Positions 1-64,000 of a stretch of DNA of 64,000 nt are shown piece by piece. The stretch lies in assembly GCA_043826565.1 (NCBI GenBank), contig JBDRPX010000004.1, positions 103,604-167,603 on the forward strand, written 5' to 3'. The notes under the pieces were generated by a model. It worked only from the letters and a program-made list of their open reading frames with translations. It did not search any database and was not told the origin of the DNA. The DNA is from Candidatus Omnitrophota bacterium (GTDB lineage: Bacteria; Omnitrophota; Gorgyraeia; B26-G9). Numbering within the stretch: position 1 is the first letter of the stretch; the number at the start of each line of letters is the position of its first letter. The translations under genes and the position numbers were made by a program.

Positions 1-627
1 TCGCATAGTAATGATCTCTTAAAGTCGAAAGATTATACGGGATTTGCAGTTTTATATTCCGGATATAATATTATCGGTAAGCCCGGAGGGATCTGGGATG
101 AGATATTATGGGAGTATATTAACCTAAAAAGAGAACATCCGGTATGGGCTATTGCCGGGCTGGCTTTTGATTATCAGGGTAATTTAGAGCAAAGGTCCCG
201 GGATTTAAGGAATATGGTATTGCTTTCTGAACAGACTCCGCAAGGAGTATTGGCGGCTTTAGCTAAGGGGAAAAATTACGTTACTCGGGGTGCTCAGTCT
301 GACAATTTTATCCTGAAAGATTTTATGGTTTCCGACTATAAGACTTCCCAATCAAAGCGTATGGGGGAAACTCTTTTTTTAGAAGGTGCTTTACCGCATG
401 TAATAATTAGCGGGGGTTTTACTTCCGGCGGGGCGCAGGAGCTGAATATTTCTTTAGTGAAAAATAAGGAAATAGTGAAAAAATTTGTTGTGCCTGCTCC
501 GTTTACCGTGGAATATGCCGACGGAGATTTTGAAAAAGATGCTTATTACCGTGTGGAAATCAAGGCCAAAGATTTGCATGTGATTACTAACCCGATATTT
601 GTTAAAAAAATGAAAATTGATAATTGA
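1..627 (+). CDS. hypothetical protein, 5'-truncated by the window edge
   Basis: Reading frame 1 is open from nt 1 to the TGA at 625-627. The ORF track only shows the Met-initiated part, 214..627. I recognise no family. Confidence 0.45.
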   Translation, partial: SHSNDLLKSKDYTGFAVLYSGYNIIGKPGGIWDEILWEYINLKREHPVWAIAGLAFDYQGNLEQRSRDLRNMVLLSEQTPQGVLAALAKGKNYVTRGAQSDNFILKDFMVSDYKTSQSKRMGETLFLEGALPHVIISGGFTSGGAQELNISLVKNKEIVKKFVVPAPFTVEYADGDFEKDAYYRVEIKAKDLHVITNPIFVKKMKIDN

Positions 628-678
628 GAATTGAAAGTTGTTTTTTGTTCTTGCCAATATTCAATATTCAACTTTCAG
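608..678 (+). repeat. conserved ~80-bp intergenic inverted-heptamer element, copy A
   Basis: TGAAAATTGATAATTGAGAATTGAAAG...TTGCCAATATTCAATATTCAACTTTCAGGAG lies immediately 5' of the start codon at 688. Confidence 0.7.
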
Positions 679-687
679 GAGTTTATA

Positions 688-1383
688 ATGATTGTTTCGG
701 TCCATCAACCTCAATATTTGCCGTGGCTTGGATATTTCGATAAGATATCGAAAAGTGATTGCTTTGTTTTTTTGGATACGGTACAATATAAAATAAGAGA
801 GTTTCAGAATAGAAATAAGATTCGTATAAAAGACGGATGTATATGGCTGAGTGTTCCGGTAATGTCTAAGGGGCATTATAAGCAGAATATAGATGAAGTC
901 TGTATCGATAATGACGCTGATTGGGCTATTGAACATAAAAAAAGTTTAATGGTTTGGTATGGAAAATCAGCTTATTTTAAAAAATATTTTCCCTTTTTTG
1001 AAGATGTTTACAGTAAAAAATGGGATAAGCTGATCGATCTTAATATTTACATTATAAAGTATATTCTGGAGCAGTTAAAAATTAATACGCCTTTATATTT
1101 GGAGTCAGAGTTAGGCTCGACTAAAAAAAGTACTGAGCGTATAATTGAAATTTGTCAAAAACTTGAAGCAGATATATATCTTTCCGGTAGTGGCGGAAAA
1201 GATTACATGGATGAAGGGTTGTTTTCGCAGACAGGGATTAGTTTGCAATATCAGCAGTTTAACCACCCCTGTTATCAGCAACAGTTTATTTCCACCGCAC
1301 ACCCTTTTCACCCATATATGTCAATTATAGATTTGCTTTTTAACGAAGGCCCCAGAAGTATTAATATTATTAGAGGGCAGTAA
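688..1383 (+). CDS. WbqC-like family protein (found in LPS/O-antigen loci)
   Basis: ATG at 688 is preceded by AGGAG at 676-680. The N-terminus MIVSVHQPQYLPWLGYFDKI...DCFVFLDTVQY matches the WbqC-like signature as I recall it. The upstream in-frame ATG at 631 has no RBS and lies inside a repeat element. Confidence 0.5.
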   Translation: MIVSVHQPQYLPWLGYFDKISKSDCFVFLDTVQYKIREFQNRNKIRIKDGCIWLSVPVMSKGHYKQNIDEVCIDNDADWAIEHKKSLMVWYGKSAYFKKYFPFFEDVYSKKWDKLIDLNIYIIKYILEQLKINTPLYLESELGSTKKSTERIIEICQKLEADIYLSGSGGKDYMDEGLFSQTGISLQYQQFNHPCYQQQFISTAHPFHPYMSIIDLLFNEGPRSINIIRGQ

Positions 1384-1400
1384 AGTTAAAGATTTTTCAG

Positions 1401-1452
1401 GTTTTGATTTTTGACTTGAATTTTTGCATTTTGATTTTTGAATTTTGATTTT
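1401..1452 (+). repeat. degenerate heptamer array (TTTTGAN-like, ~7 units) upstream of the exeA-like gene
   Basis: The sequence reads GTTTTGA TTTTTGA CTTGAAT TTTTGCA TTTTGAT TTTTGAA TTTTGAT. The related array at 55625-55672 has the same flavour. Confidence 0.55.
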
Positions 1453-1468
1453 AACCTGGAAGGTTACT

Positions 1469-2284
1469 ATGTACGAACAATATTGGGGCTTAAGCGAAAA
1501 ACCTTTTGAAAACACTCCTAATCCTTATTTTCTTTATAATTCTCCGCAGCATGAAGAAGGTTTATCCAGGTTATTTTATGTTGTAAGTGAAGGTAAGGGC
1601 GCGGCTTTGGTTACCGGAGTTTTCGGCTGCGGAAAAACACTTTTAGGAAAAACCCTATTTAAAGAACTTGACCGGGATATATATAAGACCGCGTTTATTT
1701 CTAATCCTTATATGACTTATGAAGAACTGCTTATGCACATTGCTTATCATTTAGGCGCGAGAGACCTGCCGACAAAAAAGCAGGATGTGCTGGTTAATGT
1801 GGTCTTAGAGCGCTTAGGGGAAATTCTACAGAATAATATGCGTGATGGTAAAAAAACAATTGTGGTGATCGATGAGGCGCATGTTATTACCGACCGCAAG
1901 GTGTGGGAAGAAATGCGCCTGCTGCTTAATTTTCAATTGGAAAACCAGTTTTTACTTACTTTATTAATATTGGGACAGCCGGAACTTAAGGAAATAATAG
2001 ATTCCAATAAGCAGTTTTCCCAAAGAATCGCGGTGAAATTTCACTTGGGCCCGCTTAATAAAAAGGAAACTCAGGAATATATTTTGCACCGTTTGAAAAT
2101 GGCCGGAAGGACCAAGCCTGTATTTTCTCAAGGGACCTTTGAATTGATCTATAAAAAGAGCGGAGGCATTCCCCGCCGGATAAACCAGATCTGTGATATG
2201 GCCTTATTTGCCGGATTTGGCAAAAACGCGTCCATGGTAAATGAAGCAATTGTCAATGAAGTGGGCTTTGATTTGGAGGAATAA
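1469..2284 (+). CDS. ExeA/GspA-like AAA ATPase
   Basis: MYEQYWGLSEKPFENTPNPYFLY...GKGAALVTGVFGCGKTLL carries a Walker A motif and VVIDEAH is Walker B-like, matching ExeA/MshM-type ATPases. GGAAGG RBS lies 7 nt upstream of ATG 1469. Confidence 0.7.
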   Translation: MYEQYWGLSEKPFENTPNPYFLYNSPQHEEGLSRLFYVVSEGKGAALVTGVFGCGKTLLGKTLFKELDRDIYKTAFISNPYMTYEELLMHIAYHLGARDLPTKKQDVLVNVVLERLGEILQNNMRDGKKTIVVIDEAHVITDRKVWEEMRLLLNFQLENQFLLTLLILGQPELKEIIDSNKQFSQRIAVKFHLGPLNKKETQEYILHRLKMAGRTKPVFSQGTFELIYKKSGGIPRRINQICDMALFAGFGKNASMVNEAIVNEVGFDLEE

Positions 2285-2287
2285 ATA

Positions 2288-2385
2288 ATAGCGTATAGCG
2301 GTTAGCGAGTAGCGTATAGAAAAGAAAAAAAATAGTAACAAGGGTTTCCTAAACGCTAAACGCTTTACGCTGAACGCTATAATGG
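2288..2385 (+). repeat. inverted heptamer-array element of the ACGCT type, copy 1
   Basis: Left arm TAGCGTA TAGCGGT TAGCGAG TAGCGTA. A 32-nt A-rich spacer follows. Right arm AACGCTA AACGCTT TACGCTG AACGCTA TAAT, then GGAGGG and ATG 2395. Confidence 0.7.
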
Positions 2386-2394
2386 AGGGCTACT

Positions 2395-3009
2395 ATGAAT
2401 ATTCTGGCTGTAGGGTGTCATCCGGATGATATTGAATTCGGCTGCGGCGGTACTTTAATAAAGCACGCGGAAAAAAATGATGATATTTATTTGTTAGTTT
2501 TGACAGACGGCGCAGTCGGAGGAGATCCCCAGGTAAGACGTCAGGAACAGTCAGAATCCGCGAAAATGCTGGGGGTAAAAAAGGTTTTTTGGGGAGGGTT
2601 TGAAGATACTAATTTGCCGGGTGACCGGCCTTTAATCTCGGCGATTGAAGAGGTTGTCAAAGAAGTCAACCCGGATATAGTTTTTTGTAATTATTTTCAT
2701 GATGTGCATCAGGATCATCGGGCCGCGGCAAAAGCCTGTTTATCCGCGACTAGATATATCAAAGAAGTATTGTACTATGAAGTCCCGACAACTCAGCATT
2801 TTGAACCGGAGATATTTGTTGATATTGGCAGAGTGCTGGTGAAAAAATGGGATTTGCTTAAAGCTCATGGCTCTCAGGTGGATAGAACCCGGGTGGAGAA
2901 TTTGAGTATCCTGGAAAGCATAAATGCCTGCGCGACATTTCGCGGATACCAGGGCCGGGTTAAATTTGCTGAAGGGTTTAAAGCAGTAAGAATTTTAAGG
3001 GATATATAA
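2395..3009 (+). CDS. PIG-L/LmbE family N-acetylglucosaminyl deacetylase
   Basis: N-terminal AVGCHPDDIEFGCGGT motif is typical of the PIG-L family. GGAGGG RBS lies upstream. Confidence 0.75.
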   Translation: MNILAVGCHPDDIEFGCGGTLIKHAEKNDDIYLLVLTDGAVGGDPQVRRQEQSESAKMLGVKKVFWGGFEDTNLPGDRPLISAIEEVVKEVNPDIVFCNYFHDVHQDHRAAAKACLSATRYIKEVLYYEVPTTQHFEPEIFVDIGRVLVKKWDLLKAHGSQVDRTRVENLSILESINACATFRGYQGRVKFAEGFKAVRILRDI

Positions 3010-3145
3010 AAATCCTGTAGGGGCGGCGGCTTGTCCCCGCCCGAGTTAAATAAATTGATAAAAAAGAGTTTCTATTATATAATAAAAGAGTAATTCAAAG
3101 GAGGAGTTATATCCACAGCTTTATGGTGATTAAAGGATTAATTAC

Positions 3146-4192
3146 ATGAAGACATTAGTAGCTTTCGGCATATCATTTTTTACTGTACTTATCTGCACTC
3201 CTTTATTTCGCAGGATTGCGCTATATCTTAATATTCTGGATTTCCCCAGCAAAAAGAAAATACATAAAGACCCGATCCCTCTTTTAGGAGGATTGGCGAT
3301 CTATTTTGGCGTAATCATTTCTTTCCTGTTTTTTCAGCAAAGCTTCTTTGTTTTTTGGCCGATTCTCGTCGGAGCTACCATAATCATGTATATGGGCGCT
3401 CTTGATGATATGAAAGGGCTTTCCGCGCGCATACGTTTATTTATTCAGATAGCTGTGGCTTTATTTGTTGTCATGGCCGGAGTGAGAGTGAGTTTTTTAC
3501 CGAATAATATCTGGGGTAATATCGGAGAGTATATCGTAACAATATTCTGGCTGGTGGGAGTAACGAATGCTTTTAATTATCTGGATGGACTGGATGGTTT
3601 AGCTGCCGGGTCAGCAGCTTTAAATTTTTTATGTTTTTATGTAATTTTGTACAGCACCGGCCAATTTCCCCTGGGATTAACCGCAACTATATTAATGGCA
3701 GCCTGCCTGGGGTTTCTACCCTATAATTTCATGAATAAGAAAAAGATGTTCTTAGGGGATGCCGGGAGTATGTTTTTAGGTTTTTGTTTAGCCGGCATGG
3801 CGGTTATCGGGCACTGGGCCGGAGATGCGCTGGTTAAATTATTTATCCCCATATTGGTAATCGGGGTGCCGATCTTTGATATGATCTTTACGACAATTAT
3901 GCGTATCAAAGAGGAGAAAATAAGGAATATCCTGGATTGGCTTAAATATGGAGGCAAAGATCATTTTCACCATTATCTGGTGGATTTGGGTTTAGGGCAG
4001 AAGGGGGCGGTTTTATTTATATACTATCTTACAGCGTCATTAGGCTTAGGAGCGGTAATGGTAAGCAATGACAATGCGGTGGAGGGGGTTTTAACGCTTT
4101 TACAGGCTTCAATAATTTTTGGCGTCATCGGAGTTCTGATTGTTGTCGGTAAAAAACACAGGTTTGAAAAGAAAACAGGGCAGGAAGAGTAA
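3146..4192 (+). CDS. glycosyltransferase family 4, WecA/TagO/MraY-type polyprenyl-phosphate sugar-1-phosphate transferase
   Basis: Multi-pass membrane protein with DFPSKKKIHKDPIPLLGG and NAFNYLDGLDGLAAG motifs characteristic of the MraY/WecA family. At 348 aa it fits WecA better than MraY. Confidence 0.75.
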   Translation: MKTLVAFGISFFTVLICTPLFRRIALYLNILDFPSKKKIHKDPIPLLGGLAIYFGVIISFLFFQQSFFVFWPILVGATIIMYMGALDDMKGLSARIRLFIQIAVALFVVMAGVRVSFLPNNIWGNIGEYIVTIFWLVGVTNAFNYLDGLDGLAAGSAALNFLCFYVILYSTGQFPLGLTATILMAACLGFLPYNFMNKKKMFLGDAGSMFLGFCLAGMAVIGHWAGDALVKLFIPILVIGVPIFDMIFTTIMRIKEEKIRNILDWLKYGGKDHFHHYLVDLGLGQKGAVLFIYYLTASLGLGAVMVSNDNAVEGVLTLLQASIIFGVIGVLIVVGKKHRFEKKTGQEE

Positions 4193-4274
4193 CAATTTAT
4201 GTAACTGCTTTATATATTTAATGTTACAGTAGTGAATATAACTAAATGAGTAATATAAAAAGTTTTATAAAGCA

Positions 4275-4303
4275 TTGACTTATATGGGAAAATGTGGTAC
4301 ACT
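4275..4303 (+). promoter_or_regulatory. sigma70-like promoter
   Basis: TTGACT at 4275-4280 is followed by a 17-nt spacer and TACACT at 4298-4303. This places the TSS a few nt before the riboswitch aptamer. Confidence 0.4.
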
Positions 4304-4307
4304 TGTA

Positions 4308-4392
4308 TTAGTGGAAAAAGGCAAACTCGTGGTAACGCGAGGGCGCAAAGCCGTGCACCCCGAAAATTCGGGGCAGGCAGGTTGCCCGATGA
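4308..4392 (+). ncRNA. candidate c-di-GMP-I (GEMM) riboswitch aptamer
   Basis: The segment GGCAAAC-[CUCGUG GUAA CGCGAG]-GG-CGCAAAGCC-[GUGCACCCCG AAAAUU CGGGGCAGGCAGG]-UUGCCCGAUG matches the GEMM-I layout, including the hallmark GGCAAAC and CGCAAAGCC strings. The first helix is capped by a GNRA tetraloop. The 3' UUGCC pairs with the 5' GGCAA to form P1. Confidence 0.6.
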
Positions 4393-4406
4393 ATTAATTT
4401 ACGTTA

Positions 4407-4437
4407 CCCAGGCAGGAGTTTGCCTGGGATTTTTTTT
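4407..4437 (+). terminator. intrinsic terminator (riboswitch expression platform)
   Basis: Stem CCCAGGCA / TGCCTGGG with loop GGAGTT, followed by a T8 run. The 3' arm (AGTTTGCC) is also complementary to the aptamer's 5' P1 strand (GGCAAACT), which allows alternative folds. Confidence 0.65.
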
Positions 4438-4536
4438 CGGAATATTAAAAAGTGCCAGGTATGAATGGGGAAAATCAGTAAAAGTGCCAGGCATAATCAG
4501 GGATGAACGTAATATATAAAGGAGTTGGAGCGGAAA

Positions 4537-5694
4537 ATGCCCAGGTTGCCAAGAGTTTACATTGAAAATTCAGTTTATTATGTAACATGTAAGGGATTGC
4601 AAAACCAGGTAATTTTTAAAGACGCGAGGGACTACGAAATGTACTTTGAATTGTTGAAAAAATACAAAGAACAATACGCAGTCAAACTTTATGCTTATAC
4701 TTTAATGCATAATCATTTGCATTTATTAATGGAAGTTGATAAAGAAGCCAGTATTTCCACAATTATGCACGATTTGACCTCTTCTTACACAAAATATTTT
4801 AATGGCCGCTATGACCGCAAAGGCCATTTATTCCGAGAAAGATTTAAAGCCGCTGTTGTAGAAAAAAATCCGCAAATCCTTTTGGACCTTACCGCATATA
4901 TCCACCTCAATCCCAAGCGATTGAACTTAGGCATACAAGGACGTACGTATCCGTATAGCAGTTATGAGCTTTATCTGGACTATTCCCCAAAGTCCGATAG
5001 AGGGCTGGCTATAAAAAATGAAATTGAAAGTATTGTTAATAAGCTGGTTGGCGAAAATTATGTTGAGTTTATGAACCGCATGCAGGATAACGCGGAGTTC
5101 CAGAAAAATTATAAAAAACTTCAGCGTAAAGGAATGATCGGCTCAGGTGAATTTATGAGCAGAGTTAAAGAAGCTATCGAGCAGCAGCGAAGTGAGCCCG
5201 AGGAACCGGAGTTAGAAGAAAAAATATTACATTCTAAGAATGTTCTTATGAACACGGGAGTGGCGGTATTGCTTTTGAGCATAAGCGCGGGGGGCGTTTA
5301 TTTATATTTTAATTACGCAAATAAGGTATTGGATAAACCCCAGATACCTGTTGCGACAGTTGAGCTGCAGTTGAAAGACCTGAATAATACCGAGTGGCAG
5401 GTGGAAATGTTCAATATGGATGGGTCCCTGGCCCGCGCGGATATTTTAAGTTTTATGCAGGGGAAATTCAGTTCGGCATATCTTTCTCAGTTTGAATTCC
5501 CGCATATTAATTATTCTGTTGTTTTTGAAGGAAATAAAATAATTTGGGAAACAATGCAGACATCGGCAACCGGGACCGCGTCATGGCGCGGTGAAGTGGT
5601 AGACGGCGAGATGCTGGGAATGGTCAGCCTGCGGCAGGAAGGGAAAGAACCGCAGGATTTTTCTTTTAAGAGTCTAAAATACAGGAGGAGATAA
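4537..5694 (+). CDS. HUH Y1-transposase-like (IS200/RayT-like) domain protein fused to a TM helix and an uncharacterised C-terminal domain
   Basis: HNHLHLLME (the HuH motif) and AYIHLNPKR (catalytic Tyr + NP) match the IS200-like/REP-associated tyrosine transposase fold. A TM segment VLMNTGVAVLLLSISAGGVYLYF follows, then ~120 unrecognised residues. ATG 4537 lies 12 nt after AAGGAG; the track's 4525 start is a TTG adjacent to the RBS. Confidence 0.6.
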   Translation: MPRLPRVYIENSVYYVTCKGLQNQVIFKDARDYEMYFELLKKYKEQYAVKLYAYTLMHNHLHLLMEVDKEASISTIMHDLTSSYTKYFNGRYDRKGHLFRERFKAAVVEKNPQILLDLTAYIHLNPKRLNLGIQGRTYPYSSYELYLDYSPKSDRGLAIKNEIESIVNKLVGENYVEFMNRMQDNAEFQKNYKKLQRKGMIGSGEFMSRVKEAIEQQRSEPEEPELEEKILHSKNVLMNTGVAVLLLSISAGGVYLYFNYANKVLDKPQIPVATVELQLKDLNNTEWQVEMFNMDGSLARADILSFMQGKFSSAYLSQFEFPHINYSVVFEGNKIIWETMQTSATGTASWRGEVVDGEMLGMVSLRQEGKEPQDFSFKSLKYRRR

Positions 5695-5695
5695 G

Positions 5696-6133
5696 ATGAA
5701 GGTTGTTAATTTAAATAAGCTTATTACTATCGGAATGATCAGCGTTTTTTTTATCAGCTTTTTGCAGACCGCGGTGTTTGCCGAGAAAAAAGACAGGAAA
5801 AATCCGGAGCCGCTACGCACTAATTCTACTATTAATGAAGTGGTCGGAGAAGTAGCAAGTTTTGATGGAGAAATTATTGTTATTACTTACGGAGACCCTG
5901 CTCAAACCGGGGAATCTTTTGATATGTCGATCAGTATTGAACCGGAAAATTTAGAATTAAACCATATAAAAAGTTTAGATCAAATAAAAAAGTGGAATAC
6001 CGTCAGGATCAGCTATGAAGTAATCACTGAGGAGTATGCCGAAGAAAAAGTTAAAACGCGTAATGTCGCCAGGGCGATAAGCTTTATAAAGGCTGGCAAG
6101 CCGCCGGTTTATGAGCCGGAACAGGATGAATAA
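5696..6133 (+). CDS. small secreted protein of unknown function
   Basis: N-terminal signal peptide (LITIGMISVFFISFLQTAVFA) and an AGGAGG RBS. Its start is 1 nt after the upstream stop, suggesting translational coupling. Confidence 0.55.
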   Translation: MKVVNLNKLITIGMISVFFISFLQTAVFAEKKDRKNPEPLRTNSTINEVVGEVASFDGEIIVITYGDPAQTGESFDMSISIEPENLELNHIKSLDQIKKWNTVRISYEVITEEYAEEKVKTRNVARAISFIKAGKPPVYEPEQDE

Positions 6134-6193
6134 AAGAAAGGGCAAAAGCCCTCTAACACGAATAATTTAGTAATACTAACTGAGAGGTGTCGG

Positions 6194-9100
6194 ATGAAGA
6201 TGAAAAGATCAATAGTAGTTATGATGTGTATGGTTGTTTTTTTTACAATTCACTTTGCTGGTATTGATGATGCCAAAGCCTTTCAGATTAAAAGGGTGAT
6301 CAGGGGGTCCTATAGCCAGGCAATTGATGAGGAGGTAACAGTTGTTGATCTTACTTCTTTATTGGGCGGGGTGAACCTGGTTCCTGCGAAAACTATTCTT
6401 TTTTATACTATTGATCTTGATGATGAGGATGCCGAAGAGACTTTTACCAATGTAGCTTTAGACAGCCCTTCGGATCTGCTGATCAGCCGGTTTACCTCAG
6501 GTACGGGGCTTACAGTTAATTATGAACTTGTGGAGTTTGTTTCCGGGGTTAAAGTTATGCGCGGTCTTACCACTGTTCCGGAAACAGCAACGATTAAAAC
6601 TGTAACTTTACCTCAATCCATAATTGTTAATAAATCATATGTAACGGTTAATTCTAATGCTGTAAGAGGTTCTAATCTTAATGAAGAATTAAATACGTTT
6701 GCCGCGGAAATAGTTGATGAAACTACGGTCAGGTTCACAAGAACTGTTACTACTTCCCGATTTAATAATACTCTGGCTTATCAGGTTGTTTGTTTTGAAG
6801 GCCTTGATGGTTTAGGCGATGATGTCGTCTCAGTTCAGAAAGGGATAGATATTCTTCCTTCACCTGCCGGCGGGATGAGCCTTACTGTAGGTATAAATAG
6901 TGTTCAAACTGATAAATCTTTATTAATATTTTCAAGCCGGCCGGATACTCTTGCTGACGGTGATGAAGATATAATGTGTGTGGAGGGAATATTAAATGAT
7001 GCCGGCGGCGGAATGAGTGATGCGATACTTTTTAACCGTCAGGAAAATAATAATGATGATGTCACTTTATACTGGTTTGTAATTACTTTTAGTAATGAAA
7101 CTTTTGTTCAGAGTAAAACCCAAACCTTTATTTCTAATAGTAATCCCAACTTTACCATAGACACAGCAATTGTGCCCAGCCGCAGTTTTATTCAAGCATC
7201 TGTTTCGATTACCGGAGGCGGGACATCAGGTAAAGAAGAAACTACTCATGCCTTATATATTACTAATCCTACGACCATAGATACGCAGTGTTCCACAACC
7301 AGTGCTTATACTGTAAAACTTTCCTGGTTTGTAACGGAAATGCCGCCCTTAGAAGTTACTTATCCCAACGGCGAAGAAATTTTTGAAGTCGGAACAACAG
7401 AAAATATTACCTGGAATCATTCAGATGACGTTTTAAATACAGATTCAATGAGTATTGATCTTTCTATCAACAGCGGCAGTACGTATCCTTTAAATGTTAT
7501 AACCGGAGTTGACCCGACTTTAGATACATATGCCTGGAATATTCCCGCGGAAATAAGTTCAACCGGTATTATCGGAAATACCATAAGAGTTAAAATTACA
7601 GATACGACGATCAGCGCAAGAAATTTTGATACCTCAGACGCTGACTTTATAATAAAGGGAAGATTAATTATTGATCAGCCGCCGGACACCTGGCGTTTAG
7701 GCGAGACTCAAAATATAACCTGGGATGTACACGGTAGTTTAAATAGTTTACCTACAAACACTATGACGATTATGCTTTCTACGGATGGGGGCGGAAGCTT
7801 TGCTCATACTGTGAGTGCAGTGGCTGACCCGGGTGCCGGACAGTCTGATGGAAGTGCCGGCTCCGGAAGTTATGGGTGGACTATCCCATCAGATATGGAT
7901 GGTGAAAATTTAATCGGTACGGATAATCAAATAAAACTTATTCTTAATTACGACCCGGATGCGCCGAAGACAACAGTAACCAGTACAAGTTCTAATTTTG
8001 TTTTAAAAGGGCGAATTTTTAATGTTTCCCCGGCTAGTGATGAAACCTGGTTTTTGGGTGAAACAAAAAGTATTACCTGGGATAAAAATGGACACTTCGG
8101 CGCCGGTATTGCCGAGGGAACAGTAGATGTTTATTATTCCAGTAATGGCGGTTTGTCATATGGTACTATTGTTGCTGTAAGCCAACCTGCGGGGACAGAT
8201 GGTTCGGGGGGGAGTTATAATTGGACAATACCCAATAACACTCCTTTAGAAAATCCTGATTCGAAAATTAAAGTTTTTCAAACTACAGATACTTCGGTTT
8301 ATGGAGAAAGTGCTAATTTTTCTTTAATCTCATCACTTTTGCTGGATATTCCCAGCGGTACGGGAATTCTCTGGAAAGTGGGAACGGCTCATGATATTGA
8401 GTGGACAACTGCCGGTTCGGTTAGTATGGTTGACTTGCTCTATGATTCCGGCTCGGGTTATGTTTTAATTACACCTGCCGCGGGTATAGCTAATGCCGAT
8501 GTTTACAACTGGACAATTCCCGACGCTATAAGCAATAGCGTTAAGGTAAAAGTTCAGGATCACGATAATACGAATATATACGATGAGAGTGATAATTTAT
8601 TTTCCATAAAAGGATCAATAAGTGTTACCGAGCCTCATGCAACCGAAATTACACAAGTAAGTATAAATAAAGTTATTCAGTGGAATACTACGGGAAGTGT
8701 AGCCGGAACCGTAAACATTCGTTTGTCACAGAATGGCGGTTCTTCTTATGGGAGTATCATTAATTCAGTTGACGTTTCCAGCGGTTCGTATTCCTGGGCT
8801 CCGGTTGCCGGAGATATGGGTACTAATAATGTGATCAAAGTAGGGCTGCAGGGAGATGAAGACCCGGGAACCGGGACAGCCGGGGAAACAGGAGTTTTTG
8901 CCGTAGAAGCCAGTATTGACCTTACTTATCCGGATGCTTCCGGGTTAACGTATGGTATCGGAGATGAGGTTTATATCAAATGGACATCAAACCCCGCTGC
9001 GTTTGGAAACGTAAATATACGTTACTCAACGGATGGCGGATCTAATTATAATGGATTTATTGCCGACGGTGTTGCCTCAAATAATGTTCCCGGAGGAGAG

Positions 9101-12100
9101 ACAGAGATCGGATATAAGTGGACAATTCAGGATGTCGTGGGAATGGTGAGCCCGACTTGCCGTGTAAAAGTATATCAGGTTGGGAAATTAGCACAGGTGT
9201 ATAGCGAATCACAATATGATTTTAATGTTAAAGGTACTTTGAACTTAACCGCGCCGGATGGAGGAGAAACCTGGTATGTTGACCAGTTTGAAAGTATTAC
9301 CTGGACCAAAGGCGGAGATCTAGGAACTCTAAAACTTGCCTATTCAATTAACGGCGGTTCTGACGGGTATCCGGCGACGATCGCTACCAGTATAGATGCG
9401 GATGATCTTTCTTATCCTTGGCAGATCCCGGATGCTATTGGTACGCAGTTAAAAGTAAAAGCTATTCAGGAAACAGATACAACTACTAATGATGTATCCG
9501 TAGGGGTATTTACGATTAAAGGAAGATTTTCAATATCTGCTCCGGTGGGCGGCGAGACCTGGTATGTGGGAACTCAGGAAAATATTGGGTGGACCACTTA
9601 TGGCACCATTGATAAGGTAAATTTGTATTATTCTACTGACGGCGGCGGAACATTCGGTTCTACGATCGCTACCAATCTTACCAATGCCGAAGGATATCTG
9701 TGGACAATTCCGGACGCGATAGATAATGATATCAGAGTAAGAGTAGAAAGTTTCTATGATAATACAGTTGCTCATGAATCAACCGGTAACTTTACTATTA
9801 AAGGAAGAGTTTTTGTTACCGCGCCGAACGGCCCGGAAGAATGGCGGGTCGGAGCAACGGAAAATATTACCTGGACGGTGTATGGAGCTATTGGAAATGT
9901 GGAGATTCGATATTCCACTAACAGCGGTGCCAGCTATGATACAGTTATCGTAGCCAGTACTCCGGCATTGAACCAGACTTATGCCTGGACCAATATCCCG
10001 GATGAGATCGGCACAAGTTTAAAAGTGAAAATTACCAGTATCTCAGACGGTACAGTTAATGATGAGTCAGACGCTGATTTTGAATTAAAAGGGGTTTTAA
10101 CTTTAACCGCGCCTAATGGTGCTCAGATATGGAACGTTGGGAATTCCGAAAATATTACCTGGACTAAACAGGGAACTTTGGGGAATGTGGAACTGCGTTT
10201 TTCCACGGACAGCGGCGTGACTTTCCCGGTTGGCAATGTGATCGCGACCGGTGTAGCGGCAACCGCAACACCGCATCCCTGGACAATCCCGGATAAGATC
10301 GGAGATAAGCTGCGGGTAAGAGTTATGTTATTAAATGACCCGACAAATGTTTATGATGATTCTGATAATGATTTTGAGATCAAAGGTAAGTTGACATTGA
10401 CGGCACCGAACGGGCCGGAAGAGTGGGGAGTGGGGACAAGCCAGGCAATTACCTGGGCCCGTTTTGGAAGTATCGCGAATGTTAAACTGGAATATTCCAC
10501 CGACGGGGGCAATACATTTCCTAACACGATTACAGATTCAACAAGTGCTTCCGCGCAAACTTATAATTGGACGATTCCGGACGCGATCGGAACTTCTTTG
10601 CAGGTTAAGATCAGTGATGCATCAGATGGCGCGGTGAGTGATACTTCTGATGCTAGTTTTGAAATTAAAGGCCGCTTAATATTACTGCATCCGAACGGCG
10701 CGGAAACCCTGGCGGTAAATCAGCCTTATACTATTGACTGGACAACTTATGGAACGATCAATAAAGTAAATCTCTATTATTCAATTAACGGCGGAAGCAG
10801 TTATGACGCGAATATTGTTTTAGCTTTAAATAATACCGGAAGTTATGGCTGGACAATTCCGGATGCTATCGGTTCGCAATTGCGCGTAAAGATTAATAAT
10901 GATGATGATACAACAGTCGAAGATGTGTCAAACGGTGATTTTACGATCAAAGGTTCGGTAACCTTGACCGCGCCGAATGGCGGTCAAACCTGGATCGTTG
11001 ACGATTCTCAGAATATTAGTTGGAGCAAACAGGGAAGTATCGGAACGGTGCAATTGGATTATTCGACTAATGGCGGAACCAGTTATGATTTTAGTATTGC
11101 TGCCGGGGTGGCTTCCGGGGATCTAAGCAAAGCCTGGACAATCCCGAACGCGATCAGCAATAATGTGAAAGTAAAAATTACTCAGGAATCTGATACTTCA
11201 GTTAATGATGAATCAAACGCGGCGTTTGAAATTAAAGGTTCAATACTTGTTACAGCTCCCAATGGCGCGGAATCATGGTCTATCGGCGGGACTGAAGATA
11301 TTACCTGGATACGCCATGGAAGCATTGGAAATATTCAGATCCTTTATTCAACTGACAGCGGTTCGACTTATCCGTTTACAGTGACCGGTTCAACAGACTC
11401 TTCGACACAGACATACAGCTGGGTGAACATCGCGGATACTCCATCGACAACCTGCCGTGTAAAGATGACTAGTTTGTCGGATTCCTCGGTTACTGATGAC
11501 TCAAATTCTAATTTCCGGATCAGGGCAAATATTACTTTGACCGCACCGAATGGATTAGAGGAATGGATCGTCGGGACAACTGAAAATATCACCTGGACCA
11601 AAACCGGTTCAATTCCTAATGTAGCTTTGGAATATTCACTTAACAGCGGATCGACTTATCCCAAAGCGATCGTGACAACTTCCGGTGAAGCTTTAAGTTA
11701 TACATGGACGATCCCGGATGATATTAGCGGCCTGGTGAGAGTACAGATCAGAAATACATCGGATGCGACGGTATCAGATACTTCTAATGCTGATTTCAGT
11801 ATTAAAGGGTCAGTAACCATGGAAAGTCCTGACGGCGGAGAAGTCTATGTTGTCGGTTCAGCCTATGATATTGAATGGTCATATGTCGGATCAATTCCGA
11901 ATGTAAAACTGGAATATTCTATAAACGGCGGGTCGACATTTCCCTATGAGATCATCGCGTCTACTCCGGCAGTTGCTTTAGCTTATTCCTGGACTGTTCC
12001 GGATACAATTACCGGACAGTTGGTAGTGAAAGTTTCTGATGCTGTAGATTCAACAGTTGATGATGATTCTGATGCTTATGCAAAGATCAGAGGTTCTTTA

Positions 12101-15100
12101 ACAATTACTTCGCCGAATGGAACAGAATCTTGGATAATTGATGATATCCATGCGGTTACCTGGACCAGGACCGGTTCCCTGGGGAATGCAAAGCTGGAAT
12201 ATTCCACTGATGCCGGAGCAACTTATCCGAATGTAATTATCGGTACGATCGCGACGAATCTTTTAACGCATAATTGGACGGTTCCGGATGATCCTTCTAT
12301 CCAGGTTAAGGTAAAGATTACCAGTCTAGATGATTCTACGGTTACGGATTCTTCAAATGCCAATTTTACAATTAAAGGCAGTTTAAATTTAACCGCGCCG
12401 GACGGCCCGGAAACCTGGATCGTGGGTACGACCGAAGCGATTACCTGGACTAAATTAGGTTCCTTAAATCTGGTAACATTGGAATATTCAACTAATGGCG
12501 GAACAACTTATCCGAATGTAATTAATAATTCGGTATCCGCGGCAGCTTTATCTTATAATTGGCTGATCCCGGATGTGATCGGAACACAATTAAGAGTGCG
12601 GATTACCAGTAATGATAATGCGTCGGTAACAGATGTTTCCGCGGCTAATTTTGAAATTAAGGGATCTGTTACATTAACCGCGCCGAATGGTTCAGAAATT
12701 TGGTTTGTCGGTGAATCACGTAATATTACCTGGACGCATAATGGCGCGATCGGTAATGTAAGTTTGAAATATTCTACAGACGGCGGCAGTACCTATCCGA
12801 CGACAATTACTACCGGTGTAGCGGCAACAAATCTCACCTATGGCTGGACAGTTCCGGATAATATCGGTACTCAATTAAGAGTAGAGATCACTTCAGTTAA
12901 TGATTCAGCAGTAACTGATGAATCGAATAATAATTTTACGATCAAAGGAATTTTGCTCTTAACCTCTCCGAATGGCACAGAGGAATGGATCGTGGGATCT
13001 TCGCATAATATTACCTGGAACAGAACCGGATCAATTGCCAATGTGAAACTGGAATATTCAACCGACGGCGGTACTTCTTATCCGAATGAAATTATTGCCT
13101 CTACTGATGCGGCTGCTGGGAGTTATGGGTGGACTATCCCGGATTCAATTGATACGGATATTAGGGTAAGAGTTTCTGATGCTTTGGATTCTTCGGTAAA
13201 CGATTCTTCAAATGCTAATTTTACGATTAAAGGATCAGTTACACTAACTGCGCCGAATGGGGCAGAAAACTGGGTGGTTGCTTCTCATGAGAATATTACC
13301 TGGACCAAGACCGGGACGATCCCAACCGTAGAACTGCGCTATTCATTAAACGGCGGGACAAGTTATGATACAGTTATTAATGCCACGGTAACCGGATCGA
13401 ATTTAACTTATGATTGGACAATTCCGGATGATATTTCCGCTACGGTAAAATTAAAAATAACCAATAATAATGACTCAACAGTTTATGATACCTCCAATGC
13501 TAATTTCAAGATCATCGGTAATTTAGTGGTTGTCGCGCCTAATGGAACAGAAGAATGGGTTGTGGGAACATCTGAGAATATTACCTGGACAAGAACCGGA
13601 TCAATTGCCAATGTAAAGATCGATTATTCAATTAACAGCGGTTCAACATATCCGAACGCGGTAGTGGCTTCTACCGGAGCTGCGGGTTTAAGTTATGGCT
13701 GGACAATTCCGAATTCAGTATATAAAACAATTCGGGTGCGGGTTGCAGATGCCTCAGATGTAAATGTTTATGATGTTTCCAATGCTGATTTTACGATCAT
13801 GCCGGGTTTTCAAATTACCGCGCCGAATGGTTCGGAAGTATGGACTGTAGCAAATTCCGAGGATATTACCTGGATAACAACCGGTTCATGTACAAATGTA
13901 AAACTGGGATATTCAACTAATTCCGGGTCTACTTACACAGACATCATTGCTTCTACGCCCAATACAGAAACATATGGCTGGACAATTCCGGATGATTTAT
14001 CTATATCTTGTAAAGTTAAAGTTACTGATGTAGATAATGCTAATGCGCAGGATGAAACTAACGGTTTATTTAAAATTCGCGGGAACTTAACTATTACTGT
14101 GCCGAATGGTGCAGAATCCTGGGATGTGGCGGATGTCGAGAATATTACCTGGACGAGATTCGGTAGTATTGCTGCGGCAAAATTGGAATTATCCAAAGAC
14201 GGCGGAAGCACATATCCGGTTTTGATCATTGCGTCTACAGATGCTTCTTTGCTGACTTATGCGTGGACGATCCCGGATCAGTTGACAACTCAAGGAAGAA
14301 TAAAAATAACCAATACTGCGGACTCAACGGTATATGACGTATCCAATGCGAACTTTGCGATCAAGGGTGCGGTAACTTTAGCTGCGCCGAATGGCGGCCA
14401 GGATTTGGTAGTCGGCAGTGCGTATAATATTACCTGGACACGTTTCGGTTCAATTTTAAATGTAAAACTTGAATATTCAACTAATGGCGGTACAACCTAT
14501 CCGAATCTGATCATTGCGGCAACAGACGCGACTACGGAAACTTACGGCTGGGGGATCCCGGATGCTATCGGTTCGCAATTAAGAGTAAGGATAACGGACG
14601 TAGATAATTCTTTAGTGTCTGATACTTCGGATGCTAATTTTTCAATTAAAGGCGCATTGGAATTGACTGCGCCGGTTGGCGGAGAAATATGGTTTGTTAA
14701 TAATATTGAAGCTATAACCTGGACGCGTACCGGATCAATTGCTAATGTGAAACTGGAATATTCTACAGACGGCGGATCAACCTATCCGAATACAATCGCG
14801 GCAACGGTAACTGCGTCTTTACAGACTTATGCTTGGACAATCCCGGATGCTATCGGTTCTCAGTTAAGGGTAAAAATTACCGATACTTCCAATGCTACGG
14901 TAACTGATGAATCCGGCAGTAATTTCTATATTAAAGGAAAGCTGACTCTGAGTGCACCGAACGGCGGACAGACCTGGGTCGTCGGTGAATTGCGGAACAT
15001 TACCTGGGTACGTACCGGAAGTATTGCGAATGTGAAACTGGATTACTCTACTGACGCTGGCACAACTTATCCGAATGCTATTATCGCTTCTACCGATGCT

Positions 15101-18100
15101 TCTACCGGAACTTATGGCTGGACAGTAGCTGACGCGATCGGTACAAGTTTAAAGGTAAGAGTTGAAGATGCAACGGACAATACAGTAAGTGATGTGTCTG
15201 ATCTGGTATTTGAGATAAAGGGATCGTTAGTGTTGACCGCGCCCAACGGCGGTCAGTCATGGGTTGTTGATACAAGTGAAAATATCACCTGGACTAAGAC
15301 CGGAACTATTCCGCTGGTAACTTTGGAATATTCAGTGAACGGCGGATCAAGTTATGATACGGTAATTAATAATTCTGTAACCGGATCAGACTTGACTTAT
15401 GCGTGGACAATACCGGATTCGATTGGAGCAACTGTAAAGGTAAGAATAACAAATAATGATGACGGTACTGTTTATGATACCTCAAATGCAAATTTCAAGA
15501 TTATCGGTGCTTTGGCAGTAACTGCTCCGAATGGAACAGAAGAGTGGGTAGTAGGCACATCTGAGAATATAACCTGGACCAGAACCGGAAGTATTGCCAA
15601 TGTAAAAATCGATTATTCGATCAACAGCGGTGCAACATATCCGAACGCGGTTGTGGCTTCTACCGGAGCGGCCGGATTAAGTTATAGCTGGACGATCCCG
15701 AATTCAGTATATAAGACTATCAGGGTAAAAGTAGCGGACGCTTCAGATGTAAATGTTTATGATGTTTCCAACGCTGATTTTACGATCATGCCGGGTTTTG
15801 CGATTACCGCGCCTAATGGCGGAGAAGTCTGGTCAGTATCAGATTCGGAAGATATCACCTGGATAACTACCGGTTCATGTACAAATGTAAAACTGGAATA
15901 TTCGACAAACAGCGGTTCTACGTACACAGATATTATTGCTTCTACGCCCAATACAGAAACATATGGCTGGACGATCCCGGATAATTTATCCATATCCTGT
16001 AAAGTCAGGATATCCGATGTAGATAATCCTAATGCCATAGATACAACTGACGGATTATTTAAAATTCGCGGAGCTTTAACTTTGACCAGTCCGAATGGTT
16101 TTGAATCCTGGGATGTGGCCAGTGTTCATAATATTACCTGGGCCAGATTCGGTAGTGTTGCTAATGTTAAATTAGAACTATCAAAAAATTCCGGTTCAAC
16201 TTATCCTGTTTTGATTATTGGATCAACTGATGCTTCAATATTGAGTTATTCATGGACAATTCCGGATCAATTGACGACACAGGGAAGAGTTAAGATAACG
16301 GATACTTCAGATTCAACAGTATTTGACAGCTCAAATGATGATTTTGGTATTAAAGGTGCGGTAACTTTAACCGCGCCCAACGGCGGACAAGATCTAGTGG
16401 TCGGCAGTGCGTATAATATTACCTGGACACGTTTCGGTTCAGTTCTTAATGTAAAACTGGAGTATTCAACTAATGGCGGTACAACCTATCCGAATCTGAT
16501 CATTGCGGCAACAGACGCGACCACCGGAACCTATGGCTGGGGTATCCCGGATGAGATTGGTTCTCAATTAAGAGTGAAAATTACTGATGCGGCGAATTCC
16601 CTGGTTTTTGATACTTCAGATGCAAACTTTAGCATTAAAGGTAATCTGCTTTTAAATACACCTAATGGCGGAGATATTTGGTTTGTTAATAATATTGAAA
16701 ATATAACCTGGACGCGTACCGGATCAATTGCTAATGTGAAGTTGGAATATTCAACTAATGGCGGCAGTACTTATCCGAATACAATCGCGGCAACTGTAAC
16801 AGCTTCTTTACAAACTTATGCCTGGACAATCCCGGATGCGATCGGTTCTCAGTTAAGGGTAAAAATTACCGATACTTCTAATTCTACGGTAACTGATGAG
16901 TCTAATGCAGATTTTTATATTAAAGGAAAGCTGGTAGTGAATGTGCCTAATGGCGGGCAGACCTGGATCGTCGGTGAATCCCGCAATATTACCTGGACGC
17001 GGACCGGTTCAATCGCCAATGTAAAACTTGATTATTCTACTGACGCTGGCACAACGTATCCGAATGTTATTATCGCTTCTACAGATGCTTCTACCGGAAC
17101 TTATTCCTGGACTGTACCGGATGCGATTGGAGCTAATTTAAAAGTTAGAGTTGAAGATGCAACGGATAATACAGTCGTTGATGTGTCGGATGCGGTTTTT
17201 GAGATTAAAGGCTCTTTAACCTTAACCGCGCCCAATGGCGGACAGTCATGGGTTGTTGATACAAGTGAAAATATCACCTGGACTAAGACCGGAACAATTG
17301 CCAATGTGGAATTGCGATATTCAATTGACGGAGGAACAGGATATGATTATGTGATCATTGCTTCAACGCCGGGTGCTAATTTAACTTATGCTTGGACAAT
17401 TCCGGATGATATTGGAGCAACAGTAAAAGTGAAGGTTACGGATGTAAGTGATTCTTCTGTATACGATACCTCAAATGCAAATTTCAAGATCGTGGGTGCT
17501 TTGGCAGTAACTGCTCCGAATGGAACAGAAGAGTGGGTAGTAGGCACATCTGAGAATATAACCTGGACCAGAACCGGAAGTATTACCAATGTAAAAATCG
17601 ATTATTCGATCAACAGCGGGGCAACATATCCGAACGCGGTTGTCGCTTCTACCGGAGCCGCGGGATTAAGTTATAGCTGGACGATCCCGAATTCAGTATA
17701 TAAGACCGTCAGGGTAAGAGTAGCGGATGCGTCAGATGTAAATATTTATGATGTTTCCGATGCAAATTTTACAATCATGCCTTCTTTTGCGATCACCGCG
17801 CCTAACGGCGGAGAAGTCTGGGATGTTGCCTCATCGAGAGATATTGAATGGACAACTACCGGTGATTGTACAAATGTAAAACTGGAATACTCAGTTAATT
17901 CCGGGTCGACTTATACAGATATAATAGCTTTAACGCCGAATACAGAAATCTATTCCTGGACAATTCCGGATAATTTATCCATATCCTGTAAGATCAGGAT
18001 ATCTGATGTGGATAATACTAATGCCATAGATACAACTGACGGATTATTTAAAATTCGCGGAGCTTTAACCTTAACCGCACCGAATGGATTTGAATCCTGG

Positions 18101-21100
18101 GACGTGGCAGATGTAGAGAATATTACCTGGACGAGATTCGGTTCGGTAGCTAATGTTAAGCTGGAACTTTCTAAAGACAGCGGCAGTACTTATCCGGTAA
18201 TGATCATCGCTTCCACCGATGCATCTTTGCTGACCTATGCCTGGACAATTCCGGATGAGTTAACCACAACCGGACGTGTAAAAATAACCAGTACTGCGGA
18301 TTCTACGGTACTGGACAGCTCAAATAATAATTTTGCGATCAAAGGGTCATTACTTTTAACCGCGCCCAATGGAGCAGAAGAATTAGTCGTAGGTAATGCG
18401 TTTAATGTTACCTGGAACCGCTTTGGCTCGATTATGAGTGTAAAACTGGAATATTCAACTAATAGCGGAACAACTTATCCGAATCTGATTATCGCGGCTA
18501 CGGACGCGACCACCGGAACCTATGGTTGGGGCGTACCGGATGATTTAAGTATCACAGTAAGAGTAAAAGTATCGGATGTGGATAATGCGCTTGTCTATGA
18601 TACCTCAGATGCTAATTTTATAATTAAAGGCTCTTTAACCTTAACCGCGCCTAACGGCGGAAACATTTGGTTTGTTAATGATGTGCAGAATATTACCTGG
18701 ACCAAGACCGGATCAATTGCGAATGTAAAATTAGAATATTCAACTGACGCAGGCAGCACATATCCGAATACAATTGCGGCAACAGTTGATGCGGCATTAG
18801 GAACACCGTATGCGTGGACAATACCAGACGCGATTGGTTCGCAGTTAATGGTAAAAGTAACCGATACTTCTAATGCTACGGTGACTGATGTTTCCAACGG
18901 CACTTTCTATATTAAAGGAAAGCTGGTTTTAAACGCGCCTAATGGCGGGCAGGTATGGGTTGTTGGCGAATCCCGCAGTATTACCTGGACGCGGACCGGA
19001 TCAATTTCTAATGTAAAGCTGGATTACTCTACAGACGGCGGCACAACTTATCCGAATGCTATTATCGCTTCTACAGATGCTTCTACCGGAACTTATGGCT
19101 GGACAGTAGCGGATGCGATCGGAGCCAGCTTAAAGGTAAGAGTATCAGACGCGGCGGATTCAACGGTCAATGATGTAAGTGACGCGGTATTTGAAATAAA
19201 AGGATCGATATTATTGACTGCGCCTAATGGCAGTGAAGTCTGGGAAGTGAATTCCGTACAGAATATTACCTGGACCAAGACCGGTACGATTCCTACGGTT
19301 GAATTAAGATATTCGAAAAATGCCGGAACAAGTTATGACTATATTATAAACGCGTCAGTAAGCGGCGCGGCTTTAACTTATGCCTGGACTGTACCGGATG
19401 AAATCGGTGCGACTACCCGGGTGAGGATAACTAACAATGACGATACCAGCGTATACGATACTTCTAACAGCAATTTCAAGATAGTTGGTGTTCTGGTAGT
19501 CACATCGCCGAACGGCGGGCAGGAATGGGTAGTAGGTACATCGCAGAACATCACCTGGACGCGCACCGGGTCAATCGCCAACGTGAAGATCGATTATTCG
19601 ATTAACAGCGGCAGTACATTCCCGCTGGCAGTAGTGGCATCGACACCGGCTGCCGGGTTAAACTACGCTTGGACCATCCCGAATTCCGTGTACAAGACGA
19701 TTCGGATAAGAGTAGCGGATGCTTCAGACGTGAGTGTTTATGACGATTCGAATGCTGATTTTACGATAATGCCGGCATTTAACATTACGGCGCCGGACGG
19801 CGGAGAAGTATGGGATGTCGCGTCTTCTCAGGATATTACCTGGGCGACTACTGGCTCCTGTACTAATGTGAAACTGGAATACTCAGTGAATTCCGGGTCG
19901 ACATATAATGAAATAATTGCTTCCACGCCGAATACCGAATTGTACGCGTGGACTATCCCGGATAATTTGTCGATATCCTGCAAAATCAGGATCACGGATG
20001 TCGATAACCCCAACGCGCAGGACGCGACCACCGGGTTATTTAAAATTCGCGGAGCTTTAACCTTAACCGCACCGAATGGATTTGAATCCTGGGATGTGGC
20101 GAGCGTACATAATATTACCTGGACGAGATTCGGTTCAGTAGCTAATGTTAAGCTGGAACTTTCTAAAGACAGCGGCAGCACCTATCCGATAATGATAATT
20201 GCGTCAACAGATGCATCTTTGCTGACCTATGCCTGGACAATTCCGGATGAGTTAACCACAACCGGACGTGTAAAAATATCCAGTACCGCGGATTCATCGG
20301 TACTGGACAGCTCAAATAATGATTTTGCAATTAAAGGTGCGGTGACAGTAACCGCGCCCAACGGTGGACAAGATTTGGTTGTGGGCAGTGCCTATAATAT
20401 AACCTGGACCAGGTTTGGTTCAATTATGAATGTAAAACTGGAATACTCAACTAATAGCGGAACAACCTATCCGAACCTGATCATTGCGGCAACAGACGCA
20501 ACCACCGGAACCTATGGCTGGGGCGTACCGGATGATCTTTCTACTACAGTACGGATAAAGGTAACTGATGCAGGTAATGCCTTGGTTTTTGATTCTTCAG
20601 ATGCTGATTTTACGATTAAGGGTTCCTTAACTTTAACCGCGCCCAACGGCGGGAACATTTGGTTTGTTAATGATGTGCAGAATATAACCTGGACTAAGAC
20701 CGGTTCTATCCCGACCGTGAAACTGGAATACTCAATTGACGGAGGATCAACATATCCGAATATGATCGCGGCCACAGTTGACGCGGCTTTGGGAACTCCG
20801 TATGCCTGGACGATTCCGGATGCGATTGGTTCTCAATTAATGGTAAAAGTGACGGATACCTCTAATTCATCAGTAACCGATGTTTCTAATAGTACCTTCT
20901 ATATTAAAGGAAAGCTGACTTTAACTGCGCCCAACGGCGGGCAGACCTGGATAGTTGGTGAATCCCGCAGTATTACCTGGTCAAGGATTGGGTCGATTGC
21001 TAATGTAAAAATAGATTACTCCACAGATAGCGGAACAACTTTCCCGAATGCAATAGTTGCCTCTACAGATGCTTCTACTGGAACTTATTCCTGGACAGTA

Positions 21101-24100
21101 GCTGATGCGATCAGCACGACTTTGAAAATTCGGGTATCGGATGCTTCGGACAGCACGGTCTATGATGATTCCAATGCTGATTTTGAAATTAAGGGTTCCT
21201 TAACTTTGACCGTGCCTAATGGCAGTGAAGTATGGACAGTAAATTCTGTACAAAACATCACCTGGACCAAAACTGGTACAATTTCCAATGTGGAGTTAAG
21301 ATATTCAAAAGACGGCGGATCTGCGTATGATTATGTGATTATTGGCTCAACTCCAGGTGCTGATTTAAGTTATGCCTGGACCATCCCGGATGATATTTGT
21401 TCGACAACAAGAGTTAAAATTACGGATGTAAGTGACGCGGCGGTATATGATAATTCCAATTCCAACTTTAAGATCGTGGGTGCTTTTGGGGTAACTACAC
21501 CTAATGGGGGTCAGGAATGGGTTGTTGGAAAAACCGAAAGCATTGTTTGGATAAGGACCGGTTCGATTGCTAATGCCCGCATTGAATATTCGATTAATTC
21601 CGGAACTGCGTACGGCAATCTGGTAATTGCGTCTACTCCGGCAGCCGGGTTAAGTTACGGATGGACACTACCCAATGCCGTGTATAAAACGATCAGAATT
21701 AAAGTAATGGATGCATCGGATATAAGTGTGTTTGATACTTCGGATGCTGATTTTACAATTATGCCGGAATTTACAATTACTTCCCCGGATGGCGGAGAAG
21801 TATGGGATGTAAATTCATCGGAAGATATTACCTGGAGCACTACCGGTGACTGTACAAATGTAAAATTGGAATATTCGGTCAATTCCGGTTCAACATACAC
21901 AGATATAATTGCTTTGACACCGAATACGGAAACTTATGCCTGGACAATTCCGGATAATTTATCCATATCCTGTAAGATCAGGATATCTGATGTGGATAAT
22001 CCTAATGCGATAGATACAACTGACGGATTATTTAAGATCCGCGGGGCTTTAACTTTGACCAGCCCGAATGGTTTTGAATCCTGGGATGTGGCGGATATCG
22101 AGAATGTAACCTGGACGAGATTTGGTTCGGTAGCTAATGTAAAACTGGAACTTTCTAAAGACAGCGGCAGTACTTATCCGGTTCTCATAATCGCTTCTAC
22201 AGATGCGTCTTTACTGACCTATGCCTGGACGATTCCGGACCAGCTGACAATTAACGGAAGAGTGAAAGTAACCAGTACTGCGGATTCCACGGTATTTGAC
22301 CGTTCGGATGCTGATTTTGCGATCAAAGGTGCTTTGTTGTTAACCGCGCCTAATGGCGGAGAAGAATTAGAAGTAGGAGTGCCGACAACAGTTACCTGGA
22401 ATCGTTTTGGTACGATCCTTAATGTAAAGCTGGAATATTCAACTGATGCCGGTTTGACGTTCCCGGGATTAATTATCGCGGCAACTCCTGCCGGTACAGG
22501 CAGTTATGTCTGGTCAGTGCCGGATGCGCTTTCTCCGGAAGTCAGAGTTAAAGTTACTGATGTGGCTAATTCCTTAGTTTTTGATACTTCTGATGCTGAT
22601 TTGACGATCAAGGGTAAATTAACTGTGGGCGGTCCTAATGGCGGAGAAGTGTGGTTTGTTGGTGAATCACGCAATATTACCTGGATCAGAAGCGGTTCTA
22701 TTCCCACAGTAAAACTGGAATATTCAACAAACGGCGGAGCAACTTATCCGAATATGATCGCTCCATCATATGATGCGTCTTTACTGAGTTATTCCTGGAC
22801 GGTTCCGGATGCGATTAGTATTCAGATAAGAGTTAAAGTTACGGATATCGCGAATACTACGGTTGCGGATAGTTCCAATGGCGACTTTACAATTAAAGGT
22901 TCATTGATTTTAACCGCGCCCAATGGCGGAGAAGAATGGGTTGTAAACGCGGTACAGAATATAAGCTGGAACCGGACCGGAAGTATTCCGACAGTGAAAC
23001 TGGAATACTCAACTGACGCGGGTTCAACTTATCCAAATACGATTATTGCTTCGACAAGTGCTGCGACCGGCCTTTATGCCTGGACTATCCCGGATGCGAT
23101 TGGAACACAGCTTCGCGTTCGTATATCGGATACATCGGATGCTACGGTAATGGATACATCAAATCTGAATTTTATTATTCGCGGTGTATTGCTTTTGACC
23201 GCGCCTAATGGCGGAGAAGCTTGGCAGATAGCTACGAGTAAAAATATTACCTGGAGCAGAACCGGTTCAGTTGGTTTTGTTAAGCTGCAATATTCACTTG
23301 ACGGCGGAGTAACTTTTCCGACGACAATTATTGCTTCTACCGATGCTTCTACCGGAACTTATGCCTGGACTATTCCTGATAACCCCTGTACAACAACAAA
23401 AGTAAAGATTAGTGATGCTTCAGACAGTGTTGTCGCGGATATTTCTGATGTAAATTTCAAAATAATCGGTGATTTGACTCTAACTACGCCGGTTGGTACG
23501 GAACAGTGGGTAATTGGCGGTCCGCAGAGAAAAATTTCCTGGACCATGGTGGGATCAATTGCCAATGTTAAATTAGAATATTCAATTAACAGCGGAGCAA
23601 GTTATGATTACCTGATCAATGCTTCTACTCCGGCTGGTGCTTTAGAATATTACTGGACCATTCCGGATACAGCAACGACTACCGCGAGAGTAAAAATAAC
23701 CGATGCTTCAGATATTAGTGTCGGAGATACCTCGCCGGCTGATTTTAGTATTCAGGCTGATTTTACGATCACCGCGCCCAATGGCGCAGAAGTTTGGATC
23801 GTTGGAGATTCTGAAGATATTACCTGGGGAACAGTAGGATCAGTAGGCAATGTAAAACTGGCATACTCAACTGACGGCGGCGCGACTTATCCGAATGTAA
23901 TTATTGCTTCGATTGGAAATACCGGTACATACGGCTGGACAATTCCGGACGCATTATCGGCAACTGTAAGAGTGAAAGTTTCTGATGTTAATGATGCTCA
24001 GGCTTTTGATGATTCGGATGTAAACTTTAAGATCAGAGGCGACTTGGTATTAACCGCGCCTAATGGCGGAGAAACCTGGATAGTTGCTTCCAGTCACAAT

Positions 24101-27100
24101 GTGACCTGGACAAGATTGGGGAGTATTCCGACAGTAAAACTGGAATATTCGATCAATGGCGGGCTGACTTATCCAAATTCCATTATTGCTTCTATTGCCG
24201 CTTCTTTAGGTACACATAACTGGACTATCCCGGATAATATCAGTAATCAGGTCAGGGTGAAAGTAACCGATACTTCTGATTCTACGGTTTATGATGAATC
24301 TAATTCCAATATGTTTATTAAAGGATCATTGACCTTAACTGTGCCCAATGGCGCGGAGGAATGGGTTGTCGGTACCGGAGAGAATATAACCTGGGCCAGA
24401 GTCGGTTCCATCGCTAATGTAAAACTGGAATATTCAACTAACTCCGGCGGTACTTATCCCAACACGATAATCGCTTCCACAGATGCATCCACCGGTTCTT
24501 ATGCTTGGCCGATCCCGGATGTTTTAAGTACAACATTGAGAGTCAGAGTATCAGATGTTACTGATGTTGCGGTTAATGATACTTCGAATGCAAACTTTAT
24601 GATCAAAGGTGATCTGGAACTTAATTCACCTAATGGCGGAGAGATCTGGTATGTCGGGCAGTCACGCAGTGTGACCTGGACCCGCACCGGAAGTATTGCG
24701 TCGGTGAAGCTGGAATATTCAACGGATAGCGGAACAACATTCCCGAATACAATTATTTCTTCGACAGACGCGTCCACCGGAACATATGCCTGGTCAGTTC
24801 CGGATGCGATAAGTGAAAATTTAAGAGTGAGAGTTACAGATACTTCAAATGCCACGGTATTTGATGATTCTAATCTGGATTTCACAGTTAAAGGTGTATT
24901 GTTATTGAATGCGCCCAATGGCGGAGAAACCTGGGTTGTGGCGGCCAGTCAGAATATTACCTGGACACCGACCGGAACAATTTCTAATGTAAAACTGGAA
25001 TATTCAACTGATGGCGGAAATACTTATCCGAATACGATAATCGCTTCTACTCCGGGTATGGTTGGTACATATGCCTGGACAGTTGCCGATTCAATCGGTG
25101 CGAATGCTAAGGTTAGAGTATCTGATGCTGCGGATGCGAGTGTATATGATGTATCCAATGCTACGTTTACGATTAAAGGATCATTAGTTGTAACCAGTCC
25201 GAACGGAGCGGAAGTTTGGGGAGTCGCGACAGCTCATAATATTACCTGGAGCCGCACTGGTTCAATTTCTACGGTTAAGATAGAGTATTCCACGGACGGC
25301 GGTTCAACATATCCGAATACAATTGCCGCGACAGCTGATGCCGCAACCGGAAGCTATGGCTGGACAATTCCGGATGATATTTCCAGTCAGGTTAGGGTTA
25401 AGATCACGGATAATAGCGATGCTACGGTTTTCGATGCTTCGAATGTTAACTTCAAGATCGTGGGTATTCTTGATCTTATTTCTCCGGATGGCGGAGAAAT
25501 GTGGGAAGTAAATACAAACCATAATATTACCTGGACCAGAGTCGGTTCCATAGCTAATGTGCGCTTGGATTACTCGGTTAATAGCGGAGCAACCTATCCG
25601 AATGCGATTGTTGCTTCTACACCGGCCGGAGCATTAAGCTTTACCTGGACGATCCCGGACGCAGTATCAAAAACCGTGAGAGTGCGGATTGCCGATGCTT
25701 TGGATATCAATGTGTTTGATGCTTCGACTGCGGATATGACGATTATGGCGCAGTTTAATATTACCGCGCCGGATGGCGGCGAAGTATGGACTGTAGCATC
25801 TTCGCATGATATTACCTGGGGTACGACAGGAACCGTTACCACTGTTGTTCTTGATTATTCCACGGACGGCGGGGCTACTTATCCAAATAATATTACCGGG
25901 TCCGCGGCAAATACCGGATCATTCCCCTGGACTATCCCGGATGCGATTTCTTCTCAGGTAAAGGTAAGGGTAAGTGATTATAATAATGTTGACGCGTCCG
26001 GAGCTTCTGATGCTAATTTCAAGATCAGAGGAGGTGTTACCGTAACTTCGCCGAATGGCAGTGAATCCTGGATGGTGGGGAATAGTCAAAACATTACCTG
26101 GTCAATTATTGGTTCTATTGCTAATGTTAAACTTGAGTATTCCACAGACGGCGGAGCAACATATCCGTTTACAATTATCGGTTCTGTAGACGCAACTTCA
26201 GGTACCTATGCCTGGATCATACCGGATAATATCAGTACTTCCGCAAGAGTAAAAGTTACTGATGCGACGGATTCGACAGTTTATGATACATCTAACAACA
26301 ACTTTATTATCCGCGGCGGATTGATTGTTAATATCCCGAACGGCGCTGAGGATTGGCAGATCGAATCTGTTCAGAATATTACCTGGATGCGCACCGGTTC
26401 AATTCAGAATATTAAGATAGAGTATTCAACTAATGGCGGTTCTACGTATCCAAATGTAATTGTTAATAGTTTTGATGCTTCTTTAGCGACATATCCCTGG
26501 ATGATTCCGGATACAATTACTAATCTGGCCCGAGTAAGAATAACTGATGTGGATAATGCTGCTGTATATGATACATCGGATAATAATTTCAAGATCAAAG
26601 GCGCCTTGGTAGTTAATACTCCTAATGGCGCAGAGGTATGGGAAGTAACAACCAGTCACGCGATTACCTGGTCAAGAACCGGCTCAATATCTAATATCCG
26701 GCTGGATTATTCAACTGATTCCGGAGCAACATTCCCGAATGCAATTGCGGCATCGCTTAATGCTGCTTTAGGCACCTATGCCTGGACTATCCCGGATAAT
26801 ATTTCTTCTGCGGTCCGCGTAAGGGCAACCAATATTTCTGATGCCTTGGTTTATGATGATTCTGATGCTGATTTCAAGATCGTCGGACAGCTGTTATTAA
26901 GCTCACCGGATGGCGGAGAAGTGTGGCCCGTAGGTTCTTCGCAATCGGTAATCTGGTCACCGATCGGATCGATCGTGAATGTGAAGTTAGATTTATCCAC
27001 AAACGGCGGAGTATCTTTTCCGACTGTGATCGCGGCTTCTTTGACTGCCAGTGACGGTTCATATAACTGGACTGTTCCGGATACAATTTCACAAACCGCA

Positions 27101-30100
27101 AGAATAAAAGTATCGGATGTTTCTGAGCCGTCGATTGTTTTTGATACTTCCGACGGTAATTTTAAGATTCGCGGAGATCTGTTACTTACATCACCGAATG
27201 GCAGTGAAGTATGGCTGATCAATTCTAATCACAATATTACCTGGACCAGATTCGGTTCTATAACTAATGCCCGGTTGGAATATTCCAAGGATTCCGGAAC
27301 AACCTTCCCGAACCTTATTGTCGGTTCAGTAGATGCTTCTTTGCAAACTTATAACTGGCTTACTCCGGATGATGCTGGTATTCAACTCCGGGTAAGAGTT
27401 TCGGATGCGGCGGATTCTACGGTATATGATATTTCCGACGGTAATTTCATTATCCGCGGCGGTTTTAGCCTTACCGCACCGAATGGTGCTGAGCGCTGGG
27501 CAGTAGGAACAGAACATGATATTACCTGGAGCACATTTGGCACGATTGTTAATGTCCGCTTGACCTATTCAAGTAATAATGGCTCTACATGGACAAGTAT
27601 TATTGGTTCTACTCCGAACACGGATATGTATCCGTGGACAATCCCGGATAGAATTTCCAGTCAATGTCTGGTTAAAGTAGCGGATGTTGTCGATGCTGAT
27701 GCTAATGACCAGTCTGATGCGGTATTTACGATTCACGGAGCATTGACAGTGACCGCGCCTAATGGCGGAGAGGCTTGGCAGGTAGCTTCCGGAAAGACGA
27801 TTACCTGGACCAGAACCGGAGCAGTAGTAAACGTTAAACTTGAATATTCAACTAACGGAGGTTCTACATATCCGAATTTAATTGTTGCTTCTACTTCCGG
27901 AGCCGCGGGAACATATGCGTGGACAGTTCCGGATGCAATTACCGATTCGGTGCGTGTGCGTATTAGTGACGCGGATGATGCTTTAGTAATTGATACTTCC
28001 GACGGCAATTTTAAAATTGTTGCCGGATTCAGTATAACTGCGCCGAATGGCGGAGAAACTTTAGTTGTGGCTGCTTCGGAAAATATAACCTGGACAACTT
28101 TAGGGACAGTAGGAAATGTCCGTCTGGATTATTCAACGAATGCGGGCACAAGCTGGACGATAATTACCGCTACGACAATTAATGCCGAAACATATCCTTG
28201 GACAGTTCCGGATGCGATATCTGAGCAGTGCCGGGTAAGGGTTATGGATGTTACAGATTCAAGCGCTTTTGATATTTCCAATAACAACTTTAAAATTCGC
28301 GGGAATCTGACGCTTACCAGCCCGAATGGCGGCGAAGAATGGGCTGTGGGTACTAATCAGCTGATAACCTGGAGTCGTGTGGGTTCAATTTCCACGGTAA
28401 TGTTGGAGTATTCGGATAATGCCGGCGGAATATATGTTCCGATAACTAATAATGCTTTGAATACCGGTTCGTATTCATGGGCAGTGCCGGATGCGATTAC
28501 AACGCAGGCTTTAGTACGCATTACCAATGTGGCGGATCTTTCAGTGACGGATGTTTCCGATGGTCAGTTTAAAATTCAAGGCAGTTTTACTTTGACCTCG
28601 CCTAATGGCGGAGAAGCCTGGTTCGTGGGCAGCAGCCAGAATATAAACTGGACCTGGAATGGAACTGTGCCGTTCATTAAACTGGAGCTTTCCACAAACG
28701 GCGGTTCAACATATAATTTAGTATCCGATAACGTGGCAAATATCGGAACATATGCCTGGACAATTCCGGACCAGGTTTCCGGTACTTGCCGTATCATGAT
28801 TTCTGATGCGACAGATGCTGACGCGAATGATACTTCTAATGGTAATTTCAGAATACGCTGTAAATTTACTATTGCTAACCCGAATGGATCGGAACAATGG
28901 AGGGTCGGCCAGACCAGAGCGATCAATTGGTCTAATGTCGGGACTTCTTCAACGGTAAATCTGGCTTATTCACGTGATGGTTTTGGCGCGGATAGCCAAA
29001 CTATTGCCACGGGGATTGTAAATGCCGGTACGCATAATTGGACCATACCGGATTCTATTTCTGAAACAGTCAGAGTTAGAGTGTCTGATCCTACGGATGC
29101 GGGTGCTTATGATGATTCTAATAATGATTTCCGGATTACCGGTGATTTTACAGTTACTTCTCCGAATGGCGGGGAAATGTGGGATGTTAATTCCGCGCAT
29201 GATATTACCTGGACCTGGCAGGGGACAATGCCGCAGGTTAGAATTGAATATTCCACTGACGGCGGAGCAAGTTATCCGAATATTATTACGGCCACTGACA
29301 ATGACGGAACCTATGAATGGACCGTGCCGGATAGTATTACCGCTCAGATGAGAGTAAGAGTCAGTGACTTGGCTGATTTAACAGCTGCGGATAATTCCAA
29401 TAGCAATGCGAAGATAAAAGCGCAGTTCTTGCTGATCGAGCCTAATGGCGGAGAGATATTTACTGTTAGCGATACCACGGATATCACCTGGACCAGTGTG
29501 GGAACAGTGCCGAATGTAAACTTACAGTATTCAACTAATGGATTCATAACTCCGGTGAGCATTATCAGCGCCACAGCTAATGATGGAAGTTATACGTGGA
29601 CGATACCGGACGCGATTTCCACTAATGTGACTGTAAGAGTAATGAGTTCTACGGATAATGATGCTTATGATATTTCTAACGCGGCGTTTAAAATTCAGGG
29701 AGATCTGGCCATTACCGCACCTAATGGCGGCGAGCAATGGGCAATTAATCAGGTTAATAACATTACCTGGAATACTACCGGATCAATTGCCAATGTGCAG
29801 ATTCTCTATTCAATTAACTCCGGTGTTTCCTATCCGTATTCCATAACTGCCAGCGTAGCGAATACTAATAGTTATGGTTGGACTGTTCCGGATACAGCAA
29901 CAGCTAATGCTAGAATCAGGATTATTGATGTTGCTGATGCTACAATATCTGATGATTCTGATGCTAATTTCCGGATTCAGGGTTACTTTAGCGTTACATC
30001 TCCGAATGGAGCAGAATCCTGGATTGTTAATGATGTTCACAATATTACCTGGAACTGGGGCGGCACATTGCCGTTTGTGCATTTAAGCTATTCCACAGAC

Positions 30101-33013
30101 AGCGGCACGACTTATCCGAACGTGATTAACGCGTCTGCTCCAAATGGTGCCGGTGGTGCGGGAAGTTACAGCTATGCCTGGACCATTCCGGATGATATTT
30201 CACAAACAGTTCGGGTAAAAGTTGAAGATCCTAATGACAATACCGTGTTTGATATTTCTAATGCTAATTTGAAGATCCGGGGTAATCTGACTTTGACTTC
30301 TCCGAGTGGAGGAGAACGCTGGGTAACCAGAGAAGATAGAAATATTACCTGGACTACAGTTGGTTCTATTGCGAATGTAAGGCTAGAATATTCTATCAAT
30401 AGCGGAGCAACCTATCCGTTTGTAATCGCGGTTTCCACGATAAACGCTGATTTTTACACTTGGTCAGTTCCGGATAACCGTTATCCTACAGTAAGAGTCA
30501 GACTTGAAGACGCCAGCGATGATACAGTAGCTGATGAATCAAATGCTGATTTTACGATTGATTACTACTCAGTTACCTGGGAACTTCGTGATTTGTTGAC
30601 CAATGAACATATTAGTCAGCTTGTAGTCGATGGTAGTTCAACTAAAGGTGATGGATGGGCAACTGACAATATGCCGGGTAATCCGGGTGTGCCGCTTGGT
30701 TCTCCGGTAACGGTGGAATTGCCGTATGGTTTGTGGACCATGGTCTGGACATGTGTAGGGTATGGTGATAAGCAGTATACGTTTGAGCTTAATGCTGATA
30801 AGGTATTAGATCCGCTGTATATGGAAACTACGGTAATCCATATCTGGCGTGCATATTCAGAGTTTACCTATGAAACAGGAACCGATACTTTGAAAGTGAC
30901 TTCCTGGCTGGAACGTGACGGATATGTAGTATCAGGTGCGGAACATGTGGATCTGTTTATTTATGAGGAAACCGGTGATTTGATCAACCGGGTCACTCGT
31001 AACTACATAGATAAAGATGGTGTGCCGCAGACTGTAAATTGTACGATGACTTCCTCAACTCCGAACACTGCGGGATTTTTCAACCTTAATTGGGCAAGTT
31101 GCGGTTTGCAGGATCAGAAAGTATATTCAGTAGTAACGTATATTACCAATGCCAGCGGCGCGCTGTTTAAAACGCCAACATCGTTCAGTATTACTGCGAC
31201 TAAGCAGTTGAAAGAAACGCAGGATGCAATGACAACTTTGACCGGAACGACATTCCCGGGTTTCCAGACATCAATTGAAAATACGATCAATACAGCCACG
31301 GCCCAGCAGACGGCAACGATCAATGCCGCTACAGCAGCCCAAAAGCAAACTTTAGAAACCGGTATTGATGAGCAGAAGACAATGATTGAGACTAAGATGA
31401 ACCAGCAGACAGAATTGATCGATACAAAGACCGATGAAATGCAGGCATCCATGGATGCGACGCTGACTAGTTTTGAAGAAAGAACCGATGAAACTGTTAA
31501 GCAGCTGCAGACTGGTGCGGATACGGCAATTAAGGCCGGTCAGGAACTCGAAGCAACGGCTAAACGTCAGTCCGGTGAATTAATCCTGCCGAATACTGTA
31601 TTGGCTGGTGATAGAGTAGAAATCCGCTATCGTAACGATTCCCGGCTGATGCCGTTAATGGATATTATCACTTATGACGGAACCTTGGTTTACAATGCTC
31701 AGCCGTTGATGGAGTCTGCGACAACTGCCGGTTTGTATGGGTTTGACCTTCTTGCCGATGGAAAAACATTCAAGTCGGGAAAAGCGGTTACCGTAGTGGT
31801 AAGAGAAATTAAAACAGGGAATTTGGAAGCCGGATCATTCATGGTAGAGGCAACATCATTAACATCGATTGAAGGTCTGCTGGCAATGAATCCGCAGATG
31901 AAATCCGATGTGCAGGAAGCTTTGAGTTCTATTCAGTCGGTTCAGGGTTCCTTGGCTACCGGCGGTGATGTGGGTAAGGCCTTGAATCAATTACAGCAGA
32001 CAATGGATGATCTGCCGGCTATCCTTGCCGATGAAGTATTCTCCGAAGGCACTGCCGGCGGTGAGATGGTTACTAATATCAATGCCATGGTCGAAAAATT
32101 GATCGGCTTAGCTAGTGAAGAAGGCTATGACATAAGCGGACTGGTAGAAGATGCTTTAAGTAATTCGCCGACGATTAAGGAGATCAGAGAGAAGACAGAA
32201 AAGATCAAGAGCGCGGTTAAATTCCTGCAGGCTTTGTTTGAGCATAAATTCGGCGGTATGGAAGATGAGCCGATTGTTTCGACATCAATGTCCAGCGGCA
32301 GCATCATCCTGAATGTTGTGGCGGCTAATCCGTCCAGCGCGAAACCGCAAAATACAAAAGTAAAAGTATATCTGCCGCAGGAGGTAACGCCTAAAGATAT
32401 TATGGATACCGGCGGATTAGATGTGGAATTTGATGCGACTAAATCTATCTACTATGTATACAAAGATAATATACAACTTGCAGAAAAAGAAATAAGAGTG
32501 TATAAAGTAGAAATAGAAGATATCTGGATGATTTCGCAGTCGACACTTGATATCCTGAAACTAAGATCCGTGAAGTTAGCAGAAGCTTTTGCTAAGACCG
32601 AACATGCCGAACAGATAAGTGAATTAGCAGACCGGATTGCTTCTCAGTTAGAGGATATTAGTGTATCGCAGGCAGATGCTAATGTCAGCAGAGAGCGCCA
32701 TATCGGGATCTATCGTACCAATATGCAGACAATTGAAAGCATAAAGGAAGAACTTACCGATATGGAAAAACTCTCTGTTCAGAAACCGGGAGAAGTCGGA
32801 GCACTGACAAAGTCGATGACGGTGAAGATCATTCTGACGGTAATAGTGTTTATCGCCTTATTGGCCGGTGTATTCTTCTTTACCTGGAATAGAGCCGCGA
32901 GCGCGACAAAAGGGACTTTAGATAAAGCGAAACAGTTTTCTTTCCCCGGAGGTGAAGAGGAGGCTGAAGACGCAGATTCCGACAGAGAAGTTAAAAAGAA
33001 AAAAAGAAAATAG
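6194..33013 (+). CDS. giant repetitive surface protein (8,939 aa): signal peptide, unique N-terminal domain, ~80 tandem beta-sandwich-like modules, coiled-coil domain, C-terminal TM anchor with a charged tail
   Basis: A single uninterrupted ORF of 26,820 nt with a GAGAGGTG RBS. N-terminus MKMKRSIVVMMCMVVFFTIHFAG is a signal peptide. The repeat consensus is TAPNGGExWxVGxxxNITWTxTGSIxNVKLEYSTDGGxTYPNxIxASTxAxxxTYxWTIPDxIGxxLRVKVTDxxDxxVxDxSxxNFxIKG. C-terminal TM is ILTVIVFIALLAGVFFFTW, followed by EEEAEDADSDREVKKKKRK. Confidence 0.8.
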   Translation: MKMKRSIVVMMCMVVFFTIHFAGIDDAKAFQIKRVIRGSYSQAIDEEVTVVDLTSLLGGVNLVPAKTILFYTIDLDDEDAEETFTNVALDSPSDLLISRFTSGTGLTVNYELVEFVSGVKVMRGLTTVPETATIKTVTLPQSIIVNKSYVTVNSNAVRGSNLNEELNTFAAEIVDETTVRFTRTVTTSRFNNTLAYQVVCFEGLDGLGDDVVSVQKGIDILPSPAGGMSLTVGINSVQTDKSLLIFSSRPDTLADGDEDIMCVEGILNDAGGGMSDAILFNRQENNNDDVTLYWFVITFSNETFVQSKTQTFISNSNPNFTIDTAIVPSRSFIQASVSITGGGTSGKEETTHALYITNPTTIDTQCSTTSAYTVKLSWFVTEMPPLEVTYPNGEEIFEVGTTENITWNHSDDVLNTDSMSIDLSINSGSTYPLNVITGVDPTLDTYAWNIPAEISSTGIIGNTIRVKITDTTISARNFDTSDADFIIKGRLIIDQPPDTWRLGETQNITWDVHGSLNSLPTNTMTIMLSTDGGGSFAHTVSAVADPGAGQSDGSAGSGSYGWTIPSDMDGENLIGTDNQIKLILNYDPDAPKTTVTSTSSNFVLKGRIFNVSPASDETWFLGETKSITWDKNGHFGAGIAEGTVDVYYSSNGGLSYGTIVAVSQPAGTDGSGGSYNWTIPNNTPLENPDSKIKVFQTTDTSVYGESANFSLISSLLLDIPSGTGILWKVGTAHDIEWTTAGSVSMVDLLYDSGSGYVLITPAAGIANADVYNWTIPDAISNSVKVKVQDHDNTNIYDESDNLFSIKGSISVTEPHATEITQVSINKVIQWNTTGSVAGTVNIRLSQNGGSSYGSIINSVDVSSGSYSWAPVAGDMGTNNVIKVGLQGDEDPGTGTAGETGVFAVEASIDLTYPDASGLTYGIGDEVYIKWTSNPAAFGNVNIRYSTDGGSNYNGFIADGVASNNVPGGETEIGYKWTIQDVVGMVSPTCRVKVYQVGKLAQVYSESQYDFNVKGTLNLTAPDGGETWYVDQFESITWTKGGDLGTLKLAYSINGGSDGYPATIATSIDADDLSYPWQIPDAIGTQLKVKAIQETDTTTNDVSVGVFTIKGRFSISAPVGGETWYVGTQENIGWTTYGTIDKVNLYYSTDGGGTFGSTIATNLTNAEGYLWTIPDAIDNDIRVRVESFYDNTVAHESTGNFTIKGRVFVTAPNGPEEWRVGATENITWTVYGAIGNVEIRYSTNSGASYDTVIVASTPALNQTYAWTNIPDEIGTSLKVKITSISDGTVNDESDADFELKGVLTLTAPNGAQIWNVGNSENITWTKQGTLGNVELRFSTDSGVTFPVGNVIATGVAATATPHPWTIPDKIGDKLRVRVMLLNDPTNVYDDSDNDFEIKGKLTLTAPNGPEEWGVGTSQAITWARFGSIANVKLEYSTDGGNTFPNTITDSTSASAQTYNWTIPDAIGTSLQVKISDASDGAVSDTSDASFEIKGRLILLHPNGAETLAVNQPYTIDWTTYGTINKVNLYYSINGGSSYDANIVLALNNTGSYGWTIPDAIGSQLRVKINNDDDTTVEDVSNGDFTIKGSVTLTAPNGGQTWIVDDSQNISWSKQGSIGTVQLDYSTNGGTSYDFSIAAGVASGDLSKAWTIPNAISNNVKVKITQESDTSVNDESNAAFEIKGSILVTAPNGAESWSIGGTEDITWIRHGSIGNIQILYSTDSGSTYPFTVTGSTDSSTQTYSWVNIADTPSTTCRVKMTSLSDSSVTDDSNSNFRIRANITLTAPNGLEEWIVGTTENITWTKTGSIPNVALEYSLNSGSTYPKAIVTTSGEALSYTWTIPDDISGLVRVQIRNTSDATVSDTSNADFSIKGSVTMESPDGGEVYVVGSAYDIEWSYVGSIPNVKLEYSINGGSTFPYEIIASTPAVALAYSWTVPDTITGQLVVKVSDAVDSTVDDDSDAYAKIRGSLTITSPNGTESWIIDDIHAVTWTRTGSLGNAKLEYSTDAGATYPNVIIGTIATNLLTHNWTVPDDPSIQVKVKITSLDDSTVTDSSNANFTIKGSLNLTAPDGPETWIVGTTEAITWTKLGSLNLVTLEYSTNGGTTYPNVINNSVSAAALSYNWLIPDVIGTQLRVRITSNDNASVTDVSAANFEIKGSVTLTAPNGSEIWFVGESRNITWTHNGAIGNVSLKYSTDGGSTYPTTITTGVAATNLTYGWTVPDNIGTQLRVEITSVNDSAVTDESNNNFTIKGILLLTSPNGTEEWIVGSSHNITWNRTGSIANVKLEYSTDGGTSYPNEIIASTDAAAGSYGWTIPDSIDTDIRVRVSDALDSSVNDSSNANFTIKGSVTLTAPNGAENWVVASHENITWTKTGTIPTVELRYSLNGGTSYDTVINATVTGSNLTYDWTIPDDISATVKLKITNNNDSTVYDTSNANFKIIGNLVVVAPNGTEEWVVGTSENITWTRTGSIANVKIDYSINSGSTYPNAVVASTGAAGLSYGWTIPNSVYKTIRVRVADASDVNVYDVSNADFTIMPGFQITAPNGSEVWTVANSEDITWITTGSCTNVKLGYSTNSGSTYTDIIASTPNTETYGWTIPDDLSISCKVKVTDVDNANAQDETNGLFKIRGNLTITVPNGAESWDVADVENITWTRFGSIAAAKLELSKDGGSTYPVLIIASTDASLLTYAWTIPDQLTTQGRIKITNTADSTVYDVSNANFAIKGAVTLAAPNGGQDLVVGSAYNITWTRFGSILNVKLEYSTNGGTTYPNLIIAATDATTETYGWGIPDAIGSQLRVRITDVDNSLVSDTSDANFSIKGALELTAPVGGEIWFVNNIEAITWTRTGSIANVKLEYSTDGGSTYPNTIAATVTASLQTYAWTIPDAIGSQLRVKITDTSNATVTDESGSNFYIKGKLTLSAPNGGQTWVVGELRNITWVRTGSIANVKLDYSTDAGTTYPNAIIASTDASTGTYGWTVADAIGTSLKVRVEDATDNTVSDVSDLVFEIKGSLVLTAPNGGQSWVVDTSENITWTKTGTIPLVTLEYSVNGGSSYDTVINNSVTGSDLTYAWTIPDSIGATVKVRITNNDDGTVYDTSNANFKIIGALAVTAPNGTEEWVVGTSENITWTRTGSIANVKIDYSINSGATYPNAVVASTGAAGLSYSWTIPNSVYKTIRVKVADASDVNVYDVSNADFTIMPGFAITAPNGGEVWSVSDSEDITWITTGSCTNVKLEYSTNSGSTYTDIIASTPNTETYGWTIPDNLSISCKVRISDVDNPNAIDTTDGLFKIRGALTLTSPNGFESWDVASVHNITWARFGSVANVKLELSKNSGSTYPVLIIGSTDASILSYSWTIPDQLTTQGRVKITDTSDSTVFDSSNDDFGIKGAVTLTAPNGGQDLVVGSAYNITWTRFGSVLNVKLEYSTNGGTTYPNLIIAATDATTGTYGWGIPDEIGSQLRVKITDAANSLVFDTSDANFSIKGNLLLNTPNGGDIWFVNNIENITWTRTGSIANVKLEYSTNGGSTYPNTIAATVTASLQTYAWTIPDAIGSQLRVKITDTSNSTVTDESNADFYIKGKLVVNVPNGGQTWIVGESRNITWTRTGSIANVKLDYSTDAGTTYPNVIIASTDASTGTYSWTVPDAIGANLKVRVEDATDNTVVDVSDAVFEIKGSLTLTAPNGGQSWVVDTSENITWTKTGTIANVELRYSIDGGTGYDYVIIASTPGANLTYAWTIPDDIGATVKVKVTDVSDSSVYDTSNANFKIVGALAVTAPNGTEEWVVGTSENITWTRTGSITNVKIDYSINSGATYPNAVVASTGAAGLSYSWTIPNSVYKTVRVRVADASDVNIYDVSDANFTIMPSFAITAPNGGEVWDVASSRDIEWTTTGDCTNVKLEYSVNSGSTYTDIIALTPNTEIYSWTIPDNLSISCKIRISDVDNTNAIDTTDGLFKIRGALTLTAPNGFESWDVADVENITWTRFGSVANVKLELSKDSGSTYPVMIIASTDASLLTYAWTIPDELTTTGRVKITSTADSTVLDSSNNNFAIKGSLLLTAPNGAEELVVGNAFNVTWNRFGSIMSVKLEYSTNSGTTYPNLIIAATDATTGTYGWGVPDDLSITVRVKVSDVDNALVYDTSDANFIIKGSLTLTAPNGGNIWFVNDVQNITWTKTGSIANVKLEYSTDAGSTYPNTIAATVDAALGTPYAWTIPDAIGSQLMVKVTDTSNATVTDVSNGTFYIKGKLVLNAPNGGQVWVVGESRSITWTRTGSISNVKLDYSTDGGTTYPNAIIASTDASTGTYGWTVADAIGASLKVRVSDAADSTVNDVSDAVFEIKGSILLTAPNGSEVWEVNSVQNITWTKTGTIPTVELRYSKNAGTSYDYIINASVSGAALTYAWTVPDEIGATTRVRITNNDDTSVYDTSNSNFKIVGVLVVTSPNGGQEWVVGTSQNITWTRTGSIANVKIDYSINSGSTFPLAVVASTPAAGLNYAWTIPNSVYKTIRIRVADASDVSVYDDSNADFTIMPAFNITAPDGGEVWDVASSQDITWATTGSCTNVKLEYSVNSGSTYNEIIASTPNTELYAWTIPDNLSISCKIRITDVDNPNAQDATTGLFKIRGALTLTAPNGFESWDVASVHNITWTRFGSVANVKLELSKDSGSTYPIMIIASTDASLLTYAWTIPDELTTTGRVKISSTADSSVLDSSNNDFAIKGAVTVTAPNGGQDLVVGSAYNITWTRFGSIMNVKLEYSTNSGTTYPNLIIAATDATTGTYGWGVPDDLSTTVRIKVTDAGNALVFDSSDADFTIKGSLTLTAPNGGNIWFVNDVQNITWTKTGSIPTVKLEYSIDGGSTYPNMIAATVDAALGTPYAWTIPDAIGSQLMVKVTDTSNSSVTDVSNSTFYIKGKLTLTAPNGGQTWIVGESRSITWSRIGSIANVKIDYSTDSGTTFPNAIVASTDASTGTYSWTVADAISTTLKIRVSDASDSTVYDDSNADFEIKGSLTLTVPNGSEVWTVNSVQNITWTKTGTISNVELRYSKDGGSAYDYVIIGSTPGADLSYAWTIPDDICSTTRVKITDVSDAAVYDNSNSNFKIVGAFGVTTPNGGQEWVVGKTESIVWIRTGSIANARIEYSINSGTAYGNLVIASTPAAGLSYGWTLPNAVYKTIRIKVMDASDISVFDTSDADFTIMPEFTITSPDGGEVWDVNSSEDITWSTTGDCTNVKLEYSVNSGSTYTDIIALTPNTETYAWTIPDNLSISCKIRISDVDNPNAIDTTDGLFKIRGALTLTSPNGFESWDVADIENVTWTRFGSVANVKLELSKDSGSTYPVLIIASTDASLLTYAWTIPDQLTINGRVKVTSTADSTVFDRSDADFAIKGALLLTAPNGGEELEVGVPTTVTWNRFGTILNVKLEYSTDAGLTFPGLIIAATPAGTGSYVWSVPDALSPEVRVKVTDVANSLVFDTSDADLTIKGKLTVGGPNGGEVWFVGESRNITWIRSGSIPTVKLEYSTNGGATYPNMIAPSYDASLLSYSWTVPDAISIQIRVKVTDIANTTVADSSNGDFTIKGSLILTAPNGGEEWVVNAVQNISWNRTGSIPTVKLEYSTDAGSTYPNTIIASTSAATGLYAWTIPDAIGTQLRVRISDTSDATVMDTSNLNFIIRGVLLLTAPNGGEAWQIATSKNITWSRTGSVGFVKLQYSLDGGVTFPTTIIASTDASTGTYAWTIPDNPCTTTKVKISDASDSVVADISDVNFKIIGDLTLTTPVGTEQWVIGGPQRKISWTMVGSIANVKLEYSINSGASYDYLINASTPAGALEYYWTIPDTATTTARVKITDASDISVGDTSPADFSIQADFTITAPNGAEVWIVGDSEDITWGTVGSVGNVKLAYSTDGGATYPNVIIASIGNTGTYGWTIPDALSATVRVKVSDVNDAQAFDDSDVNFKIRGDLVLTAPNGGETWIVASSHNVTWTRLGSIPTVKLEYSINGGLTYPNSIIASIAASLGTHNWTIPDNISNQVRVKVTDTSDSTVYDESNSNMFIKGSLTLTVPNGAEEWVVGTGENITWARVGSIANVKLEYSTNSGGTYPNTIIASTDASTGSYAWPIPDVLSTTLRVRVSDVTDVAVNDTSNANFMIKGDLELNSPNGGEIWYVGQSRSVTWTRTGSIASVKLEYSTDSGTTFPNTIISSTDASTGTYAWSVPDAISENLRVRVTDTSNATVFDDSNLDFTVKGVLLLNAPNGGETWVVAASQNITWTPTGTISNVKLEYSTDGGNTYPNTIIASTPGMVGTYAWTVADSIGANAKVRVSDAADASVYDVSNATFTIKGSLVVTSPNGAEVWGVATAHNITWSRTGSISTVKIEYSTDGGSTYPNTIAATADAATGSYGWTIPDDISSQVRVKITDNSDATVFDASNVNFKIVGILDLISPDGGEMWEVNTNHNITWTRVGSIANVRLDYSVNSGATYPNAIVASTPAGALSFTWTIPDAVSKTVRVRIADALDINVFDASTADMTIMAQFNITAPDGGEVWTVASSHDITWGTTGTVTTVVLDYSTDGGATYPNNITGSAANTGSFPWTIPDAISSQVKVRVSDYNNVDASGASDANFKIRGGVTVTSPNGSESWMVGNSQNITWSIIGSIANVKLEYSTDGGATYPFTIIGSVDATSGTYAWIIPDNISTSARVKVTDATDSTVYDTSNNNFIIRGGLIVNIPNGAEDWQIESVQNITWMRTGSIQNIKIEYSTNGGSTYPNVIVNSFDASLATYPWMIPDTITNLARVRITDVDNAAVYDTSDNNFKIKGALVVNTPNGAEVWEVTTSHAITWSRTGSISNIRLDYSTDSGATFPNAIAASLNAALGTYAWTIPDNISSAVRVRATNISDALVYDDSDADFKIVGQLLLSSPDGGEVWPVGSSQSVIWSPIGSIVNVKLDLSTNGGVSFPTVIAASLTASDGSYNWTVPDTISQTARIKVSDVSEPSIVFDTSDGNFKIRGDLLLTSPNGSEVWLINSNHNITWTRFGSITNARLEYSKDSGTTFPNLIVGSVDASLQTYNWLTPDDAGIQLRVRVSDAADSTVYDISDGNFIIRGGFSLTAPNGAERWAVGTEHDITWSTFGTIVNVRLTYSSNNGSTWTSIIGSTPNTDMYPWTIPDRISSQCLVKVADVVDADANDQSDAVFTIHGALTVTAPNGGEAWQVASGKTITWTRTGAVVNVKLEYSTNGGSTYPNLIVASTSGAAGTYAWTVPDAITDSVRVRISDADDALVIDTSDGNFKIVAGFSITAPNGGETLVVAASENITWTTLGTVGNVRLDYSTNAGTSWTIITATTINAETYPWTVPDAISEQCRVRVMDVTDSSAFDISNNNFKIRGNLTLTSPNGGEEWAVGTNQLITWSRVGSISTVMLEYSDNAGGIYVPITNNALNTGSYSWAVPDAITTQALVRITNVADLSVTDVSDGQFKIQGSFTLTSPNGGEAWFVGSSQNINWTWNGTVPFIKLELSTNGGSTYNLVSDNVANIGTYAWTIPDQVSGTCRIMISDATDADANDTSNGNFRIRCKFTIANPNGSEQWRVGQTRAINWSNVGTSSTVNLAYSRDGFGADSQTIATGIVNAGTHNWTIPDSISETVRVRVSDPTDAGAYDDSNNDFRITGDFTVTSPNGGEMWDVNSAHDITWTWQGTMPQVRIEYSTDGGASYPNIITATDNDGTYEWTVPDSITAQMRVRVSDLADLTAADNSNSNAKIKAQFLLIEPNGGEIFTVSDTTDITWTSVGTVPNVNLQYSTNGFITPVSIISATANDGSYTWTIPDAISTNVTVRVMSSTDNDAYDISNAAFKIQGDLAITAPNGGEQWAINQVNNITWNTTGSIANVQILYSINSGVSYPYSITASVANTNSYGWTVPDTATANARIRIIDVADATISDDSDANFRIQGYFSVTSPNGAESWIVNDVHNITWNWGGTLPFVHLSYSTDSGTTYPNVINASAPNGAGGAGSYSYAWTIPDDISQTVRVKVEDPNDNTVFDISNANLKIRGNLTLTSPSGGERWVTREDRNITWTTVGSIANVRLEYSINSGATYPFVIAVSTINADFYTWSVPDNRYPTVRVRLEDASDDTVADESNADFTIDYYSVTWELRDLLTNEHISQLVVDGSSTKGDGWATDNMPGNPGVPLGSPVTVELPYGLWTMVWTCVGYGDKQYTFELNADKVLDPLYMETTVIHIWRAYSEFTYETGTDTLKVTSWLERDGYVVSGAEHVDLFIYEETGDLINRVTRNYIDKDGVPQTVNCTMTSSTPNTAGFFNLNWASCGLQDQKVYSVVTYITNASGALFKTPTSFSITATKQLKETQDAMTTLTGTTFPGFQTSIENTINTATAQQTATINAATAAQKQTLETGIDEQKTMIETKMNQQTELIDTKTDEMQASMDATLTSFEERTDETVKQLQTGADTAIKAGQELEATAKRQSGELILPNTVLAGDRVEIRYRNDSRLMPLMDIITYDGTLVYNAQPLMESATTAGLYGFDLLADGKTFKSGKAVTVVVREIKTGNLEAGSFMVEATSLTSIEGLLAMNPQMKSDVQEALSSIQSVQGSLATGGDVGKALNQLQQTMDDLPAILADEVFSEGTAGGEMVTNINAMVEKLIGLASEEGYDISGLVEDALSNSPTIKEIREKTEKIKSAVKFLQALFEHKFGGMEDEPIVSTSMSSGSIILNVVAANPSSAKPQNTKVKVYLPQEVTPKDIMDTGGLDVEFDATKSIYYVYKDNIQLAEKEIRVYKVEIEDIWMISQSTLDILKLRSVKLAEAFAKTEHAEQISELADRIASQLEDISVSQADANVSRERHIGIYRTNMQTIESIKEELTDMEKLSVQKPGEVGALTKSMTVKIILTVIVFIALLAGVFFFTWNRAASATKGTLDKAKQFSFPGGEEEAEDADSDREVKKKKRK
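7340..30550 (+). repeat. intragenic tandem repeat array, ~285-nt (95-aa) unit in ~80 copies, with a ~1.99-kb (7-unit) super-repeat present ~5 times between ~13.5 and 23.4 kb
   Basis: Direct reading shows the same 95-aa module recurring. Blocks starting near 13500, 15480, 17465, 19450 and 21440 are nearly identical at the nucleotide level. Confidence 0.85.
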
Positions 33014-33198
33014 GATTTGATGTTAAGCAAGGAGGCGGACCATTGTCAGGATTAAGATGGCAGAGGGCAGATGACAGGAGTCAGTATTCAGAAAGTATAG
33101 TTCAGATATTTGGAAGCAAATGTTTGAAAAATATATTCTGTCTACTGGCTTCTTTTTTTCTGACTTCTGTTTTCTGATTTCTGTCTTCCGTAAAAAAT

Positions 33199-33450
33199 AT
33201 GGAAGCAAAATTACTAAGTGTTACTGTTTTAAGTCCGGAGAAGATTGTCTTTAAGGGGAAAGCTAAACGAGTTATCCTTCCGGGAGAAAAAGGAGTTTTT
33301 GAAATCCTGCCTTTTCACAAGCGGCTATTAAGCCGTTTACTTTCCGGAACGGTTATTATTGATGAACTAATGATTTCTATTTATCGCGGAGTAGTGCAGG
33401 TCGGAGAAAACAACGTGATGGTGATCATGGAGAATGAAAGAAAAGAATGA
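33199..33450 (+). CDS. atpC: F-type ATPase epsilon subunit, short form lacking the C-terminal helical hairpin
   Basis: LSVTVLSPEKIVFKGKAKRVILPGEKGVFEILPFHKRLLSRL is the epsilon N-terminal beta-sandwich. The product is only 83 aa. Confidence 0.55.
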   Translation: MEAKLLSVTVLSPEKIVFKGKAKRVILPGEKGVFEILPFHKRLLSRLLSGTVIIDELMISIYRGVVQVGENNVMVIMENERKE

Positions 33451-33457
33451 AAAACAG

Positions 33458-33545
33458 CGCATAGCGGGCAGCGTTTAGCGGATAGAAAAAGCAAAAAAAT
33501 AATATTAACTATACGCTATCCGCTCTACGCTAAACGCTATAAACG
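33458..33545 (+). repeat. inverted heptamer-array element of the ACGCT type, copy 2
   Basis: Left arm ATAGCGG GCAGCGT TTAGCGG ATAG, then an A-rich spacer. Right arm CTATACG CTATCCG CTCTACG CTAAACG CTATAAA, then CGGAGTG and ATG 33556. Confidence 0.7.
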
Positions 33546-33555
33546 GAGTGAATTT

Positions 33556-33774
33556 ATGGCCCGGCAAATAATATTACTATTTATTTTCATGCTTTGTATT
33601 TTAGGCCCCTCAGGCGTAATGGCTATTGCCGCTTTTGCCAGTATCTCGGCCCTGGGCCGGAATCCTTCGGCCGCGCCGAAAATTTTTACGGCGATGACAA
33701 TTACCTTAGTTTTTGCGGAAGCGCTGGCAATTGTGGCAATGCTGATAGTTTATCAGCTGTTTATGATGGGGTAA
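33556..33774 (+). CDS. atpE: F-type ATPase c subunit
   Basis: A 72-aa two-helix hairpin with a GRNP loop and a conserved carboxylate in helix 2 (VFAEALAIVAML). GGAGTG RBS lies upstream. Confidence 0.7.
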   Translation: MARQIILLFIFMLCILGPSGVMAIAAFASISALGRNPSAAPKIFTAMTITLVFAEALAIVAMLIVYQLFMMG

Positions 33775-33904
33775 ACAGGTCGCAGGTTGCAGGTTTCAAG
33801 ATATACTGTAACAGTCATAGTTTTTGAGACTTGTGACATGAGACTTGAGACATGAAGAGTGACTTTTTGTGTAATTATAGGTATAATAAGGACATAAGTA
33901 TAAA

Positions 33905-33990
33905 AAATGAGAATTGATAATTGAAAATTGTAAAAGCCAGTCAGTGATTTTCCAATATTCAACATTCAATACTCAATTTTCAAACTCGAT
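33905..33990 (+). repeat. conserved ~80-bp intergenic inverted-heptamer element, copy B
   Basis: TGAGAATTGATAATTGAAAATTGTAAAAG...TTTTCCAATATTCAACATTCAATACTCAATTTTCAAACTCG lies immediately 5' of the atpF-like start at 34001. Confidence 0.7.
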
Positions 33991-34000
33991 GAGGTGATAT

Positions 34001-34732
34001 ATGGTAGTAGTAAGTATGATATTATTACAGGTTATTATCTTCGGCGGACTGATATTTCTTTTAAGGCATCTTCTTACCCGTAATGTTACGGATGCGACCT
34101 CACATATGCAGGGAATGATCAAAGGGTACTCGGAAAAAGAGGACCAGATAAAAATTAAACTTGAAGAGGCAGAGAAATATTATGCAGAAAAAATAAAAAA
34201 CGCGGATAAAGAAATTGAAAAATTGAAAGATGAATGCAAGAAGCAGATTGATGAAGAAAAAGTGCAGGTATTGGCCCAGGCGCATAAAGAGAGTGAGACG
34301 GTGATAAACAAGGCCAGGCTTACCTGCGAGGCAATAGAAAATGAATTGGAAAGTAAAATTAATCAGAGAGGAATAGAAAAAGCCGGAGAGCTTATTTGCC
34401 AGGTGCTTTCGCCGGAACTTTGCCAGATAATTCATACGACCTGGGTAGAATCATTAATTGAAAGCGGATTCGCCACAATGGAGTGGCTGAAGGTACCGGA
34501 AGCTGTAAACGTGGCCAAGGTTTCCACGGCATTTGCTTTAACTAAAACACAGAAAGAGACTTTACAGAAAAAACTTGATATCAAATTAGAGAGAGAAATT
34601 AAAATAGAAGAAAAGGTAAGTGAAAAGCTTGTTGCCGGGATGATTATTAATCTGGGCAGCTTGGTTTTAGACGGGAGTTTTGTTTCCAAGATCCGGGAGG
34701 TTGTGCGTGAGTCTACAGCAGATGAAAGTTAA
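34001..34732 (+). CDS. F-type ATPase b-like subunit with a delta(OSCP)-like C-terminal motif (possible b/delta fusion)
   Basis: N-terminal TM helix, then a long Lys/Glu-rich coiled coil. The C-terminus VAGMIINLGSLVLDGSFVSKIREVV resembles the delta-subunit C-terminal motif. GAGGTG RBS lies upstream. Confidence 0.45.
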   Translation: MVVVSMILLQVIIFGGLIFLLRHLLTRNVTDATSHMQGMIKGYSEKEDQIKIKLEEAEKYYAEKIKNADKEIEKLKDECKKQIDEEKVQVLAQAHKESETVINKARLTCEAIENELESKINQRGIEKAGELICQVLSPELCQIIHTTWVESLIESGFATMEWLKVPEAVNVAKVSTAFALTKTQKETLQKKLDIKLEREIKIEEKVSEKLVAGMIINLGSLVLDGSFVSKIREVVRESTADES

Positions 34733-36188
34733 GCTAGCTCAAGAAATAAAATTTAATGTCCGGGAAATCGGCAAGGTTAAATCTGTTCGTGAATTTATTG
34801 TCCGGGCAATAGATATGCCCTCATGTATAAACGGACAGATTGTTGAGTTTGATAACGGATTGCCCGGAATGGTGATGGGGTTTACGGAAAATGAGGTTCA
34901 GATTTTAGTGCTGGGGCCTAAAGCTCAGATCCGGGCCGGTGATCGGGTGTATAGTAAAGGCCGGTTTCTTGCTCTTCCGGTAGGAGATGCTTTTGTCGGA
35001 AGAATCGTAAATGCTTTGTGTGAACCGGTCGATAATAAAGGACCGATAAATGCGCGGGAAAATTATCCGGTATTTAGAGAGGCCCCCGGAGTTATGGAAA
35101 GGCTTCCGGTAGAAAGGACATTAGAATCCGGAACACGTCTTATTGATACAATGATTCCTTTGGCCAAGGGACAGCGTCAGCTTTTAATCGGAGACCGGCA
35201 GACCGGCAAGACAACAATTGCGATAGACGCGATATTAAATCAAAAGGACAAAGATGTAATTTGTATCTATTGCTCGATCGGAAAAACATATTCCAGCCTG
35301 GAGAAATTAGTTGCTTTATTGCGTGAAAAAGGCGCTATGGATTACTCAATTGTTGTCAGCGGGATAGCCTCTGCTTCGGTGGGAGAACAGTATTTAGCGC
35401 CGTATACGGCTTGTATGCTTGGTGAGTATTTTATGTTTAACGGCAAAGATGTATTAGTTGTTTTTGATGACCTGACCAGGCATGCCTGGACTTACCGGCA
35501 GATATCCCTGCTTATGGATAGAGCTCCGGGAAGAGAAGCGTATCCCGGAGATATCTTTTATACGCATTCCCAGCTTATGGAAAGAGCCGGACAGATGAAT
35601 GAAGCTTTAAGCGGCGGTTCAATGTCTTTTTTTCCGATAGTGGAAACTTTACAAGGTGATGTTACCGGTTATATACCGACTAATCTCATATCTATGACTG
35701 ACGGGCAGATTTATTTAAGCACCGCTTTGGTAAACAAAGGATTTATGCCGGCGGTTGATGTCGGTCTTTCGGTTTCGCGTATTGGCAGTAAATCGCAATG
35801 GCCGGCTTTGAAGGAACCCAGCCGCAGCCTGCGGCTTGATTTTTTGCAATATCAAAAATTGCAGGAGATGACGCAGTTAAGAACCAGTGATCTTTCTGAA
35901 GATGCGGCGAGAAAATTAAAAAGAGGCGCGGCCATAACACAATTGCTGATCCAGGATAAGAATGATCCGGTGACCATGGAAAGAGAAGTTTGTGAAATGT
36001 ATGCGTTTGTCCGGGGAGTTCTGGATGACTTTACTCCTTTGGAAATAGATAAGTTTAAAGAAGAGTTTTATAAAAAAATTGTAGAAGTAGCTCCGGATCT
36101 GCCGAAACGTTTGCGCGAAACACAGGTGCTCATGGATGAGAGTATGATGAATTTGGAAGAGGGGATTGGTATTTACTTCCCCAGCTAG
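34722..36188 (+). CDS. atpA: F-type ATPase alpha subunit
   Basis: GDRQTGKTT P-loop and alpha-specific regions (LLIGDRQTGKTTIAIDAILNQK, AYPGDIFYTHSQLMERA). It overlaps the preceding gene by 11 nt. Confidence 0.85.
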   Translation: MKVKLAQEIKFNVREIGKVKSVREFIVRAIDMPSCINGQIVEFDNGLPGMVMGFTENEVQILVLGPKAQIRAGDRVYSKGRFLALPVGDAFVGRIVNALCEPVDNKGPINARENYPVFREAPGVMERLPVERTLESGTRLIDTMIPLAKGQRQLLIGDRQTGKTTIAIDAILNQKDKDVICIYCSIGKTYSSLEKLVALLREKGAMDYSIVVSGIASASVGEQYLAPYTACMLGEYFMFNGKDVLVVFDDLTRHAWTYRQISLLMDRAPGREAYPGDIFYTHSQLMERAGQMNEALSGGSMSFFPIVETLQGDVTGYIPTNLISMTDGQIYLSTALVNKGFMPAVDVGLSVSRIGSKSQWPALKEPSRSLRLDFLQYQKLQEMTQLRTSDLSEDAARKLKRGAAITQLLIQDKNDPVTMEREVCEMYAFVRGVLDDFTPLEIDKFKEEFYKKIVEVAPDLPKRLRETQVLMDESMMNLEEGIGIYFPS

Positions 36189-36393
36189 TATTATGAGTAA
36201 AAAGATTTTTTAAATTACAATATACAATTTTCAAATTAAAAATAAGTAGAATCTTTAGGATGTTTTATTACACTTTGTGGAATTATTTAAGTGATTTTGA
36301 TTTGTATATTGGAATTTGGTTGTAATTTGAGATTTGTAATTTTTGTTTATTCTTCTTACTTGGGATGTACTGTTATTTAAGGGGCTAATTAGA

Positions 36394-37236
36394 ATGGGTG
36401 CGATAGCAAAGCTCAAAGATGATATGAATTTTTATCGGTCCTTAGGAGGACTTATCGAGCTTTTGAAAATGATCGCGATCACCCATTATCATAATTTGGA
36501 AAAAAAACTGGAAACTTATGAGGAATATCTTAAGGTGATCGCCGGGTTTTTCTCCTGGCTGGATATGCAAAAGACAAGCCATCCCTTTATGCGCAGCTCG
36601 GATAAACCTACCGGGATTGTGGCGATCACTTCTGACGGCGGGCTTTTAGGCGGTTATAATGCGCTGATTATGAACGAAGCTATGCGTCAGAGACAGGAAG
36701 AAGACGGTAAACTGATTATTGTCGGTAAACGCGGTAAGCTTTATGTTGAAAAACAGAAAATAGTGTATGCTGTTTTTCCCGGGATAACTAATGCTGGCCG
36801 TTTAGAGCAGGCATTAAAATTAAGGGATTATCTGGTAGAGCAGGCATTAAAAGGGAATTTGGGGAAAATAAAAATTGTTTTTTCTAACCCCATTTCTTTT
36901 ACTTTACAGCGTGTGGAAACGATACAGCTTTTACCTTTTGTGCAGAAAATTCGGAGACCGCCTAAATTAGAGGTCAAAGATGTTATTTTTGAGTCGGACT
37001 TTGCCGGATTGGCAGAATATTTGATACATTTATGGATGGGGCAGAGAGTTTTTGAAATCCTTGGCTTAAGTCAGTTGTCCGAGCAGGCCGCGCGGTTTAT
37101 GCATTTGGAGGTTTGTACCCAAAGGATAAAGGAAATGGATCAAAAGCTTAAATTTAAATATTTTCGGGCGCGGCATGAGATTGTTGACCAGAATATGCGG
37201 GAGCTTTTTTCCGCGAGGATTATGAATGCGCAATAA
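36394..37236 (+). CDS. atpG: F-type ATPase gamma subunit (divergent)
   Basis: Its position between alpha and beta and its size fit gamma; the N-terminal helix is IAKLKDDMNFYRSLGGLIELLKMIAITHY. The longer ORF from 36343 adds a hydrophobic prefix with no RBS. Confidence 0.55.
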   Translation: MGAIAKLKDDMNFYRSLGGLIELLKMIAITHYHNLEKKLETYEEYLKVIAGFFSWLDMQKTSHPFMRSSDKPTGIVAITSDGGLLGGYNALIMNEAMRQRQEEDGKLIIVGKRGKLYVEKQKIVYAVFPGITNAGRLEQALKLRDYLVEQALKGNLGKIKIVFSNPISFTLQRVETIQLLPFVQKIRRPPKLEVKDVIFESDFAGLAEYLIHLWMGQRVFEILGLSQLSEQAARFMHLEVCTQRIKEMDQKLKFKYFRARHEIVDQNMRELFSARIMNAQ

Positions 37237-38641
37237 AATAAAAAATAAAGATGATAAAAAAAACACGGTTGGAAAAGTGATCTCCGTGCAGGGGCCGGTT
37301 GTGGATATAAAGTTTCCCCAACAGGAAGATGTTCCGAATGTTTTTGATCTTATTATCACCTATACTGTTGACGGACAAAAGGTGAGTTTGGAAGTTGCCG
37401 AACATTTGATTGGAAATGTCGCCCGGTGTATTTCCCTTAATTCGACTTTGAACATTCAAAGACATGCCGACGCGTTTGTGCCCGGCGGCGGGATTGAGGT
37501 TCCGGTCGGCGATGAGATGTATTCCCGGCTTATTAATGTTGTCGGCGAGCCGATAGATAAAAAGGGGCCGATTAATTCCACGGAAACAAGGCCGATTCGC
37601 ACAGCGTCCGCAGGAACAAAGATCAGTAAAAACAGTGACGAGCGAGGAACAGAACTTTTAGAAACCGGGATTAAGATTATTGACCTTTTATTTCCTTTGG
37701 TAAAGGGAAGTAAAAACGGGATTCTCGGCGGTGCGGCTATGGGGAAAAGTGTTCTTACTCTGGAAATAATCCAGCATATTGTTAAACGTCATCAGGGTTC
37801 TTGTGTGTTTACCGGAGCCGGAGAGCGTATTCGTGAAGGTAATGAATTATATTTCGAATTGGAGAAGCATAATATTCTGCCGAAAATGAAAATGGTTTTT
37901 GGACAGATGAATGAACCTCCCGGAGCTCGTTATGCAGTAGCGATGACCGGGATAACCTTAGCCGAAAGTATTCAGCGTCAAAACAAAGATGTACTTTTAT
38001 TCATTGATAATGTATTTCGTTTTCTTCAGGCCGGGCAGGAAATATCTACGCTGCTGGGCCGGGTTCCGTCGGAAACCGGATATCAGCCGACATTGTTTTC
38101 CGAAGCTGCGGATTTTCATGAACGTATACGTTCACAACAGGAATACGGCGGGTCGATTACCTCGATTGAAGCCGTATATGTTCCGGCAGATGACTTAACT
38201 GATCCGGCGGTAGTTGCGATATTTAGTTTTCTGGATTCGCTTATTGTTCTTTCTCGTGAACGGGTACAGATGGGGCTGTATCCGGCAATAGATCCGCTTC
38301 TATCAGCGTGTAATAACCTGGATACCGATATTGTCGGGAAATATCATTATGGAATTGCTCAGGATGTATTGCGTGTTTTTCAGCGTTATGAAGAACTTAG
38401 AAAGATAGTATTAGTTGTCGGTATTGATGAGCTTTCTTCTGCGGACCGTTTGACCTATGAACGAGCGCTTAAACTTCAGAATTTTCTTACCCAGCCGTTT
38501 TCTGTCGCGGAATCTTATACCGGAAGAAGAGGGGTGTATGTTACGGTTGACCAGACACTGAGCGGGTGCAAAAGAATCATGTCCGGAGATTTTGATAAAC
38601 AGAATGAAGGGGATTTTTATATGATGGGAGCATTGGCCTGA
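37226..38641 (+). CDS. atpD: F-type ATPase beta subunit
   Basis: Beta-subunit architecture with a divergent P-loop GGAAMGKSV (canonical GGAGVGKTV). The DELSEED region is replaced by DELSSAD. It overlaps atpG by 11 nt. Confidence 0.8.
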   Translation: MRNKIKNKDDKKNTVGKVISVQGPVVDIKFPQQEDVPNVFDLIITYTVDGQKVSLEVAEHLIGNVARCISLNSTLNIQRHADAFVPGGGIEVPVGDEMYSRLINVVGEPIDKKGPINSTETRPIRTASAGTKISKNSDERGTELLETGIKIIDLLFPLVKGSKNGILGGAAMGKSVLTLEIIQHIVKRHQGSCVFTGAGERIREGNELYFELEKHNILPKMKMVFGQMNEPPGARYAVAMTGITLAESIQRQNKDVLLFIDNVFRFLQAGQEISTLLGRVPSETGYQPTLFSEAADFHERIRSQQEYGGSITSIEAVYVPADDLTDPAVVAIFSFLDSLIVLSRERVQMGLYPAIDPLLSACNNLDTDIVGKYHYGIAQDVLRVFQRYEELRKIVLVVGIDELSSADRLTYERALKLQNFLTQPFSVAESYTGRRGVYVTVDQTLSGCKRIMSGDFDKQNEGDFYMMGALA

Positions 38642-38648
38642 TCTCAGA

Positions 38649-38677
38649 TTGACAAAATTATTTATCAATGCAATAAT
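38649..38677 (+). promoter_or_regulatory. possible sigma70 promoter for the gspE-pilZ operon
   Basis: TTGACA at 38649-38654, a 17-nt spacer, then AATAAT at 38672-38677 preceded by TGC (extended -10-like). Confidence 0.3.
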
Positions 38678-38749
38678 AAAAACAAAGTTAAAAATAGTTT
38701 AGTTAACATAATGACGCATAAATTTCTCGAATTTTACAGGTAGAATATT

Positions 38750-40933
38750 ATGGGTAAAAATACTGATGCAATGGTTGTTCAATTGTTAATTGAGCATGAA
38801 ATTCTGGATAAGAAAGAGATTCAGGCTTGTTTTAAGGAAGCTGAAAAAAAGAATAGTTCACCGATACATATTATCGCCGCCCGCAGTAAAACCCCGGAAA
38901 AAAAGCTTTTAGAAATTATTGCTAAAAAACTTCAAATAGAATGTATAAATTTGAAAACCATAGAAATAGATGCCAATGCGCTTAAAAAGGTTCCGGTCAA
39001 AGTTTCCTCCTATTATAAATTTGTTCCGATTCGTTTAGAAAATCGTGTATTGACCATTGCCGTAGCTTACCCGCTGGAGGTAAGGATGCTGGATGAAATC
39101 AGAACGCATCTGGGATTTAATATTGAAATGGTATTGGTTCGGGAAGAAGACGTTCTGGAAATGCTCAAAAATTACTATGGGTTAGGCGCGGAAACAGTTG
39201 AAAAGATTATTGCCCAAAAGACGTATGATTCTCCGACGGAGAAAGTAAAGGAAGATGTTGTCGATGACCTGGAAGCTCTTAGCGGTGCCGCGTCGGTAAT
39301 TCAGCTGGTAAATCAGATTATTTTAGAGTCCTATAAAAAAAGAGCGACAGATATTCACATTGAACCGTACCGGAATAAAGTGCGGTTAAGATACCGTATT
39401 GACGGCGTGCTTTATGAATCTAAGGTTTCTCCGGAAGTTAAGAATTTTCTTACTCCCATACTTTCCCGAATTAAATTGATGTCTAATTTAAATATTGTCG
39501 AGCGGCGTTTGCCGCAGGACGGACGGGCAGTAGTAAAAGTCCAGGATCAGACTCTTGACTTGAGAGTATCGTTTATCCCGACACCTTATGGGGAAAGCGT
39601 GGTCATTAGAATATTACCGGCGGCAATGCTTTTTGGATTGGAGAGGCTGGGGCTTACGGAGTCTGAACATGAGTGTTTAAACGAATTAATTCAAAAGCCG
39701 AATGGTATTGTTTTTCTGACCGGGCCGACCGGAAGCGGAAAGACGACTACATTATATGCTTGTCTTTCATGTATTAATACCGATAAACGTAAAATAATCA
39801 CCATTGAAGATCCCATAGAGTATGAACTTGAAGGCATAACTCAAATACAGATAGCTCAGGCGGTCGGGCTTGATTTTGCGCGGGGATTGCGCAGTATGCT
39901 GCGCCATGATCCCGATGTCATGATGGTTGGGGAGGTTCGGGATCTAGAAACTGCGGAAATTGCGATCAGGGTTGCGCTTACCGGACATTTAGTATTTTCC
40001 ACATTACATACTAATGATGCGGCCAGCGGTATTACCAGACTTGTGGATATCGGTGTTGAGCCGTATCTTGTAGCTTCCAGTGTCGAGGCTTTTATCGCGC
40101 AGCGTTTAGTAAGAATGATTTGTCCTGCTTGCCGGGAGGAAGATTTAGAGATTGCCGATAGTATAAGGAGACAGATCTCCCAGGATTTGGGATATGATAA
40201 TTCTCAAGAAATTAAAGTTTTTCGCGGTAAGGGTTGTCAGGAATGTAATTTTAGCGGGTATTACGGCCGAACCGCTATTTATGAAATACTAATGCTTAAT
40301 GAGGCGCTAAGGGAATTGGTTTTGCATAAATCTTCCAGTGATGAGATCAAGAGGATGGCGATGGCTAATGGAATGAGGACATTGCGCCAGAGCGGCTGGT
40401 TAAAGGTGCTTGAAGGAGTAACCACTCCGGAGGAAATATTGCGGGTTACTCAAGCAGATAAATCTGTTTCTAAAAAAATATCAGAAAAGAAAACTTCCGC
40501 CAGTGAGATTATGGAAATTGCTAAAGAGACATTACAAAAACATATTGCTCCCAAAAAAAAGGAATTTAATCCCGCGGATAGACGTGTGTATGAGCGCCTG
40601 GATAACAGAGTGTATGTGCGCTATACAATATTTAAAGCCGAAAAGAAAAAAAATGTCGAAGGTGAGTATGAAGCAGTACAAGTGGCAGTAACAAGTAATA
40701 TCAGTGCTGGAGGATTACTATTTAACGCGGTGGAAAATCTAGCGATAGGGCTGATAATTGACCTTACGCTGGAATTGCCTGATGAGGGTCCGGTGCAATG
40801 TCTGTCCCGGGTGGTTCGGGTTGAGGAAAGAGTGCCTAATAAAGATTATGAGATCGCGATATGTTTTCTTGATCTGCCCAGCTCGGAACGGGCACGTCTT
40901 AATAGGTTTGTTTTACGCGACATAAAAAAATGA
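38750..40933 (+). CDS. gspE: GspE/PilB-family secretion ATPase with a C-terminal PilZ domain
   Basis: N-terminal GSPII_E N-domain; Walker A LTGPTGSGKTTT; tetracysteine CPACREED...GKGCQECNFSGY. The C-terminal ~120 aa carry the PilZ motifs RRVYER and NISAGG. Confidence 0.8.
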   Translation: MGKNTDAMVVQLLIEHEILDKKEIQACFKEAEKKNSSPIHIIAARSKTPEKKLLEIIAKKLQIECINLKTIEIDANALKKVPVKVSSYYKFVPIRLENRVLTIAVAYPLEVRMLDEIRTHLGFNIEMVLVREEDVLEMLKNYYGLGAETVEKIIAQKTYDSPTEKVKEDVVDDLEALSGAASVIQLVNQIILESYKKRATDIHIEPYRNKVRLRYRIDGVLYESKVSPEVKNFLTPILSRIKLMSNLNIVERRLPQDGRAVVKVQDQTLDLRVSFIPTPYGESVVIRILPAAMLFGLERLGLTESEHECLNELIQKPNGIVFLTGPTGSGKTTTLYACLSCINTDKRKIITIEDPIEYELEGITQIQIAQAVGLDFARGLRSMLRHDPDVMMVGEVRDLETAEIAIRVALTGHLVFSTLHTNDAASGITRLVDIGVEPYLVASSVEAFIAQRLVRMICPACREEDLEIADSIRRQISQDLGYDNSQEIKVFRGKGCQECNFSGYYGRTAIYEILMLNEALRELVLHKSSSDEIKRMAMANGMRTLRQSGWLKVLEGVTTPEEILRVTQADKSVSKKISEKKTSASEIMEIAKETLQKHIAPKKKEFNPADRRVYERLDNRVYVRYTIFKAEKKKNVEGEYEAVQVAVTSNISAGGLLFNAVENLAIGLIIDLTLELPDEGPVQCLSRVVRVEERVPNKDYEIAICFLDLPSSERARLNRFVLRDIKK

Positions 40934-40956
40934 TTTTTAATCAGTAAGAAAGAATT

Positions 40957-42180
40957 ATGGGTGTATTTAAATATCGAGCTAAAAGAGGACCTAAAGATAT
41001 TGTGGAATCGGTAATTAGCGCTGATTCCAAAGAGGAAGCTATTGAAAAAATCAGCCAGATGGGATATTTGCCCATAAAAGTAGAACCTTCAGATGCTTCG
41101 GCTGCTGGGGAGACTGCAAGAAGCCGGTTTTCTTTTAAAGGAATCTCTTCAAAGCGCTTGACCATACTGACACGGCAATTGTCTATTTTACTTAAGTCCG
41201 GAGTACCGATATTAAACGGATTGATGATCCTTGCCGACCAGGCGGAAAATGCTTATATGAAGTCAGTGTTTACGGAAATTTATGATGAAATAAAAAAAGG
41301 AAAAACATTATCCGGGGCCTTGGATTGTTATCCGCGCTTATTCTCTCCTTTATATGTAGCGCTTGTCCGTGCCGGAGAAGACAGCGGAACATTGGAAGAG
41401 GCCTTGTTAAGGATTGCCAGTTACCGGTATAAGCAGGAACAGATCATTTCTTCGGTAAAAACAGCACTTACTTATCCTATCCTCATGGCGATTGTCGGTG
41501 CGGGTACGGTTATATTTATGCTTACATTTGTCATGCCTAAGCTTCTGACTATTTTTACGCGGTTAGGACAGAATTTGCCTTTACCGACAAAAGTACTTAT
41601 ATCTATAAGTACTTTTTTAAGACAGGGTTGGTTTTGGGTATTGTTTTTTCTTTTGTGTGTGGGGATCGTACTTTTTTTTAAATACGGAATGCGCTCAAAG
41701 AGAGAAAAAATTATTTTAAGCGCGGTGAAACTGCGCCTGCCTATTTTTGGAAAAATTTTTTTAAAAACGGAATTAGCCCGCTTTAGCCGAACTCTGGAGA
41801 TTTTATTAAAAAGCGGGATTCAGCTGCTGCCGTCAATAAGGATCAGTATCCCTACTTTAGATAACGAGGTTATCCGGGAAGAATTAAGGAAAGGTTATAA
41901 AGATATTGAGCGGGGAGAATCAGTGGGCGCGACAATGAAGCGTTCTAAAGTATTCCCTCAGTTTATGGGTAATTTAATCAGTGTCGGCGAACAATCCGGC
42001 AGGTTAGAAGAAGTATTGCAGGAATTAGCCGATAGTTATGAAAACGAGACCGATGAAGCCGTAAAGATAATGACTAATCTTTTAGAGCCGATGATGATCC
42101 TGCTGATGGGAATAGTTATCGGGGGAATAATCATCTCTATGCTTCTGCCGGTATTTCAGATCAATATGATGATTCAGTAG
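40957..42180 (+). CDS. gspF: GspF/PilC-family inner-membrane platform protein
   Basis: Two T2SSF repeats with the expected TM pattern (SGVPILNGL..., LEPMMILLMGIVIGGIIISM). Confidence 0.8.
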   Translation: MGVFKYRAKRGPKDIVESVISADSKEEAIEKISQMGYLPIKVEPSDASAAGETARSRFSFKGISSKRLTILTRQLSILLKSGVPILNGLMILADQAENAYMKSVFTEIYDEIKKGKTLSGALDCYPRLFSPLYVALVRAGEDSGTLEEALLRIASYRYKQEQIISSVKTALTYPILMAIVGAGTVIFMLTFVMPKLLTIFTRLGQNLPLPTKVLISISTFLRQGWFWVLFFLLCVGIVLFFKYGMRSKREKIILSAVKLRLPIFGKIFLKTELARFSRTLEILLKSGIQLLPSIRISIPTLDNEVIREELRKGYKDIERGESVGATMKRSKVFPQFMGNLISVGEQSGRLEEVLQELADSYENETDEAVKIMTNLLEPMMILLMGIVIGGIIISMLLPVFQINMMIQ

Positions 42181-42244
42181 CGAAGTTACAGGTTACAAGT
42201 GACAGGTGACAAGTTGTAATAAATAAATCAAGAAAAAATCAATA

Positions 42245-43099
42245 ATGCGAATTAAATTGTTCGAATATATTTCTTTTGGAGTGATACTATTTTTATTCAC
42301 ATGTTCTTTGGCAGGAGCGGAAGAATGGGCGGAGGTAAAAGGGGATCATTTTATTGTCTATTTCCAAGGTCCGAATAAAAATTTTGCCAGCCAGGCTGCC
42401 CGAAAAGCTGAGGAATACTACCTGTCTATAGCGCAAGACCTGGGATATGTACGGTATTCCGGTTTTTGGAAATGGGAGAACAGAGTAAGAATTTTTATTT
42501 ATCCGGACCGCGATAAATATTTGGAATCTACCGGCCGGCCGCAGTGGTCCCGCGGTATGGCTGATTATACGAAAAAGCAGATAGTAAGTTATATGTGGAG
42601 CGAGAATTTTTTGGAAGTTCTTTTAGCTCACGAGATCGGTCATTTGATTTTTCGTGACTTTGTCGGTTTTAAAGGAGAAGTTCCTCTTTGGCTTGATGAA
42701 GGCGTCGCGCAATGGGAAGAAAAACAATTTCGGATTCCCCGAAAAATGGCCATGAAAAATATGCTTGAAGAAAACAAAATGTTTTCTTTTTTGGATATGA
42801 TGAAACTTGAAATCAAAAATATCGATGAAGAAGATCCGATATTTATTACCTCATCATTTAACGGGAAGAATGAAGTTAAAATTGTCGAGGGTAAAACACT
42901 TATTGAGATGTACTATTTGCAGTCATTCTCATTAGTGGGATTTCTGATGGAAGAATATCGCGGAGAAAAATTCATCGCTTTTTGCCGGCAGTTAAGAGAC
43001 GGAAAATCTGTGCAGGAGGCTTTGGGGCATACTTACCCTACCGATTTGAGGACATTTGAAGATTTAGAAGAAAAGTGGAGAAAATACATACTAAAATAA
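42245..43099 (+). CDS. secreted peptidase-MA-like (HExxH...EG..Q.E) domain protein
   Basis: Signal peptide ISFGVILFLFTCSLAGA. AHEIGH followed by WLDEGVAQWEE resembles the zinc-binding signature of the Peptidase_MA_2/DUF1570 family. Confidence 0.5.
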   Translation: MRIKLFEYISFGVILFLFTCSLAGAEEWAEVKGDHFIVYFQGPNKNFASQAARKAEEYYLSIAQDLGYVRYSGFWKWENRVRIFIYPDRDKYLESTGRPQWSRGMADYTKKQIVSYMWSENFLEVLLAHEIGHLIFRDFVGFKGEVPLWLDEGVAQWEEKQFRIPRKMAMKNMLEENKMFSFLDMMKLEIKNIDEEDPIFITSSFNGKNEVKIVEGKTLIEMYYLQSFSLVGFLMEEYRGEKFIAFCRQLRDGKSVQEALGHTYPTDLRTFEDLEEKWRKYILK

Positions 43100-43165
43100 A
43101 TCAAAAATCAAAAGTCAAAAGGCAAAATTACAATGCAAAATTCAAAAATAAAAAGATAAATGATA
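43093..43165 (+). repeat. degenerate heptamer array (AANTCAA-like, ~10 units) upstream of gspG
   Basis: The sequence reads AAATCAA AAATCAA AAGTCAA AAGGCAA AATTACA ATGCAAA ATTCAAA AATAAAA AGATAAA TGATAAA. Confidence 0.55.
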
Positions 43166-43184
43166 AAAAGACTGGAGGAAAGTC

Positions 43185-43589
43185 ATGAAGAGAAATAAGG
43201 GATTTACATTAATTGAGTTGATGCTGGTGGTAATAATAATCAGTGCGCTTGCGGCCATGGTTCTGCCGCGCTTAGCGGGCCGTTCAGAACAGGCTCGGAT
43301 AGCGGCGGCCAGTGCCGATGTGCGGGCTAATATCGCTACCGGGTTAAAACTCTTTGAATTGGATAATGGGGGATTTCCGACGACTTCCGAAGGCTTGCAG
43401 GCGCTTTTGACCAAACCTTCATCGGGAATAAACTGGAGCGGGCCTTATCTGGAAAAAGAGCCGGTTGATCCCTGGGGCAGGCTTTATGAGTATAAATCTC
43501 CGGGAGAACACAGACCCCAGGATTATGATTTATATTCTTTGGGAAAAGACGGCGTTGAAAGCGCGGATGATGTTAATAATTGGGAGTAA
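43185..43589 (+). CDS. gspG: T2SS major pseudopilin GspG
   Basis: Prepilin leader MKRNKG|FTLIELM with Glu at +5. The C-terminal signature is DPWGRLYEYKSPGEHRPQDYDLYSLGKDG. GGAGGA RBS lies upstream. Confidence 0.8.
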   Translation: MKRNKGFTLIELMLVVIIISALAAMVLPRLAGRSEQARIAAASADVRANIATGLKLFELDNGGFPTTSEGLQALLTKPSSGINWSGPYLEKEPVDPWGRLYEYKSPGEHRPQDYDLYSLGKDGVESADDVNNWE

Positions 43590-44061
43590 AAACAGAAGTC
43601 AGAGGTCAGAAATCAGAGGTCAGAAGAAAAAAAATCTGTCATCTGTTATCTGTCATCCGACGTCTGGTTTTACCTTAGTCGAGGTGCTGGTTGCGGTGGT
43701 GGTTTTGTCCGTAGGATTAGTCATTATATATGAATCATTCTTAATGTCGCTCGATGTCATAAATTTGTTCTTCAATCGGTTAAATGCGCAGTTTTTCATA
43801 AGTGAAAAAATTGCTCAGGTTCAGCATGGATTCGACCAGCCGGCGGGAACTTTTTTCTCTCCAAATCAAAACGGAATAGTTACTTTAAATAACCGTCTGT
43901 TTAATTGGCAAATAGATATGAATTTGCTTGATGTCCGAGGGGAACTTTATAAGCTTGATACTGTTGTTTCCTGGAAAGAGGGATCTAAAGATAGTGTGAT
44001 CCGCCGGTCTACGCTGGTTAAAAAATATTTTTCTAATTCCTGCCCGGAGAAAAAAAGGTAA
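43567..44061 (+). CDS. minor pseudopilin (GspH/I-like); start uncertain
   Basis: Class III signal G|FTLVEVLVAVVVLSVGLVII. The only in-frame ATGs are at 43567/43570, overlapping the gspG 3' end. That start implies a 34-aa basic leader encoded through a heptamer repeat. The track's start at 43465 would overlap gspG by 125 nt. Confidence 0.45.
   Translation: MMLIIGSKNRSQRSEIRGQKKKNLSSVICHPTSGFTLVEVLVAVVVLSVGLVIIYESFLMSLDVINLFFNRLNAQFFISEKIAQVQHGFDQPAGTFFSPNQNGIVTLNNRLFNWQIDMNLLDVRGELYKLDTVVSWKEGSKDSVIRRSTLVKKYFSNSCPEKKR
43591..43672 (+). repeat. inverted heptamer arrays (CAGARNT x5, an A-run, then TCTGTYA x3-5) at the gspG / minor-pseudopilin junction
   Basis: The sequence reads CAGAAGT CAGAGGT CAGAAAT CAGAGGT CAGAAGA AAAAAAA TCTGTCA TCTGTTA TCTGTCA TCCGACG TCTGGTT. 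Confidence 0.6.
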
Positions 44062-44069
44062 TCGTGTTT

Positions 44070-44690
44070 ATGGGAATAAATAATAAAAAAGGTTTTACTT
44101 TTCTGGAAATGCTCATGTCCGCGGCCATGACCGCGGTTTTAGCCGTGACTTTATATGGAATGCTGGCTAATGGTTTAAAAGTATGGACTGTAGTTAATCG
44201 AGAGTCTCCGCAATTAGATAGAAGTTTATTTTTTGAAAGTATTACGGAAGAATTAAGTAATAGTTTTGAGTTTGCCGGTATCGAATTTACGGGAGATCAA
44301 ATCAGTTTTTCTTTTCCTGCTTTGATGAAGGTTTCGGGAAGAGAAGACGGATTTTATGAAGAAATAGGTTTGGTTAGATATTTTTATGATAAGAATGATA
44401 AAAATATAAACAAACAGCAAGTCAGTTATCAGCAATTACACCAAATGAAGAAGACAGAGTCCCGGGAAAAAATGAAGGAAGTTGAGTCTTTTTCCTTAAG
44501 CTATTATTTTTATGACAAAGAAAAAGATACATTTTTCTGGTCTTCCGTATGGCCTCCGGAGATGCCGGAACCAACTAAAACTATAGGCCTTCCTCAGGCG
44601 GTGCATATAGAGATGTCTTTTAAAGACGGAGTCAAAATTGAGAAGTGCAGCAGGATTATTACGATTCCTTCCGGAGGATTGGTTGGTTGA
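44070..44690 (+). CDS. minor pseudopilin (GspJ-like)
   Basis: Leader MGINNKKG|FTFLEMLMSAAMTAVLAV with Glu at +5. ATG 44070 is preferred over GTG 44064. Confidence 0.55.
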   Translation: MGINNKKGFTFLEMLMSAAMTAVLAVTLYGMLANGLKVWTVVNRESPQLDRSLFFESITEELSNSFEFAGIEFTGDQISFSFPALMKVSGREDGFYEEIGLVRYFYDKNDKNINKQQVSYQQLHQMKKTESREKMKEVESFSLSYYFYDKEKDTFFWSSVWPPEMPEPTKTIGLPQAVHIEMSFKDGVKIEKCSRIITIPSGGLVG

Positions 44691-44770
44691 AATGATGATT
44701 ATTGAGAGTTGATAATTGAAAATTGTAAAAATATTTGATGTTTTTCCAATAGACAACACTCAACGGTCAA
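44688..44770 (+). repeat. conserved ~80-bp intergenic inverted-heptamer element, copy C
   Basis: TGAGAGTTGATAATTGAAAATTGTAAAAAT...TTTTTCCAATAGACAACACTCAACGGTCAATTTTC lies upstream of the gspK-like start at 44810. Confidence 0.65.
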
Positions 44771-44809
44771 TTTTCTTATTAACTATTTTAGGAAAAATTA
44801 TTTAAGCAT

Positions 44810-45910
44810 ATGAAAAGGTTACAGTTTAACGATAATGGTAGCGTACTAATATTAGTGTTATGGATGCTTGGACTTTTAACGGTTTTTGCGGTATACTTAG
44901 GAATTGGTGTCAGGCAAAAGTTAGACTTTCTAAATCGCTTGGAAACGCGGAATAAGCTGAGTTTGATCGCGGAAGCCGGGGTCAAAAAAGCGATTGCCGA
45001 GATCGGGAATATGGATGTCGAACGTTCGGTCATATCACTAGGTGAGCCGATCTTTAATAATGAAGCAGTTTTTTCGCAAAGTAAGATCGCAGAAGGATGG
45101 TTTACCGTAGGATATAATTGTCGTCCGGATGATTTTCATGCTTATGGCAGTGTGGGCGATGAGAAGGAAATGATGTTCGGGGTGCGGGATGCGGCCGGAA
45201 ATATAAATCTCAATTTTGCGAATCGTAATGAACTTATCCGGTTATTACAGTCAGCGGCGGGAGTGGAAGCGTATATGGCTGATCAAATCGCTTCCAGTAT
45301 TGTTGACTGGAGAGATAGAGACAGTATGTCCGCGCCTAATGGGGCAGAGGATAATTATTATCAAGGGTTAAAAGAACCTTATGATTGTAAAGATGATTTA
45401 TTTACAACACAGGAAGAATTGTGTTATGTCCGGGGGATGACCCGGGGAATTTTTGAAAAAATTGAACCGTATATTACGGTTTTTGGTTCCGGGCAGGTGA
45501 ATATTAATACCGCGCCGAAAATAGTGCTTAACAGTTTAGGCTTAAGTAATAGACTGGTGACAAAGATTCTGTTGTTCCGCTGCGGTGAGGATAAGATTCC
45601 GGCAACTGCTGATGACCGTGTTTTTAACAGCTCTTCTTCGGTTATGGCCGAACTAAGTCAGATGTATTCTCTGACTCCGAGCGAAGCGGCAGAACTAAGT
45701 AATTTGGTTTCTCAAGGGAGAATTACGGTAAATTCAGGTGTTTTTTTGATTCAAAGCACAGCTTTTCTTGAACGCAAAAATGGCAAATGTAAAATTGATT
45801 GTGTTCTTGAAAAAAATCTGGTACCGGAAACTATAAGAGCAGGCTGGATTTTAAGTTGGCGCATAAGGTATTTAAATCAAGAGGAAACTTACAAACTGGA
45901 TAATATATGA
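44810..45910 (+). CDS. GspK-like minor pseudopilin
   Basis: N-terminal GSVLILVLWMLGLLTVFA has no Glu at +5, as in GspK. Two NINxN.A helix-hairpin-helix-like segments (NINLNFANRNELIRLLQ, NINTAPKIVLNSLGL). Confidence 0.55.
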   Translation: MKRLQFNDNGSVLILVLWMLGLLTVFAVYLGIGVRQKLDFLNRLETRNKLSLIAEAGVKKAIAEIGNMDVERSVISLGEPIFNNEAVFSQSKIAEGWFTVGYNCRPDDFHAYGSVGDEKEMMFGVRDAAGNINLNFANRNELIRLLQSAAGVEAYMADQIASSIVDWRDRDSMSAPNGAEDNYYQGLKEPYDCKDDLFTTQEELCYVRGMTRGIFEKIEPYITVFGSGQVNINTAPKIVLNSLGLSNRLVTKILLFRCGEDKIPATADDRVFNSSSSVMAELSQMYSLTPSEAAELSNLVSQGRITVNSGVFLIQSTAFLERKNGKCKIDCVLEKNLVPETIRAGWILSWRIRYLNQEETYKLDNI

Positions 45911-47340
45911 TTAGACAATCAGATATAGTTGGATTTGATATCAGCGGAGATGAATTGGTTTTTTGTTATGTGAAAAATTCCGGTACAAAAAAAGAAATCC
46001 TTAGCCTGCTGACATATAATATAAAGGAATCATCTTCTGATGATATCGCCGGAATGGTAAAAAAGATTTTTAAGGATCTAAAAATAAAAAATCCTTATCT
46101 TGTCAATGTTATTCCCCTTAATCTGGCGATTACAAAAAATTTGGAAATTCCTTCGCTGGACCCTAAAGAAATAAAGGAAATTGTGGATTTACAGTCCGGA
46201 CGGCAGACGCCGTATGCACGGGAAGAGATCATTGTCGATTATATAAATCATGGTGAGTACCGTCAAAGCTATACAAAGATACTATTGGTGATTGTTCCCC
46301 GGGAGGCGATAAAAAAGCAATTTGAAGTGATGACTAAAGCCGGAGTTAATATCGAAAAGATCCTGTTTGCTCCGGAAGGCTTAAGCGCGGTATGTACGCA
46401 GCAGATAAAAGCAGAGATACAGGATAACCCGATAGGGATTATTCATATCGATACGAATTTTACTGATTTTATTATTTCCCTAAAAGGTGTTCCGATTTTT
46501 ACCCGAAGTATTCCCATAGAATCCGGACAAATAATCAATGAAAAGGAAAAATTCGTGGAAGAGTTAAAAAAATCGGTGGAGACATATTATTCCGAAGATA
46601 TAGATAAATCACCGCATGTGCTGATCTTGACGGGTATTACCGAGCAATCAAAGGAATTGGAAATTTCCTTGACCACGCAATTGCATATCCCGGTAAAAAC
46701 TATCCCATATTTTAGCCAATTACCTCTTAATGCTAATATTTCCACGATGCCTTCAATAGCGCGGCATCTTTCATTTTTTAATGTTGCTTCGGTGCTTTTG
46801 TTCCCGCAAGATATGAAAGTCAATCTTATCCCTGAAGAAATAAAATTGAAACGTTCTTTTGAGGAGAGGGCTTATGAATTGATAAAAATGGGCGTATATG
46901 TAATTTGTCTGCTGATTATGGTTGGCGGGTTCTTTCTGGGGAGGGTATATTTTAGGGGCAGATATCTCGAGCGCCTGAAGGAGCAGTATCAGACGACTAA
47001 TCAGGAAGCCCAGGTTTTAGAGAAATCAATGGAGAAGATCCGGATGATTAAACATTATCTTAAAAGCCGGGGGTATCCATTGCAGGTTTTGGCGGCTGTC
47101 TATGATGTGCTGCCCAACCGGATTTTACTTGATAGTATTAAGATGGATAAAGATGGTAATCTATATTTAAAAGGCACGGCCAGAGCAATGTCGGATGTAT
47201 TTGCTTTTGTGGTTGCTTTAGAAGATTCTTCTCATTTTAGTAATGTGCAGACTAACTATACGACTTCCCGAAAAGAAGACGGCGAGGATTGGGCGGATTT
47301 CGGTATTGTCTGTCTTTTGGAACAAAATATTATTAACTGA
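45907..47340 (+). CDS. GspL-like assembly protein (PilM-like cytoplasmic domain + TM + PilN-like periplasmic domain)
   Basis: Actin-like N-domain (IVGFDISGDELVFCYV), a single TM helix (MGVYVICLLIMVGGFFLG) and a periplasmic C-domain. A 4-nt ATGA overlap links it to the upstream gene. Confidence 0.5.
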   Translation: MIRQSDIVGFDISGDELVFCYVKNSGTKKEILSLLTYNIKESSSDDIAGMVKKIFKDLKIKNPYLVNVIPLNLAITKNLEIPSLDPKEIKEIVDLQSGRQTPYAREEIIVDYINHGEYRQSYTKILLVIVPREAIKKQFEVMTKAGVNIEKILFAPEGLSAVCTQQIKAEIQDNPIGIIHIDTNFTDFIISLKGVPIFTRSIPIESGQIINEKEKFVEELKKSVETYYSEDIDKSPHVLILTGITEQSKELEISLTTQLHIPVKTIPYFSQLPLNANISTMPSIARHLSFFNVASVLLFPQDMKVNLIPEEIKLKRSFEERAYELIKMGVYVICLLIMVGGFFLGRVYFRGRYLERLKEQYQTTNQEAQVLEKSMEKIRMIKHYLKSRGYPLQVLAAVYDVLPNRILLDSIKMDKDGNLYLKGTARAMSDVFAFVVALEDSSHFSNVQTNYTTSRKEDGEDWADFGIVCLLEQNIIN

Positions 47341-47357
47341 TGTAAACCGAGGAAGAG

Positions 47358-47900
47358 ATGATTAAGGGATTTATTTCCAGGCTATCAAAAAGAGAAAAGA
47401 CAGTATTATATGTTTCTCTGGGGTTTGCACTGCTGGCCTTAATGGATCGGGCGGTGGTTGGCCCGATTATCGGCAAGCTGAATTCTTTGGAAAAAGAGAT
47501 TCAGGAGACCGAGCACCAGATCAAAAAAAATCTGATCATTAAATCTCAGCAGAAGCGTATAAATGAGGAAGAAAAGCAATACGCGACGTTTTCTGTGGAA
47601 GCCGGGTCCGGAGAAGAGGAAACAGCTTCTTTATTAAAGGATATCGAAAACCTGGCTACGGAATTTTCGATTTATCTAATTGATATGAAACCGCTTACTG
47701 TGGTTTCCGGAGGAGGAATTAAGAAATACGTGGTATCCTTAAGCTGTGAGGCGGAGATGAAAGCAATGGTTACTTTTTTATATGCCATGGAAAATGCCGA
47801 TAAACTTCTACAAATAGGAGCGTTTAATATTACTCCGAAGAATAAGCAGTCAAGTGTCGGACGATGTGAATTATTAGTATATAAGATAGTTATCCCGTGA
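47358..47900 (+). CDS. GspM/PilO-like bitopic membrane protein
   Basis: Single N-terminal TM helix (VLYVSLGFALLALM) then a coiled coil. Its position after the gspL-like gene supports the call. Confidence 0.4.
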   Translation: MIKGFISRLSKREKTVLYVSLGFALLALMDRAVVGPIIGKLNSLEKEIQETEHQIKKNLIIKSQQKRINEEEKQYATFSVEAGSGEEETASLLKDIENLATEFSIYLIDMKPLTVVSGGGIKKYVVSLSCEAEMKAMVTFLYAMENADKLLQIGAFNITPKNKQSSVGRCELLVYKIVIP

Positions 47901-47916
47901 ATTTCTCCCCCCTCTA

Positions 47917-47945
47917 TTGCCAAAGCCTTTTTACAGTGGTATAAT
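47917..47945 (+). promoter_or_regulatory. sigma70 promoter with extended -10, upstream of pgk
   Basis: TTGCCA at 47917-47922, a 17-nt spacer, then TGGTATAAT with TATAAT at 47940-47945. Confidence 0.5.
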
Positions 47946-48103
47946 AATTCTCTGATACAAAAAGATAAAAAAGAGTTTACCGTTACTCCTGCCCGCCAAT
48001 CTTTATGGCGGAAAGATTGGCGAGGTTTAATTCGCAGACGGACAAACCCCTATGATTTGCAATTCTGCAAATCATCTGCTCATTAAAGAAAGAGATTAAC
48101 AAA

Positions 48104-49285
48104 ATGAACAAAATGACTGTAAAAGATGTTGATTTAAAGGACAAAAAGGTATTGATGCGGGTGGATTTTAATGTTCCGCTGGATGAAAACCAAAATATAA
48201 CCGATGAACTTCGGATAGTTTCCGCACTACCGACAATTAAATATTGTTTGGAAAATCAGGCTAAAAAGATTGTCCTGATGAGCCACCTGGGCCGGCCTAA
48301 AGGAAAAGTCGTCGATACAATGAGCCTGGCTCCGGTTGCAAAAAGATTAAGCGAATTGCTTAATCTTCCGGTAAAAAAGCTCAATGATTGTGTGGGGAAA
48401 GAGATTGAGCAGGCAGTTGATTCTGCTTCTGAGAAGGTTATTTTGCTGGAAAACCTGCGTTTTCATGCGCAAGAAACAAAAAATGATGAAGATTTTGCCA
48501 AGCAATTATCCCGCATGGGTGAAATATTTATTAATGATGCTTTTGGTACGGCGCATCGCGCGCATGCTTCGACAGAAGGAGTAACCCATTATTTACCTTC
48601 ATATGCCGGACTTCTATTAGAAAAGGAAATCGCTTATTTAGGTAATATAGTTCAGGATCCGGAGCATCCTTTTGTTACGATCTTAGGCGGAGCAAAAGTA
48701 TCCGACAAGATCAAGATGATCGAAAATATTATGGATAAAGTAGATTGTTTTTTAATTGGCGGCGGTATGGCCTATACATTTTTAAAAGCGCAGGGAAAAG
48801 CTATTGGCAATTCTAAGCTGGAGGAAGATAGCATTGAACTGGCGCGTTCGATTTTAGAAAAAGCAGCGGCTAATAACGTAGACATTGTCCTTCCTGTTGA
48901 CAATGTTGTTGCCGATGAATTTAAGGAGGATGCTAATATCCTTAATGTCGGGGAAGATATCCCCGATGGTTATATGGGGCTGGATGTGGGCCTGAAAACA
49001 ATTGAGCTTTATAAAGAAAAATTAAAAAGCGCAAAAACAATTGTCTGGAATGGACCAGTAGGTGTTTTTGAAATGCCCTCTTTTGCTAAAGGTACGCAAG
49101 CGATTGCTGAATTTATCGCCACGCTTGATGCGACCAGTGTTATCGGCGGAGGAGATACTGCCAGTGCGGTGCGTAAATTTAATGTTGTCGACAAAATGAG
49201 CCATGTTTCTACCGGCGGCGGAGCCAGTCTGGAATTTCTGGAAGGGCTGGAATTGCCGGGAATCGCGGCTTTAAAAGACAAATAA
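48104..49285 (+). CDS. pgk: phosphoglycerate kinase
   Basis: Conserved PGK N- and C-domains over the full length ([24 protein letters not shown]). Confidence 0.9.
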
Positions 49286-49320
49286 TTTTAAAATTAACAA
49301 TGCAAAGTTAGCAATTTAAA

Positions 49321-49788
49321 ATGAAAATAAGAACTAAAATAAAAAAAGGATTTTCACTTGTTGAGCTTTTAGTTGTTATCGCGGTATTGGCGGTACTTAT
49401 CGGATTGCTGGCAGGCGGAGGCTCAACAGCGCGGAAAAAAGGAAAAATTTACAGTACCAAGGCAATGATTGCTTCCCTGGAAACAGCATTGGCAATGTAT
49501 CATTCTGATTATGGACAATATCCTGTGTCGGGAAATCAGAATTTAGTTAATCGTTTAGCTGATGAGGCAACGTACGGGCAGGGTGGCACCGCGCCGGAAG
49601 CTGATTGGAAAGGCCCATACATAAGTTTTAAGAATGAAGATTTGAATGGATCAATACCCGCGGCTAAGGTAATCGATGCCTGGGATAAAGATTTTCAATA
49701 TACACTTAATGTTAATAAATACTCAATTGTTTCCGGAGGGCCGGATGGTGATATTGGGACAACGGGAGATAATATAACTAGTGAGTAA
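49321..49788 (+). CDS. type IV pilin / GspG-like prepilin
   Basis: Leader MKIRTKIKKG|FSLVELLVVIAVLAVLIGLL with Glu at +5. Confidence 0.7.
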   Translation: MKIRTKIKKGFSLVELLVVIAVLAVLIGLLAGGGSTARKKGKIYSTKAMIASLETALAMYHSDYGQYPVSGNQNLVNRLADEATYGQGGTAPEADWKGPYISFKNEDLNGSIPAAKVIDAWDKDFQYTLNVNKYSIVSGGPDGDIGTTGDNITSE

Positions 49789-49846
49789 AGACCTCTCACC
49801 CCTAAAGGGTTCGAGGTTAATTTGCTAACGCAAATTAAGGAGAAAA

Positions 49847-50614
49847 ATGAGAAAGACTATAATTGCCGGAAACTGGAAGATGAATAAAACAATAACCGAA
49901 TCTTTAGATCTTGTTCGTGAACTAAGCATGGAGTTAAAGGATATAAGGGATGTTGATGTCGTTGTGTTTCCGGTTTTCACAGCTTTATACAGCGTGAGCC
50001 ATGAGATCGAAGGATCAAATATAAAATTAGGAGCCCAAAATCTGTTTTGGGAAGAGAAGGGCGCTTTTACCGGAGAAGTTTCTCCGGCAATGATTAAAGA
50101 TGCTAATTGTGAATATGTAATAATCGGACATTCGGAACGCCGCAGTATTTTTAAAGAAACAAATGAATTTGTGAACAAAAAACTTAAAGCGGCATTAAAA
50201 GCGGGATTATTGCCGATTGTCTGCGTGGGAGAGCGTTTGGAAGAACGGCAGAAAAATCAGACGTTTGATGTTATTCGAGATCATATAACCGGTGCTTTTG
50301 AAGGATTAAGCGCCGATGATTTAAAAAATGTTATTATTGCCTATGAACCGGTATGGGCGATCGGTACCGGACAGGTGGCCACCCCGGAGCAGGCGCAGGA
50401 AGTACATGTGTTTATCCGTAAGCTTATTGAAGATAATTTCGGCGCGCAGGCAGCTGCGGCAATGATAATTCAGTACGGCGGAAGTGTGACCCCGGATAAT
50501 ATAAAGGCCTTGATATCTCAGCCGGATATTGATGGAGCCTTAGTCGGTGGAGCGGCTTTAAAAGCAGGGTCTTTTTTAGGGATCATCAAACAATGTTTGC
50601 CTGCGGAAGTATAA
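49847..50614 (+). CDS. tpiA: triosephosphate isomerase
   Basis: IAGNWKMNK, IIGHSERR and AYEPVWAIGTG motifs. Confidence 0.9.
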   Translation: MRKTIIAGNWKMNKTITESLDLVRELSMELKDIRDVDVVVFPVFTALYSVSHEIEGSNIKLGAQNLFWEEKGAFTGEVSPAMIKDANCEYVIIGHSERRSIFKETNEFVNKKLKAALKAGLLPIVCVGERLEERQKNQTFDVIRDHITGAFEGLSADDLKNVIIAYEPVWAIGTGQVATPEQAQEVHVFIRKLIEDNFGAQAAAAMIIQYGGSVTPDNIKALISQPDIDGALVGGAALKAGSFLGIIKQCLPAEV

Positions 50615-50721
50615 TTGATCTCGTAGGGAACGGGACTGCCCGTTCCTAGGATGGCATATAAATTTTATAATATCAAAAATACGGTTCAGGCAGGCCTGAA
50701 CCCTACAGGTTCTAAAAAACC

Positions 50722-52380
50722 ATGCTGAATAAACAGAAAATTATCAGCGAGTTTCTAACCGCTAAAGGTATAATTACAATTGACCAATTGCAGCAGGTCA
50801 AACAGCTGCAGGACCGTACTCAAGAAAGCATTAAAAGTGTTTTTAAAAAACTTAATATTTTTTGTGATAATCAGTTGGGCAATCTAATCATCGAAGAATT
50901 AGGTCTTTCCTTTATCGACCCTTTCACATTTACTTTTAAGCCGGCAATGCTGGAACTTACAGAATCTTTTTTTGCTAACCGTTTTCGGGTTATGCCGCTT
51001 GATATCCAAGGGGATGAGTTGACGATAGCGCTGGATAATCCTCTTAATTTTATTTTACTGGAATATTTCTCTAAAGTTTTAGGCTGTAAAATTAATGGTG
51101 AAATGATCCGGGTAGAAGCTATGGACGAACTGCTGAAAAAGTATTACCCCATAGCTTCGGAAGATATGGTTGCGCCTTCTCCGGAAGAGACCACAGATAG
51201 CGAGGGACATATAGCGGATGATGCTCCCGTAGTCCAGCTGGTAAGCATGCTGATTTCTGACGCGTATAGAAGAAGAGCCAGTGATATTCATATAGAGCCG
51301 TTACAGGAAACATTACGTATTCGTTACCGTATTGACGGGGTATTGCAGCAGGTCCAATCCCCGGTAAAGAAATTACAGGCTTCTGTAGCCAGCCGGATTA
51401 AATTAATGGCGGGAATGAATATCGCCGAGAAACGATTGCCTCAAGATGGAAGGATCCGTACGATTGTTGATAATCGGGAATTTGATTTAAGAGTTTCCAC
51501 TCTTCCGTCGCATTATGGGGAAAGTGTAGTTCTGCGTATTTTAGATAAAAGAGTTATGAATGTTGAAGAATTAGGGTTTTCCGATTTACAGCAGGAGGTT
51601 TTTAAAAATATTGCTAATTTCCCCAATGGAATCATTCTGGTTACCGGCCCGACCGGAAGCGGTAAAAGCACTACTCTTTATGCGGTGCTAAGTAGTATTA
51701 ATCGGGCGCAAAGAAAGATTCTAACGGTAGAAGATCCGGTAGAATATCAGATCTCCGGTATTAATCAGGTACAGGTAAAACCTACAATCGGACTTTCTTT
51801 TGCGATGGTCTTGCGGTCTATGCTTCGGCAGGCTCCGGACATTATAATGGTCGGTGAAATCAGAGATTTAGAAACCGCAAGTATTTCCGTGCAGTCGGCT
51901 TTGACCGGACATTTGATCTTTAGTACATTGCACACAAACGATGCCTCCAGTGCGATAACCAGGCTTGTGGATATGGGGATTAAACCATATCTTGCGGCAG
52001 CAACATTGCGGGCGGTTTTGGCCCAGCGGCTTATCCGTCTTTTATGCCCGCATTGTAAAGAAGCTTATAATCCTCCGAAAGATGAGGTGAAAATTTTAGA
52101 GATTGATTTGACGGATAAAGATGTGGTTTTATACCGGGCGAAAGGATGCAGCCAATGTTCTCATTCCGGTTATCTGGGACGCACGGGAATTTTTGAACTA
52201 TTGGTATTTGATGATGATATTCGGCAATTAACACATAAGCGTTTTCCGAGTACGAAAATTAGAGAAAGAGCCCGTTCGCGGGGTATGATCACCTTGAAAG
52301 AACATGCGACCGAAAAAGTCCTGAGCGGATTGACCAGTTTTCAGGAATTAGTGAGAGTTACGCAAAGTGATGTGGACTAG
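50722..52380 (+). CDS. pilB: type IV pilus assembly ATPase PilB
   Basis: N-terminal GSPII_E N-domain; VTGPTGSGKSTT; tetracysteine CPHCKEAY...GCSQCSHSGY. Confidence 0.85.
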   Translation: MLNKQKIISEFLTAKGIITIDQLQQVKQLQDRTQESIKSVFKKLNIFCDNQLGNLIIEELGLSFIDPFTFTFKPAMLELTESFFANRFRVMPLDIQGDELTIALDNPLNFILLEYFSKVLGCKINGEMIRVEAMDELLKKYYPIASEDMVAPSPEETTDSEGHIADDAPVVQLVSMLISDAYRRRASDIHIEPLQETLRIRYRIDGVLQQVQSPVKKLQASVASRIKLMAGMNIAEKRLPQDGRIRTIVDNREFDLRVSTLPSHYGESVVLRILDKRVMNVEELGFSDLQQEVFKNIANFPNGIILVTGPTGSGKSTTLYAVLSSINRAQRKILTVEDPVEYQISGINQVQVKPTIGLSFAMVLRSMLRQAPDIIMVGEIRDLETASISVQSALTGHLIFSTLHTNDASSAITRLVDMGIKPYLAAATLRAVLAQRLIRLLCPHCKEAYNPPKDEVKILEIDLTDKDVVLYRAKGCSQCSHSGYLGRTGIFELLVFDDDIRQLTHKRFPSTKIRERARSRGMITLKEHATEKVLSGLTSFQELVRVTQSDVD

Positions 52381-52557
52381 AAAATAAGGCTCAGAGCCTT
52401 ATTTTGAAATCACAATAAACAAATAACAGATTCCAAACAAATGACAATAACCAAAATTCAAATGACAAAAAATAGATTATAATATGCTTGGTGATTGATT
52501 TTTAAATATTGGAATTTGGAAATTGTAATTTGGAATTTAAAAAAATGGGGGTAGAAT

Positions 52558-53625
52558 ATGGCAGATATAGGAGAACTGTTACAGCTTTGTATTAATCAGA
52601 ATGCTTCTGATTTACACTTGACCGTAGGAAAGCCGCCGACGATTCGGGTTGACGGGTCGTTAATGAGCATGAATTATGAGCCGCTGGCGCATGAAGATAC
52701 GGAAATCCTTATGAAATCTATTACCAGCAGTGAAAATCAACGCAGGGTTCAGGAGGTCGGAGGAGTTGATTTTGGTTTTGCTTTTGAAAAAGTAGCGCGT
52801 TTTCGTGTTTCAGTGTATAAACAAAAAGGCCATTATGGGATGACCTTGCGGTTAATCCCGACTCATTTGCTTAGTTTTCAGGAAATTGGTTTGCCGACGG
52901 TAATCCGTGATTTGCTTTATCGTCCGAGAGGACTTGTTCTGGTAACCGGGCCGACCGGAAGCGGTAAAACAACGACATTAGCAACGATGACTGATTTTGT
53001 TAATACCGAAAGAGACTGTCATATAATTACGATTGAAGATCCGATAGAGTATTATCATACTCATAAGAAGGGGATTGTTACGCAAAGAGAAATCGGGGTT
53101 GATGTCCCGACATTTAGTGAAGGGTTAATAAGAGGATTGCGTCAGGATCCGGATCTGATACTTGTTGGTGAAATGAGAGATTTGGCGACGATTGAAGCGG
53201 CAATACTTGCCGCGGAAACCGGGCATTTGGTTTTGGCAACCTTGCATACAACAAGTGCCGCGGCTACCGTAGATCGTATTATTGATGTTTTTCCTCCTTC
53301 ACAGCAGGAACAGATCAGGACACAGCTTTCTACTTCTATTTTAGCGGTAATATCACAGCAGCTGATCGTCAAAGCTACCGGACGGGGCAGGGTTGGTGCT
53401 TTTGAGATCATGATAAGTACGTCTTCAATCCAGAATCTTATTCGTGAAAAGAAGACTTATCGCATTCCCTCTGATTTACAAACCGGAGCAAAATATGGTA
53501 TGAAACCGTTTGATACCTCGTTATTTGAGTTATATTCACAGGGGTTAATCCGGGCCGAAGATGCGGTGGCTAAAGCTTTTGATAAAGAGAGTATGCAGAA
53601 AAAAGTACAGGGAGAGTATAAATAA
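52558..53625 (+). CDS. pilT: twitching-motility retraction ATPase PilT
   Basis: 355 aa with ASDLHL, VTGPTGSGKTTT and SIQNLIRE, and no N-terminal extension. Confidence 0.85.
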   Translation: MADIGELLQLCINQNASDLHLTVGKPPTIRVDGSLMSMNYEPLAHEDTEILMKSITSSENQRRVQEVGGVDFGFAFEKVARFRVSVYKQKGHYGMTLRLIPTHLLSFQEIGLPTVIRDLLYRPRGLVLVTGPTGSGKTTTLATMTDFVNTERDCHIITIEDPIEYYHTHKKGIVTQREIGVDVPTFSEGLIRGLRQDPDLILVGEMRDLATIEAAILAAETGHLVLATLHTTSAAATVDRIIDVFPPSQQEQIRTQLSTSILAVISQQLIVKATGRGRVGAFEIMISTSSIQNLIREKKTYRIPSDLQTGAKYGMKPFDTSLFELYSQGLIRAEDAVAKAFDKESMQKKVQGEYK

Positions 53626-55332
53626 GTGAGAGTGGGATTAAGATTTAAAACAATAGGTGATGTCTTAAAAGAGCGCGGTTTGATTGCGGAAGAAGAATTG
53701 CGCGAGGGGCTTGAACATCAAAAAGTGAGCGGCCTTTCTTTAGGGCGCATTCTGATTAATCTGGGATATATTACCGAAAGGGATCTCTTAAATGCTTTAG
53801 GAGTCCAGGCGAATATGGATCCGATTGATCCTGCTCATATACAGATACCGAAGGAAGTCCTTGATAAAATTCCCGGGGCAATTGCTAAACTATATAACAT
53901 CGTACCGGTTGCTTTTGAGGGGAATACTTTGGTTATTGCAACTTCCGAACCGCTGAATTTCAGTATCTTTGATGATTTAAGGTTTATGTTCAACTTTAAT
54001 ATCAAAGGTAAGGTGGCTACTTATACAAATATTTCCCGGGCGATCAAAAAATATTACGGCAGTGAAGCGGATAGTGTAGACGAAATATTTTCCGAGATCA
54101 GTAAAAAAATCCCTAACCTGCTTGAAGGCGATGAAAAAATTGAAAGTATCGAGGAAATATCTTCGCAGCTTCCGATCGTTAAGCTTATTAACATTATTCT
54201 TATTCAGGCAATAAAAAAGAAAGCTTCCGATATCCATTTTGAACCTTTTCAGGATGAATTTAAGATCAGGTATCGGCTTGACGGGATGCTCTATGATATT
54301 GTATCGCCTCCGAAAAAACTGCATCTGGCGATTACTTCCCGAATTAAGGTCATGGCTAATTTAAATATAGCGGAAACGCGTCTTCCCCAGGACGGCAGGA
54401 TATTTGTGCGTATTGGCGGAAGAATGGTTGACCTGAGAGTTTCTACTTTGCCGACTATCTTTGGAGAAAGCGTAGTTATCCGCATTTTAGATAAAGCGAC
54501 GGTTCAGCTTTCTTTGCATGATTTAGGATTTGAGAATGATGTGCGGAAGAAAGTAGAAGGGCTGATAAAAAAGCCGTACGGGATTATTTTGAGTACCGGG
54601 CCTACCGGCTGCGGAAAAACCACGACACAGTATTCCTGTTTAAGTAGTATAAATAATGTTGCGCTGAAAATTATCACGGTTGAGGACCCGGTGGAATTTG
54701 ATTTGTCGGGGCTGGTGCAGGTTTCTGTGCGGCCGAAGATCGATCTTACTTTTCCGGTTGTGCTGCGGCACATTCTCCGGCAAGATCCGGATATTATAAT
54801 GGTCGGGGAAATAAGAGATGCGGAGACCGTACAAATGGCGATCCATGCTTCTTTAACCGGCCATCTGGTTTTTTCTACTCTACACACAAATGACGCGCCC
54901 AGTGCGGTTACCCGTCTTATTGATATGGGAGTTGAACCTTTTCTGATCGCTTCTGCGGTGGAAGCTATTTTGGCGCAGCGTTTGGTAAGGGTTATTTGCC
55001 CGGATTGCAAAAAAGAATATACGCCTACTCAAAAAGAGATAGAGGAATTGAATCTGACAACGGAATTCTGGAAGGGGAAAGCATTTTATTCGGGAACAGG
55101 TTGCGAGAAATGTAATAATACGGGATATAAAGGAAGATCAGGAATTTTTGAACTGATGGTTTTGGATGAAGATATCCGTTCCTTGATTTTAGACAGGGCG
55201 TCTGTGTCGGATCTAAGGAACCAGGCAATTAAAAACGGCATGCGTACTTTACGCGAAGACGGATTGTTGAAAGTTTTTCAGGGGATAACAACTTTAGAAG
55301 AATTAATAAATGTAACGACGGGATACGCATGA
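53626..55332 (+). CDS. second PilB/GspE-family assembly ATPase
   Basis: GTG start abutting the pilT stop. STGPTGCGKTTT; tetracysteine CPDCKKEY...GCEKCNNTGY. Confidence 0.8.
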   Translation: MRVGLRFKTIGDVLKERGLIAEEELREGLEHQKVSGLSLGRILINLGYITERDLLNALGVQANMDPIDPAHIQIPKEVLDKIPGAIAKLYNIVPVAFEGNTLVIATSEPLNFSIFDDLRFMFNFNIKGKVATYTNISRAIKKYYGSEADSVDEIFSEISKKIPNLLEGDEKIESIEEISSQLPIVKLINIILIQAIKKKASDIHFEPFQDEFKIRYRLDGMLYDIVSPPKKLHLAITSRIKVMANLNIAETRLPQDGRIFVRIGGRMVDLRVSTLPTIFGESVVIRILDKATVQLSLHDLGFENDVRKKVEGLIKKPYGIILSTGPTGCGKTTTQYSCLSSINNVALKIITVEDPVEFDLSGLVQVSVRPKIDLTFPVVLRHILRQDPDIIMVGEIRDAETVQMAIHASLTGHLVFSTLHTNDAPSAVTRLIDMGVEPFLIASAVEAILAQRLVRVICPDCKKEYTPTQKEIEELNLTTEFWKGKAFYSGTGCEKCNNTGYKGRSGIFELMVLDEDIRSLILDRASVSDLRNQAIKNGMRTLREDGLLKVFQGITTLEELINVTTGYA

Positions 55333-55697
55333 AAATAAGTCAAAACTTAAAAGAGTAATACAAAACAAAAAAGTATTTTTTAATAATTTAGAAATATTGT
55401 ACTTTAATAAAGTGATATTTGTATATTTTGTTAACTATATATTTTCTCATAACGGCACAATTTTCCCGTACCGGGCGCGAAAAATCAGCTAAAAATCACC
55501 TCCCGGACTGACGGGCTCGGCAATTTTCTTAACGCTAATTTTTTGCTAAAATTGTGAGTTGTTCAAAACCATATAGATTAACAACTCGGTTAACACATCT
55601 TTGTTATATTACAGTAATATTTTTTAATTTTGATTTGTCATTTTGACTTTTGCTTTTTGAATTTTGAATTAGTTAATAATAGGATATTTATAAAATT

Positions 55698-56942
55698 ATG
55701 TCATTATTCGATTATACGGCAATTAATAAAGAAGGCAAAGAAGTTACCGGAGAGCTCGAAGCTGTTTCTGTTTCCGAGGTTGTGGGGGTTTTACGTTCAA
55801 AACATCTTTTTTCCGTTGAAGTTGTTCCCGCGGGTACAGCAAATAAAAAGAAGAGGTTGTTGTCCGGATTTATCAGTAGGTTAAAATTGTTTTCTAAATC
55901 GCGCCGGATAAAACCGCAGGATCTTGTTATTTTCACCCGGCAGCTTGCCGTATTGATTGATGCCGGATTACCTTTAGTGCAGGCATTGTATACTTTGCAG
56001 CGGCAGGCACGTTTTCAGGAGATGAGTGAACTTATTGCTGAGTTGATTGACGCTATTGAATCAGGAAGAACTTTAAGTGACGCATTATCGATTTATCCGG
56101 AATCCTTTTCAAAAGTGTATATAAATATTGTAAAAGCCGGAGAGACCGGAGGTGCTTTGGATGTTGTATTGAAGCGTTTAGCTGATTATCTGGAAAGGAA
56201 TCTGCGGTTGCAGCAGCGTATTCATTCCGCTCTGATCTATCCGGCACTGGTATTGGTTATCGCCGTAATAATTTTAACGATTATTATTACTTTTGTTATT
56301 CCCAGCTTTATGGCTTTATTCGAAGATACGGGAATCCCATTGCCTTTATTAACGCAGGCAATCTTAAATATTACAACGTTTTTGCGGATGCGCTGGTATT
56401 TGTTTGCCGGGTTTTTGGTAATAGTTGTTTTTGGATATAATATATTATTGCAGAATCTTAAGTTTAAGTATTTAAAAGATAAAGTTAAACTTAATTTACC
56501 TGTTTTCGGAGCGCTGACAAGTAAAATAATTGCGGCCCGTTTTTCACGGACTCTGGCAACACTGATGAGCGGAGGTGTGCATATCTTACGTGCTTTAGAG
56601 CTAACCAAAGAAGTTAGCGGAAATTTAGTTATGGAAAAGGAAATTGATACGGTCTATGACAGTGTCCGGGAAGGCGGTTTTATTGCCAAGGTTCTGGAGA
56701 ACAGCGGAGTTTTTCCTCAGCTTATGGTTGATATGATTTCTGTGGGAGAAGAAAGCGGATCTCTGGATAAAATGCTTTCTAAAGTTGCGGATACTTTTGA
56801 GGAGGAGGTTGAAATTACGGCCAGTAGTTTAACTTCATTGCTTGAACCGGCGCTTATTGTGATCATGGGTGGTATTGTCGGCCTTATAGTTCTGGCCATG
56901 TTCTTACCTCTTATAAGTTTAATAAAATCGTTAACCATATGA
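55698..56942 (+). CDS. pilC: PilC/GspF-family platform protein
   Basis: Two T2SSF repeats (AGLPLVQAL..., LEPALIVIMGGIVGLIVLAMF). Confidence 0.8.
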   Translation: MSLFDYTAINKEGKEVTGELEAVSVSEVVGVLRSKHLFSVEVVPAGTANKKKRLLSGFISRLKLFSKSRRIKPQDLVIFTRQLAVLIDAGLPLVQALYTLQRQARFQEMSELIAELIDAIESGRTLSDALSIYPESFSKVYINIVKAGETGGALDVVLKRLADYLERNLRLQQRIHSALIYPALVLVIAVIILTIIITFVIPSFMALFEDTGIPLPLLTQAILNITTFLRMRWYLFAGFLVIVVFGYNILLQNLKFKYLKDKVKLNLPVFGALTSKIIAARFSRTLATLMSGGVHILRALELTKEVSGNLVMEKEIDTVYDSVREGGFIAKVLENSGVFPQLMVDMISVGEESGSLDKMLSKVADTFEEEVEITASSLTSLLEPALIVIMGGIVGLIVLAMFLPLISLIKSLTI

Positions 56943-57015
56943 AAATATTATAGTTACGAATTCCGATATACTTAAAATATTAGCTTTTAAATTCATTGGT
57001 TTGCGCGGGTTGCTA

Positions 57016-57044
57016 TTGACAAAATCATATAAATATGATATAAC
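57016..57044 (+). promoter_or_regulatory. near-consensus sigma70 promoter upstream of the pilM operon
   Basis: TTGACA at 57016-57021, a 17-nt spacer, then TATAAC at 57039-57044. This leaves a ~175-nt 5' leader containing a hairpin AGAACTG/CAGTTCT. Confidence 0.5.
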
Positions 57045-57219
57045 ATAACATATACATTTTGAGTGAGTTAGAACTGGCCAGCAGTTCTAAGCAAAGAAGT
57101 CTTACCTTTAAACACCCTTTCAAGGAAGAGGGGGGAAGGAACTTAAAGGATTAGGCCATGTATAAATTTTTTGGCTTACCTATAAAATAATCAGGAAGGA
57201 TTTTCACTATAGGTGTAAT

Positions 57220-58818
57220 ATGTCTATTTCAGGAAAGCACTTATTTTTAGGAGTTGATATCGGGGCAAGTGCCGTTAAAATTTGCCTATTGAGCAAAGAG
57301 CCGGGAGGGCGTTTAAAACTGCTCAAAGCTGTCTGTGAAGAATACGGCAGTTCCTCAGACACCCTACCGCAATATCAGCCGGCAATGCTGGGGTATATTC
57401 TTAAAAAATTCCTGAGCAAAGAGAAAGTATTAAAAAATATCAAGACGGGAATTTCTATTGCCGGGCAAGCGGCTTTTGTCCGTTTAGTGGATATTCCGGT
57501 TACCGCGCCCAAAAAGCTGCGTCAGATAGTACTTTATGAAACTCAGCAGCAAATCCCTTTTCCGATAAAAGATGTTGTCTGGGATTTTCAGATCTGCGGC
57601 AAAGATAATAATCAGCTTAGTGTGCTCTTAGCCGCAGTTAAAAAAGAACTTATTACATCTATTCTTGATATTACTGAGGAATGCGGGCTGGATGTGGAAT
57701 TTGTTGATGTAAGCAACTTATCTGTATACAATAGTGTTCAATATTTTTCCCGAAATTTGCAGAATACGCTGATTTTAGACTGTGGGGCCAAAACAACTAA
57801 TATTATTGTTGTGGATTCTCAGAAAATATGGACAAGAAGCTTACCGATTGGCGGAGAGGATATTACCGAAGCCATTGCTTCTTCTCTGAATATGGATCGG
57901 ATAACTGCCGAAAGAATAAAAAAGGAAAAAGGCAAAATCCTGATGCTCTATTATGGTAAAGAGAACTACGAATCCGAAGAAGAAGGGAAAATTGCCGAGA
58001 CGATTACGAATGTCCTTACGGACTTAACAAATGAAATTGTAAATACACTTAATTTTTATCGTTCCCAAGCTGATTCTCCGATGGATTTCAGGAAAGTATT
58101 ACTTACCGGGGGAGTCAGCAAACTTGAAAATATTGATAAGTTTTTTGAAAACAGCTTATCTATTCCGGCAGAGAAAGTTGATTTTTTTAGTGTCTTAAAT
58201 GTTCATCCCGATGTGGATGTCCAGAAAAATGAGTTTTTAGGCGGAGCGATCGGCGCGGCTTTAAGGGGCATGGGCCGTTCTGCGGTAAACATCAATCTCC
58301 TGCCGCAAGAGCAATTGCGGATTAACCGGTTTGCTAAGAAAAAACCGTTTATTATTGCTTCGGTTGTATTTTTGTTATTAATTTTAGTAAGTTCTAATAT
58401 TTTTATTTTTAAAAAGTATTTTTTAAATAGAAGATATTTTGATAAAGTTGAGCTTGCCGTTACTCAATATCAGCGCAATGAAAAAAATCAGGAACAGATC
58501 CAGGCAGAGATCAGTGGTTATAATAAAAGAGTGGAGGATATGTCGCGGGCATTTGTGAATAAATATTCGGCGGTTAATACGATTGAGAGTTTAGCGCAAG
58601 CTATGCCGGATTCTATTTGGATAAAAAGTTTAACTGCGAACTGGGAAAAGGACAGCTTGGAATTACACGGATACTGCGAGGGGCCATTGGTAGAAATCGG
58701 AACATTCCAGGAGAGCCTAAAACAGAAAGATAATATTCTAGACGCTAGTATTGTAACTGTAGGTAAAGAAGAGGCCGGTAAGATTGGTTTTTCCATGAGA
58801 GTATCTTTGAGGAAATAA
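57220..58818 (+). CDS. PilM-PilN fusion (actin-like ATPase domain + TM + PilN-like domain)
   Basis: PilM-like N-terminus LFLGVDIGASAVKICL, an internal TM helix (FIIASVVFLLLILVSSNIFIF) and a coiled-coil periplasmic tail. Confidence 0.6.
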   Translation: MSISGKHLFLGVDIGASAVKICLLSKEPGGRLKLLKAVCEEYGSSSDTLPQYQPAMLGYILKKFLSKEKVLKNIKTGISIAGQAAFVRLVDIPVTAPKKLRQIVLYETQQQIPFPIKDVVWDFQICGKDNNQLSVLLAAVKKELITSILDITEECGLDVEFVDVSNLSVYNSVQYFSRNLQNTLILDCGAKTTNIIVVDSQKIWTRSLPIGGEDITEAIASSLNMDRITAERIKKEKGKILMLYYGKENYESEEEGKIAETITNVLTDLTNEIVNTLNFYRSQADSPMDFRKVLLTGGVSKLENIDKFFENSLSIPAEKVDFFSVLNVHPDVDVQKNEFLGGAIGAALRGMGRSAVNINLLPQEQLRINRFAKKKPFIIASVVFLLLILVSSNIFIFKKYFLNRRYFDKVELAVTQYQRNEKNQEQIQAEISGYNKRVEDMSRAFVNKYSAVNTIESLAQAMPDSIWIKSLTANWEKDSLELHGYCEGPLVEIGTFQESLKQKDNILDASIVTVGKEEAGKIGFSMRVSLRK

Positions 58819-59552
58819 TGATAAAAGATAAATTGTTTTACAATAAATTCAGAAATACACTGGTTTTGATCACGGTATTAAGCATTGCGTGTATCAGTAT
58901 GGCCATACTGATACTAATGGGTTTATATATGAATCACTGTGTAACATTAAATACCGCGGGTATTGAAAAAGACCTACAAAAATATGTTAATGCTTACGGG
59001 GTTGCTCCGGATGAAGTTGTGGAAAAACAGGAATTTATAAAAAAAGATTTAAAACAAAAGTATGACGAGTATGCGGCAATATTTAGTTCTCAGGCCGAAT
59101 CAGAGCAGGTTATAAGTCCTCTGGTGTTTAAAGAGAGGCTTTTTGGGTACGAGGACAGAGTCCGGTCAAAAGCAGCCAAGAATGGAGTTCTCCTGCCGGC
59201 GTCTTTAGGATTTAAGGAATTTGAACTGGAGGTTCCCCCACAGTCTCAGTCTTTGATTTTAAGCCGGGAGCTTTTTGCCGCGGAAGAACTTTTGTTGTTA
59301 TTAATTAAAGATGGAATTTCTGCGATTAATAAGATAGAACTCGTCCATGAACTAAAGCAGTCGATCATAAGTACATTTCCGGTCAAGATGTCTTTTGATG
59401 CGGATTTTGAGGTAATAAACAAATTTTTTAAAGACCTTTCTGATTTAAATACAGTATATATAGTAAAAGAGATGACGATAGAACAGAAAGAAGATCATCC
59501 GAAACTGCTTACGGTTGGTCTGGAACTTGAGTATAACGAAATTCGGAAATGA
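58818..59552 (+). CDS. PilO-like bitopic membrane protein
   Basis: N-terminal TM helix (LVLITVLSIACISMAILILMGLY). A 1-nt TAATG overlap with the upstream gene indicates translational coupling. Confidence 0.4.
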   Translation: MIKDKLFYNKFRNTLVLITVLSIACISMAILILMGLYMNHCVTLNTAGIEKDLQKYVNAYGVAPDEVVEKQEFIKKDLKQKYDEYAAIFSSQAESEQVISPLVFKERLFGYEDRVRSKAAKNGVLLPASLGFKEFELEVPPQSQSLILSRELFAAEELLLLLIKDGISAINKIELVHELKQSIISTFPVKMSFDADFEVINKFFKDLSDLNTVYIVKEMTIEQKEDHPKLLTVGLELEYNEIRK

Positions 59553-59553
59553 C

Positions 59554-60279
59554 ATGAAAACTATATTAAATAAAGATTGGGAAAAAATTAGTTTTATTAT
59601 TATGTTCCTGCTGATGATTGTGGTGATAACCTCATGCGCCCGGGCCGGAACTACTTATAAATTACATATTGATAAAAAAGAATCATTGCTCGGTAAAAAT
59701 GGCTTTGACTTTAATGATTGGCAAAAAGAGTATTTAGATACATCTCCGAGAGGACTAGAGCTTATTAAAGAGTCGATGCTTAAGCAGAGTGCTGAAGGTC
59801 TCAAAAGAAATATATTTACTAAGTTTGAAAAGCCCAAGGAAGTAGTTACAGATATTTCCGAACTAAACGGTCCGATATTTGAGCTTTTGGAAACCGGTTA
59901 CCAGATATTAGGTATTTATTATTGGGGAAGAGTAATTTTTGACGGCGGAGAGATTATTGCCCAGGTTAATTTTAAAGACCGTACTTATTTGGTTAAAGTA
60001 GGCTCTAAGGTTGGGCCTTATTCAGTGACTGCGCTTGAATATAATAGTATTATTTTAGAAGATGAGAATGCTAATATTATTGAGATTGAATATCGGAAAA
60101 CAGCATATAGCCAAAGCCGCATGGCTAAAATAAAAGAATATAATTCTCAGCGTACACTTGTCGTTAATAAAGATAGTGAATTGTTTGGATATAAGGTGCT
60201 TGACATCCAGGAAGATTATGTGTTAGTATCTGACCAAGTAGAGCACCTGAAGTTAGAGAAAGGAATGGTGCATAAATGA
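59554..60279 (+). CDS. PilP-like lipoprotein
   Basis: Lipobox VVITS|C after a signal helix. ATG 59554 directly follows the pilO-like stop. It sits between the pilO-like gene and the secretin. Confidence 0.4.
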   Translation: MKTILNKDWEKISFIIMFLLMIVVITSCARAGTTYKLHIDKKESLLGKNGFDFNDWQKEYLDTSPRGLELIKESMLKQSAEGLKRNIFTKFEKPKEVVTDISELNGPIFELLETGYQILGIYYWGRVIFDGGEIIAQVNFKDRTYLVKVGSKVGPYSVTALEYNSIILEDENANIIEIEYRKTAYSQSRMAKIKEYNSQRTLVVNKDSELFGYKVLDIQEDYVLVSDQVEHLKLEKGMVHK

Positions 60280-62105
60280 AACGATTTATCTTCATATTAA
60301 TCCTCTTGTCCTTGTTCTTCGGTTTGCAAAATTTTGCTTTTTCCCAAGGAGATTTAAGCGGTTTTGATCGTGAACAGGCTTGTGCTATTGCGCAGGAAAT
60401 CGCCCAGGAAAAAGCTTTTGAGCAGGAGCAGGACGGAGCTCAGACAAGCTATACCAGTGCGAAAAATTATACTTTGGGTTCAGACCGGAAAGTTGAAATA
60501 TTAAAAGAAGCGCAGCGCCGGGCGGATTTAGACAAAAAAGTTATTCAGCAAAAGAGAGTTCTGGATGTAGAAAAAGCATGGTTAGTCGATGAACCCGGGG
60601 TGACAACAACTTATACTCTTGAACGCAAAACATCGAGCCTGCTTAAAGAAAAAGCTCAGATAAAAATTGTTAGTATCGATTTTAGTGATGCTCAGCTTAA
60701 AAAAGTATTTGAGTATTTGTCTGATGCCAGCGGTATAAATATAATTTTTGATGAAGCTGCGGTAAACCGAGCCGGAAGTATTAGTATTCATGTTAAGAAT
60801 GTAACCGTAATTAAAGCCCTGGAGATGATTATCCGGACTAAAGGTTTGGGCTATCGTTTTGAAGAAGACTATATCTGGATCACCTCAAAAGATGGTATTA
60901 AAAATGAAAATATGGTTACTAAAATTTTTAGTCTTTCCCAGGGGTTAGCGACATTTACGACTTTTACGACTTTTGATACGGTAACAGTAAAAGCCTTGCG
61001 TTCAGATGGAAGAATTGTTATGCCGGGTGAGGAGAATGGGGAGGATTATCGGGGTAACGGTAAGGGCGTAAATACCTATGAAGGAGTAAAAATCGGCGGT
61101 TCCGGAGGAGTTGACGGAAAATTATCTCTAACGGTTAAAGATGTTTTAAAAGAAATCATTCCCTGGCCCGAAGGCAGCAGTATATTTTTAGACCATCGTA
61201 CCAGTACATTAATTGTGCGTAATACACCTACGAACTTATCTATGATCGATCAGGCTTTAGAAGTTCTTGACGTAGCTCCTCCTCAGGTTATGATCGAAGC
61301 GCGGTTTGTGGAGATCGGAGATGATGACCTGTTTTCTTTAGGGTTAAAGCTTTCTTCAGAAGTTAGCGCAACGGGTGCTAAACAACCGAATTCTTATCCG
61401 TTTAATAGGAATGAAAGTAATAAGTTGGTTAGCCCTTTTCCCGCGGCAAATGCAGAAGATTTTTCTTTTGGTACTTTAGATTTTTCTCAATTCCAAGCGG
61501 TATTATCGGCAATAGAACAGAATGATAGCAGTAATACTTTGTCTTCACCGAAAATTACTACGATCAGCGGACAGGAAGCGATTATTAAAATTGTCAAAGA
61601 ATATCGTTATCCGACGAAATATGACCTTCAGTCATTTGACATTGTGGTTAACGGAGAATCCCGGACCCAGTATCTTTCTGTACCGGCGGATTTTAAGACC
61701 AGAGATATCGGGATCATTTTAAAAGTTACTCCAAATATTGGAACTGACGGAAAAACAATTAATTTGACCTTAGTTCCGGAAGTAAGTGAGTTTGATATTA
61801 CCGCGGATATGTACAATTATGGGACCGCGGATAATCCTTATTTACAGCCGTTTTTTTCCGTACGCAATTGTACTGCCAGCATTGTGGTCAATAACAATGA
61901 TACGGTCGTTATGGGCGGTTTAATGAGAGAAGTAGAAGAAAATACGATTGACCGTGTGCCGATTTTAGGCAGTCTGCCGCTAATCGGCAAATTATTCAGC
62001 CGAAAATATGAAAATAAGCAGAAGAGAAATCTGCTGATATTTGTTACTGCGCGGGTTATGGCGCCTACCGGCGAAACCGTGCAGAGTGCTAAGAATGTCA
62101 GATAA
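60276..62105 (+). CDS. pilQ: type IV pilus / T2SS secretin (PilQ/GspD family)
   Basis: Signal peptide, then the C-terminal secretin motif VPILGSLPLIGKLFSRKYENKQKRNLLIFVTARV. Confidence 0.8.
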   Translation: MKRFIFILILLSLFFGLQNFAFSQGDLSGFDREQACAIAQEIAQEKAFEQEQDGAQTSYTSAKNYTLGSDRKVEILKEAQRRADLDKKVIQQKRVLDVEKAWLVDEPGVTTTYTLERKTSSLLKEKAQIKIVSIDFSDAQLKKVFEYLSDASGINIIFDEAAVNRAGSISIHVKNVTVIKALEMIIRTKGLGYRFEEDYIWITSKDGIKNENMVTKIFSLSQGLATFTTFTTFDTVTVKALRSDGRIVMPGEENGEDYRGNGKGVNTYEGVKIGGSGGVDGKLSLTVKDVLKEIIPWPEGSSIFLDHRTSTLIVRNTPTNLSMIDQALEVLDVAPPQVMIEARFVEIGDDDLFSLGLKLSSEVSATGAKQPNSYPFNRNESNKLVSPFPAANAEDFSFGTLDFSQFQAVLSAIEQNDSSNTLSSPKITTISGQEAIIKIVKEYRYPTKYDLQSFDIVVNGESRTQYLSVPADFKTRDIGIILKVTPNIGTDGKTINLTLVPEVSEFDITADMYNYGTADNPYLQPFFSVRNCTASIVVNNNDTVVMGGLMREVEENTIDRVPILGSLPLIGKLFSRKYENKQKRNLLIFVTARVMAPTGETVQSAKNVR

Positions 62106-62190
62106 TTATCGCAGAATCCGGAATCTAAATGGGGGCTCACGCCGTTAAAAATTAATCCTCTTAGCTAAAGAGACAACTATTCCCTGGTTA

Positions 62191-64000
62191 ATGCAAAGAA
62201 AAACATTATATCTTGTTGATGGAAACTCATACTGCTACCGCGCTTTTTATGCGATAGGGGATTTGCGTACTTCCGATGGCCGGCCTACCGGTGCTGTATT
62301 CGGGTTCGTGAATATGATTAATAAGCTTAAAAATGATGTGCGCCCGGATTATTTGGCGATTTGTTTTGATTTAAAAGGTCCGACGTTTCGGCATGAAAAA
62401 TTTGAGGCTTATAAGGCGCACCGAAAACCGATGCCGGATGATTTGGTTGCGCAGATGGGGATAATTAAGGAAGTTGTTACTGCTTACGGTATTCCGATTT
62501 TTGAATTAGACGGCTATGAGGCTGATGATGTTATTGCCAGCCTGGCGGTGAAGTTTAAAAAGAGTGTTGATGTGTATATTGTTACCGGTGATAAAGATAT
62601 GTTGCAACTGGTGGATGAATATGTTAAAATTTATAATCCGCAGAAAGAAAATACAGTTGTTGATGAAGATAAGGTCCAAGAGCTTTTTAGCGTCAAACCC
62701 AGCCAAATCACTGATTTTTTAGCTTTAGCCGGCGATAGTGCTGACAATATCCCCGGGGTTCCGGGTATCGGGAAAAAAACAGCCATTGAGTTAATCGGAA
62801 AATTTGGGAGTTTGGATGAAATTCTTGAAAATACAGATCAGATCCCTCAGCAAAAAAGACGGGAATTATTGGAAGAATATTCTGAACAGGCTCGTTTAAG
62901 TAAAGATCTCGCTTGTGTGATTACCGATGTTTTTGTGGCGGATACCATAGACGAGTTAAAAACAGAAGATATAGATACGAACAAACTGCGTGAGATATTC
63001 CGTGACCTGGAGTTTAAAAATCTGCTAAAAACATTATTTCATAATAATTCGGTTAATTCTTCTCCGGTTCCCCTAAAGATTATCCAGAGCGCGGTAGAAT
63101 TAAGCCAATTATGTAAAGAGTTTAACTCGGTAAAGGAATACTCTTTTTACGTATCTGTAAATGAAGAAAACAATAAGGCAATTGATTTTATCGACATTAG
63201 CCGCGATCTGAAAAATATTTATCGAATTATTCCCGGGAATTCTTTGGGATTTGAAGTAATAAAAAAAGAATTAGCGCCGGTTTTAAGTAATCCCGATATC
63301 CTGAAAATAAGTTATGATGTAAAATCTGCCGGGGTTGCTTTAGCTGATAAAGGCTTATTTCTTGAGGAACCGTTTTTTGATATTATGGTTGCCGCTTATT
63401 TACTTCAACCGAGTGAGGGTACTTTAAAAATAGAGGATATCGCACAGGCTTATCTTGATAAGAATATCTATACTGATACCCGTGCGGCCGAACAGATGCA
63501 ATTAAAGAAGAAACTTCTTCATGAGCTTAAAGAAAAAGAACTGGAGAAGTTGTTTTCAAAAGTAGAGATGCCTTTGGTTAGAGTTTTATCTTCCATGCAG
63601 CAGGTCGGGATTTGTGTCGACCGGAAGCTGCTGATTTCCACGGGCAAACAGCTGGATAAAAAACTAAATGAGTTAATCCAAAAAATTTATAAAATAAGCG
63701 GCTGTGAGTTTAATATAAATTCTACAAAACAATTAAGAGAAGTGCTCTTTGACCAGCTTAAATTGCCGGTTATAAAAAAAGGTAAAACCGGTCCTTCGAC
63801 TGATGCGGAGGTGCTGATGAGATTATCGGCGCAGCATGCGCTGCCGCAGAGTATTTTAGAATATCGGGAACTGGCTAAATTGAAATCTACATATGTTGAT
63901 GGAATGCTTGGCTTGATAGACCAGCAGACAAACAGACTTCATACATCTTTTAATCAGGCGGTTACCGCGACCGGACGTTTAAGTTCCAGCGCGCCGAATT
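62191..64000 (+). CDS. polA: DNA polymerase I, 3'-truncated by the window edge
   Basis: 5'-3' exonuclease N-terminus (LYLVDGNSYCYRAFYA, GYEADDVIASLA), then 3'-5' exonuclease-like and polymerase regions. The ORF is open to the end of the window. Confidence 0.85.
   Translation, partial: MQRKTLYLVDGNSYCYRAFYAIGDLRTSDGRPTGAVFGFVNMINKLKNDVRPDYLAICFDLKGPTFRHEKFEAYKAHRKPMPDDLVAQMGIIKEVVTAYGIPIFELDGYEADDVIASLAVKFKKSVDVYIVTGDKDMLQLVDEYVKIYNPQKENTVVDEDKVQELFSVKPSQITDFLALAGDSADNIPGVPGIGKKTAIELIGKFGSLDEILENTDQIPQQKRRELLEEYSEQARLSKDLACVITDVFVADTIDELKTEDIDTNKLREIFRDLEFKNLLKTLFHNNSVNSSPVPLKIIQSAVELSQLCKEFNSVKEYSFYVSVNEENNKAIDFIDISRDLKNIYRIIPGNSLGFEVIKKELAPVLSNPDILKISYDVKSAGVALADKGLFLEEPFFDIMVAAYLLQPSEGTLKIEDIAQAYLDKNIYTDTRAAEQMQLKKKLLHELKEKELEKLFSKVEMPLVRVLSSMQQVGICVDRKLLISTGKQLDKKLNELIQKIYKISGCEFNINSTKQLREVLFDQLKLPVIKKGKTGPSTDAEVLMRLSAQHALPQSILEYRELAKLKSTYVDGMLGLIDQQTNRLHTSFNQAVTATGRLSSSAPN

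Follow-up and report, generated by a model that had tools for sequence, protein, structure and literature searches.

Tandem repeats with a seven-nucleotide unit reportedly entered the literature with the cyanobacterial STRR repeats of Mazel et al. in 1990. Among the closest described systems are the GGGAATC repeats of Xanthomonas, in which 70-75 pairs of convergent arrays were counted among about 185 arrays (Rehm et al. 2015, PMC4692102). Those arrays lie mostly between co-directional genes and in only 7-8% of cases between divergent ones, they are transcribed, and they are not conserved between species (PMC4692102). In Xanthomonas as well as in Nostoc, whose unit is GGGGAYT, an array typically has about four tandem units, two nearby arrays are very often found on opposite strands so that a stem-loop could form, the repeats are not kept at the same genes in related species, and the function is unknown (PMC4692102). 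For the long simple sequence repeats (LSSR) of Mrazek, Guo and Shah (2007), the summaries in PMC4679880 and PMC4692102 state that repeats of length 7 are over-represented and that polymerase slippage was suggested as their origin. TAACTGA direct repeats are scattered over marine Beggiatoaceae, cyanobacteria, and Bacteroidetes, with two to six units only a few nucleotides away from start codons and indels in 7-nt steps between strains; almost all of them are direct (one indirect set in 170) and predicted to be unstructured (MacGregor 2015, PMC4679880). Finally, REP/BIME sequences and the REPINs of the REPIN-RAYT system are short extragenic imperfect palindromes 3' of genes that belong to species-specific families, with inverted doublets that form hairpins in single-stranded DNA or mRNA (Bertels and Rainey 2011, PMC3116915).

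The window, by which we mean the whole 64-kb stretch of Omnitrophota DNA analysed here, contains three similar elements that a sequence-only reading had described as inverted pairs of heptamer arrays. All three, termed copies A (611-677), B (33908-33986), and C (44702-44773), were found at the positions claimed, and the description is correct: each copy consists of a (TTGAnAA)x3-4 array, a loop of about 10-20 nt, and an inverted (TCAAnnT)x3-5 array. Their parts, with a promoter-like site next to copy B, are as follows.

611-640, + strand: copy A, left arm, TGAAAA TTGATAA TTGAGAA TTGAAAG TTG; includes the stop codon (625-627) of ORF 214-627
654-677, + strand: copy A, right arm, CCAATAT TCAATAT TCAACTT TCA; followed by the Shine-Dalgarno sequence GGAG (678-681) and ATG 688 of the WbqC gene
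33859-33887, + strand: promoter-like site GTGACT-17-TATAAT just 5' of copy B; its -10 region GGTATAATAA is kept in the relatives L120 and L142
33908-33935, + strand: copy B, left arm, TGAGAA TTGATAA TTGAAAA TTGTAAA A
33948-33986, + strand: copy B, right arm, TTTT CCAATAT TCAACAT TCAATAC TCAATTT TCAAACT; followed by the Shine-Dalgarno sequence GAGGTG (33991-33996) and ATG 34001 of the ATP synthase b/delta gene
44702-44731, + strand: copy C, left arm, TTGAGAG TTGATAA TTGAAAA TTGTAAA AA; just 3' of a T2SS-J-like gene (stop 44688-44690)
44741-44773, + strand: copy C, right arm, TTTTT CCAATAG ACAACAC TCAACGG TCAATTT; the T2SS-K-like gene starts at 44810

The similarity of the copies is not random. 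A 17-mer common to all three is far above chance, TTGATAATTGARAATTG at up to three mismatches has 12 matches in place of the expected 1.55 (none of 100 shuffles got to 12), and period-7 chains of at least three units occur three times for TTGA and twice for TCAA, against about 0.02 and 0 in shuffles. The mean column identity of the alignment is 70%, with TTGATAATTGA[GA]AATTG and CCAATA as the invariant parts, and the loop sequence is not conserved among the three. The left arms of B and C are identical at 27 of 28 nucleotides and these two copies also have TTTTCCAATA in common, while a run of six to seven A precedes copies A and B. It had been claimed that A and B end 10-15 nt before the next ATG, which is borne out by gaps of 10 nt (ATG 688) and 14 nt (ATG 34001) holding the Shine-Dalgarno sequences; from copy C to its ATG there are 36 nt. 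Copies A and C had also been supposed to begin with the stop codon of the upstream gene. This is not so, given that ORF 214-627 stops at the TGA in the third heptad of copy A and not at the first TGA of the element, and that the stop codon upstream of copy C lies 12 nt 5' of the conserved core. Because the promoter-like -10 region is located just upstream and is conserved in L120 and L142, copy B is probably found at the 5' end of the b/delta-alpha-gamma-beta transcript. The genes 3' of the three copies (WbqC, ATP synthase b/delta, and T2SS-K) are functionally unrelated.

The earlier reading of the three copies is partly supported. It missed that they are a special case among pervasive period-7 arrays with many different units. 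Seven is the sole strong short period in the window, with 19 arrays that cover 635 nt, or roughly a fifth of the internal intergenic DNA. About 18 of the 19 are intergenic, although spacers make up only about 5% of the window, and the relatives show the same preference. Lags 6 and 8-12 gave zero or one array each, while lags 4 and 5 gave 11 and 8, which are shorter and for the most part lie within coding sequence. Autocorrelation of the pooled intergenic DNA peaks at lags 7, 14, and 21, a pattern not seen in coding sequence, and TRF reports more than 12 unit types. Besides A, B, and C there are at least seven further inverted heptamer-array hairpins with other units (TAGCGnn, CAGAnnn, TTGAGAC, and others), and complementary arms are present in at least ten elements with unrelated units. 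The other arrays of the window include the following.

1402-1453, + strand: direct (TTTTGAT)x7 in a CAGGTT/AACCTG stem, spacer of the WbqC and AAA-ATPase genes
2287-2379, + strand: TAGCGnn / nnACGCT hairpin, copy 1, filling the spacer to the Shine-Dalgarno sequence of gene 2395-3009; folding z-score -5.0
33040-33192, + strand: large hairpin GnCAGAn / TTCTGnC, spacer of the giant gene and atpC; folding z-score -6.7
33455-33541, + strand: TAGCG-family hairpin, copy 2, spacer of the ATP synthase epsilon and c genes; folding z-score -4.1
33775-33856, + strand: (GGTYGCA)x3 and (TTGAGAC)x4-5 arrays that pair with many G-U pairs, just 3' of the c-subunit gene
36216-36342, + strand: looser inverted period-7 arrays CAA... 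/ ...TTG, spacer of ATP synthase alpha and gamma
42182-42215, + strand: direct AAGTGAC/AGGTTAC array, right after the T2SS-F gene stop
43092-43154, + strand: direct (AAATCAA)x8, right after the stop of gene 42245-43099
43589-43664, + strand: hairpin CAGARGT / ATCTGTC, spacer of two pseudopilin genes, open in the downstream prepilin frame
52425-52539, + strand: opposite-polarity inverted arrays CAAnnnn ... TTGGAAT, spacer of two T2SS-E-like ATPase genes
55621-55671, + strand: direct (TTTTGAA/TTTTGAC)x7, 5' of the T2SS-F gene at 55698

All spacers with arrays in the window are co-directional, and the arrays are always downstream of a gene end and span the distance between the stop codon and the following Shine-Dalgarno sequence. 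The units follow one design, a strict 7-nt spacing with four to five constant core positions and two to three variable ones, on which at least six unrelated cores are built within this one genome (TTGA, TAGCG, CAGA, TGAC, GGTTGCA, and TTGGAAT). Some families are reused in the window (TTGA three times, TAGCG and CAGA twice each), and the two TAGCG copies have loop, junction, and 3' end sequence in common. Purely local slippage leaves unexplained that one unit family with similar loop and junction recurs in several spacers.

In the syntenic relatives L120, L121, L141, and L144, the same spacers contain heptamer hairpins but built from other units (ATAGTGA, AAAGACA, TAGGG/CCCTA). The promoter motifs in these spacers are conserved, unlike the repeat units. 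The J-K spacer, which is the site of copy C, is only 9 nt long in L120; in L121 it has 26 nt and is itself a three-unit heptamer array. The TAGGG family occupies at least six spacers in the L121/L141 lineage, and a block of 35 nt (5x7) is duplicated in L141 relative to L121, an indirect sign of length change in 7-nt steps. As judged from these sequences, heptamer arrays of several units are present in most co-directional spacers of this Omnitrophota genome and its relatives, the unit families are genome-specific, and the sequence at orthologous sites has turned over completely. Look-ups of exact proteins for other strains, in which indels of 7 nt might show, returned only contigs of the same sample, identical to the window, and P0001 and P0002 are, with 77% identity, too distant for a strain comparison. 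A scan of metagenomes gave no relative of the b/delta protein, and a DNA scan of 241 million metagenome records with the A/B/C consensus retrieved no true homologue, its 17 matches being generic (AATTGAN)n arrays. Arrays of (AATTGAN)n with inverted partners are found at no fewer than 118 loci in many phyla. Their spacers are co-directional in 40, convergent in 17, and divergent in 3 cases, against a length-weighted expectation of 24% divergent (p = 1e-4).

Like the repeats of Xanthomonas and Nostoc (PMC4692102), the elements of the window are tandem 7-nt units in mostly co-directional spacers and rare in divergent ones, nearby arrays very often pair across strands, and they are not kept at the same genes in related species; a G-tract-rich unit is also represented, by the TAGGG/CCCTA family of L121, L141, and L144. 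Unlike those repeats, the window units (TTGAnAA) are rich in A/T, so that G-quadruplexes are impossible, one genome holds several unrelated families side by side, and the host is an Omnitrophota bacterium. With the LSSR and STRR repeats they have in common the over-represented 7-nt unit, the intergenic location, and several families per genome, whereas the descriptions of that class stress direct and often long arrays and those found here are short (three to eight units) and mostly inverted pairs that fill operon spacers. Closeness to start codons and scattering across phyla recall the TAACTGA repeats (PMC4679880), whose forward-orientation unit likewise contains stop codons. Because of these stop codons, an array can extend only a short way into the end of a gene, as copy A does. 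The TAACTGA repeats, however, are almost all direct, whereas the window elements are hairpins. Short extragenic imperfect palindromes 3' of genes, species-specific families of hairpin-forming inverted doublets, and a Y1 transposase-like gene in the genome are features of REP/BIME and REPIN-RAYT systems too (PMC3116915), which differ in that they have no internal 7-nt modular period with variable unit number, no such low copy identity, and no Y1 gene unflanked by elements. Of the traits that define intergenic heptanucleotide repeats, these are found here: head-to-tail arrays of at least three units beyond chance, non-coding location, paired inverted arms, avoidance of divergent spacers, and no sequence conservation at orthologous sites.

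The inverted arrays can fold into regularly bulged stem-loops with folding z-scores down to -6.7. In the consensus hairpin of A, B, and C 93.7% of the cells pair. The compensatory-change check that had been proposed for the three copies does find three compensatory pairs, but this is barely above shuffles, 23-37 of 500 of which reach it. Across 19 hairpins folding of the sense RNA is not favoured over the antisense and there is no consistent bias; copies A and B even fold better in antisense (z -4.4 and -4.25 versus -1.0 and -1.2 in sense). Selection on the mRNA structure specifically is thus not supported. The fold does not sequester the Shine-Dalgarno sequence. The purine-rich arm is the 5' arm in 19 of 23 hairpins, which purely local slippage also leaves unexplained. 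Two further functions were considered. Termination in all frames, suggested by the TGA in all three frames of (TTGAnAA)x3, is not general because only about 10 of 18 arrays contain stop triplets. A mini-ORF or leader peptide in the left arm (M-K/R-I/V-D-N-stop in all three copies) was rejected as a mechanism because it has no Shine-Dalgarno sequence, because in copy A it is just where the upstream gene ends, and because the Shine-Dalgarno sequence downstream is not sequestered.

Three readings had been offered for the elements: a leader RNA, a regulator-binding site, and a REP/BIME-like element. A structured cis-regulatory leader RNA or riboswitch common to the three operons is suggested by the consensus hairpin with its three compensatory pairs and by the ribosome-binding sites that A and B abut. 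Rfam, however, yielded around A, B, and C, with gathering thresholds and in a permissive E-value mode, only chance-level matches to miRNA precursors (E 0.6-1), the covariation hardly exceeds that of shuffles, the loop is not conserved, and the Shine-Dalgarno sequence is free. In addition, the downstream genes are unrelated, and the orthologous spacers of the relatives hold other units or nothing in place of the A/B/C element. We regard this reading as largely refuted and its probability as negligible. It is hardly more plausible that the copies are promoters or terminators, with TTGAnA resembling a -35 box followed 17 bp on by GAnAAT within the heptad array. B and C do contain an antisense TTGGAA-16/17-TACAAT, promoter-like matches are located at 44687-44716 (+), 33955-33927 (-), and 44749-44722 (-), and A and B read in antisense are hairpins followed by a T-run with z-scores of about -4.3. 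But copy A is without the antisense boxes, and the promoter-like counts are close to shuffles for the regions of A (9 versus 7.2±2.6) and B (7 versus 4.0±1.8) and higher only for C (5 versus 1.5±1.4). Terminator calling gave no terminator-like site at any of the three copies. Their stems, 60-80 nt in length, are bulged and rich in AT, which sets them apart from the short G+C-rich stem and U-tract of intrinsic terminators. Other unit families cannot be promoters, and the elements are depleted in divergent spacers. Neither a sigma-70 promoter nor an intrinsic terminator is supported by the site calls.

The arrays could also be sites for a protein with a 7-nt footprint that would tune the adjacent genes by binding DNA or RNA. 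The omega protein of pSM19035, a ribbon-helix-helix repressor, binds 7-bp heptads in direct and inverted orientation in promoter regions, and CspB has a heptanucleotide footprint. On the RNA side a cold-shock-domain, S1, or CsrA-type protein might be thought of. The strict spacing with a constant core and variable positions per unit would fit such a protein, the elements stop right at the Shine-Dalgarno sequence, and binding sites were already put forward for the TAACTGA repeats (PMC4679880). It is hard to reconcile with at least six unrelated cores in one genome, with functionally unrelated downstream genes, and with different cores or no units at all in orthologous spacers, the last two of which also count against the regulator-binding site of the sequence-only reading. 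The arrays are moreover depleted where promoters and operators lie, those of the window being intercistronic and not promoter-proximal. By analogy with these proteins the idea is conceivable but improbable. The hairpin families might instead be non-autonomous REPIN/MITE-like elements that are copied among spacers. The copying might be done by a conserved Y1 transposase-like protein, the product of the gene at 4537-5694, whose homologues JGI annotates as RayT. Mobility would account for genome-specific families in which several copies fall within 20-60 kb and agree in loop and junction as well as in their units (B and C, the two TAGCG copies), and for the REP-like traits of extragenic, hairpin-forming elements that are depleted in divergent spacers. 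Short-read contigs of the same sample break within A and B, which hints at further copies. However, the spacers that flank the Y1_Tnp gene and its orthologues in L144 and L145 are without heptamer arrays, and the gene is in conserved synteny after a c-di-GMP riboswitch and before the giant gene. The three copies in 64 kb reach only about 70% identity and differ in their loops and in the number of units, no target-site duplication was seen on inspection of their flanks, and no homologous copy was found in the 241 million metagenome records. With regard to MITEs, terminal inverted repeats are inherent to a hairpin, and the short J-K spacers of L120 and L121 could be empty sites, that of L121 being itself a heptamer array. 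Mobility of this kind is possible but rather unlikely. Of the three readings offered, REP/BIME-like is still the nearest, because the elements are extragenic, form hairpins, occur in dispersed families, and avoid divergent spacers; membership in the REP/RAYT system is not supported, given the unflanked Y1 gene and the low identity of the three copies.

We favour, with a probability of about 0.6, that A, B, and C belong as diverged copies to a single family of the LSSR/STRR class, in which heptanucleotide arrays (unit TTGAnAA, partner TCAAnnT) are paired and inverted, and that slippage built them into a transcribed intercistronic stem-loop with a generic REP-like role. The arrays would grow and shrink by replication slippage, the 7-nt register reflecting the bias proposed by Mrazek et al. 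2007, and families would be spread or homogenised among spacers by some recombination or transposition step. The elements would be transcribed inside the operon mRNAs, where their role, if there is one, might be that of generic intercistronic or 5'-terminal stem-loops which, in the manner of REP hairpins, influence the decay or processing of the mRNA or the insulation of translation. Neither ligand sensing nor sequence-specific operator action would be expected.

Since 1990 heptanucleotide repeats have been described from intergenic DNA, and their size is over-represented in many bacteria. A bolder and unlikely idea is that the heptamer-array hairpins are a selected and actively dispersed intercistronic class across Omnitrophota, Bacteroidota, Planctomycetota, Cyanobacteria, and Xanthomonas, with modular pairing cores of 4-5 nt, a 7-nt period, and the purine arm preferably first. 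Dedicated machinery would recognise or generate these hairpins, for instance a recombination system specific to hairpins or a nucleic-acid-binding protein whose footprint is 7 nt. If true, this would be a mechanistic answer to the 35-year-old STRR/LSSR puzzle. For annotation, a few similar copies are insufficient ground for the label of a riboswitch, an operator, or a novel ncRNA. The window adds a clean case from an uncultured phylum with small genomes, with conserved operons (ATP synthase, type II/IV secretion) and orthologous spacers that can be compared. The turnover of units while the hairpin architecture is kept, the few dominant families per genome, and the polarity bias constrain any model, be it slippage alone, a mobile element, or protein binding.

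Copies A, B, and C, which the sequence-only reading had described as ~80-bp elements each built of an inverted pair of heptamer arrays, are present as stated when the sequence is inspected at all three sites. In each, three to four TTGAnAA units on the left and three to five TCAAnnT units on the right flank a loop of ~10-20 nt.

611-677, + strand: copy A, between the gene of a 137-aa hypothetical protein and a WbqC-family gene
33908-33986, + strand: copy B, upstream of the ATP synthase b/delta fusion gene
44702-44773, + strand: copy C, between the T2SS-J-like and T2SS-K-like pseudopilin genes

The + strand carries every gene of the window, and the genes beside the three copies have no functional link to each other. 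That A, B, and C form one family of paired heptamer-repeat arrays is well supported. Their MAFFT alignment has a mean column identity of 70% with TTGATAATTGA[GA]AATTG and CCAATA invariant. The 17-mer, allowing up to three mismatches, has 12 matches in the window versus 1.55 expected (0 of 100 shuffles reach 12), and chains of TTGA or TCAA at period 7 were never produced by shuffling. The left arms of B and C agree at 27 of 28 nt, and the two copies also have the junction TTTTCCAATA in common; because the variable letters appear in the same order, they are homologous copies and more than arrays of one unit. In A and B, 10 and 14 nt separate the end of the element from the following ATG, within the 10-15 nt proposed earlier, and this gap holds a Shine-Dalgarno (SD) sequence in both; in copy C the distance to the ATG is 36 nt. 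The upstream stop codons are located in or near A and C but do not start the elements as had been claimed: in A, the third heptad supplies the in-frame stop (TGA, 625-627), and in C the stop lies 12 nt before the core. TGA falls in all three frames of three consecutive TTGAnAA units (611-640, 33908-33935, 44702-44731), one such TGA in the left arm of copy A terminates ORF 214-627, and each left arm can be read as a six-codon mini-ORF (start, K/R, I/V, D, N, stop). The all-frame TGA and the mini-ORF reading are probably incidental. Inside A (655) and B (~33949) lie the starts and ends of Logan short-read contigs that come from the same sample and match the window at 100% identity, which suggests that the assembly graph branches at these repeats and hence that the genome or community holds additional copies.

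Heptamer arrays are numerous in the window, and A, B, and C are a special case of them. Tandem Repeats Finder (TRF) detects period-7 units in other spacers (TTTTGAT, ATAGCGT, CTAAACG, TTCTGTC, CTATACG, CAGGTTG, and TTGAGAC; further AAGTGAC, AAATCAA, CAGAAGT, ATCTGTC, TTGGAAT, and TTTTGAA). In a lag scan, lag 7 gives 19 arrays with 635 nt in total, about 18 of them intergenic, and lags 6 and 8-12 give zero to one each; the 11 and 8 shorter arrays at lags 4 and 5 (190 and 177 nt) are largely in coding sequence. The best autocorrelation is at lag 7 or 14 in 11-12 of 20 internal spacers, and the pooled intergenic DNA of the window has peaks at lags 7, 14, and 21, which are absent from its coding sequence in the same analysis. 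Period-7 arrays make up roughly one fifth of the DNA in the internal spacers.

The majority of the arrays are inverted pairs of complementary units, often with an A-rich loop, and an element typically fills the stretch between a gene's stop codon and the SD of the gene that follows.

2287-2379: hairpin, TAGCGnn / nnACGCT, folding z -5.0
33040-33192: hairpin, GnCAGAn / TTCTGnC, folding z -6.7
33455-33541: hairpin, TAGCGnn / nnACGCT, folding z -4.1
33775-33856: hairpin, GGTYGCA / TTGAGAC, folding z -3.9
36216-36342: hairpin, CAA... / ...TTG, folding z -1.4
43589-43664: hairpin, CAGARGT / ATCTGTC, folding z -2.5
52425-52539: hairpin, CAAnnnn / TTGGAAT, folding z -3.1

In the predicted folds, short helices of 4-6 bp alternate with internal loops of 1x1 to 3x3; within a heptad, the 4-5 constant nt are paired and the 2-3 variable nt are not. 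The consensus hairpin of A, B, and C has 21 pairs with 93.7% of the cells pairing. Covariation, suggested earlier as a sign of RNA structure, is found at three pairs with compensatory changes but is weak given three sequences, and 23-37 of 500 shuffles equal it. The complementarity of the arms, whatever the unit, is the stronger structural argument. Among 19 hairpins, nine fold better in sense, nine better in antisense (including A and B), and one equally. The sense RNA is not favoured, and therefore the hairpin potential is a symmetry at the level of the DNA and is not demonstrably an adaptation of the mRNA. The purine-rich arm is 5' and the pyrimidine-rich arm 3' in 19 of 23 inverted heptamer-array hairpins from the window and the related Omnitrophota loci L120, L121, L122, L141, and L144 (p = 0.003, the elements not being fully independent). 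Because an inverted repeat reads alike on both strands, this polarity is intrinsic to the element. It is the same as that of the "convergent" arrangement reported for Xanthomonas repeats. Sense-strand loops are mostly A-rich, and that of copy A is T-rich. A terminator-like hairpin of the classical type (AAAATAAGGCTCAGAGCCTTATTTT, 52381-52405) follows gene 50722-52380 and precedes the heptamer hairpin within the same spacer.

Six related genomes were compared, in which the ordering WbqC, AAA, PIG-L, GT4, Y1_Tnp, small ORF, giant gene, atpC, atpE, b/delta, alpha, gamma, beta, and T2SS E to K is kept in seven fetched loci from five genomes. ATP synthase alpha of the window shares 64-79% identity with proteins from Omnitrophota MAGs, which places the source organism in that phylum. 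The sixth genome (L143, complete, 1.8 Mb) has a different arrangement and several N-masked intergenic stretches, and its spacers are outside the array comparison. L120, L121, L141, and L144 have arrays in corresponding spacers, nearly all intergenic and mostly paired, with units unrelated to those of the window.

L120: units ATAGTGA/TTCACCA, AAAGACA/GGTCTTT, GGAATWT, and CGAGATA
L121, L141, L144: units TAGGG/CCCTA, in at least six spacers

L122 contains few arrays, one of them TAGCG, and the fetched locus L142 contains no heptamer arrays; three ~115-nt tandem repeats are found in its giant-gene to atpC spacer (8071-8506). Just upstream of the conserved b/delta SD (GAGGTGAT) there is a hairpin of the TTGA type in the window and of the TAGGG type in L121 and L141. 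In L120 the spacer of copy C has 9 nt and in L121 26 nt; that of copy A is absent from L144 and L145, where the genes overlap. By contrast, the operon-internal promoter-like motifs GGTATAATAA before b/delta (33880-33889) and TTGACAAA-N-ATCAATGYRATAATAAA before the T2SS-E/PilZ gene (38649-38680) are conserved at the equivalent positions of L120, L121, L122, L141, and L142. As internal controls they indicate that functional spacer sequence survives at this divergence. The heptamer elements retain their architecture alone over an evolutionary distance at which sequence-specific signals survive. Between two pseudopilin genes of the window (43567-43690), no canonical start precedes the G|FTLVE prepilin motif, and an ORF from ATGATG (43567) runs through the hairpin (MMLIIGSKNRSQRSEIRGQKKKNLSSVICHPTS|GFTLVE); a like read-through with an unrelated hairpin sequence is present in L120 (18643-18790). 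From the reading frame, translation of this hairpin may give the prepilin a Lys-rich leader of unusual length.

The main rival explanation is a REPIN-like mobile element, which is supported by the few unit families reused within each genome and by the loops shared between copies. In none of three genomes do arrays flank the Y1 transposase-like gene, which has the look of a conserved, syntenic gene behind a c-di-GMP riboswitch.

4311-4390: c-di-GMP-I-GGC riboswitch (RF03167, 60.1 bits)
4537-5694, + strand: Y1_Tnp ("RayT"-annotated) gene, 385 aa, downstream of the riboswitch
5696-6133, + strand: ORF, 145 aa, between Y1_Tnp and the giant gene
6194-33013, + strand: giant ORF, 8939 aa, with dozens of 285-nt (95-aa) repeats of 60-100% identity

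The Y1_Tnp protein is conserved over its full length across the Omnitrophota (40-73% identity) and looks like the product of a domesticated gene. The region from the riboswitch to the giant gene is syntenic in two relatives, one of which has a c-di-GMP-I riboswitch (RF01051) and a terminator at the corresponding place (L145 5780-5859). The operon of the giant protein may be under c-di-GMP control. Giant genes have already been reported in Omnitrophota, in agreement with the giant ORF here; orthologs (>3,000 to 7,685 aa) occupy the corresponding site in five syntenic relatives beside ATP synthase and T2SS/T4P-like genes.

The pattern TTGANAATTGANAATTG-N12-32-CAATANNCAA occurs at at least 118 loci in a scan of 185,579 species genomes, fewer than ~10 being expected from composition by a rough estimate. 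The matches listed are from Bacteroidota (most), Planctomycetota, Cyanobacteria, Desulfobacterota, Chloroflexota, and others; about 40% of them have at least three inverted right-arm units, some being perfect heptad palindromes, and others are direct arrays reaching a start codon. Their spacers are co-directional in 40, convergent in 17, and divergent in three cases, against 24% divergent expected by length from an ORF-based control drawn from the same loci (p = 1e-4). The elements are depleted in divergent spacers and therefore sit downstream of gene ends and outside promoter regions. The earlier suggestion of a specific regulator-binding site is thus unsupported, since the elements are rare in divergent spacers, and a leader RNA structure is likewise unsupported, with no real Rfam match around A, B, and C. 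Promoter and terminator readings of the three copies find no support in the respective predictions, and divergent spacers are avoided.

Heptamers are described as the over-represented size of long simple sequence repeats (LSSRs) in many bacteria, with polymerase slippage over a ~7-nt contact as the proposed cause (Mrazek 2007, as cited in PMC4679880 and PMC4692102). Xanthomonas has ~185 GGGAATC arrays, including 70-75 pairs of neighbours on opposite strands; most of the arrays lie between co-directional genes (7-8% between divergent genes), and they are transcribed and not conserved between species (PMC4692102). The TAACTGA arrays of Beggiatoaceae, cyanobacteria, and Bacteroidetes are just upstream of start codons and differ by 7-nt indels between strains (PMC4679880). 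None of the LSSR heptamers, GGGAATC arrays, or TAACTGA arrays has an established function. Our literature search found no report of heptamer arrays in Omnitrophota.

The heptamer elements of the window are real and belong to a known kind of repeat without a solved function. On the favoured reading, the arrays of A, B, and C were probably built by slippage in a 7-nt register and were spread or homogenised within the genome by some route. They would be transcribed within operon mRNAs, and B, being directly downstream of a conserved promoter-like site, would form the 5'-terminal hairpin of its transcript. If the heptamer hairpins have a role in RNA, as we infer, they would be able to act only as generic stem-loops in mRNA stability, processing, or insulation.

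Follow-up and report, generated by a model that had tools for sequence, protein, structure and literature searches.

The window (the whole stretch of 64 kb that was analysed) carries ATP synthase genes and T2SS/T4P genes arranged in operons, a RAYT-like gene at 4537–5694, and a c-di-GMP-I-GGC riboswitch at 4311–4390, the sole window match in Rfam 15 at gathering threshold. In the refined gene map, 23 spacers have a length of 30 nt or more and add up to 3238 nt; degenerate tandem arrays of heptamers are found in these spacers, within the ATP synthase and T2SS/T4P operons among other places (Table 1).

Period-7 arrays in the spacers

A stretch in which 20 or more of 28 positions match at lag 7 was counted as a lag-7 run, and 300 dinucleotide-preserving shuffles served as null. 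The 3238 nt of intergenic DNA hold 16 such runs against 0.07 expected (shuffle maximum 1); with the same threshold, zero runs were found in the spacers at lags 4–6 and 8–13, and zero lag-7 runs in the 60.6 kb of coding DNA of the window, which bears out the intergenic-only periodicity of the initial annotation. The autocorrelation of intergenic DNA reaches 0.350 at lag 7 (shuffle mean 0.288, z = 8.5), with 0.352 and 0.317 at lags 14 and 21, respectively; that of coding DNA has period 3 alone. AT-rich low complexity cannot account for the signal, because the shuffle, lag, and coding controls are at or near zero, and the lag-7 excess over such sequence holds. An assembly artefact is ruled out by like arrays in independent NCBI, JGI, ENA, and Logan assemblies.

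Tandem Repeats Finder (TRF) gives period 7 with 2.9–8.3 copies at 20 or more sites in the window, and the arrays are degenerate (68–82% matches at period 7). All arrays listed in the initial annotation were recovered, displaced by a few bases at most: 1402–1452 (7.4 copies), 33136–33188, 33776–33795, 33824–33855, 36302–36342, 42183–42215, 43098–43154, 43593–43626, 43634–43657, 52509–52538, 55621–55670, and, as the weakest report, 52417–52455, to which TRF assigned period 18. Arrays missing from that list are 606–677, 2288–2379, 33056–33097, 33453–33544, 33903–33987, and 44696–44776. The claim that almost every spacer carries an array was too wide; 11 (strict threshold) to 13 (relaxed) of the 23 spacers hold one. 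Apart from two arrays that overlap stop codons, and one perhaps in a leader-peptide region, the arrays are confined to spacers.

Table 1 Positions, units, surroundings, and predicted folding of heptamer arrays, and positions of GC-rich hairpins, in the window. z, fold energy relative to shuffles.
Positions	Strand	Arrangement and units	Surroundings	Fold
606–677	+	Inverted pair, AATTG family; AAAATTG x5 (606–640), CAATATT x3 (655–677)	Left arm overlaps stop codon of ORF 214–627; right arm stops 1 nt before GGAG, 11 nt before ATG 688	
1401–1452	+	Direct-only; TTTTGAN x7	Stops 3 nt before GGAAGG, 17 nt before ATG 1469	No significant fold, z = −0.6
2288–2379	+	Inverted pair; TAGCGNN x4–5 (2288–2322), NNACGCT x4–5 (2343–2379); A-rich loop	From 4 nt after stop codon to 4 nt before GGAGGG; ATG 2395 next	Beaded hairpin, −32.5 kcal/mol, z = −3.3
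33056–33190	+	Inverted pair; GNNGGCA/CAGA-type x6 (33056–33097), TTCTGNN x7 (33140–33190)	Between giant ORF and ATP synthase epsilon gene (ATG 33199)	−54.9 kcal/mol, z = −7.7
33453–33544	+	Inverted pair, TAGCG/CGCTA family; paralogue of 2288–2379, 84% identical over about 115 nt including loop	Between epsilon and c subunit genes	z = −4.2
33776–33858	+	Inverted pair; CAGGTNG x3 (33776–33796), TGAGACN x5 (33824–33858)	Begins 2 nt after c subunit stop codon	z = −3.9; + strand arms pair via G-U wobbles
33903–33987	+	Inverted pair, AATTG family; AAAATTG x4, CAATATT x5	Stops 14 nt before ATG 34001 of b/delta gene	
36214–36342	+	AT-rich inverted pair; NTACAA x3 (36214–36237), ATTTG-type x7 (36294–36342)	Between alpha and gamma subunit genes	z = −2.2
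42183–42217	+	Direct-only; ARGTKAC x5	Begins 3 nt after gspF stop codon	
43093–43165	+	Direct-only; NTCAAAA x8–9	Overlaps upstream stop codon; stops about 10 nt before GGAGG and ATG 43185 (gspG)	Almost no structure, −5.1 kcal/mol over 121 nt
43593–43668	+	Inverted pair; CAGARNT x5, ATCTGTY x5	Between gspG stop codon and GFTLVE motif of next pseudopilin; ORF open throughout	z = −4.5
44696–44776	+	Inverted pair, AATTG family; TGANAAT x4, NNNNTCA x5	Between gspJ and gspK	z = −2.8
52417–52543	+	Inverted pair; CAAAT-type x8 (52417–52472), TTGGAAT x5 (52509–52543)	Upstream of pilT (ATG 52558)	z = −1.5
55625–55672	+	Direct-only; TTTTGNN x6	Stops 26 nt before ATG 55698 (gspF/pilC)	No significant fold, z = +0.45
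3017–3043, 50623–50650, 50683–50709		GC-rich GTAGGG hairpins	Separate from arrays	

The data demonstrate the period of the arrays, where they lie, that they have the potential to fold, how they group into families, and that they turn over in evolution; their origin and action are read tentatively, with a confidence slightly under one half, as those of slippage-built, REP-like elements that would act, if at all, as RNA elements between cistrons. Strand slippage would produce tandem duplications in 7- or 14-nt steps, and entire elements would also be copied into new spacers; such duplications would be tolerated solely outside reading frames, 7 not being divisible by 3. Period-7 specificity and intergenic restriction count for this reading, as does period 14, which often outscores period 7 in TRF and so indicates alternating A and B units.

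Anatomy, placement, and folding potential

The unit consists of a conserved core of 4–5 nt and 2–3 variable positions, and arrays have 3–8 units. About two-thirds of the arrays are inverted pairs that share one spacer and have complementary cores, a feature overlooked in the initial annotation. These are predicted to form "beaded" hairpins of 60–150 nt, with blocks of 4–6 bp and small symmetric internal loops every 7 nt; the predicted stems have 22–52 pairs and keep the 7-nt register. Inverted pairs are predicted to be far more stable than their shuffles (z from −2.8 to −7.7 at six pairs, −2.2 at 36214–36342, and −1.5 at 52417–52543), in favour of RNA elements; the second form, single AU-rich direct arrays, is without structure in the fold analysis, which speaks against them.

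At least six unrelated unit families, all of period 7, occur in the window, and the constant period without a constant motif thus stands. A different unit at each locus was also claimed, and this is true only in part: TTTTGA/TCAAAA, AATTG/CAATT, TAGCG/CGCTA, and CAGA/TCTG each occur at 2–5 loci, and some copies are paralogues, 69–84% identical including loops, as expected for copied elements. Mean column identity among the three AATTG elements is 69%; the loops of the TAGCG paralogues differ by one 7-nt indel. Other details of the stems weigh against the RNA reading. The TAGCG paralogues retain mismatches without compensation, and stems slid by one unit pair almost equally well (arm pairing 0.755 in the best register, 0.669 after a 7- or 14-nt slide), the variable positions being barely coordinated; no sense-strand wobble bias was found in 32 co-directional inverted pairs (G.T 63 vs A.C 57, p = 0.65), and fold energies of the + and − strands of the hairpins differ in mixed directions. 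This anatomy of complementary cores, uncoordinated variable positions, slide-tolerant stems, and a place between stop codon and SD is consistent, and persists across orthologous spacers while sequence is replaced; it speaks against selection for the most stable hairpin, and also against a constraint by sense-strand RNA pairing alone.

Elements start 2–6 nt past stop codons and finish 9–34 nt ahead of start codons, leaving the SD free. Their position from stop codon to just before the SD inside operons suggests that the arrays are transcribed, and their presence within the ATP synthase and T2SS/T4P operons favours the RNA reading. By analogy with known systems, the hairpin form would be an intercistronic double-stranded RNA stem (candidate roles: RNase III-type processing site, exonuclease block, or decoupler of adjacent cistrons), and the direct form an unstructured leader. 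Array density is 2.1/kb in co-directional, 1.75/kb in convergent, and 0.84/kb in divergent spacers, a bias that REP elements share and that counts for REP-like elements; the arrays that divergent spacers do hold count against them. Intrinsic terminators were ruled out (no array hairpin called; 13 sites in the scan vs 11.1 ± 4.1 expected), as were promoters, which are not enriched and do not coincide with arrays (the best, at 38649–38677, lies in an array-free spacer); arrays had no match in Rfam 15 at gathering threshold.

The omega repressor and MetJ, both ribbon-helix-helix proteins, have WATCACW heptads and 8-bp metboxes, respectively. It is rather improbable that the arrays are phased protein-binding sites of this or another kind, each heptamer being the putative site of a cooperative binder on DNA (ribbon-helix-helix, or IHF/HU) or on single-stranded RNA (an OB fold of the cold-shock or S1 type, with a footprint of about 7 nt). 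Such sites would agree with a core plus variable linker in 3–8 units, with direct as well as inverted arrangements, with the use of period 8 in a minority of genomes (L007, L106), and with arms that act as independent one-core arrays rather than co-evolving stems, lacking strand asymmetry; paired 7–9 nt sites of Geobacter metallireducens have been read in that way (PMC2700814), and CspB has been reported at one protein per heptamer (reviewed in PMC4679880). However, at least six unrelated cores within 64 kb, and other cores again in each relative, would call for many co-evolving proteins, or for a non-specific binder that does not need repeats. The arrays mostly lie between stop codon and SD within operons, not at promoters; loops of 10–60 nt part the inverted arms, unlike contiguous operator heptads; and no RHH, Csp, or S1 gene was found among the window proteins scanned. 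On the same points (loops, position, and no RHH domain in the proteins scanned), membership of the omega/RHH-type heptad operators fails.

Relatives and turnover

Three syntenic relatives were compared (L083, L084, and L085; AtpA identity 71–79%). In keeping with the initial annotation, their orthologous spacers have period-7 arrays in which the architecture is kept and the units are unrelated, in favour of slippage-built elements; the L083 spacer orthologous to 42183–42217, for instance, holds direct-only TAAGCNN x5. Some orthologous spacers are without arrays or down to 3 nt, which weighs against that reading, and the individual array copy is dispensable. The lag-7 peak recurs in 795 kb of related Omnitrophota loci, with 42 runs at lag 7, 10 at lag 8, and 0–7 at other lags. 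Arrays were found in 10 of 50 Omnitrophota loci, and also in some Oscillospiraceae and cyanobacteria; the three closest relatives are all array-rich, as are about 20% of the more distant loci. A unit vocabulary shared across phyla was rejected: 132 arrays hold 89 canonical units (mean unit GC 0.30), of which few recur.

Step-wise change was looked for in close comparisons. The strains L109 and L110 are 99.93% identical over 9954 nt, their arrays without indel; L085 and L086 have a one-base difference; a comparison at 88% identity gave indels of 3–15 nt in an unreliable alignment. No 7-nt step indels were seen in the few close comparisons, a count against slippage, and the control, array-negative relatives, gave no excess of 7-nt indels. 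Exact-protein look-ups for strain-level copy-number variation returned the source sample only, and Logan contigs of that sample are identical to the window. Outside arrays, isolated 7+7 duplications are not enriched above 8+8 or 9+9 (the ratios at k = 7, 8, and 9 are 3.0, 9.6, and 36, respectively, at counts of 6–8), and this lack of 7-specific isolated duplications also counts against slippage-built elements.

The comparisons bear directly on phase-variable contingency loci, raised in the initial annotation as a thing to check, in which unit number would shift fast and switch downstream genes. Tandem repeats upstream of start codons fit that idea, phase variation of hmw1A in Haemophilus is driven by heptamer simple sequence repeats (PMC12721329), and 7-nt indels occur between Cyanothece strains (PMC4679880). 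Here, however, the arrays are degenerate, by which slippage would be suppressed; their neighbours include housekeeping genes (ATP synthase) and genes for assembly, and are not confined to surface antigens; and both the L109/L110 arrays and the source-sample contigs are unchanged. Contingency loci are therefore extremely unlikely.

Inert debris is a less easily dismissed, though still unlikely, explanation: a lineage-specific mutational bias to 7-nt tandem duplication, or selfish copying of small palindromes, would fill frame-free DNA without adaptive value. The many low-GC canonical units, the fast turnover with whole elements gained or lost between relatives, the array-free spacers of relatives, the patchy distribution over Omnitrophota, Oscillospiraceae, and cyanobacteria, and the lack of strand asymmetry and of coordination between variable positions all agree with it, and polymerase slippage was proposed earlier for a heptamer excess (as cited in PMC4692102). 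On the other side, two-thirds of the arrays are inverted pairs with matching unit numbers, which slippage alone does not predict; hairpin or direct architecture repeats in orthologous spacers; density in divergent spacers is about twofold lower; isolated 7+7 duplications are not in excess of 8+8 or 9+9; and 7-nt indels are missing from the array-negative relatives and from the single near-identical pair.

A more general proposal, which we regard as doubtful, is that a sequence-independent 7-nt "ruler" in scattered bacteria writes arrays, or selects them regardless of motif. The ruler might be inherited as a property of a periodic nucleic-acid binder, or of a single protein that serves replication, repair, or RNA processing. 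Both array-rich and array-free genomes occur in Omnitrophota, which makes the clade suited to comparative tests, and if the proposal were true, this mix would make the determinant findable by phylogenetic profiling.

Known heptamer repeats and REP-like elements

To our knowledge, heptamer tandem repeats have been without an accepted explanation since 1990. The arrays of the window belong to a known class, the STRR-type heptanucleotide tandem repeats, and form a genome-wide population: units of 7 nt are present in at least three copies, lie in intergenic DNA, and are of several kinds per genome. Heptamer repeats have been known in many bacteria since the cyanobacterial STRR sequences, and the initial annotation was mistaken in calling the pattern unusual. 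A literature search gave no earlier record of heptamer arrays in Omnitrophota, of which the window is a dense case; the anatomy of its arrays constrains models of heptamer repeats.

Cyanobacterial STRR repeats share with these arrays the 7-bp units, several per genome, the intergenic position, and the hairpins between co-transcribed genes (PMC2670836); TTTTGAA of Nostoc 7120 is the unit of 1401–1452 and 55625–55672, and (TTTTGAA)n lies there upstream of recF, near start codons (bioRxiv 10.1101/2022.06.06.494920). The present arrays differ in belonging to Omnitrophota/PVC, in being more degenerate, and in being more often paired; sequence homology is not implied, and function is putative in both. 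As precedents for the RNA reading, hairpins of 7-bp STRR repeats between hupS and hupL were proposed as transcript stabilisers or translation couplers (PMC2670836), and heptamer repeat deletion in Nostoc alters recO/recF reporter output (bioRxiv 10.1101/2022.06.06.494920).

In Geobacter metallireducens, "global regulator binding sites" are GTTGCTYN x4, TCTCCGTS[Y] x3, and MTYCTGA x5 (PMC2700814). By their published description they are, as here, inverted pairs of 3–5 tandem units of 7–9 nt at variable distance; they belong to several families per genome, lie between genes of operons (e.g., proB-proA), and are missing from the sister species. MTYCTGA resembles YTTCTGW at 33140–33190. Unlike the present arrays, these families have 8–24 pairs each, are GC-richer, and were read by their authors as IHF/HU sites (PMC2700814).

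TAACTGA repeats of marine Beggiatoaceae, cyanobacteria, and Bacteroidetes are heptamer direct repeats just before start codons (PMC4679880) and resemble the direct-only arrays at 1401, 43093, and 55625; they have one main unit and orientation, with inverted pairs near absent, whereas the arrays here have many different units in either orientation and mostly stand as inverted pairs.

The (ATCTTTC)n array in the 5′-UTR of Haemophilus influenzae hmw1A folds into a long hairpin that RNase III processes, and is the only heptamer-array hairpin with an experimental mechanism (PMC12721329). In both cases a long imperfect hairpin precedes a start codon, and a heptamer array, transcribed (here, as its position suggests), makes up one of its arms. 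The hmw1A repeat is perfect, hypervariable, and at one virulence locus, with a non-repeat G-rich tract as right arm; the arrays here are degenerate, stable, and at many housekeeping loci, with repeats in both arms.

REP/BIME/REPIN elements and Correia-type MITEs are likewise dispersed, imperfect, species-specific palindromes of co-directional and convergent spacers, with fast turnover, and transcribed as stem-loops. REPs differ in their length of 20–40 nt, a GTAG head, and no internal periodicity, most arrays here being without GTAG; Correia elements are marked by defined terminal inverted repeats and by target duplications, and the arrays showed neither. Membership of the REP/REPIN-RAYT system fails for lack of a GTAG head in most arrays and of repeats flanking the RAYT-like gene.

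A dedicated DNA-processing enzyme that writes or spreads the arrays, either a RAYT-like Y1 transposase (REPIN-style) or an unidentified reverse transcriptase or polymerase, is very unlikely. The protein encoded at 4537–5694 gives a full-length match to the REP-associated tyrosine transposase model NF047646 (63.8 bits, E = 1.6e-17), the array hairpins are dispersed as paralogues, and the cores TAGCG and TAGGG are akin to the GTAG head of REPs. That score, however, is below the model cutoff of 80 bits, and the gene is flanked by the riboswitch spacer (upstream) and a 60-nt spacer, neither with arrays. The GC-rich "GTAGGG + hairpin" elements of the window are likelier RAYT substrates, GTAG is absent from most unit families, and neither a target-site duplication nor a clean empty site turned up. 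The repeat-writing enzyme of the initial annotation gains nothing from the remaining window proteins, among which no reverse transcriptase or telomerase-like gene is found.

In the SPADE survey of 7006 genomes, heptamers were the most abundant intergenic periodic repeat (PMC6344855), and an excess of heptamer simple sequence repeats goes back to a 2007 survey (as cited in PMC4692102). Such surveys count near-perfect repeats, whereas the window signal is mostly one of degenerate arrays, which counts of this kind would overlook. GGGNATC repeats are present in Xanthomonas and Nostoc, with convergent inverted pairs, as here, noted in Xanthomonas; as a further shared feature, L109 has GGGATTT/AAATCCC units.

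Periodicity in the window spacers

Tandem arrays of period 7 were confirmed by TRF at all loci listed in the initial annotation and at several others. Intergenic base identity at lags 7, 14, and 21 is 0.350, 0.352, and 0.317, respectively (shuffle mean at lag 7, 0.288; z = 8.5); the autocorrelation of coding DNA has period 3 only. With a lag-7 run defined as at least 20 of 28 matches, 16 runs were counted in the 23 spacers scanned (3238 nt), versus 0.07 expected and at most 1 in 300 dinucleotide shuffles; these spacers hold no runs at lags 4–6 and 8–13, and the 60.6 kb of coding DNA holds none at lag 7. The observation is real and highly significant, and since the enrichment exceeds what AT-rich low complexity produces in dinucleotide shuffles, it stands. 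Its reported extent has to be reduced: arrays occupy 11–13 of the 23 spacers, not almost every one, and units do not differ at each locus, TTTTGA/TCAAAA, AATTG/CAATT, TAGCG/CGCTA, and CAGA/TCTG each recurring at 2–5 loci. The core inference of a fixed period with a free motif was borne out. Spacers free of arrays contain a riboswitch, GC-rich hairpins, or a strong promoter conserved in relatives.

The window, a stretch of bacterial chromosome with ~41% GC, is 100% identical to Logan contigs of SRR26275510. Every real-looking ORF of at least 100 aa lies on the + strand (1–64000), and GC skew is positive throughout the 64 kb (+0.07 to +0.26). No GTDB species representative exceeds 62% AtpA identity (best Ca. 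Ratteibacteria, then Omnitrophota); proteins of PVC/Omnitrophota MAGs reach 79%, 72%, and 71%, and the contigs of these MAGs carry the giant gene, the ATP synthase genes, and the T2SS genes in the same order as the window.

Features of the window, and array units in relatives with the same gene order (L083, L084, L085)
Feature	Position	Remarks
Sugar-modifying enzymes	window	gene content
GTAGGG + short hairpin elements	3017–3043, 50623–50650, 50683–50709 (reverse)	GC-rich, like classical REP
c-di-GMP-I-GGC riboswitch	4311–4390	60.1 bits (gathering threshold 59)
RAYT-like Y1 transposase gene	4537–5694	385 aa, ~240-aa C-terminal extension; preceded directly by the c-di-GMP riboswitch, with a terminator-like stem between
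Giant ORF	6194–33013	8939 aa; dozens of ~90-aa repeat modules, C-terminal coiled region, membrane anchor
ATP synthase operon	33199–38641	epsilon (83 aa, N-terminal domain only), c, b/delta (fusion), alpha, gamma, beta; no a subunit gene
Type II secretion / type IV pilus genes	two blocks	
Strong sigma-70-type promoter	38649–38677	upstream of gspE; TTGACA-17-AATAAT, TG just before second hexamer
Terminator-like stem + T run	52386–52406	AAGGCTC AGA GCCTT ATTTTG; directly after stop of ATPase gene (50722–52380), ahead of array hairpin upstream of pilT
Direct-only array	1401–1452	no significant structure
Direct-only array, ARGTKAC	42183–42217	no significant structure; gspF-peptidase spacer, 5 units
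Direct-only array	43093–43165	no significant structure
Direct-only array	55625–55672	no significant structure
L083 units		ATAGTGA, GACAAAA, GGAATAT, GAGATAC, TAAGCNN
L084 and L085 units		TAGGGNN/CCCTANN and others

Array anatomy and folding

Inverted pairs, missed by the initial annotation, are present within one spacer at 10 of the 14 array-bearing sites: a core array on the left, the complementary array on the right, and 10–60 nt between them. As RNA they fold into long hairpins of 4–6 bp blocks and symmetric internal loops of 1–3 nt in 7-nt register, in which the conserved 4–5 nt of each heptamer pair mutually and the 2–3 variable positions are mostly unpaired. For GC-containing pairs the folds are much more stable than those of shuffles (z = −3.3, −7.7, −4.2, −3.9, −4.5, and −2.8); AT-rich pairs fold less well (z = −0.9 to −2.2). 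Elements typically start 2–6 nt past the stop codon or overlap it, and end 9–34 nt ahead of the next start codon with the Shine-Dalgarno left unpaired; in the ATP synthase operon they occur in nearly all gene pairs having a spacer. No element in the window matches the intrinsic-terminator pattern, promoter-like and terminator-like sites are not enriched in the window, and no Rfam family matches the elements.

The second pseudopilin ORF starts at an ATG overlapping the end of gspG (window 43590–43668; L083 from 18666; L084 from 19776). In the window and L084 its reading frame continues uninterrupted across the heptamer arrays as far as the GFTLVE cleavage motif; in L083 it also crosses arrays, the motif lying beyond the translated stretch. 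Part of a long, variable prepilin leader may thus be encoded by the arrays; alternatively, translation may begin at a non-canonical start.

Turnover and distribution

The TAGCG hairpin from 2276 and the one from 33441 share 84% identity across ~115 nt, a stretch that takes in the A-rich loop, and their loops differ by a 7-nt indel; three AATTG hairpins have 69% mean column identity. From this likeness, whole elements, and not units alone, appear to be copied within the genome. In the relatives L083, L084, and L085, compared as the initial annotation had proposed, lag 7 is essentially the sole enriched lag (6, 8, and 3 runs, respectively; one extra run at lag 8 in L084), and arrays lie in the same spacers as in the window with unrelated units; some orthologous spacers lack arrays or are down to 3 nt. 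The gspF-peptidase spacer holds a 5-unit direct-only array in both the window and L083 (TAAGCNN in the latter). ATP synthase gene order is the same in all three relatives, and giant ORFs (fragments of 3374 to 7685 aa) occupy the same place upstream.

Among further loci, L109 and L127 (88% identical) have an array family in common with indels of 3–15 nt, an L127 array loop holds an inserted small GC palindrome, and a ~190-nt array hairpin of L127 corresponds to a 16-nt spacer in L109. [quoted passage not shown] GC-rich palindromes TGCCTGCCTGTCGGCAGACAGG and CCCTGCCTCATCGGCAGGC lie inside heptamer-hairpin loops of L127 (~2330–2355 and 3300–3325); the former is absent from L109, as is the whole hairpin bearing the latter. 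They resemble very small mobile repeats that are reportedly found inside heptamer repeats of Nostoc.

Most of the 80 GTDB loci recovered with AtpA, best match L001 included, lack lag-7 arrays; these are present in some Omnitrophota (L004, L006, L007, L012), some Oscillospiraceae/Ruminococcus (L015/L016, L030, L033, L043), and cyanobacteria (L039, TAACTGA-type). The Oscillospiraceae/Ruminococcus MAGs are from gut and rumen and have the same inverted-array architecture, with unit pairs such as AATGAAT/ATTCATT, GAGGTTA/TAACCTC, and GAGTTAA/TTAACTC. The 75 metagenomic Omnitrophota-type loci, 795 kb in all, gave 42 runs at lag 7, 10 at lag 8, and 0–7 at other lags; of the 50 loci that reach 5 kb, 10 have at least two lag-7 runs and two have at least two lag-8 runs (L106, with lag-8 runs only, and L111). 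L007 (1495–13058) has octamer hairpins (CACCCAGA/CTGGGAAA) besides heptamers, CACCCAGA being followed directly by CTGGGAAA with tiny loops. The 132 arrays comprise 89 canonical units (mean GC 0.30), few of them common to different genomes. By crude gene calls, array density per kb is 2.13 in co-directional, 1.75 in convergent, and 0.84 in divergent spacers.

Known heptamer systems and possible origin

Contrary to the initial annotation, the arrays are not unusual: they securely belong to a known, widespread, unexplained class, and the window adds to it a dense new case from Omnitrophota. Searching the literature for heptamers in Omnitrophota gave nothing relevant. Convergent inverted heptamer pairs in Xanthomonas are noted in the heptamer-excess literature (PMC6344855, PMC4692102). 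Cyanobacterial short tandemly repeated repetitive (STRR) sequences are 7-bp repeats, and the hairpins they form from hupS to hupL have transcript stabilisation or translational coupling as proposed roles (PMC2670836); in Nostoc 7120, (TTTTGAA)3-4 lies close to start codons, and deletion of heptamer repeats changes reporter output (bioRxiv 10.1101/2022.06.06.494920). TAACTGA repeats of Beggiatoaceae are immediately 5' of start codons, with S1, Csp, or CsrA as proposed binders (PMC4679880). A mechanism has been tested only for the 5'-UTR of Haemophilus hmw1A, whose heptamer array folds into a long hairpin that RNase III processes (PMC12721329). In Geobacter metallireducens, inverted-pair families of 3–5 tandem 7–9 nt units between operon genes are read as IHF/HU sites (PMC2700814). 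For the present arrays, phased protein binding is one of two main rival readings, and an improbable one.

We tentatively favour, at somewhat short of even chances, arrays that would be built by strand slippage, dispersed as REP-like elements, and transcribed within operons; by analogy with these systems, inverted-pair hairpins would act as intercistronic RNA stems and direct-only arrays as unstructured leaders. Selection at the RNA level should give more G-U than A-C on the sense strand; counts were 63 vs 57 (p = 0.65; 32 inverted pairs in co-directional spacers, limited power), and fold energies favour neither strand consistently, so that such selection gains no support. Function by analogy is weakened because this strand signature is missing. 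The other main rival reading, non-adaptive debris, is rather unlikely. Across 49 inverted pairs, the arms pair at 0.755 when aligned in their best register; a shift of 7 or 14 nt lowers this to 0.669, and an out-of-phase alignment to 0.388. Each arm thus acts for the most part as an array in its own right, with cores complementary to those of the other arm, and stems tolerate whole-unit sliding. Variable-position mismatches in the TAGCG paralogues are retained, not compensated; by inspection, one clear mirrored A/G–T/C alternation is seen, in the 43593–43668 hairpin. TRF often prefers period 14 over 7, which indicates alternating units.

As to slippage, 7-nt step polymorphism was not found in the few close comparisons (L109/L110, L109/L127), isolated 7+7 duplications show no particular enrichment outside arrays, and array-negative relatives have no excess of 7-nt indels. 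The sole enzyme candidate in the window is the REP-associated tyrosine transposase (RAYT)-like protein (63.8 bits vs REP_Tyr_transpos, cutoff 80), whose gene is not flanked by arrays. A domesticated, c-di-GMP-controlled transposase would be unusual. GTAGGG hairpin elements occupy spacers without heptamer arrays, in L083 those at 9126–9294 and 19162–19250; they are plausible RAYT substrates, and likelier ones than the heptamer arrays. The promoter upstream of gspE is near-identical in L084 and L085, and the arrays surrounding it are not conserved.

Follow-up and report, generated by a model that had tools for sequence, protein, structure and literature searches.

The two TAGCG arrays in the 64,000-nt stretch of Omnitrophota DNA analysed here (the window) are paralogous copies within a TAGCG-core family of small dispersed palindromic repeats. 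This family is one among many families of heptad hairpins that lie in the stop-to-start spacers of co-directional genes, and these hairpins belong to a known, and still unexplained, class of bacterial intergenic heptameric repeats. We hold, with about even confidence, to the joint reading that they are REP-like dispersed heptad palindromes of the heptameric class that are transcribed as intercistronic hairpins, and whose function we infer.

At both sites direct heptamers begin a few nucleotides past an upstream stop codon and, beyond an A-rich loop, inverted heptamers end just before the Shine-Dalgarno sequence of the next gene:

2282-2284, forward strand: TAA stop codon upstream of site 1, end of the AAA_22 ATPase gene
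2289-2319, forward strand: left arm of site 1, TAGCGTA TAGCGGT TAGCGAG TAGCGTA TAG, starting 4 nt past the AAA_22 TAA
2320-2348, forward strand: loop of site 1, A-rich, the first ~20 nt similar to the loop of site 2
2349-2383, forward strand: right arm of site 1, CTAAACG CTAAACG CTTTACG CTGAACG CTATAAT
2384-2389, forward strand: Shine-Dalgarno sequence GGAGGG, followed by ATG at 2395, start of the PIG-L deacetylase gene
33448-33450, forward strand: TGA stop codon upstream of site 2, end of the ATP synthase epsilon gene
33455-33485, forward strand: left arm of site 2, CAGCGCA TAGCGGG CAGCGTT TAGCGGA TAG, starting 4 nt past the epsilon TGA
33486-33508, forward strand: loop of site 2, A-rich
33509-33543, forward strand: right arm of site 2, CTATACG CTATCCG CTCTACG CTAAACG CTATAAA
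33545-33548, forward strand: GGAG, followed by ATG at 33556, start of the ATP synthase c-subunit gene

The first-pass annotation had described heptamer arrays with inverted arms and a hairpin ending just 5' of the ribosome-binding site, and this anatomy is right at both sites. Folding of the RNA, which it had proposed as a check, gives -32.5 and -32.7 kcal/mol for sites 1 and 2 against shuffle means of -20.8 and -20.2 (z = -3.7 and -4.4), with none of 200 shuffles as stable; the stems are 4-6-bp helices broken every 7 nt by 1-3-nt internal loops. TRF finds period 7 in all four arms of the two sites and also reports 14-nt periods. All 8 matches in the window to AGCG-N3-AGCG-N3-AGCG fall at these two sites (shuffle expectation 0.05), which are 71% identical overall, the first ~20 nt of the loop included. 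The count of two copies given earlier is correct for the AGCG core only, as the same architecture recurs with other cores about 12 further times in the window, and many further copies exist where a lack of additional genomic copies had been named as grounds for giving up the element. The other heptad elements of the window are:

611-678, forward strand: AATTG/CAAT hairpin, TGAAAAT TGATAAT TGAGAAT TGAAAGT / CAATATT CAATATT CAACTTT
1402-1458, forward strand: single array of ~7 TTTTGAN units without inverted partner, upstream of the AAA_22 gene
33054-33194, forward strand: CAGNNNN / NNNNCTG hairpin of -55 kcal/mol (z -6.2) in the spacer that separates the epsilon gene from the giant ORF
33776-33856, forward strand: CAGGTTG / TTGAGAC hairpin, G-U-rich, directly 3' of the c-subunit gene
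33903-33987, forward strand: second copy of the AATTG/CAAT hairpin, preceding the b/delta-like ATP synthase gene
36208-36345, forward strand: ACAAT / ATTGT-type hairpin in the spacer between the ATP synthase alpha and gamma genes
42183-42221, forward strand: AAGTTAC/AGGTGAC array with 14-nt alternation, directly 3' of the T2SS F gene
43098-43170, forward strand: A-rich single array of ~10 AAATCAA-type units, upstream of the T2SS G pseudopilin gene
43593-43668, forward strand: CAGAAGT / ATCTGTC hairpin, directly 3' of the T2SS G gene
44696-44775, forward strand: third AATTG/CAA hairpin, with 22 consecutive nt identical to the 33903 copy
52433-52545, forward strand: CCAAA / TTGGAAT inverted arrays in the spacer preceding the gene at 52558
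55621-55678, forward strand: single array of TTTTGAN units, 5' of the gene at 55698

Together these make about 14 period-7 arrays with differing cores (at least 8 unrelated), 14 of 14 of them intergenic, and they fill about 1200 of the 3176 spacer nucleotides (~38%). Elements start 0-5 nt past stop codons; at 611-678 the TGA stop of the upstream gene (625-627) lies inside the third unit. Self-similarity at lag 7 is found in 118 windows, against 0-4 for the other lags from 4 to 12. The AGCG family has two copies in the 64 kb and the AATTG family three, and the CAGAAGT / ATCTGTC core of the 43593-43668 hairpin is also present in a contig of 63% GC (L051).

The same picture holds across 1.31 Mb of Omnitrophota loci, where there are 128 period-7 arrays versus 2-23 for other periods, 84% of them outside gene interiors. 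Neighbouring arrays are inverted in 29 cases and direct in 10 (~3:1). The last unit of an element usually stands 0-25 nt from the next ATG. We dropped the idea of a special junction behind the major pseudopilin or the c-subunit, since it had individual examples only and the systematic junction count spoke against it: arrays occur at 7-16% of junctions whether these follow T2SS G, c-subunit or other genes, with no enrichment after the highly expressed T2SS G and c-subunit genes. Many Omnitrophota loci are without any array, and an essential role is therefore unlikely. Outside this phylum, AGCG hairpins also occur in Xanthobacteraceae-like contigs and at the umuD-umuC junction of plasmid pHALHY02 of Haliscomenobacter hydrossis DSM 1100 (NC_015512.1, about 64370-64482). 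A pattern of 3+3 AGCG units matches at least 120 metagenome loci, with GC of 0.36-0.76 among the matches listed.

Orthologous gene junctions differ widely in what they carry. Between the AAA_22 and PIG-L genes, the window and locus L081 have the TAGCG 4+4 hairpin, L082 and L083 have four TAGGG-type units without a second arm, and in L085 and L086 the stop and start codons overlap or abut; the element is missing from relatives of 75-76% identity, and a relative of 83% identity has another array in place of the TAGCG element. At the WbqC-AAA_22 junction three different array families are found among four genomes, and L082 shows a concerted change of core. The L081 loop gives the better alignment to the window loop when reverse-complemented, which suggests that one is flipped relative to the other, base composition being a confounder of this comparison. 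The TATAAT-like last unit, though present at sites 1 and 2 as CTATAAT and CTATAAA, is not kept in the orthologous L081 element. A promoter role was rejected on this absence and on the lack of any called promoter-like site, including at the L081 element. It appears that elements are gained lineage-specifically and turn over fast at gene junctions.

Heptameric intergenic repeats have reportedly been noticed since 1990, when Mazel is said to have described the STRR heptamers of cyanobacteria. The earlier statement that the element is not a described one thus needs dividing: a literature search returned no description of heptad elements in Omnitrophota, but heptameric intergenic repeats as such are published (PMC4692102; PMC4679880). 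They include GGGAATC in Xanthomonas and GGGGAYT in Nostoc (Rehm et al. 2015, PMC4692102) and TAACTGA in Beggiatoaceae, cyanobacteria and Bacteroidetes (MacGregor 2015, PMC4679880), and such arrays typically have about 4 units that differ from one another at fixed positions; they lie near start codons, are inverted in some cases and vary between close relatives (PMC4692102; PMC4679880). The elements described here share with the Xanthomonas and Nostoc repeats the 7-nt unit, the intergenic position, the ~4 units, the fixed-position heterogeneity, the occurrence of inverted pairs able to form stem-loops and the variation in length and sequence of a junction between close relatives (PMC4692102), and the TAGGGAN arrays of L082, L086 and L035 resemble the published GGGANTN type. 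They differ in their AGCG, AATTG and CAG cores, in their host phylum, Omnitrophota, in the dominance of the inverted-pair hairpin, in the many families per genome and, for the AGCG family, in having no G-quadruplex potential. As in the TAACTGA repeats, whose arrays have 2-6 units, they lie a few nucleotides from start codons, contain stop codons in their units, recur as the same heptamer in distant phyla and have close relatives with shorter, repeat-less spacers (PMC4679880). However, the TAACTGA system has one dominant heptamer that is nearly always direct (1 inverted set in 170) and in fixed forward orientation, whereas the heptad elements use many cores, form inverted pairs in most cases and are not fixed in orientation. 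None of the published units CCCCAGT, TTGGTCA, CAACAGT, TAACTGA, GGGAATC and GGGGATT is tandem in the window; the only published heptamer that is tandem there is TTTTGAA/TTTTGAT, which has been reported from the ctx promoter and from the region 5' of Nostoc recF.

It is possible that the arrays are purely local simple-sequence repeats, generated by a 7-nt slippage bias where frameshifts are harmless, as in spacers, with inverted pairs formed by fold-back copying, all of it neutral and without copying between sites. In keeping with this, period 7 alone is over-represented, and a passage of PMC4692102 that cites Mrazek 2007 extends such over-representation to many bacteria and gives polymerase slippage as a hypothesis. 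Perfect heptad arrays do exist, such as (CTAAACG)x12 in Sulfurovum and the array at 8809-8926 of L016, and the different families at one junction in relatives, the concerted change in L082, the equal pairing of facing arms in any register (permuted unit order 52/108, p = 0.44) and the absence of a target-site duplication or an insertion or flank motif in 54 low-GC element flanks would all be expected. However, more than 100 independent elements all vary at the same 2-3 positions within the unit and at no others; in the AGCG family the core (T)AGCG is fixed, positions 5-7 vary and arms of 4 units are the most frequent. Moreover, identical unit variants and unit orders are found in unrelated flanks and genomes, the same cores are found across phyla, and the inverted arrangement exceeds the direct one about threefold. 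Adjacent units are also less often identical than non-adjacent ones (9.7% versus 26.7%), and recent slippage predicts the opposite. We thus regard slippage alone as improbable, even if it fares best among the alternatives to the joint reading. A constraint on reading frame is not a general reason for the period either: stop codons in all three frames would fit TAG- and TGA-containing units only, since other cores have no stop codons, although the upstream gene often does end at a TAG that belongs to one of units 1-3.

A more appealing scenario, within the reading as REP-like heptad palindromes, is that units inside an arm change by unit-wise duplication and homogenisation, which would yield both the 7- and 14-nt periodicity and the concerted changes of core, while the recurrence of specific arm haplotypes in unrelated flanks suggests that whole arms or elements are copied from site to site as well. 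In low-GC elements unit bigrams are 3-5 times and trigrams ~20 times above expectation, the 17-mer GCGTAGAGCGTATAGCG is present in 10 of 55 elements, and arm haplotype A stands opposite B in 12 elements, with AA or BB in 3. Several similar element pairs have no similarity in their flanks. That low-GC copies with unrelated flanks have arm haplotypes in common, with A opposite B, points to copying, and the recurrence of these haplotypes across contigs suggests a master sequence. About 80% identity is expected between copies of the AGCG family from the core alone, and the constrained set of units thus inflates identity and makes part of this evidence weaker than the raw percentages.

A bolder proposal is that heptad hairpins form a cross-phylum element class with machinery of its own, in which a protein or enzyme would read 7-nt steps, one subunit per heptad, and recognise the asymmetric A and B arms, either to copy elements to new stop-start junctions by single-strand-hairpin transposition or templated insertion or to exert genome-wide post-transcriptional control. 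If true, this would explain the cores and haplotypes common to Omnitrophota, Alphaproteobacteria and Bacteroidota, and also the four-unit modal size and the exclusivity of period 7. We consider it less probable still than slippage.

Alternatively, and in line with the protein-binding array named in the first-pass annotation, the arrays could be binding sites for an oligomeric nucleic-acid-binding protein with one heptad per subunit, either on double-stranded DNA in the manner of omega or on RNA in the manner of HutP or of the OB folds of cold-shock proteins and S1, the complementarity of the arms being a by-product of inverted sites. The omega ribbon-helix-helix repressor of pSM19035 binds 7-bp heptads, direct or inverted, in arrays at promoters, and the HutP RNA motif has the spacing of UAG-N4 repeats, a HutP site being made of two same-strand sets of three UAG triplets, 4 nt apart, 5' of a terminator. 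The heptad elements are like omega operators and HutP sites in their 7-nt register and arrays of 3-10 units, and for omega both orientations work. A conserved core of 4-5 nt with 2-3 free positions per unit, ~4 units per arm, facing units without covariation and the lack of orientation or strand bias would suit such an array, as would left arms that read UAG-N4 four times. CspB binds heptamers, with one protein per unit (PMC4679880), and a binding partner has been postulated for the Nostoc heptamers (bioRxiv 10.1101/2022.06.06.494920). The known omega and HutP sites are, however, single-specificity promoter or leader sites with a known protein, whereas here a small genome would need one specificity for each of the unrelated cores, at least 8 within 64 kb, and the sites are found between the cistrons of housekeeping operons and not at promoters. 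As for sites 1 and 2, inverted heptads are present but no promoter-like site overlaps them, and the right arm reads CUA, not UAG, so that it is not a second HutP-type site; nor is there a terminator. Protein binding as the basis of the arrays ranks as doubtful, below the dedicated machinery.

It is very improbable that these are REP/REPIN-type elements moved by the RAYT-like Y1 transposase encoded at 4525-5694. The gene is single-copy and syntenic in L085 and L086, as RAYT genes typically are, and its best NCBIfam match is the REP-associated tyrosine transposase (63.8 bits, E = 1.6e-17), yet this score is below the model cut-off of 80. The elements do resemble REP, BIME and REPIN sequences in being short, imperfect, intergenic palindromes, often within operons, with conserved stem mismatches, no target-site duplications and a RAYT-like gene in the window (PMC8266576; PMC3116915). 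Their arms, however, are tandem heptads and not individual palindromes, whereas each REP is by itself an imperfect palindrome of 20-50 nt; a single arm forms scattered pairs worth only -1.4 to -7.5 kcal/mol. The flanks of 54 low-GC elements have no conserved GTAG, the tetranucleotide found 5' of a REP palindrome, GTAG being incidental within some units, and no REPtron arrangement is seen. Moreover, in 4 of 5 loci (the window, L085, L086 and L016) no array comes closer than 1.5 kb to the gene, no homologue was found in 0.67 Mb of loci bearing AGCG hairpins, and one enzyme would face many cores; the RAYT/REPtron link is thus not supported, given the sub-cut-off score and a gene not associated with arrays.

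An intrinsic terminator or attenuator between cistrons, suggested by the first-pass annotation and in line with stable hairpins directly 3' of stop codons, is the least probable explanation, since no T-run follows any of the hairpins, a terminator scan called none of them while calling the riboswitch terminator at 4407-4428, loops of 23-30 nt and ~28-nt stems with periodic mismatches are atypical, and the genes downstream of them in their operons (ATP synthase, T2SS) are needed. Integron attC sites were rejected, as the right ends have no GTTRRRY and the flanks are core operons (ATP synthase, T2SS) and not cassettes, and CRISPR and telomere-like origins were dropped on anatomy.

Does selection act on the transcribed strand? 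Four hairpins of the window are far more stable on the sense strand, that at 33776-33856 with -30.5 against -12.9 kcal/mol on the antisense strand, but among 25 oriented AGCG elements the sense strand is the more stable in 14 and the antisense strand in 11 (p = 0.95), and the energy differences of Omnitrophota pairs are of mixed sign. With no overall bias, the test of G-U pairs and strand for RNA-level selection was dropped as evidence either way. The orientation of elements relative to transcription (13 versus 7) is not fixed, and whether the loop is A-rich or T-rich relative to transcription is random; hence there is no strand-specific signature of RNA selection. Nor is the classical argument for a conserved RNA structure possible, as facing units do not covary. 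In Rfam, a c-di-GMP riboswitch is the sole gathering-level match in the window and no family matches the elements; permissive scans of sites 1 and 2 gave at best eukaryotic miRNA and snoRNA models at 14-21 bits, far below threshold.

Since the elements lie inside operons, their transcription is expected. On the reading as transcribed intercistronic hairpins, the mRNA would form a long imperfect hairpin of ~28 nt per arm from the upstream stop codon to a few nucleotides 5' of the next Shine-Dalgarno sequence, and any effect is most likely generic and structural rather than sequence-specific. Perhaps it acts as a barrier to 3'-to-5' decay or as a processing boundary that sets the stability of segments of a polycistronic mRNA, and/or as an insulator that holds the next ribosome-binding site in a defined context. 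REP and BIME elements are known mRNA stabilisers (PMC8266576; PMC3116915), and in operons subject to selective RNA processing and stabilisation, ordinary hairpins have been shown by transcript data to set operon stoichiometry (PMC8219983). Like the latter, the heptad hairpins are stable stem-loops directly 3' of genes for which sequence conservation would be unneeded; unlike them, they have a repeat architecture and show no enrichment after highly expressed genes. By analogy with both, a role in transcript stability or processing, which the first-pass annotation had also put forward, seems the most plausible function. The heptad hairpins may also be a largely tolerated selfish repeat.

Heptad repeats are thus very dense in this uncultivated Omnitrophota genome, where about half of the operon spacers are made up of them, and the dominant form is an inverted pair expected to form a hairpin in the mRNA, 3' of the stop codon and 5' of the ribosome-binding site. 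Gene callers and predictors of operons and terminators are liable to misread such spacers, and the repeat often supplies the upstream stop codon. One family, that with the AGCG core, spans several phyla, and Haliscomenobacter hydrossis is a cultured carrier of its hairpin. Low-GC members keep non-complementary arm haplotypes in unrelated contexts, which suggests copying or a sequence-specific constraint and is hard to fit with simple slippage.

The two hairpins built from AGCG-core heptamers (TAGCGNN), here called sites 1 and 2, are real, and they represent one family within a class of heptad-periodic repeats that pervades intergenic DNA, mostly in the form of inverted pairs. On re-reading the sequence, the anatomy that the first-pass annotation had ascribed to both (direct heptamers, an A-rich spacer, inverted heptamers, an SD and an ATG) is as described:

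2289-2319, + strand: left arm of site 1, four TAGCGNN units and a terminal TAG, starting 4 nt past the TAA stop of the AAA_22 ATPase gene
between 2319 and 2349, + strand: loop of site 1, 29 nt, A-rich
2349-2383, + strand: right arm of site 1, five inverted units, the last being CTATAAT
2384 and 2395, + strand: GGAGGG and the ATG of the PIG-L deacetylase gene
33199-38641, + strand: F-type ATPase cluster, in the order epsilon, c, b/delta-like fusion, alpha, gamma, beta
33455-33543, + strand: site 2, on the plan of site 1, between the ATP synthase epsilon and c-subunit genes

The sites are 71% identical, the start of the loop included, and contain all 8 matches to AGCG-N3-AGCG-N3-AGCG in the window (0.05 expected). 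Their proposed folding was borne out at -32.5 and -32.7 kcal/mol (z -3.7 and -4.4), with no shuffle equalling either. The stems are periodic, with 4-6-bp helices at the AGCG/CGCU cores and 1-3-nt internal loops at the variable positions. Rfam scans placed neither site in a known RNA family.

These are not simply two copies of one element, as first supposed, since reading all spacers of the window yields about 14 period-7 elements with differing cores, and the search for further copies succeeded both here and in other genomes. Tandem Repeats Finder (TRF) reports many period-7 arrays beyond the two sites, and period 7 alone stands out in a lag scan (118 windows, versus 0-4 for lags 4-12). The other arrays, all intergenic, are:

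AATTG/CAAT core, three copies
CAG/CTG core, two copies
CAGGTTG/GAGAC core
ACAAT/ATTGT core
CCAAA/TTTGG core
single arrays of TTTTGAN, AAATCAA and AAGTNAC

All genes of the window lie on the + strand and all its arrays between genes, usually starting 0-5 nt past a stop codon and ending a little before the next start; together they fill about 1200 of 3176 spacer nt. Most inverted arrays fold significantly better than shuffles (z as low as -6.2), some hairpins relying on G-U pairs. Four spacers of the ATPase cluster hold heptad hairpins; the scanned ORFs include no a-subunit gene. In the spacer 3' of the c-subunit gene, a promoter-like site (GTGACT-17-TATAAT, 10/12 matches, 33859-33887) falls precisely in the gap between two heptad hairpins. 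Other spacers of the window hold ordinary GC-rich hairpins, promoter-like sequence or a riboswitch.

Elements of the heptad class are gained and replaced quickly, and the class is common to several genomes and phyla. The window's T2SS ATPase matches only Candidatus Omnitrophota/PVC MAGs (best 64% identity), and its PIG-L protein is identical to that of an NCBI Omnitrophota MAG. Period-7 arrays number 128 in 1.31 Mb of Omnitrophota/PVC loci plus the window, versus 2-23 for periods 5, 6 and 8-11; 84% of the 128 are found outside gene interiors, even though these account for 82% of the DNA, and neighbouring arrays are inverted in 29 cases and direct in 10. The distribution is patchy, many loci having no array. 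The TAGCG core is present in L001, L009, L010, L035, L061 and L081, TAGGGAN in L035, L082 and L086, and CAGAAGT/ACTTCTG in both the window and L051, a 63% GC contig. A scan of metagenome contigs for 3+3 AGCG hairpins found at least 120 loci (GC 0.36-0.76 among the matches listed), and the contigs carrying them also bear arrays of other cores; one high-GC contig gene flanked by two AGCG hairpins has its closest proteins in Xanthobacteraceae. Among named replicons, plasmid pHALHY02 of cultured Haliscomenobacter hydrossis DSM 1100 (five matching places) has a heptad hairpin of the AGCG core separating umuD from umuC, which encodes a Y-family polymerase (L207 1500-1625; NC_015512.1, ~64370-64482), and a Sulfurovum mangrovi replicon (18 matching places in the record) has a perfect (CTAAACG)x12 direct array 3' of rplS (L208 1505-1585). 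Elsewhere, L080, a 56% GC Omnitrophota contig, carries nested multi-block heptad hairpins of several hundred nt (6339-6714 and 10931-12422), with CGTGAAN/TCACGAN arrays outside and ACCAGNN/NNCTGGT arrays plus more blocks within. In L016 a long, near-perfect array of ~16 CAAGACA/CAAGACG heptamers (8809-8926) directly follows the T2SS G pseudopilin gene.

Gene order in relatives is conserved (WbqC, AAA_22, PIG-L, GT4, Y1-transposase-like, small ORF, giant ORF). At AAA_22|PIG-L both the window and L081 (83% protein identity) have a 4+4 TAGCG hairpin, with differing variable positions and loops that are unrelated or flipped, while L082 and L083 (also 83%) have four TAGGG-type units and no second arm, and L085 and L086 (75-76%) have no spacer whatever. 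Since the single substitution from TAGCG to TAGGG is found in every L082/L083 unit, the change of core suggests concerted evolution of the units. At WbqC|AAA_22, three different array families occur among four genomes. Judged from both junctions, the elements appear to be lineage-specific gains with fast turnover, as reported for other heptamers by MacGregor (PMC4679880) and Rehm (PMC4692102).

Among 128 AGCG elements the modal arm has four perfect-core units, and in 113 the arm lengths are within one unit of each other. Permuting the unit order of one arm leaves fold energy unchanged (52/108 more stable, p = 0.44), and at the variable positions, units that face each other pair no more readily than units that do not. 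Thus, complementarity derives from shared unit type rather than matched units, and pairing can occur in any register. In the low-GC set, the AGCG elements of the window's own type, unit order is nonetheless far from random: units are identical in 9.7% of adjacent versus 26.7% of non-adjacent cases, an ABAB alternation that agrees with the 14-nt periods from TRF; unit bigrams are 3-5x and trigrams ~20x above expectation; and one 17-mer is common to 10/55 elements. Several element pairs are 85-95% identical with no detectable flank similarity, a figure to be read against the ~80% identity that the fixed core alone confers on any two AGCG members. Arms of type 'A' (TAT-TAG-TAT) are usually opposite arms of type 'B' (TTT-GAT-TTT; 12 AB versus 3 AA/BB), so that A-A, U-C and G-A mismatches are conserved. 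Independent slippage does not explain such recurrence in unrelated contexts, and the shared haplotypes point to arm or whole-element copying, or to sequence-specific constraint. Units presumably turn over within arms, and arms or entire elements are presumably copied from site to site.

Given their position inside operons, the elements would be expected to be transcribed and to fold in the mRNA. Most likely they would act as generic hairpins between cistrons, either as barriers to decay or processing or by insulating the ribosome-binding site downstream, in the manner of REP/BIME elements (PMC8266576) and the stem-loops of selective-processing operons (PMC8219983). Nearly as likely, they are largely selfish repeats that the host merely tolerates. 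The TAG of unit 1, 2 or 3 often serves as the stop of the upstream gene (offsets -2, -9, -16), and therefore an element can safely overlap gene ends; element flanks show neither target duplication nor a flank motif as signatures of transposition. It is also possible that a heptad-reading protein binds the arrays. The conserved core, the lack of covariation and the indifference to orientation would fit such a protein: Omnitrophota pairs and oriented AGCG elements show no overall bias indicative of strand-specific RNA selection, and the A arm is 5' in 13 versus 7 elements (not significant). However, so many cores are hard to reconcile with one. Loop polarity relative to transcription is random. 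As to stoichiometry control, the window, L007, L016 and L018 have hairpins 3' of the major pseudopilin gene, and the window and L071 have them 3' of the alpha-subunit gene; a systematic count puts arrays at 7-16% of all tested junctions, none preferred. The suggested intercistronic terminator or attenuator is not supported, since there is no T-run and the scan called none of the hairpins, whereas it did call the riboswitch terminator.

A link to REP/RAYT is likewise not supported: in four of five loci no array lies within 1.5 kb of the RAYT-like gene, 0.67 Mb of hairpin-bearing loci contain no homologue, the arms themselves are not palindromes and GTAG is not conserved. This gene (4525-5694) encodes 389 aa, with an N-terminal Y1 transposase domain and ~250 C-terminal aa without domain assignment; its best match is the REP-associated tyrosine transposase model (63.8 bits, under the cut-off of 80), and it is single-copy and syntenic in relatives at 55-63% identity. 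Upstream of it and of the giant ORF, at 4311-4436, lies a c-di-GMP-I-GGC riboswitch (60.1 bits, gathering score 59) and, after it, a terminator-like hairpin and T-run (4407-4428), a leader also visible in L085 and L086. Between terminator and gene start is a direct repeat, AAGTGCCAGG x2 (4450-4459 and 4482-4491, ~32 nt apart); L085 and L086 carry a similar pair, GTGCCAGG. The giant ORF (6194-33013) is single and uninterrupted at 8939 aa, and both relatives have giant ORFs at the equivalent position, that of L086 being called at 7685 aa and running off the locus. MshEN and PilZ are c-di-GMP-binding modules, and the T2SS/T4P ATPase (T2SSE, 38750-40933), with MshEN at its N-terminus and PilZ at its C-terminus, is the window's second c-di-GMP link besides the riboswitch.

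REP/REPIN elements, terminators, attC and HutP sites each have one or more defining features that are absent here. Of the features of omega operators, heptads in inverted orientation are present, and neither site 1 nor site 2 is overlapped by a promoter-like site. The nearest known counterparts are heptameric repeats in the intergenic DNA of Xanthomonas and Nostoc, TAACTGA repeats in Beggiatoaceae and the STRR of cyanobacteria, whose class-level features are all found here, save the unit sequence. We found no description of heptad repeats in Omnitrophota in the literature. What is new is how densely the arrays lie, that hairpins are their dominant form, that the AGCG family extends across phyla, and that register-free pairing goes together with conserved A/B arm haplotypes. 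The hairpin on pHALHY02 of Haliscomenobacter hydrossis may provide an experimental system.
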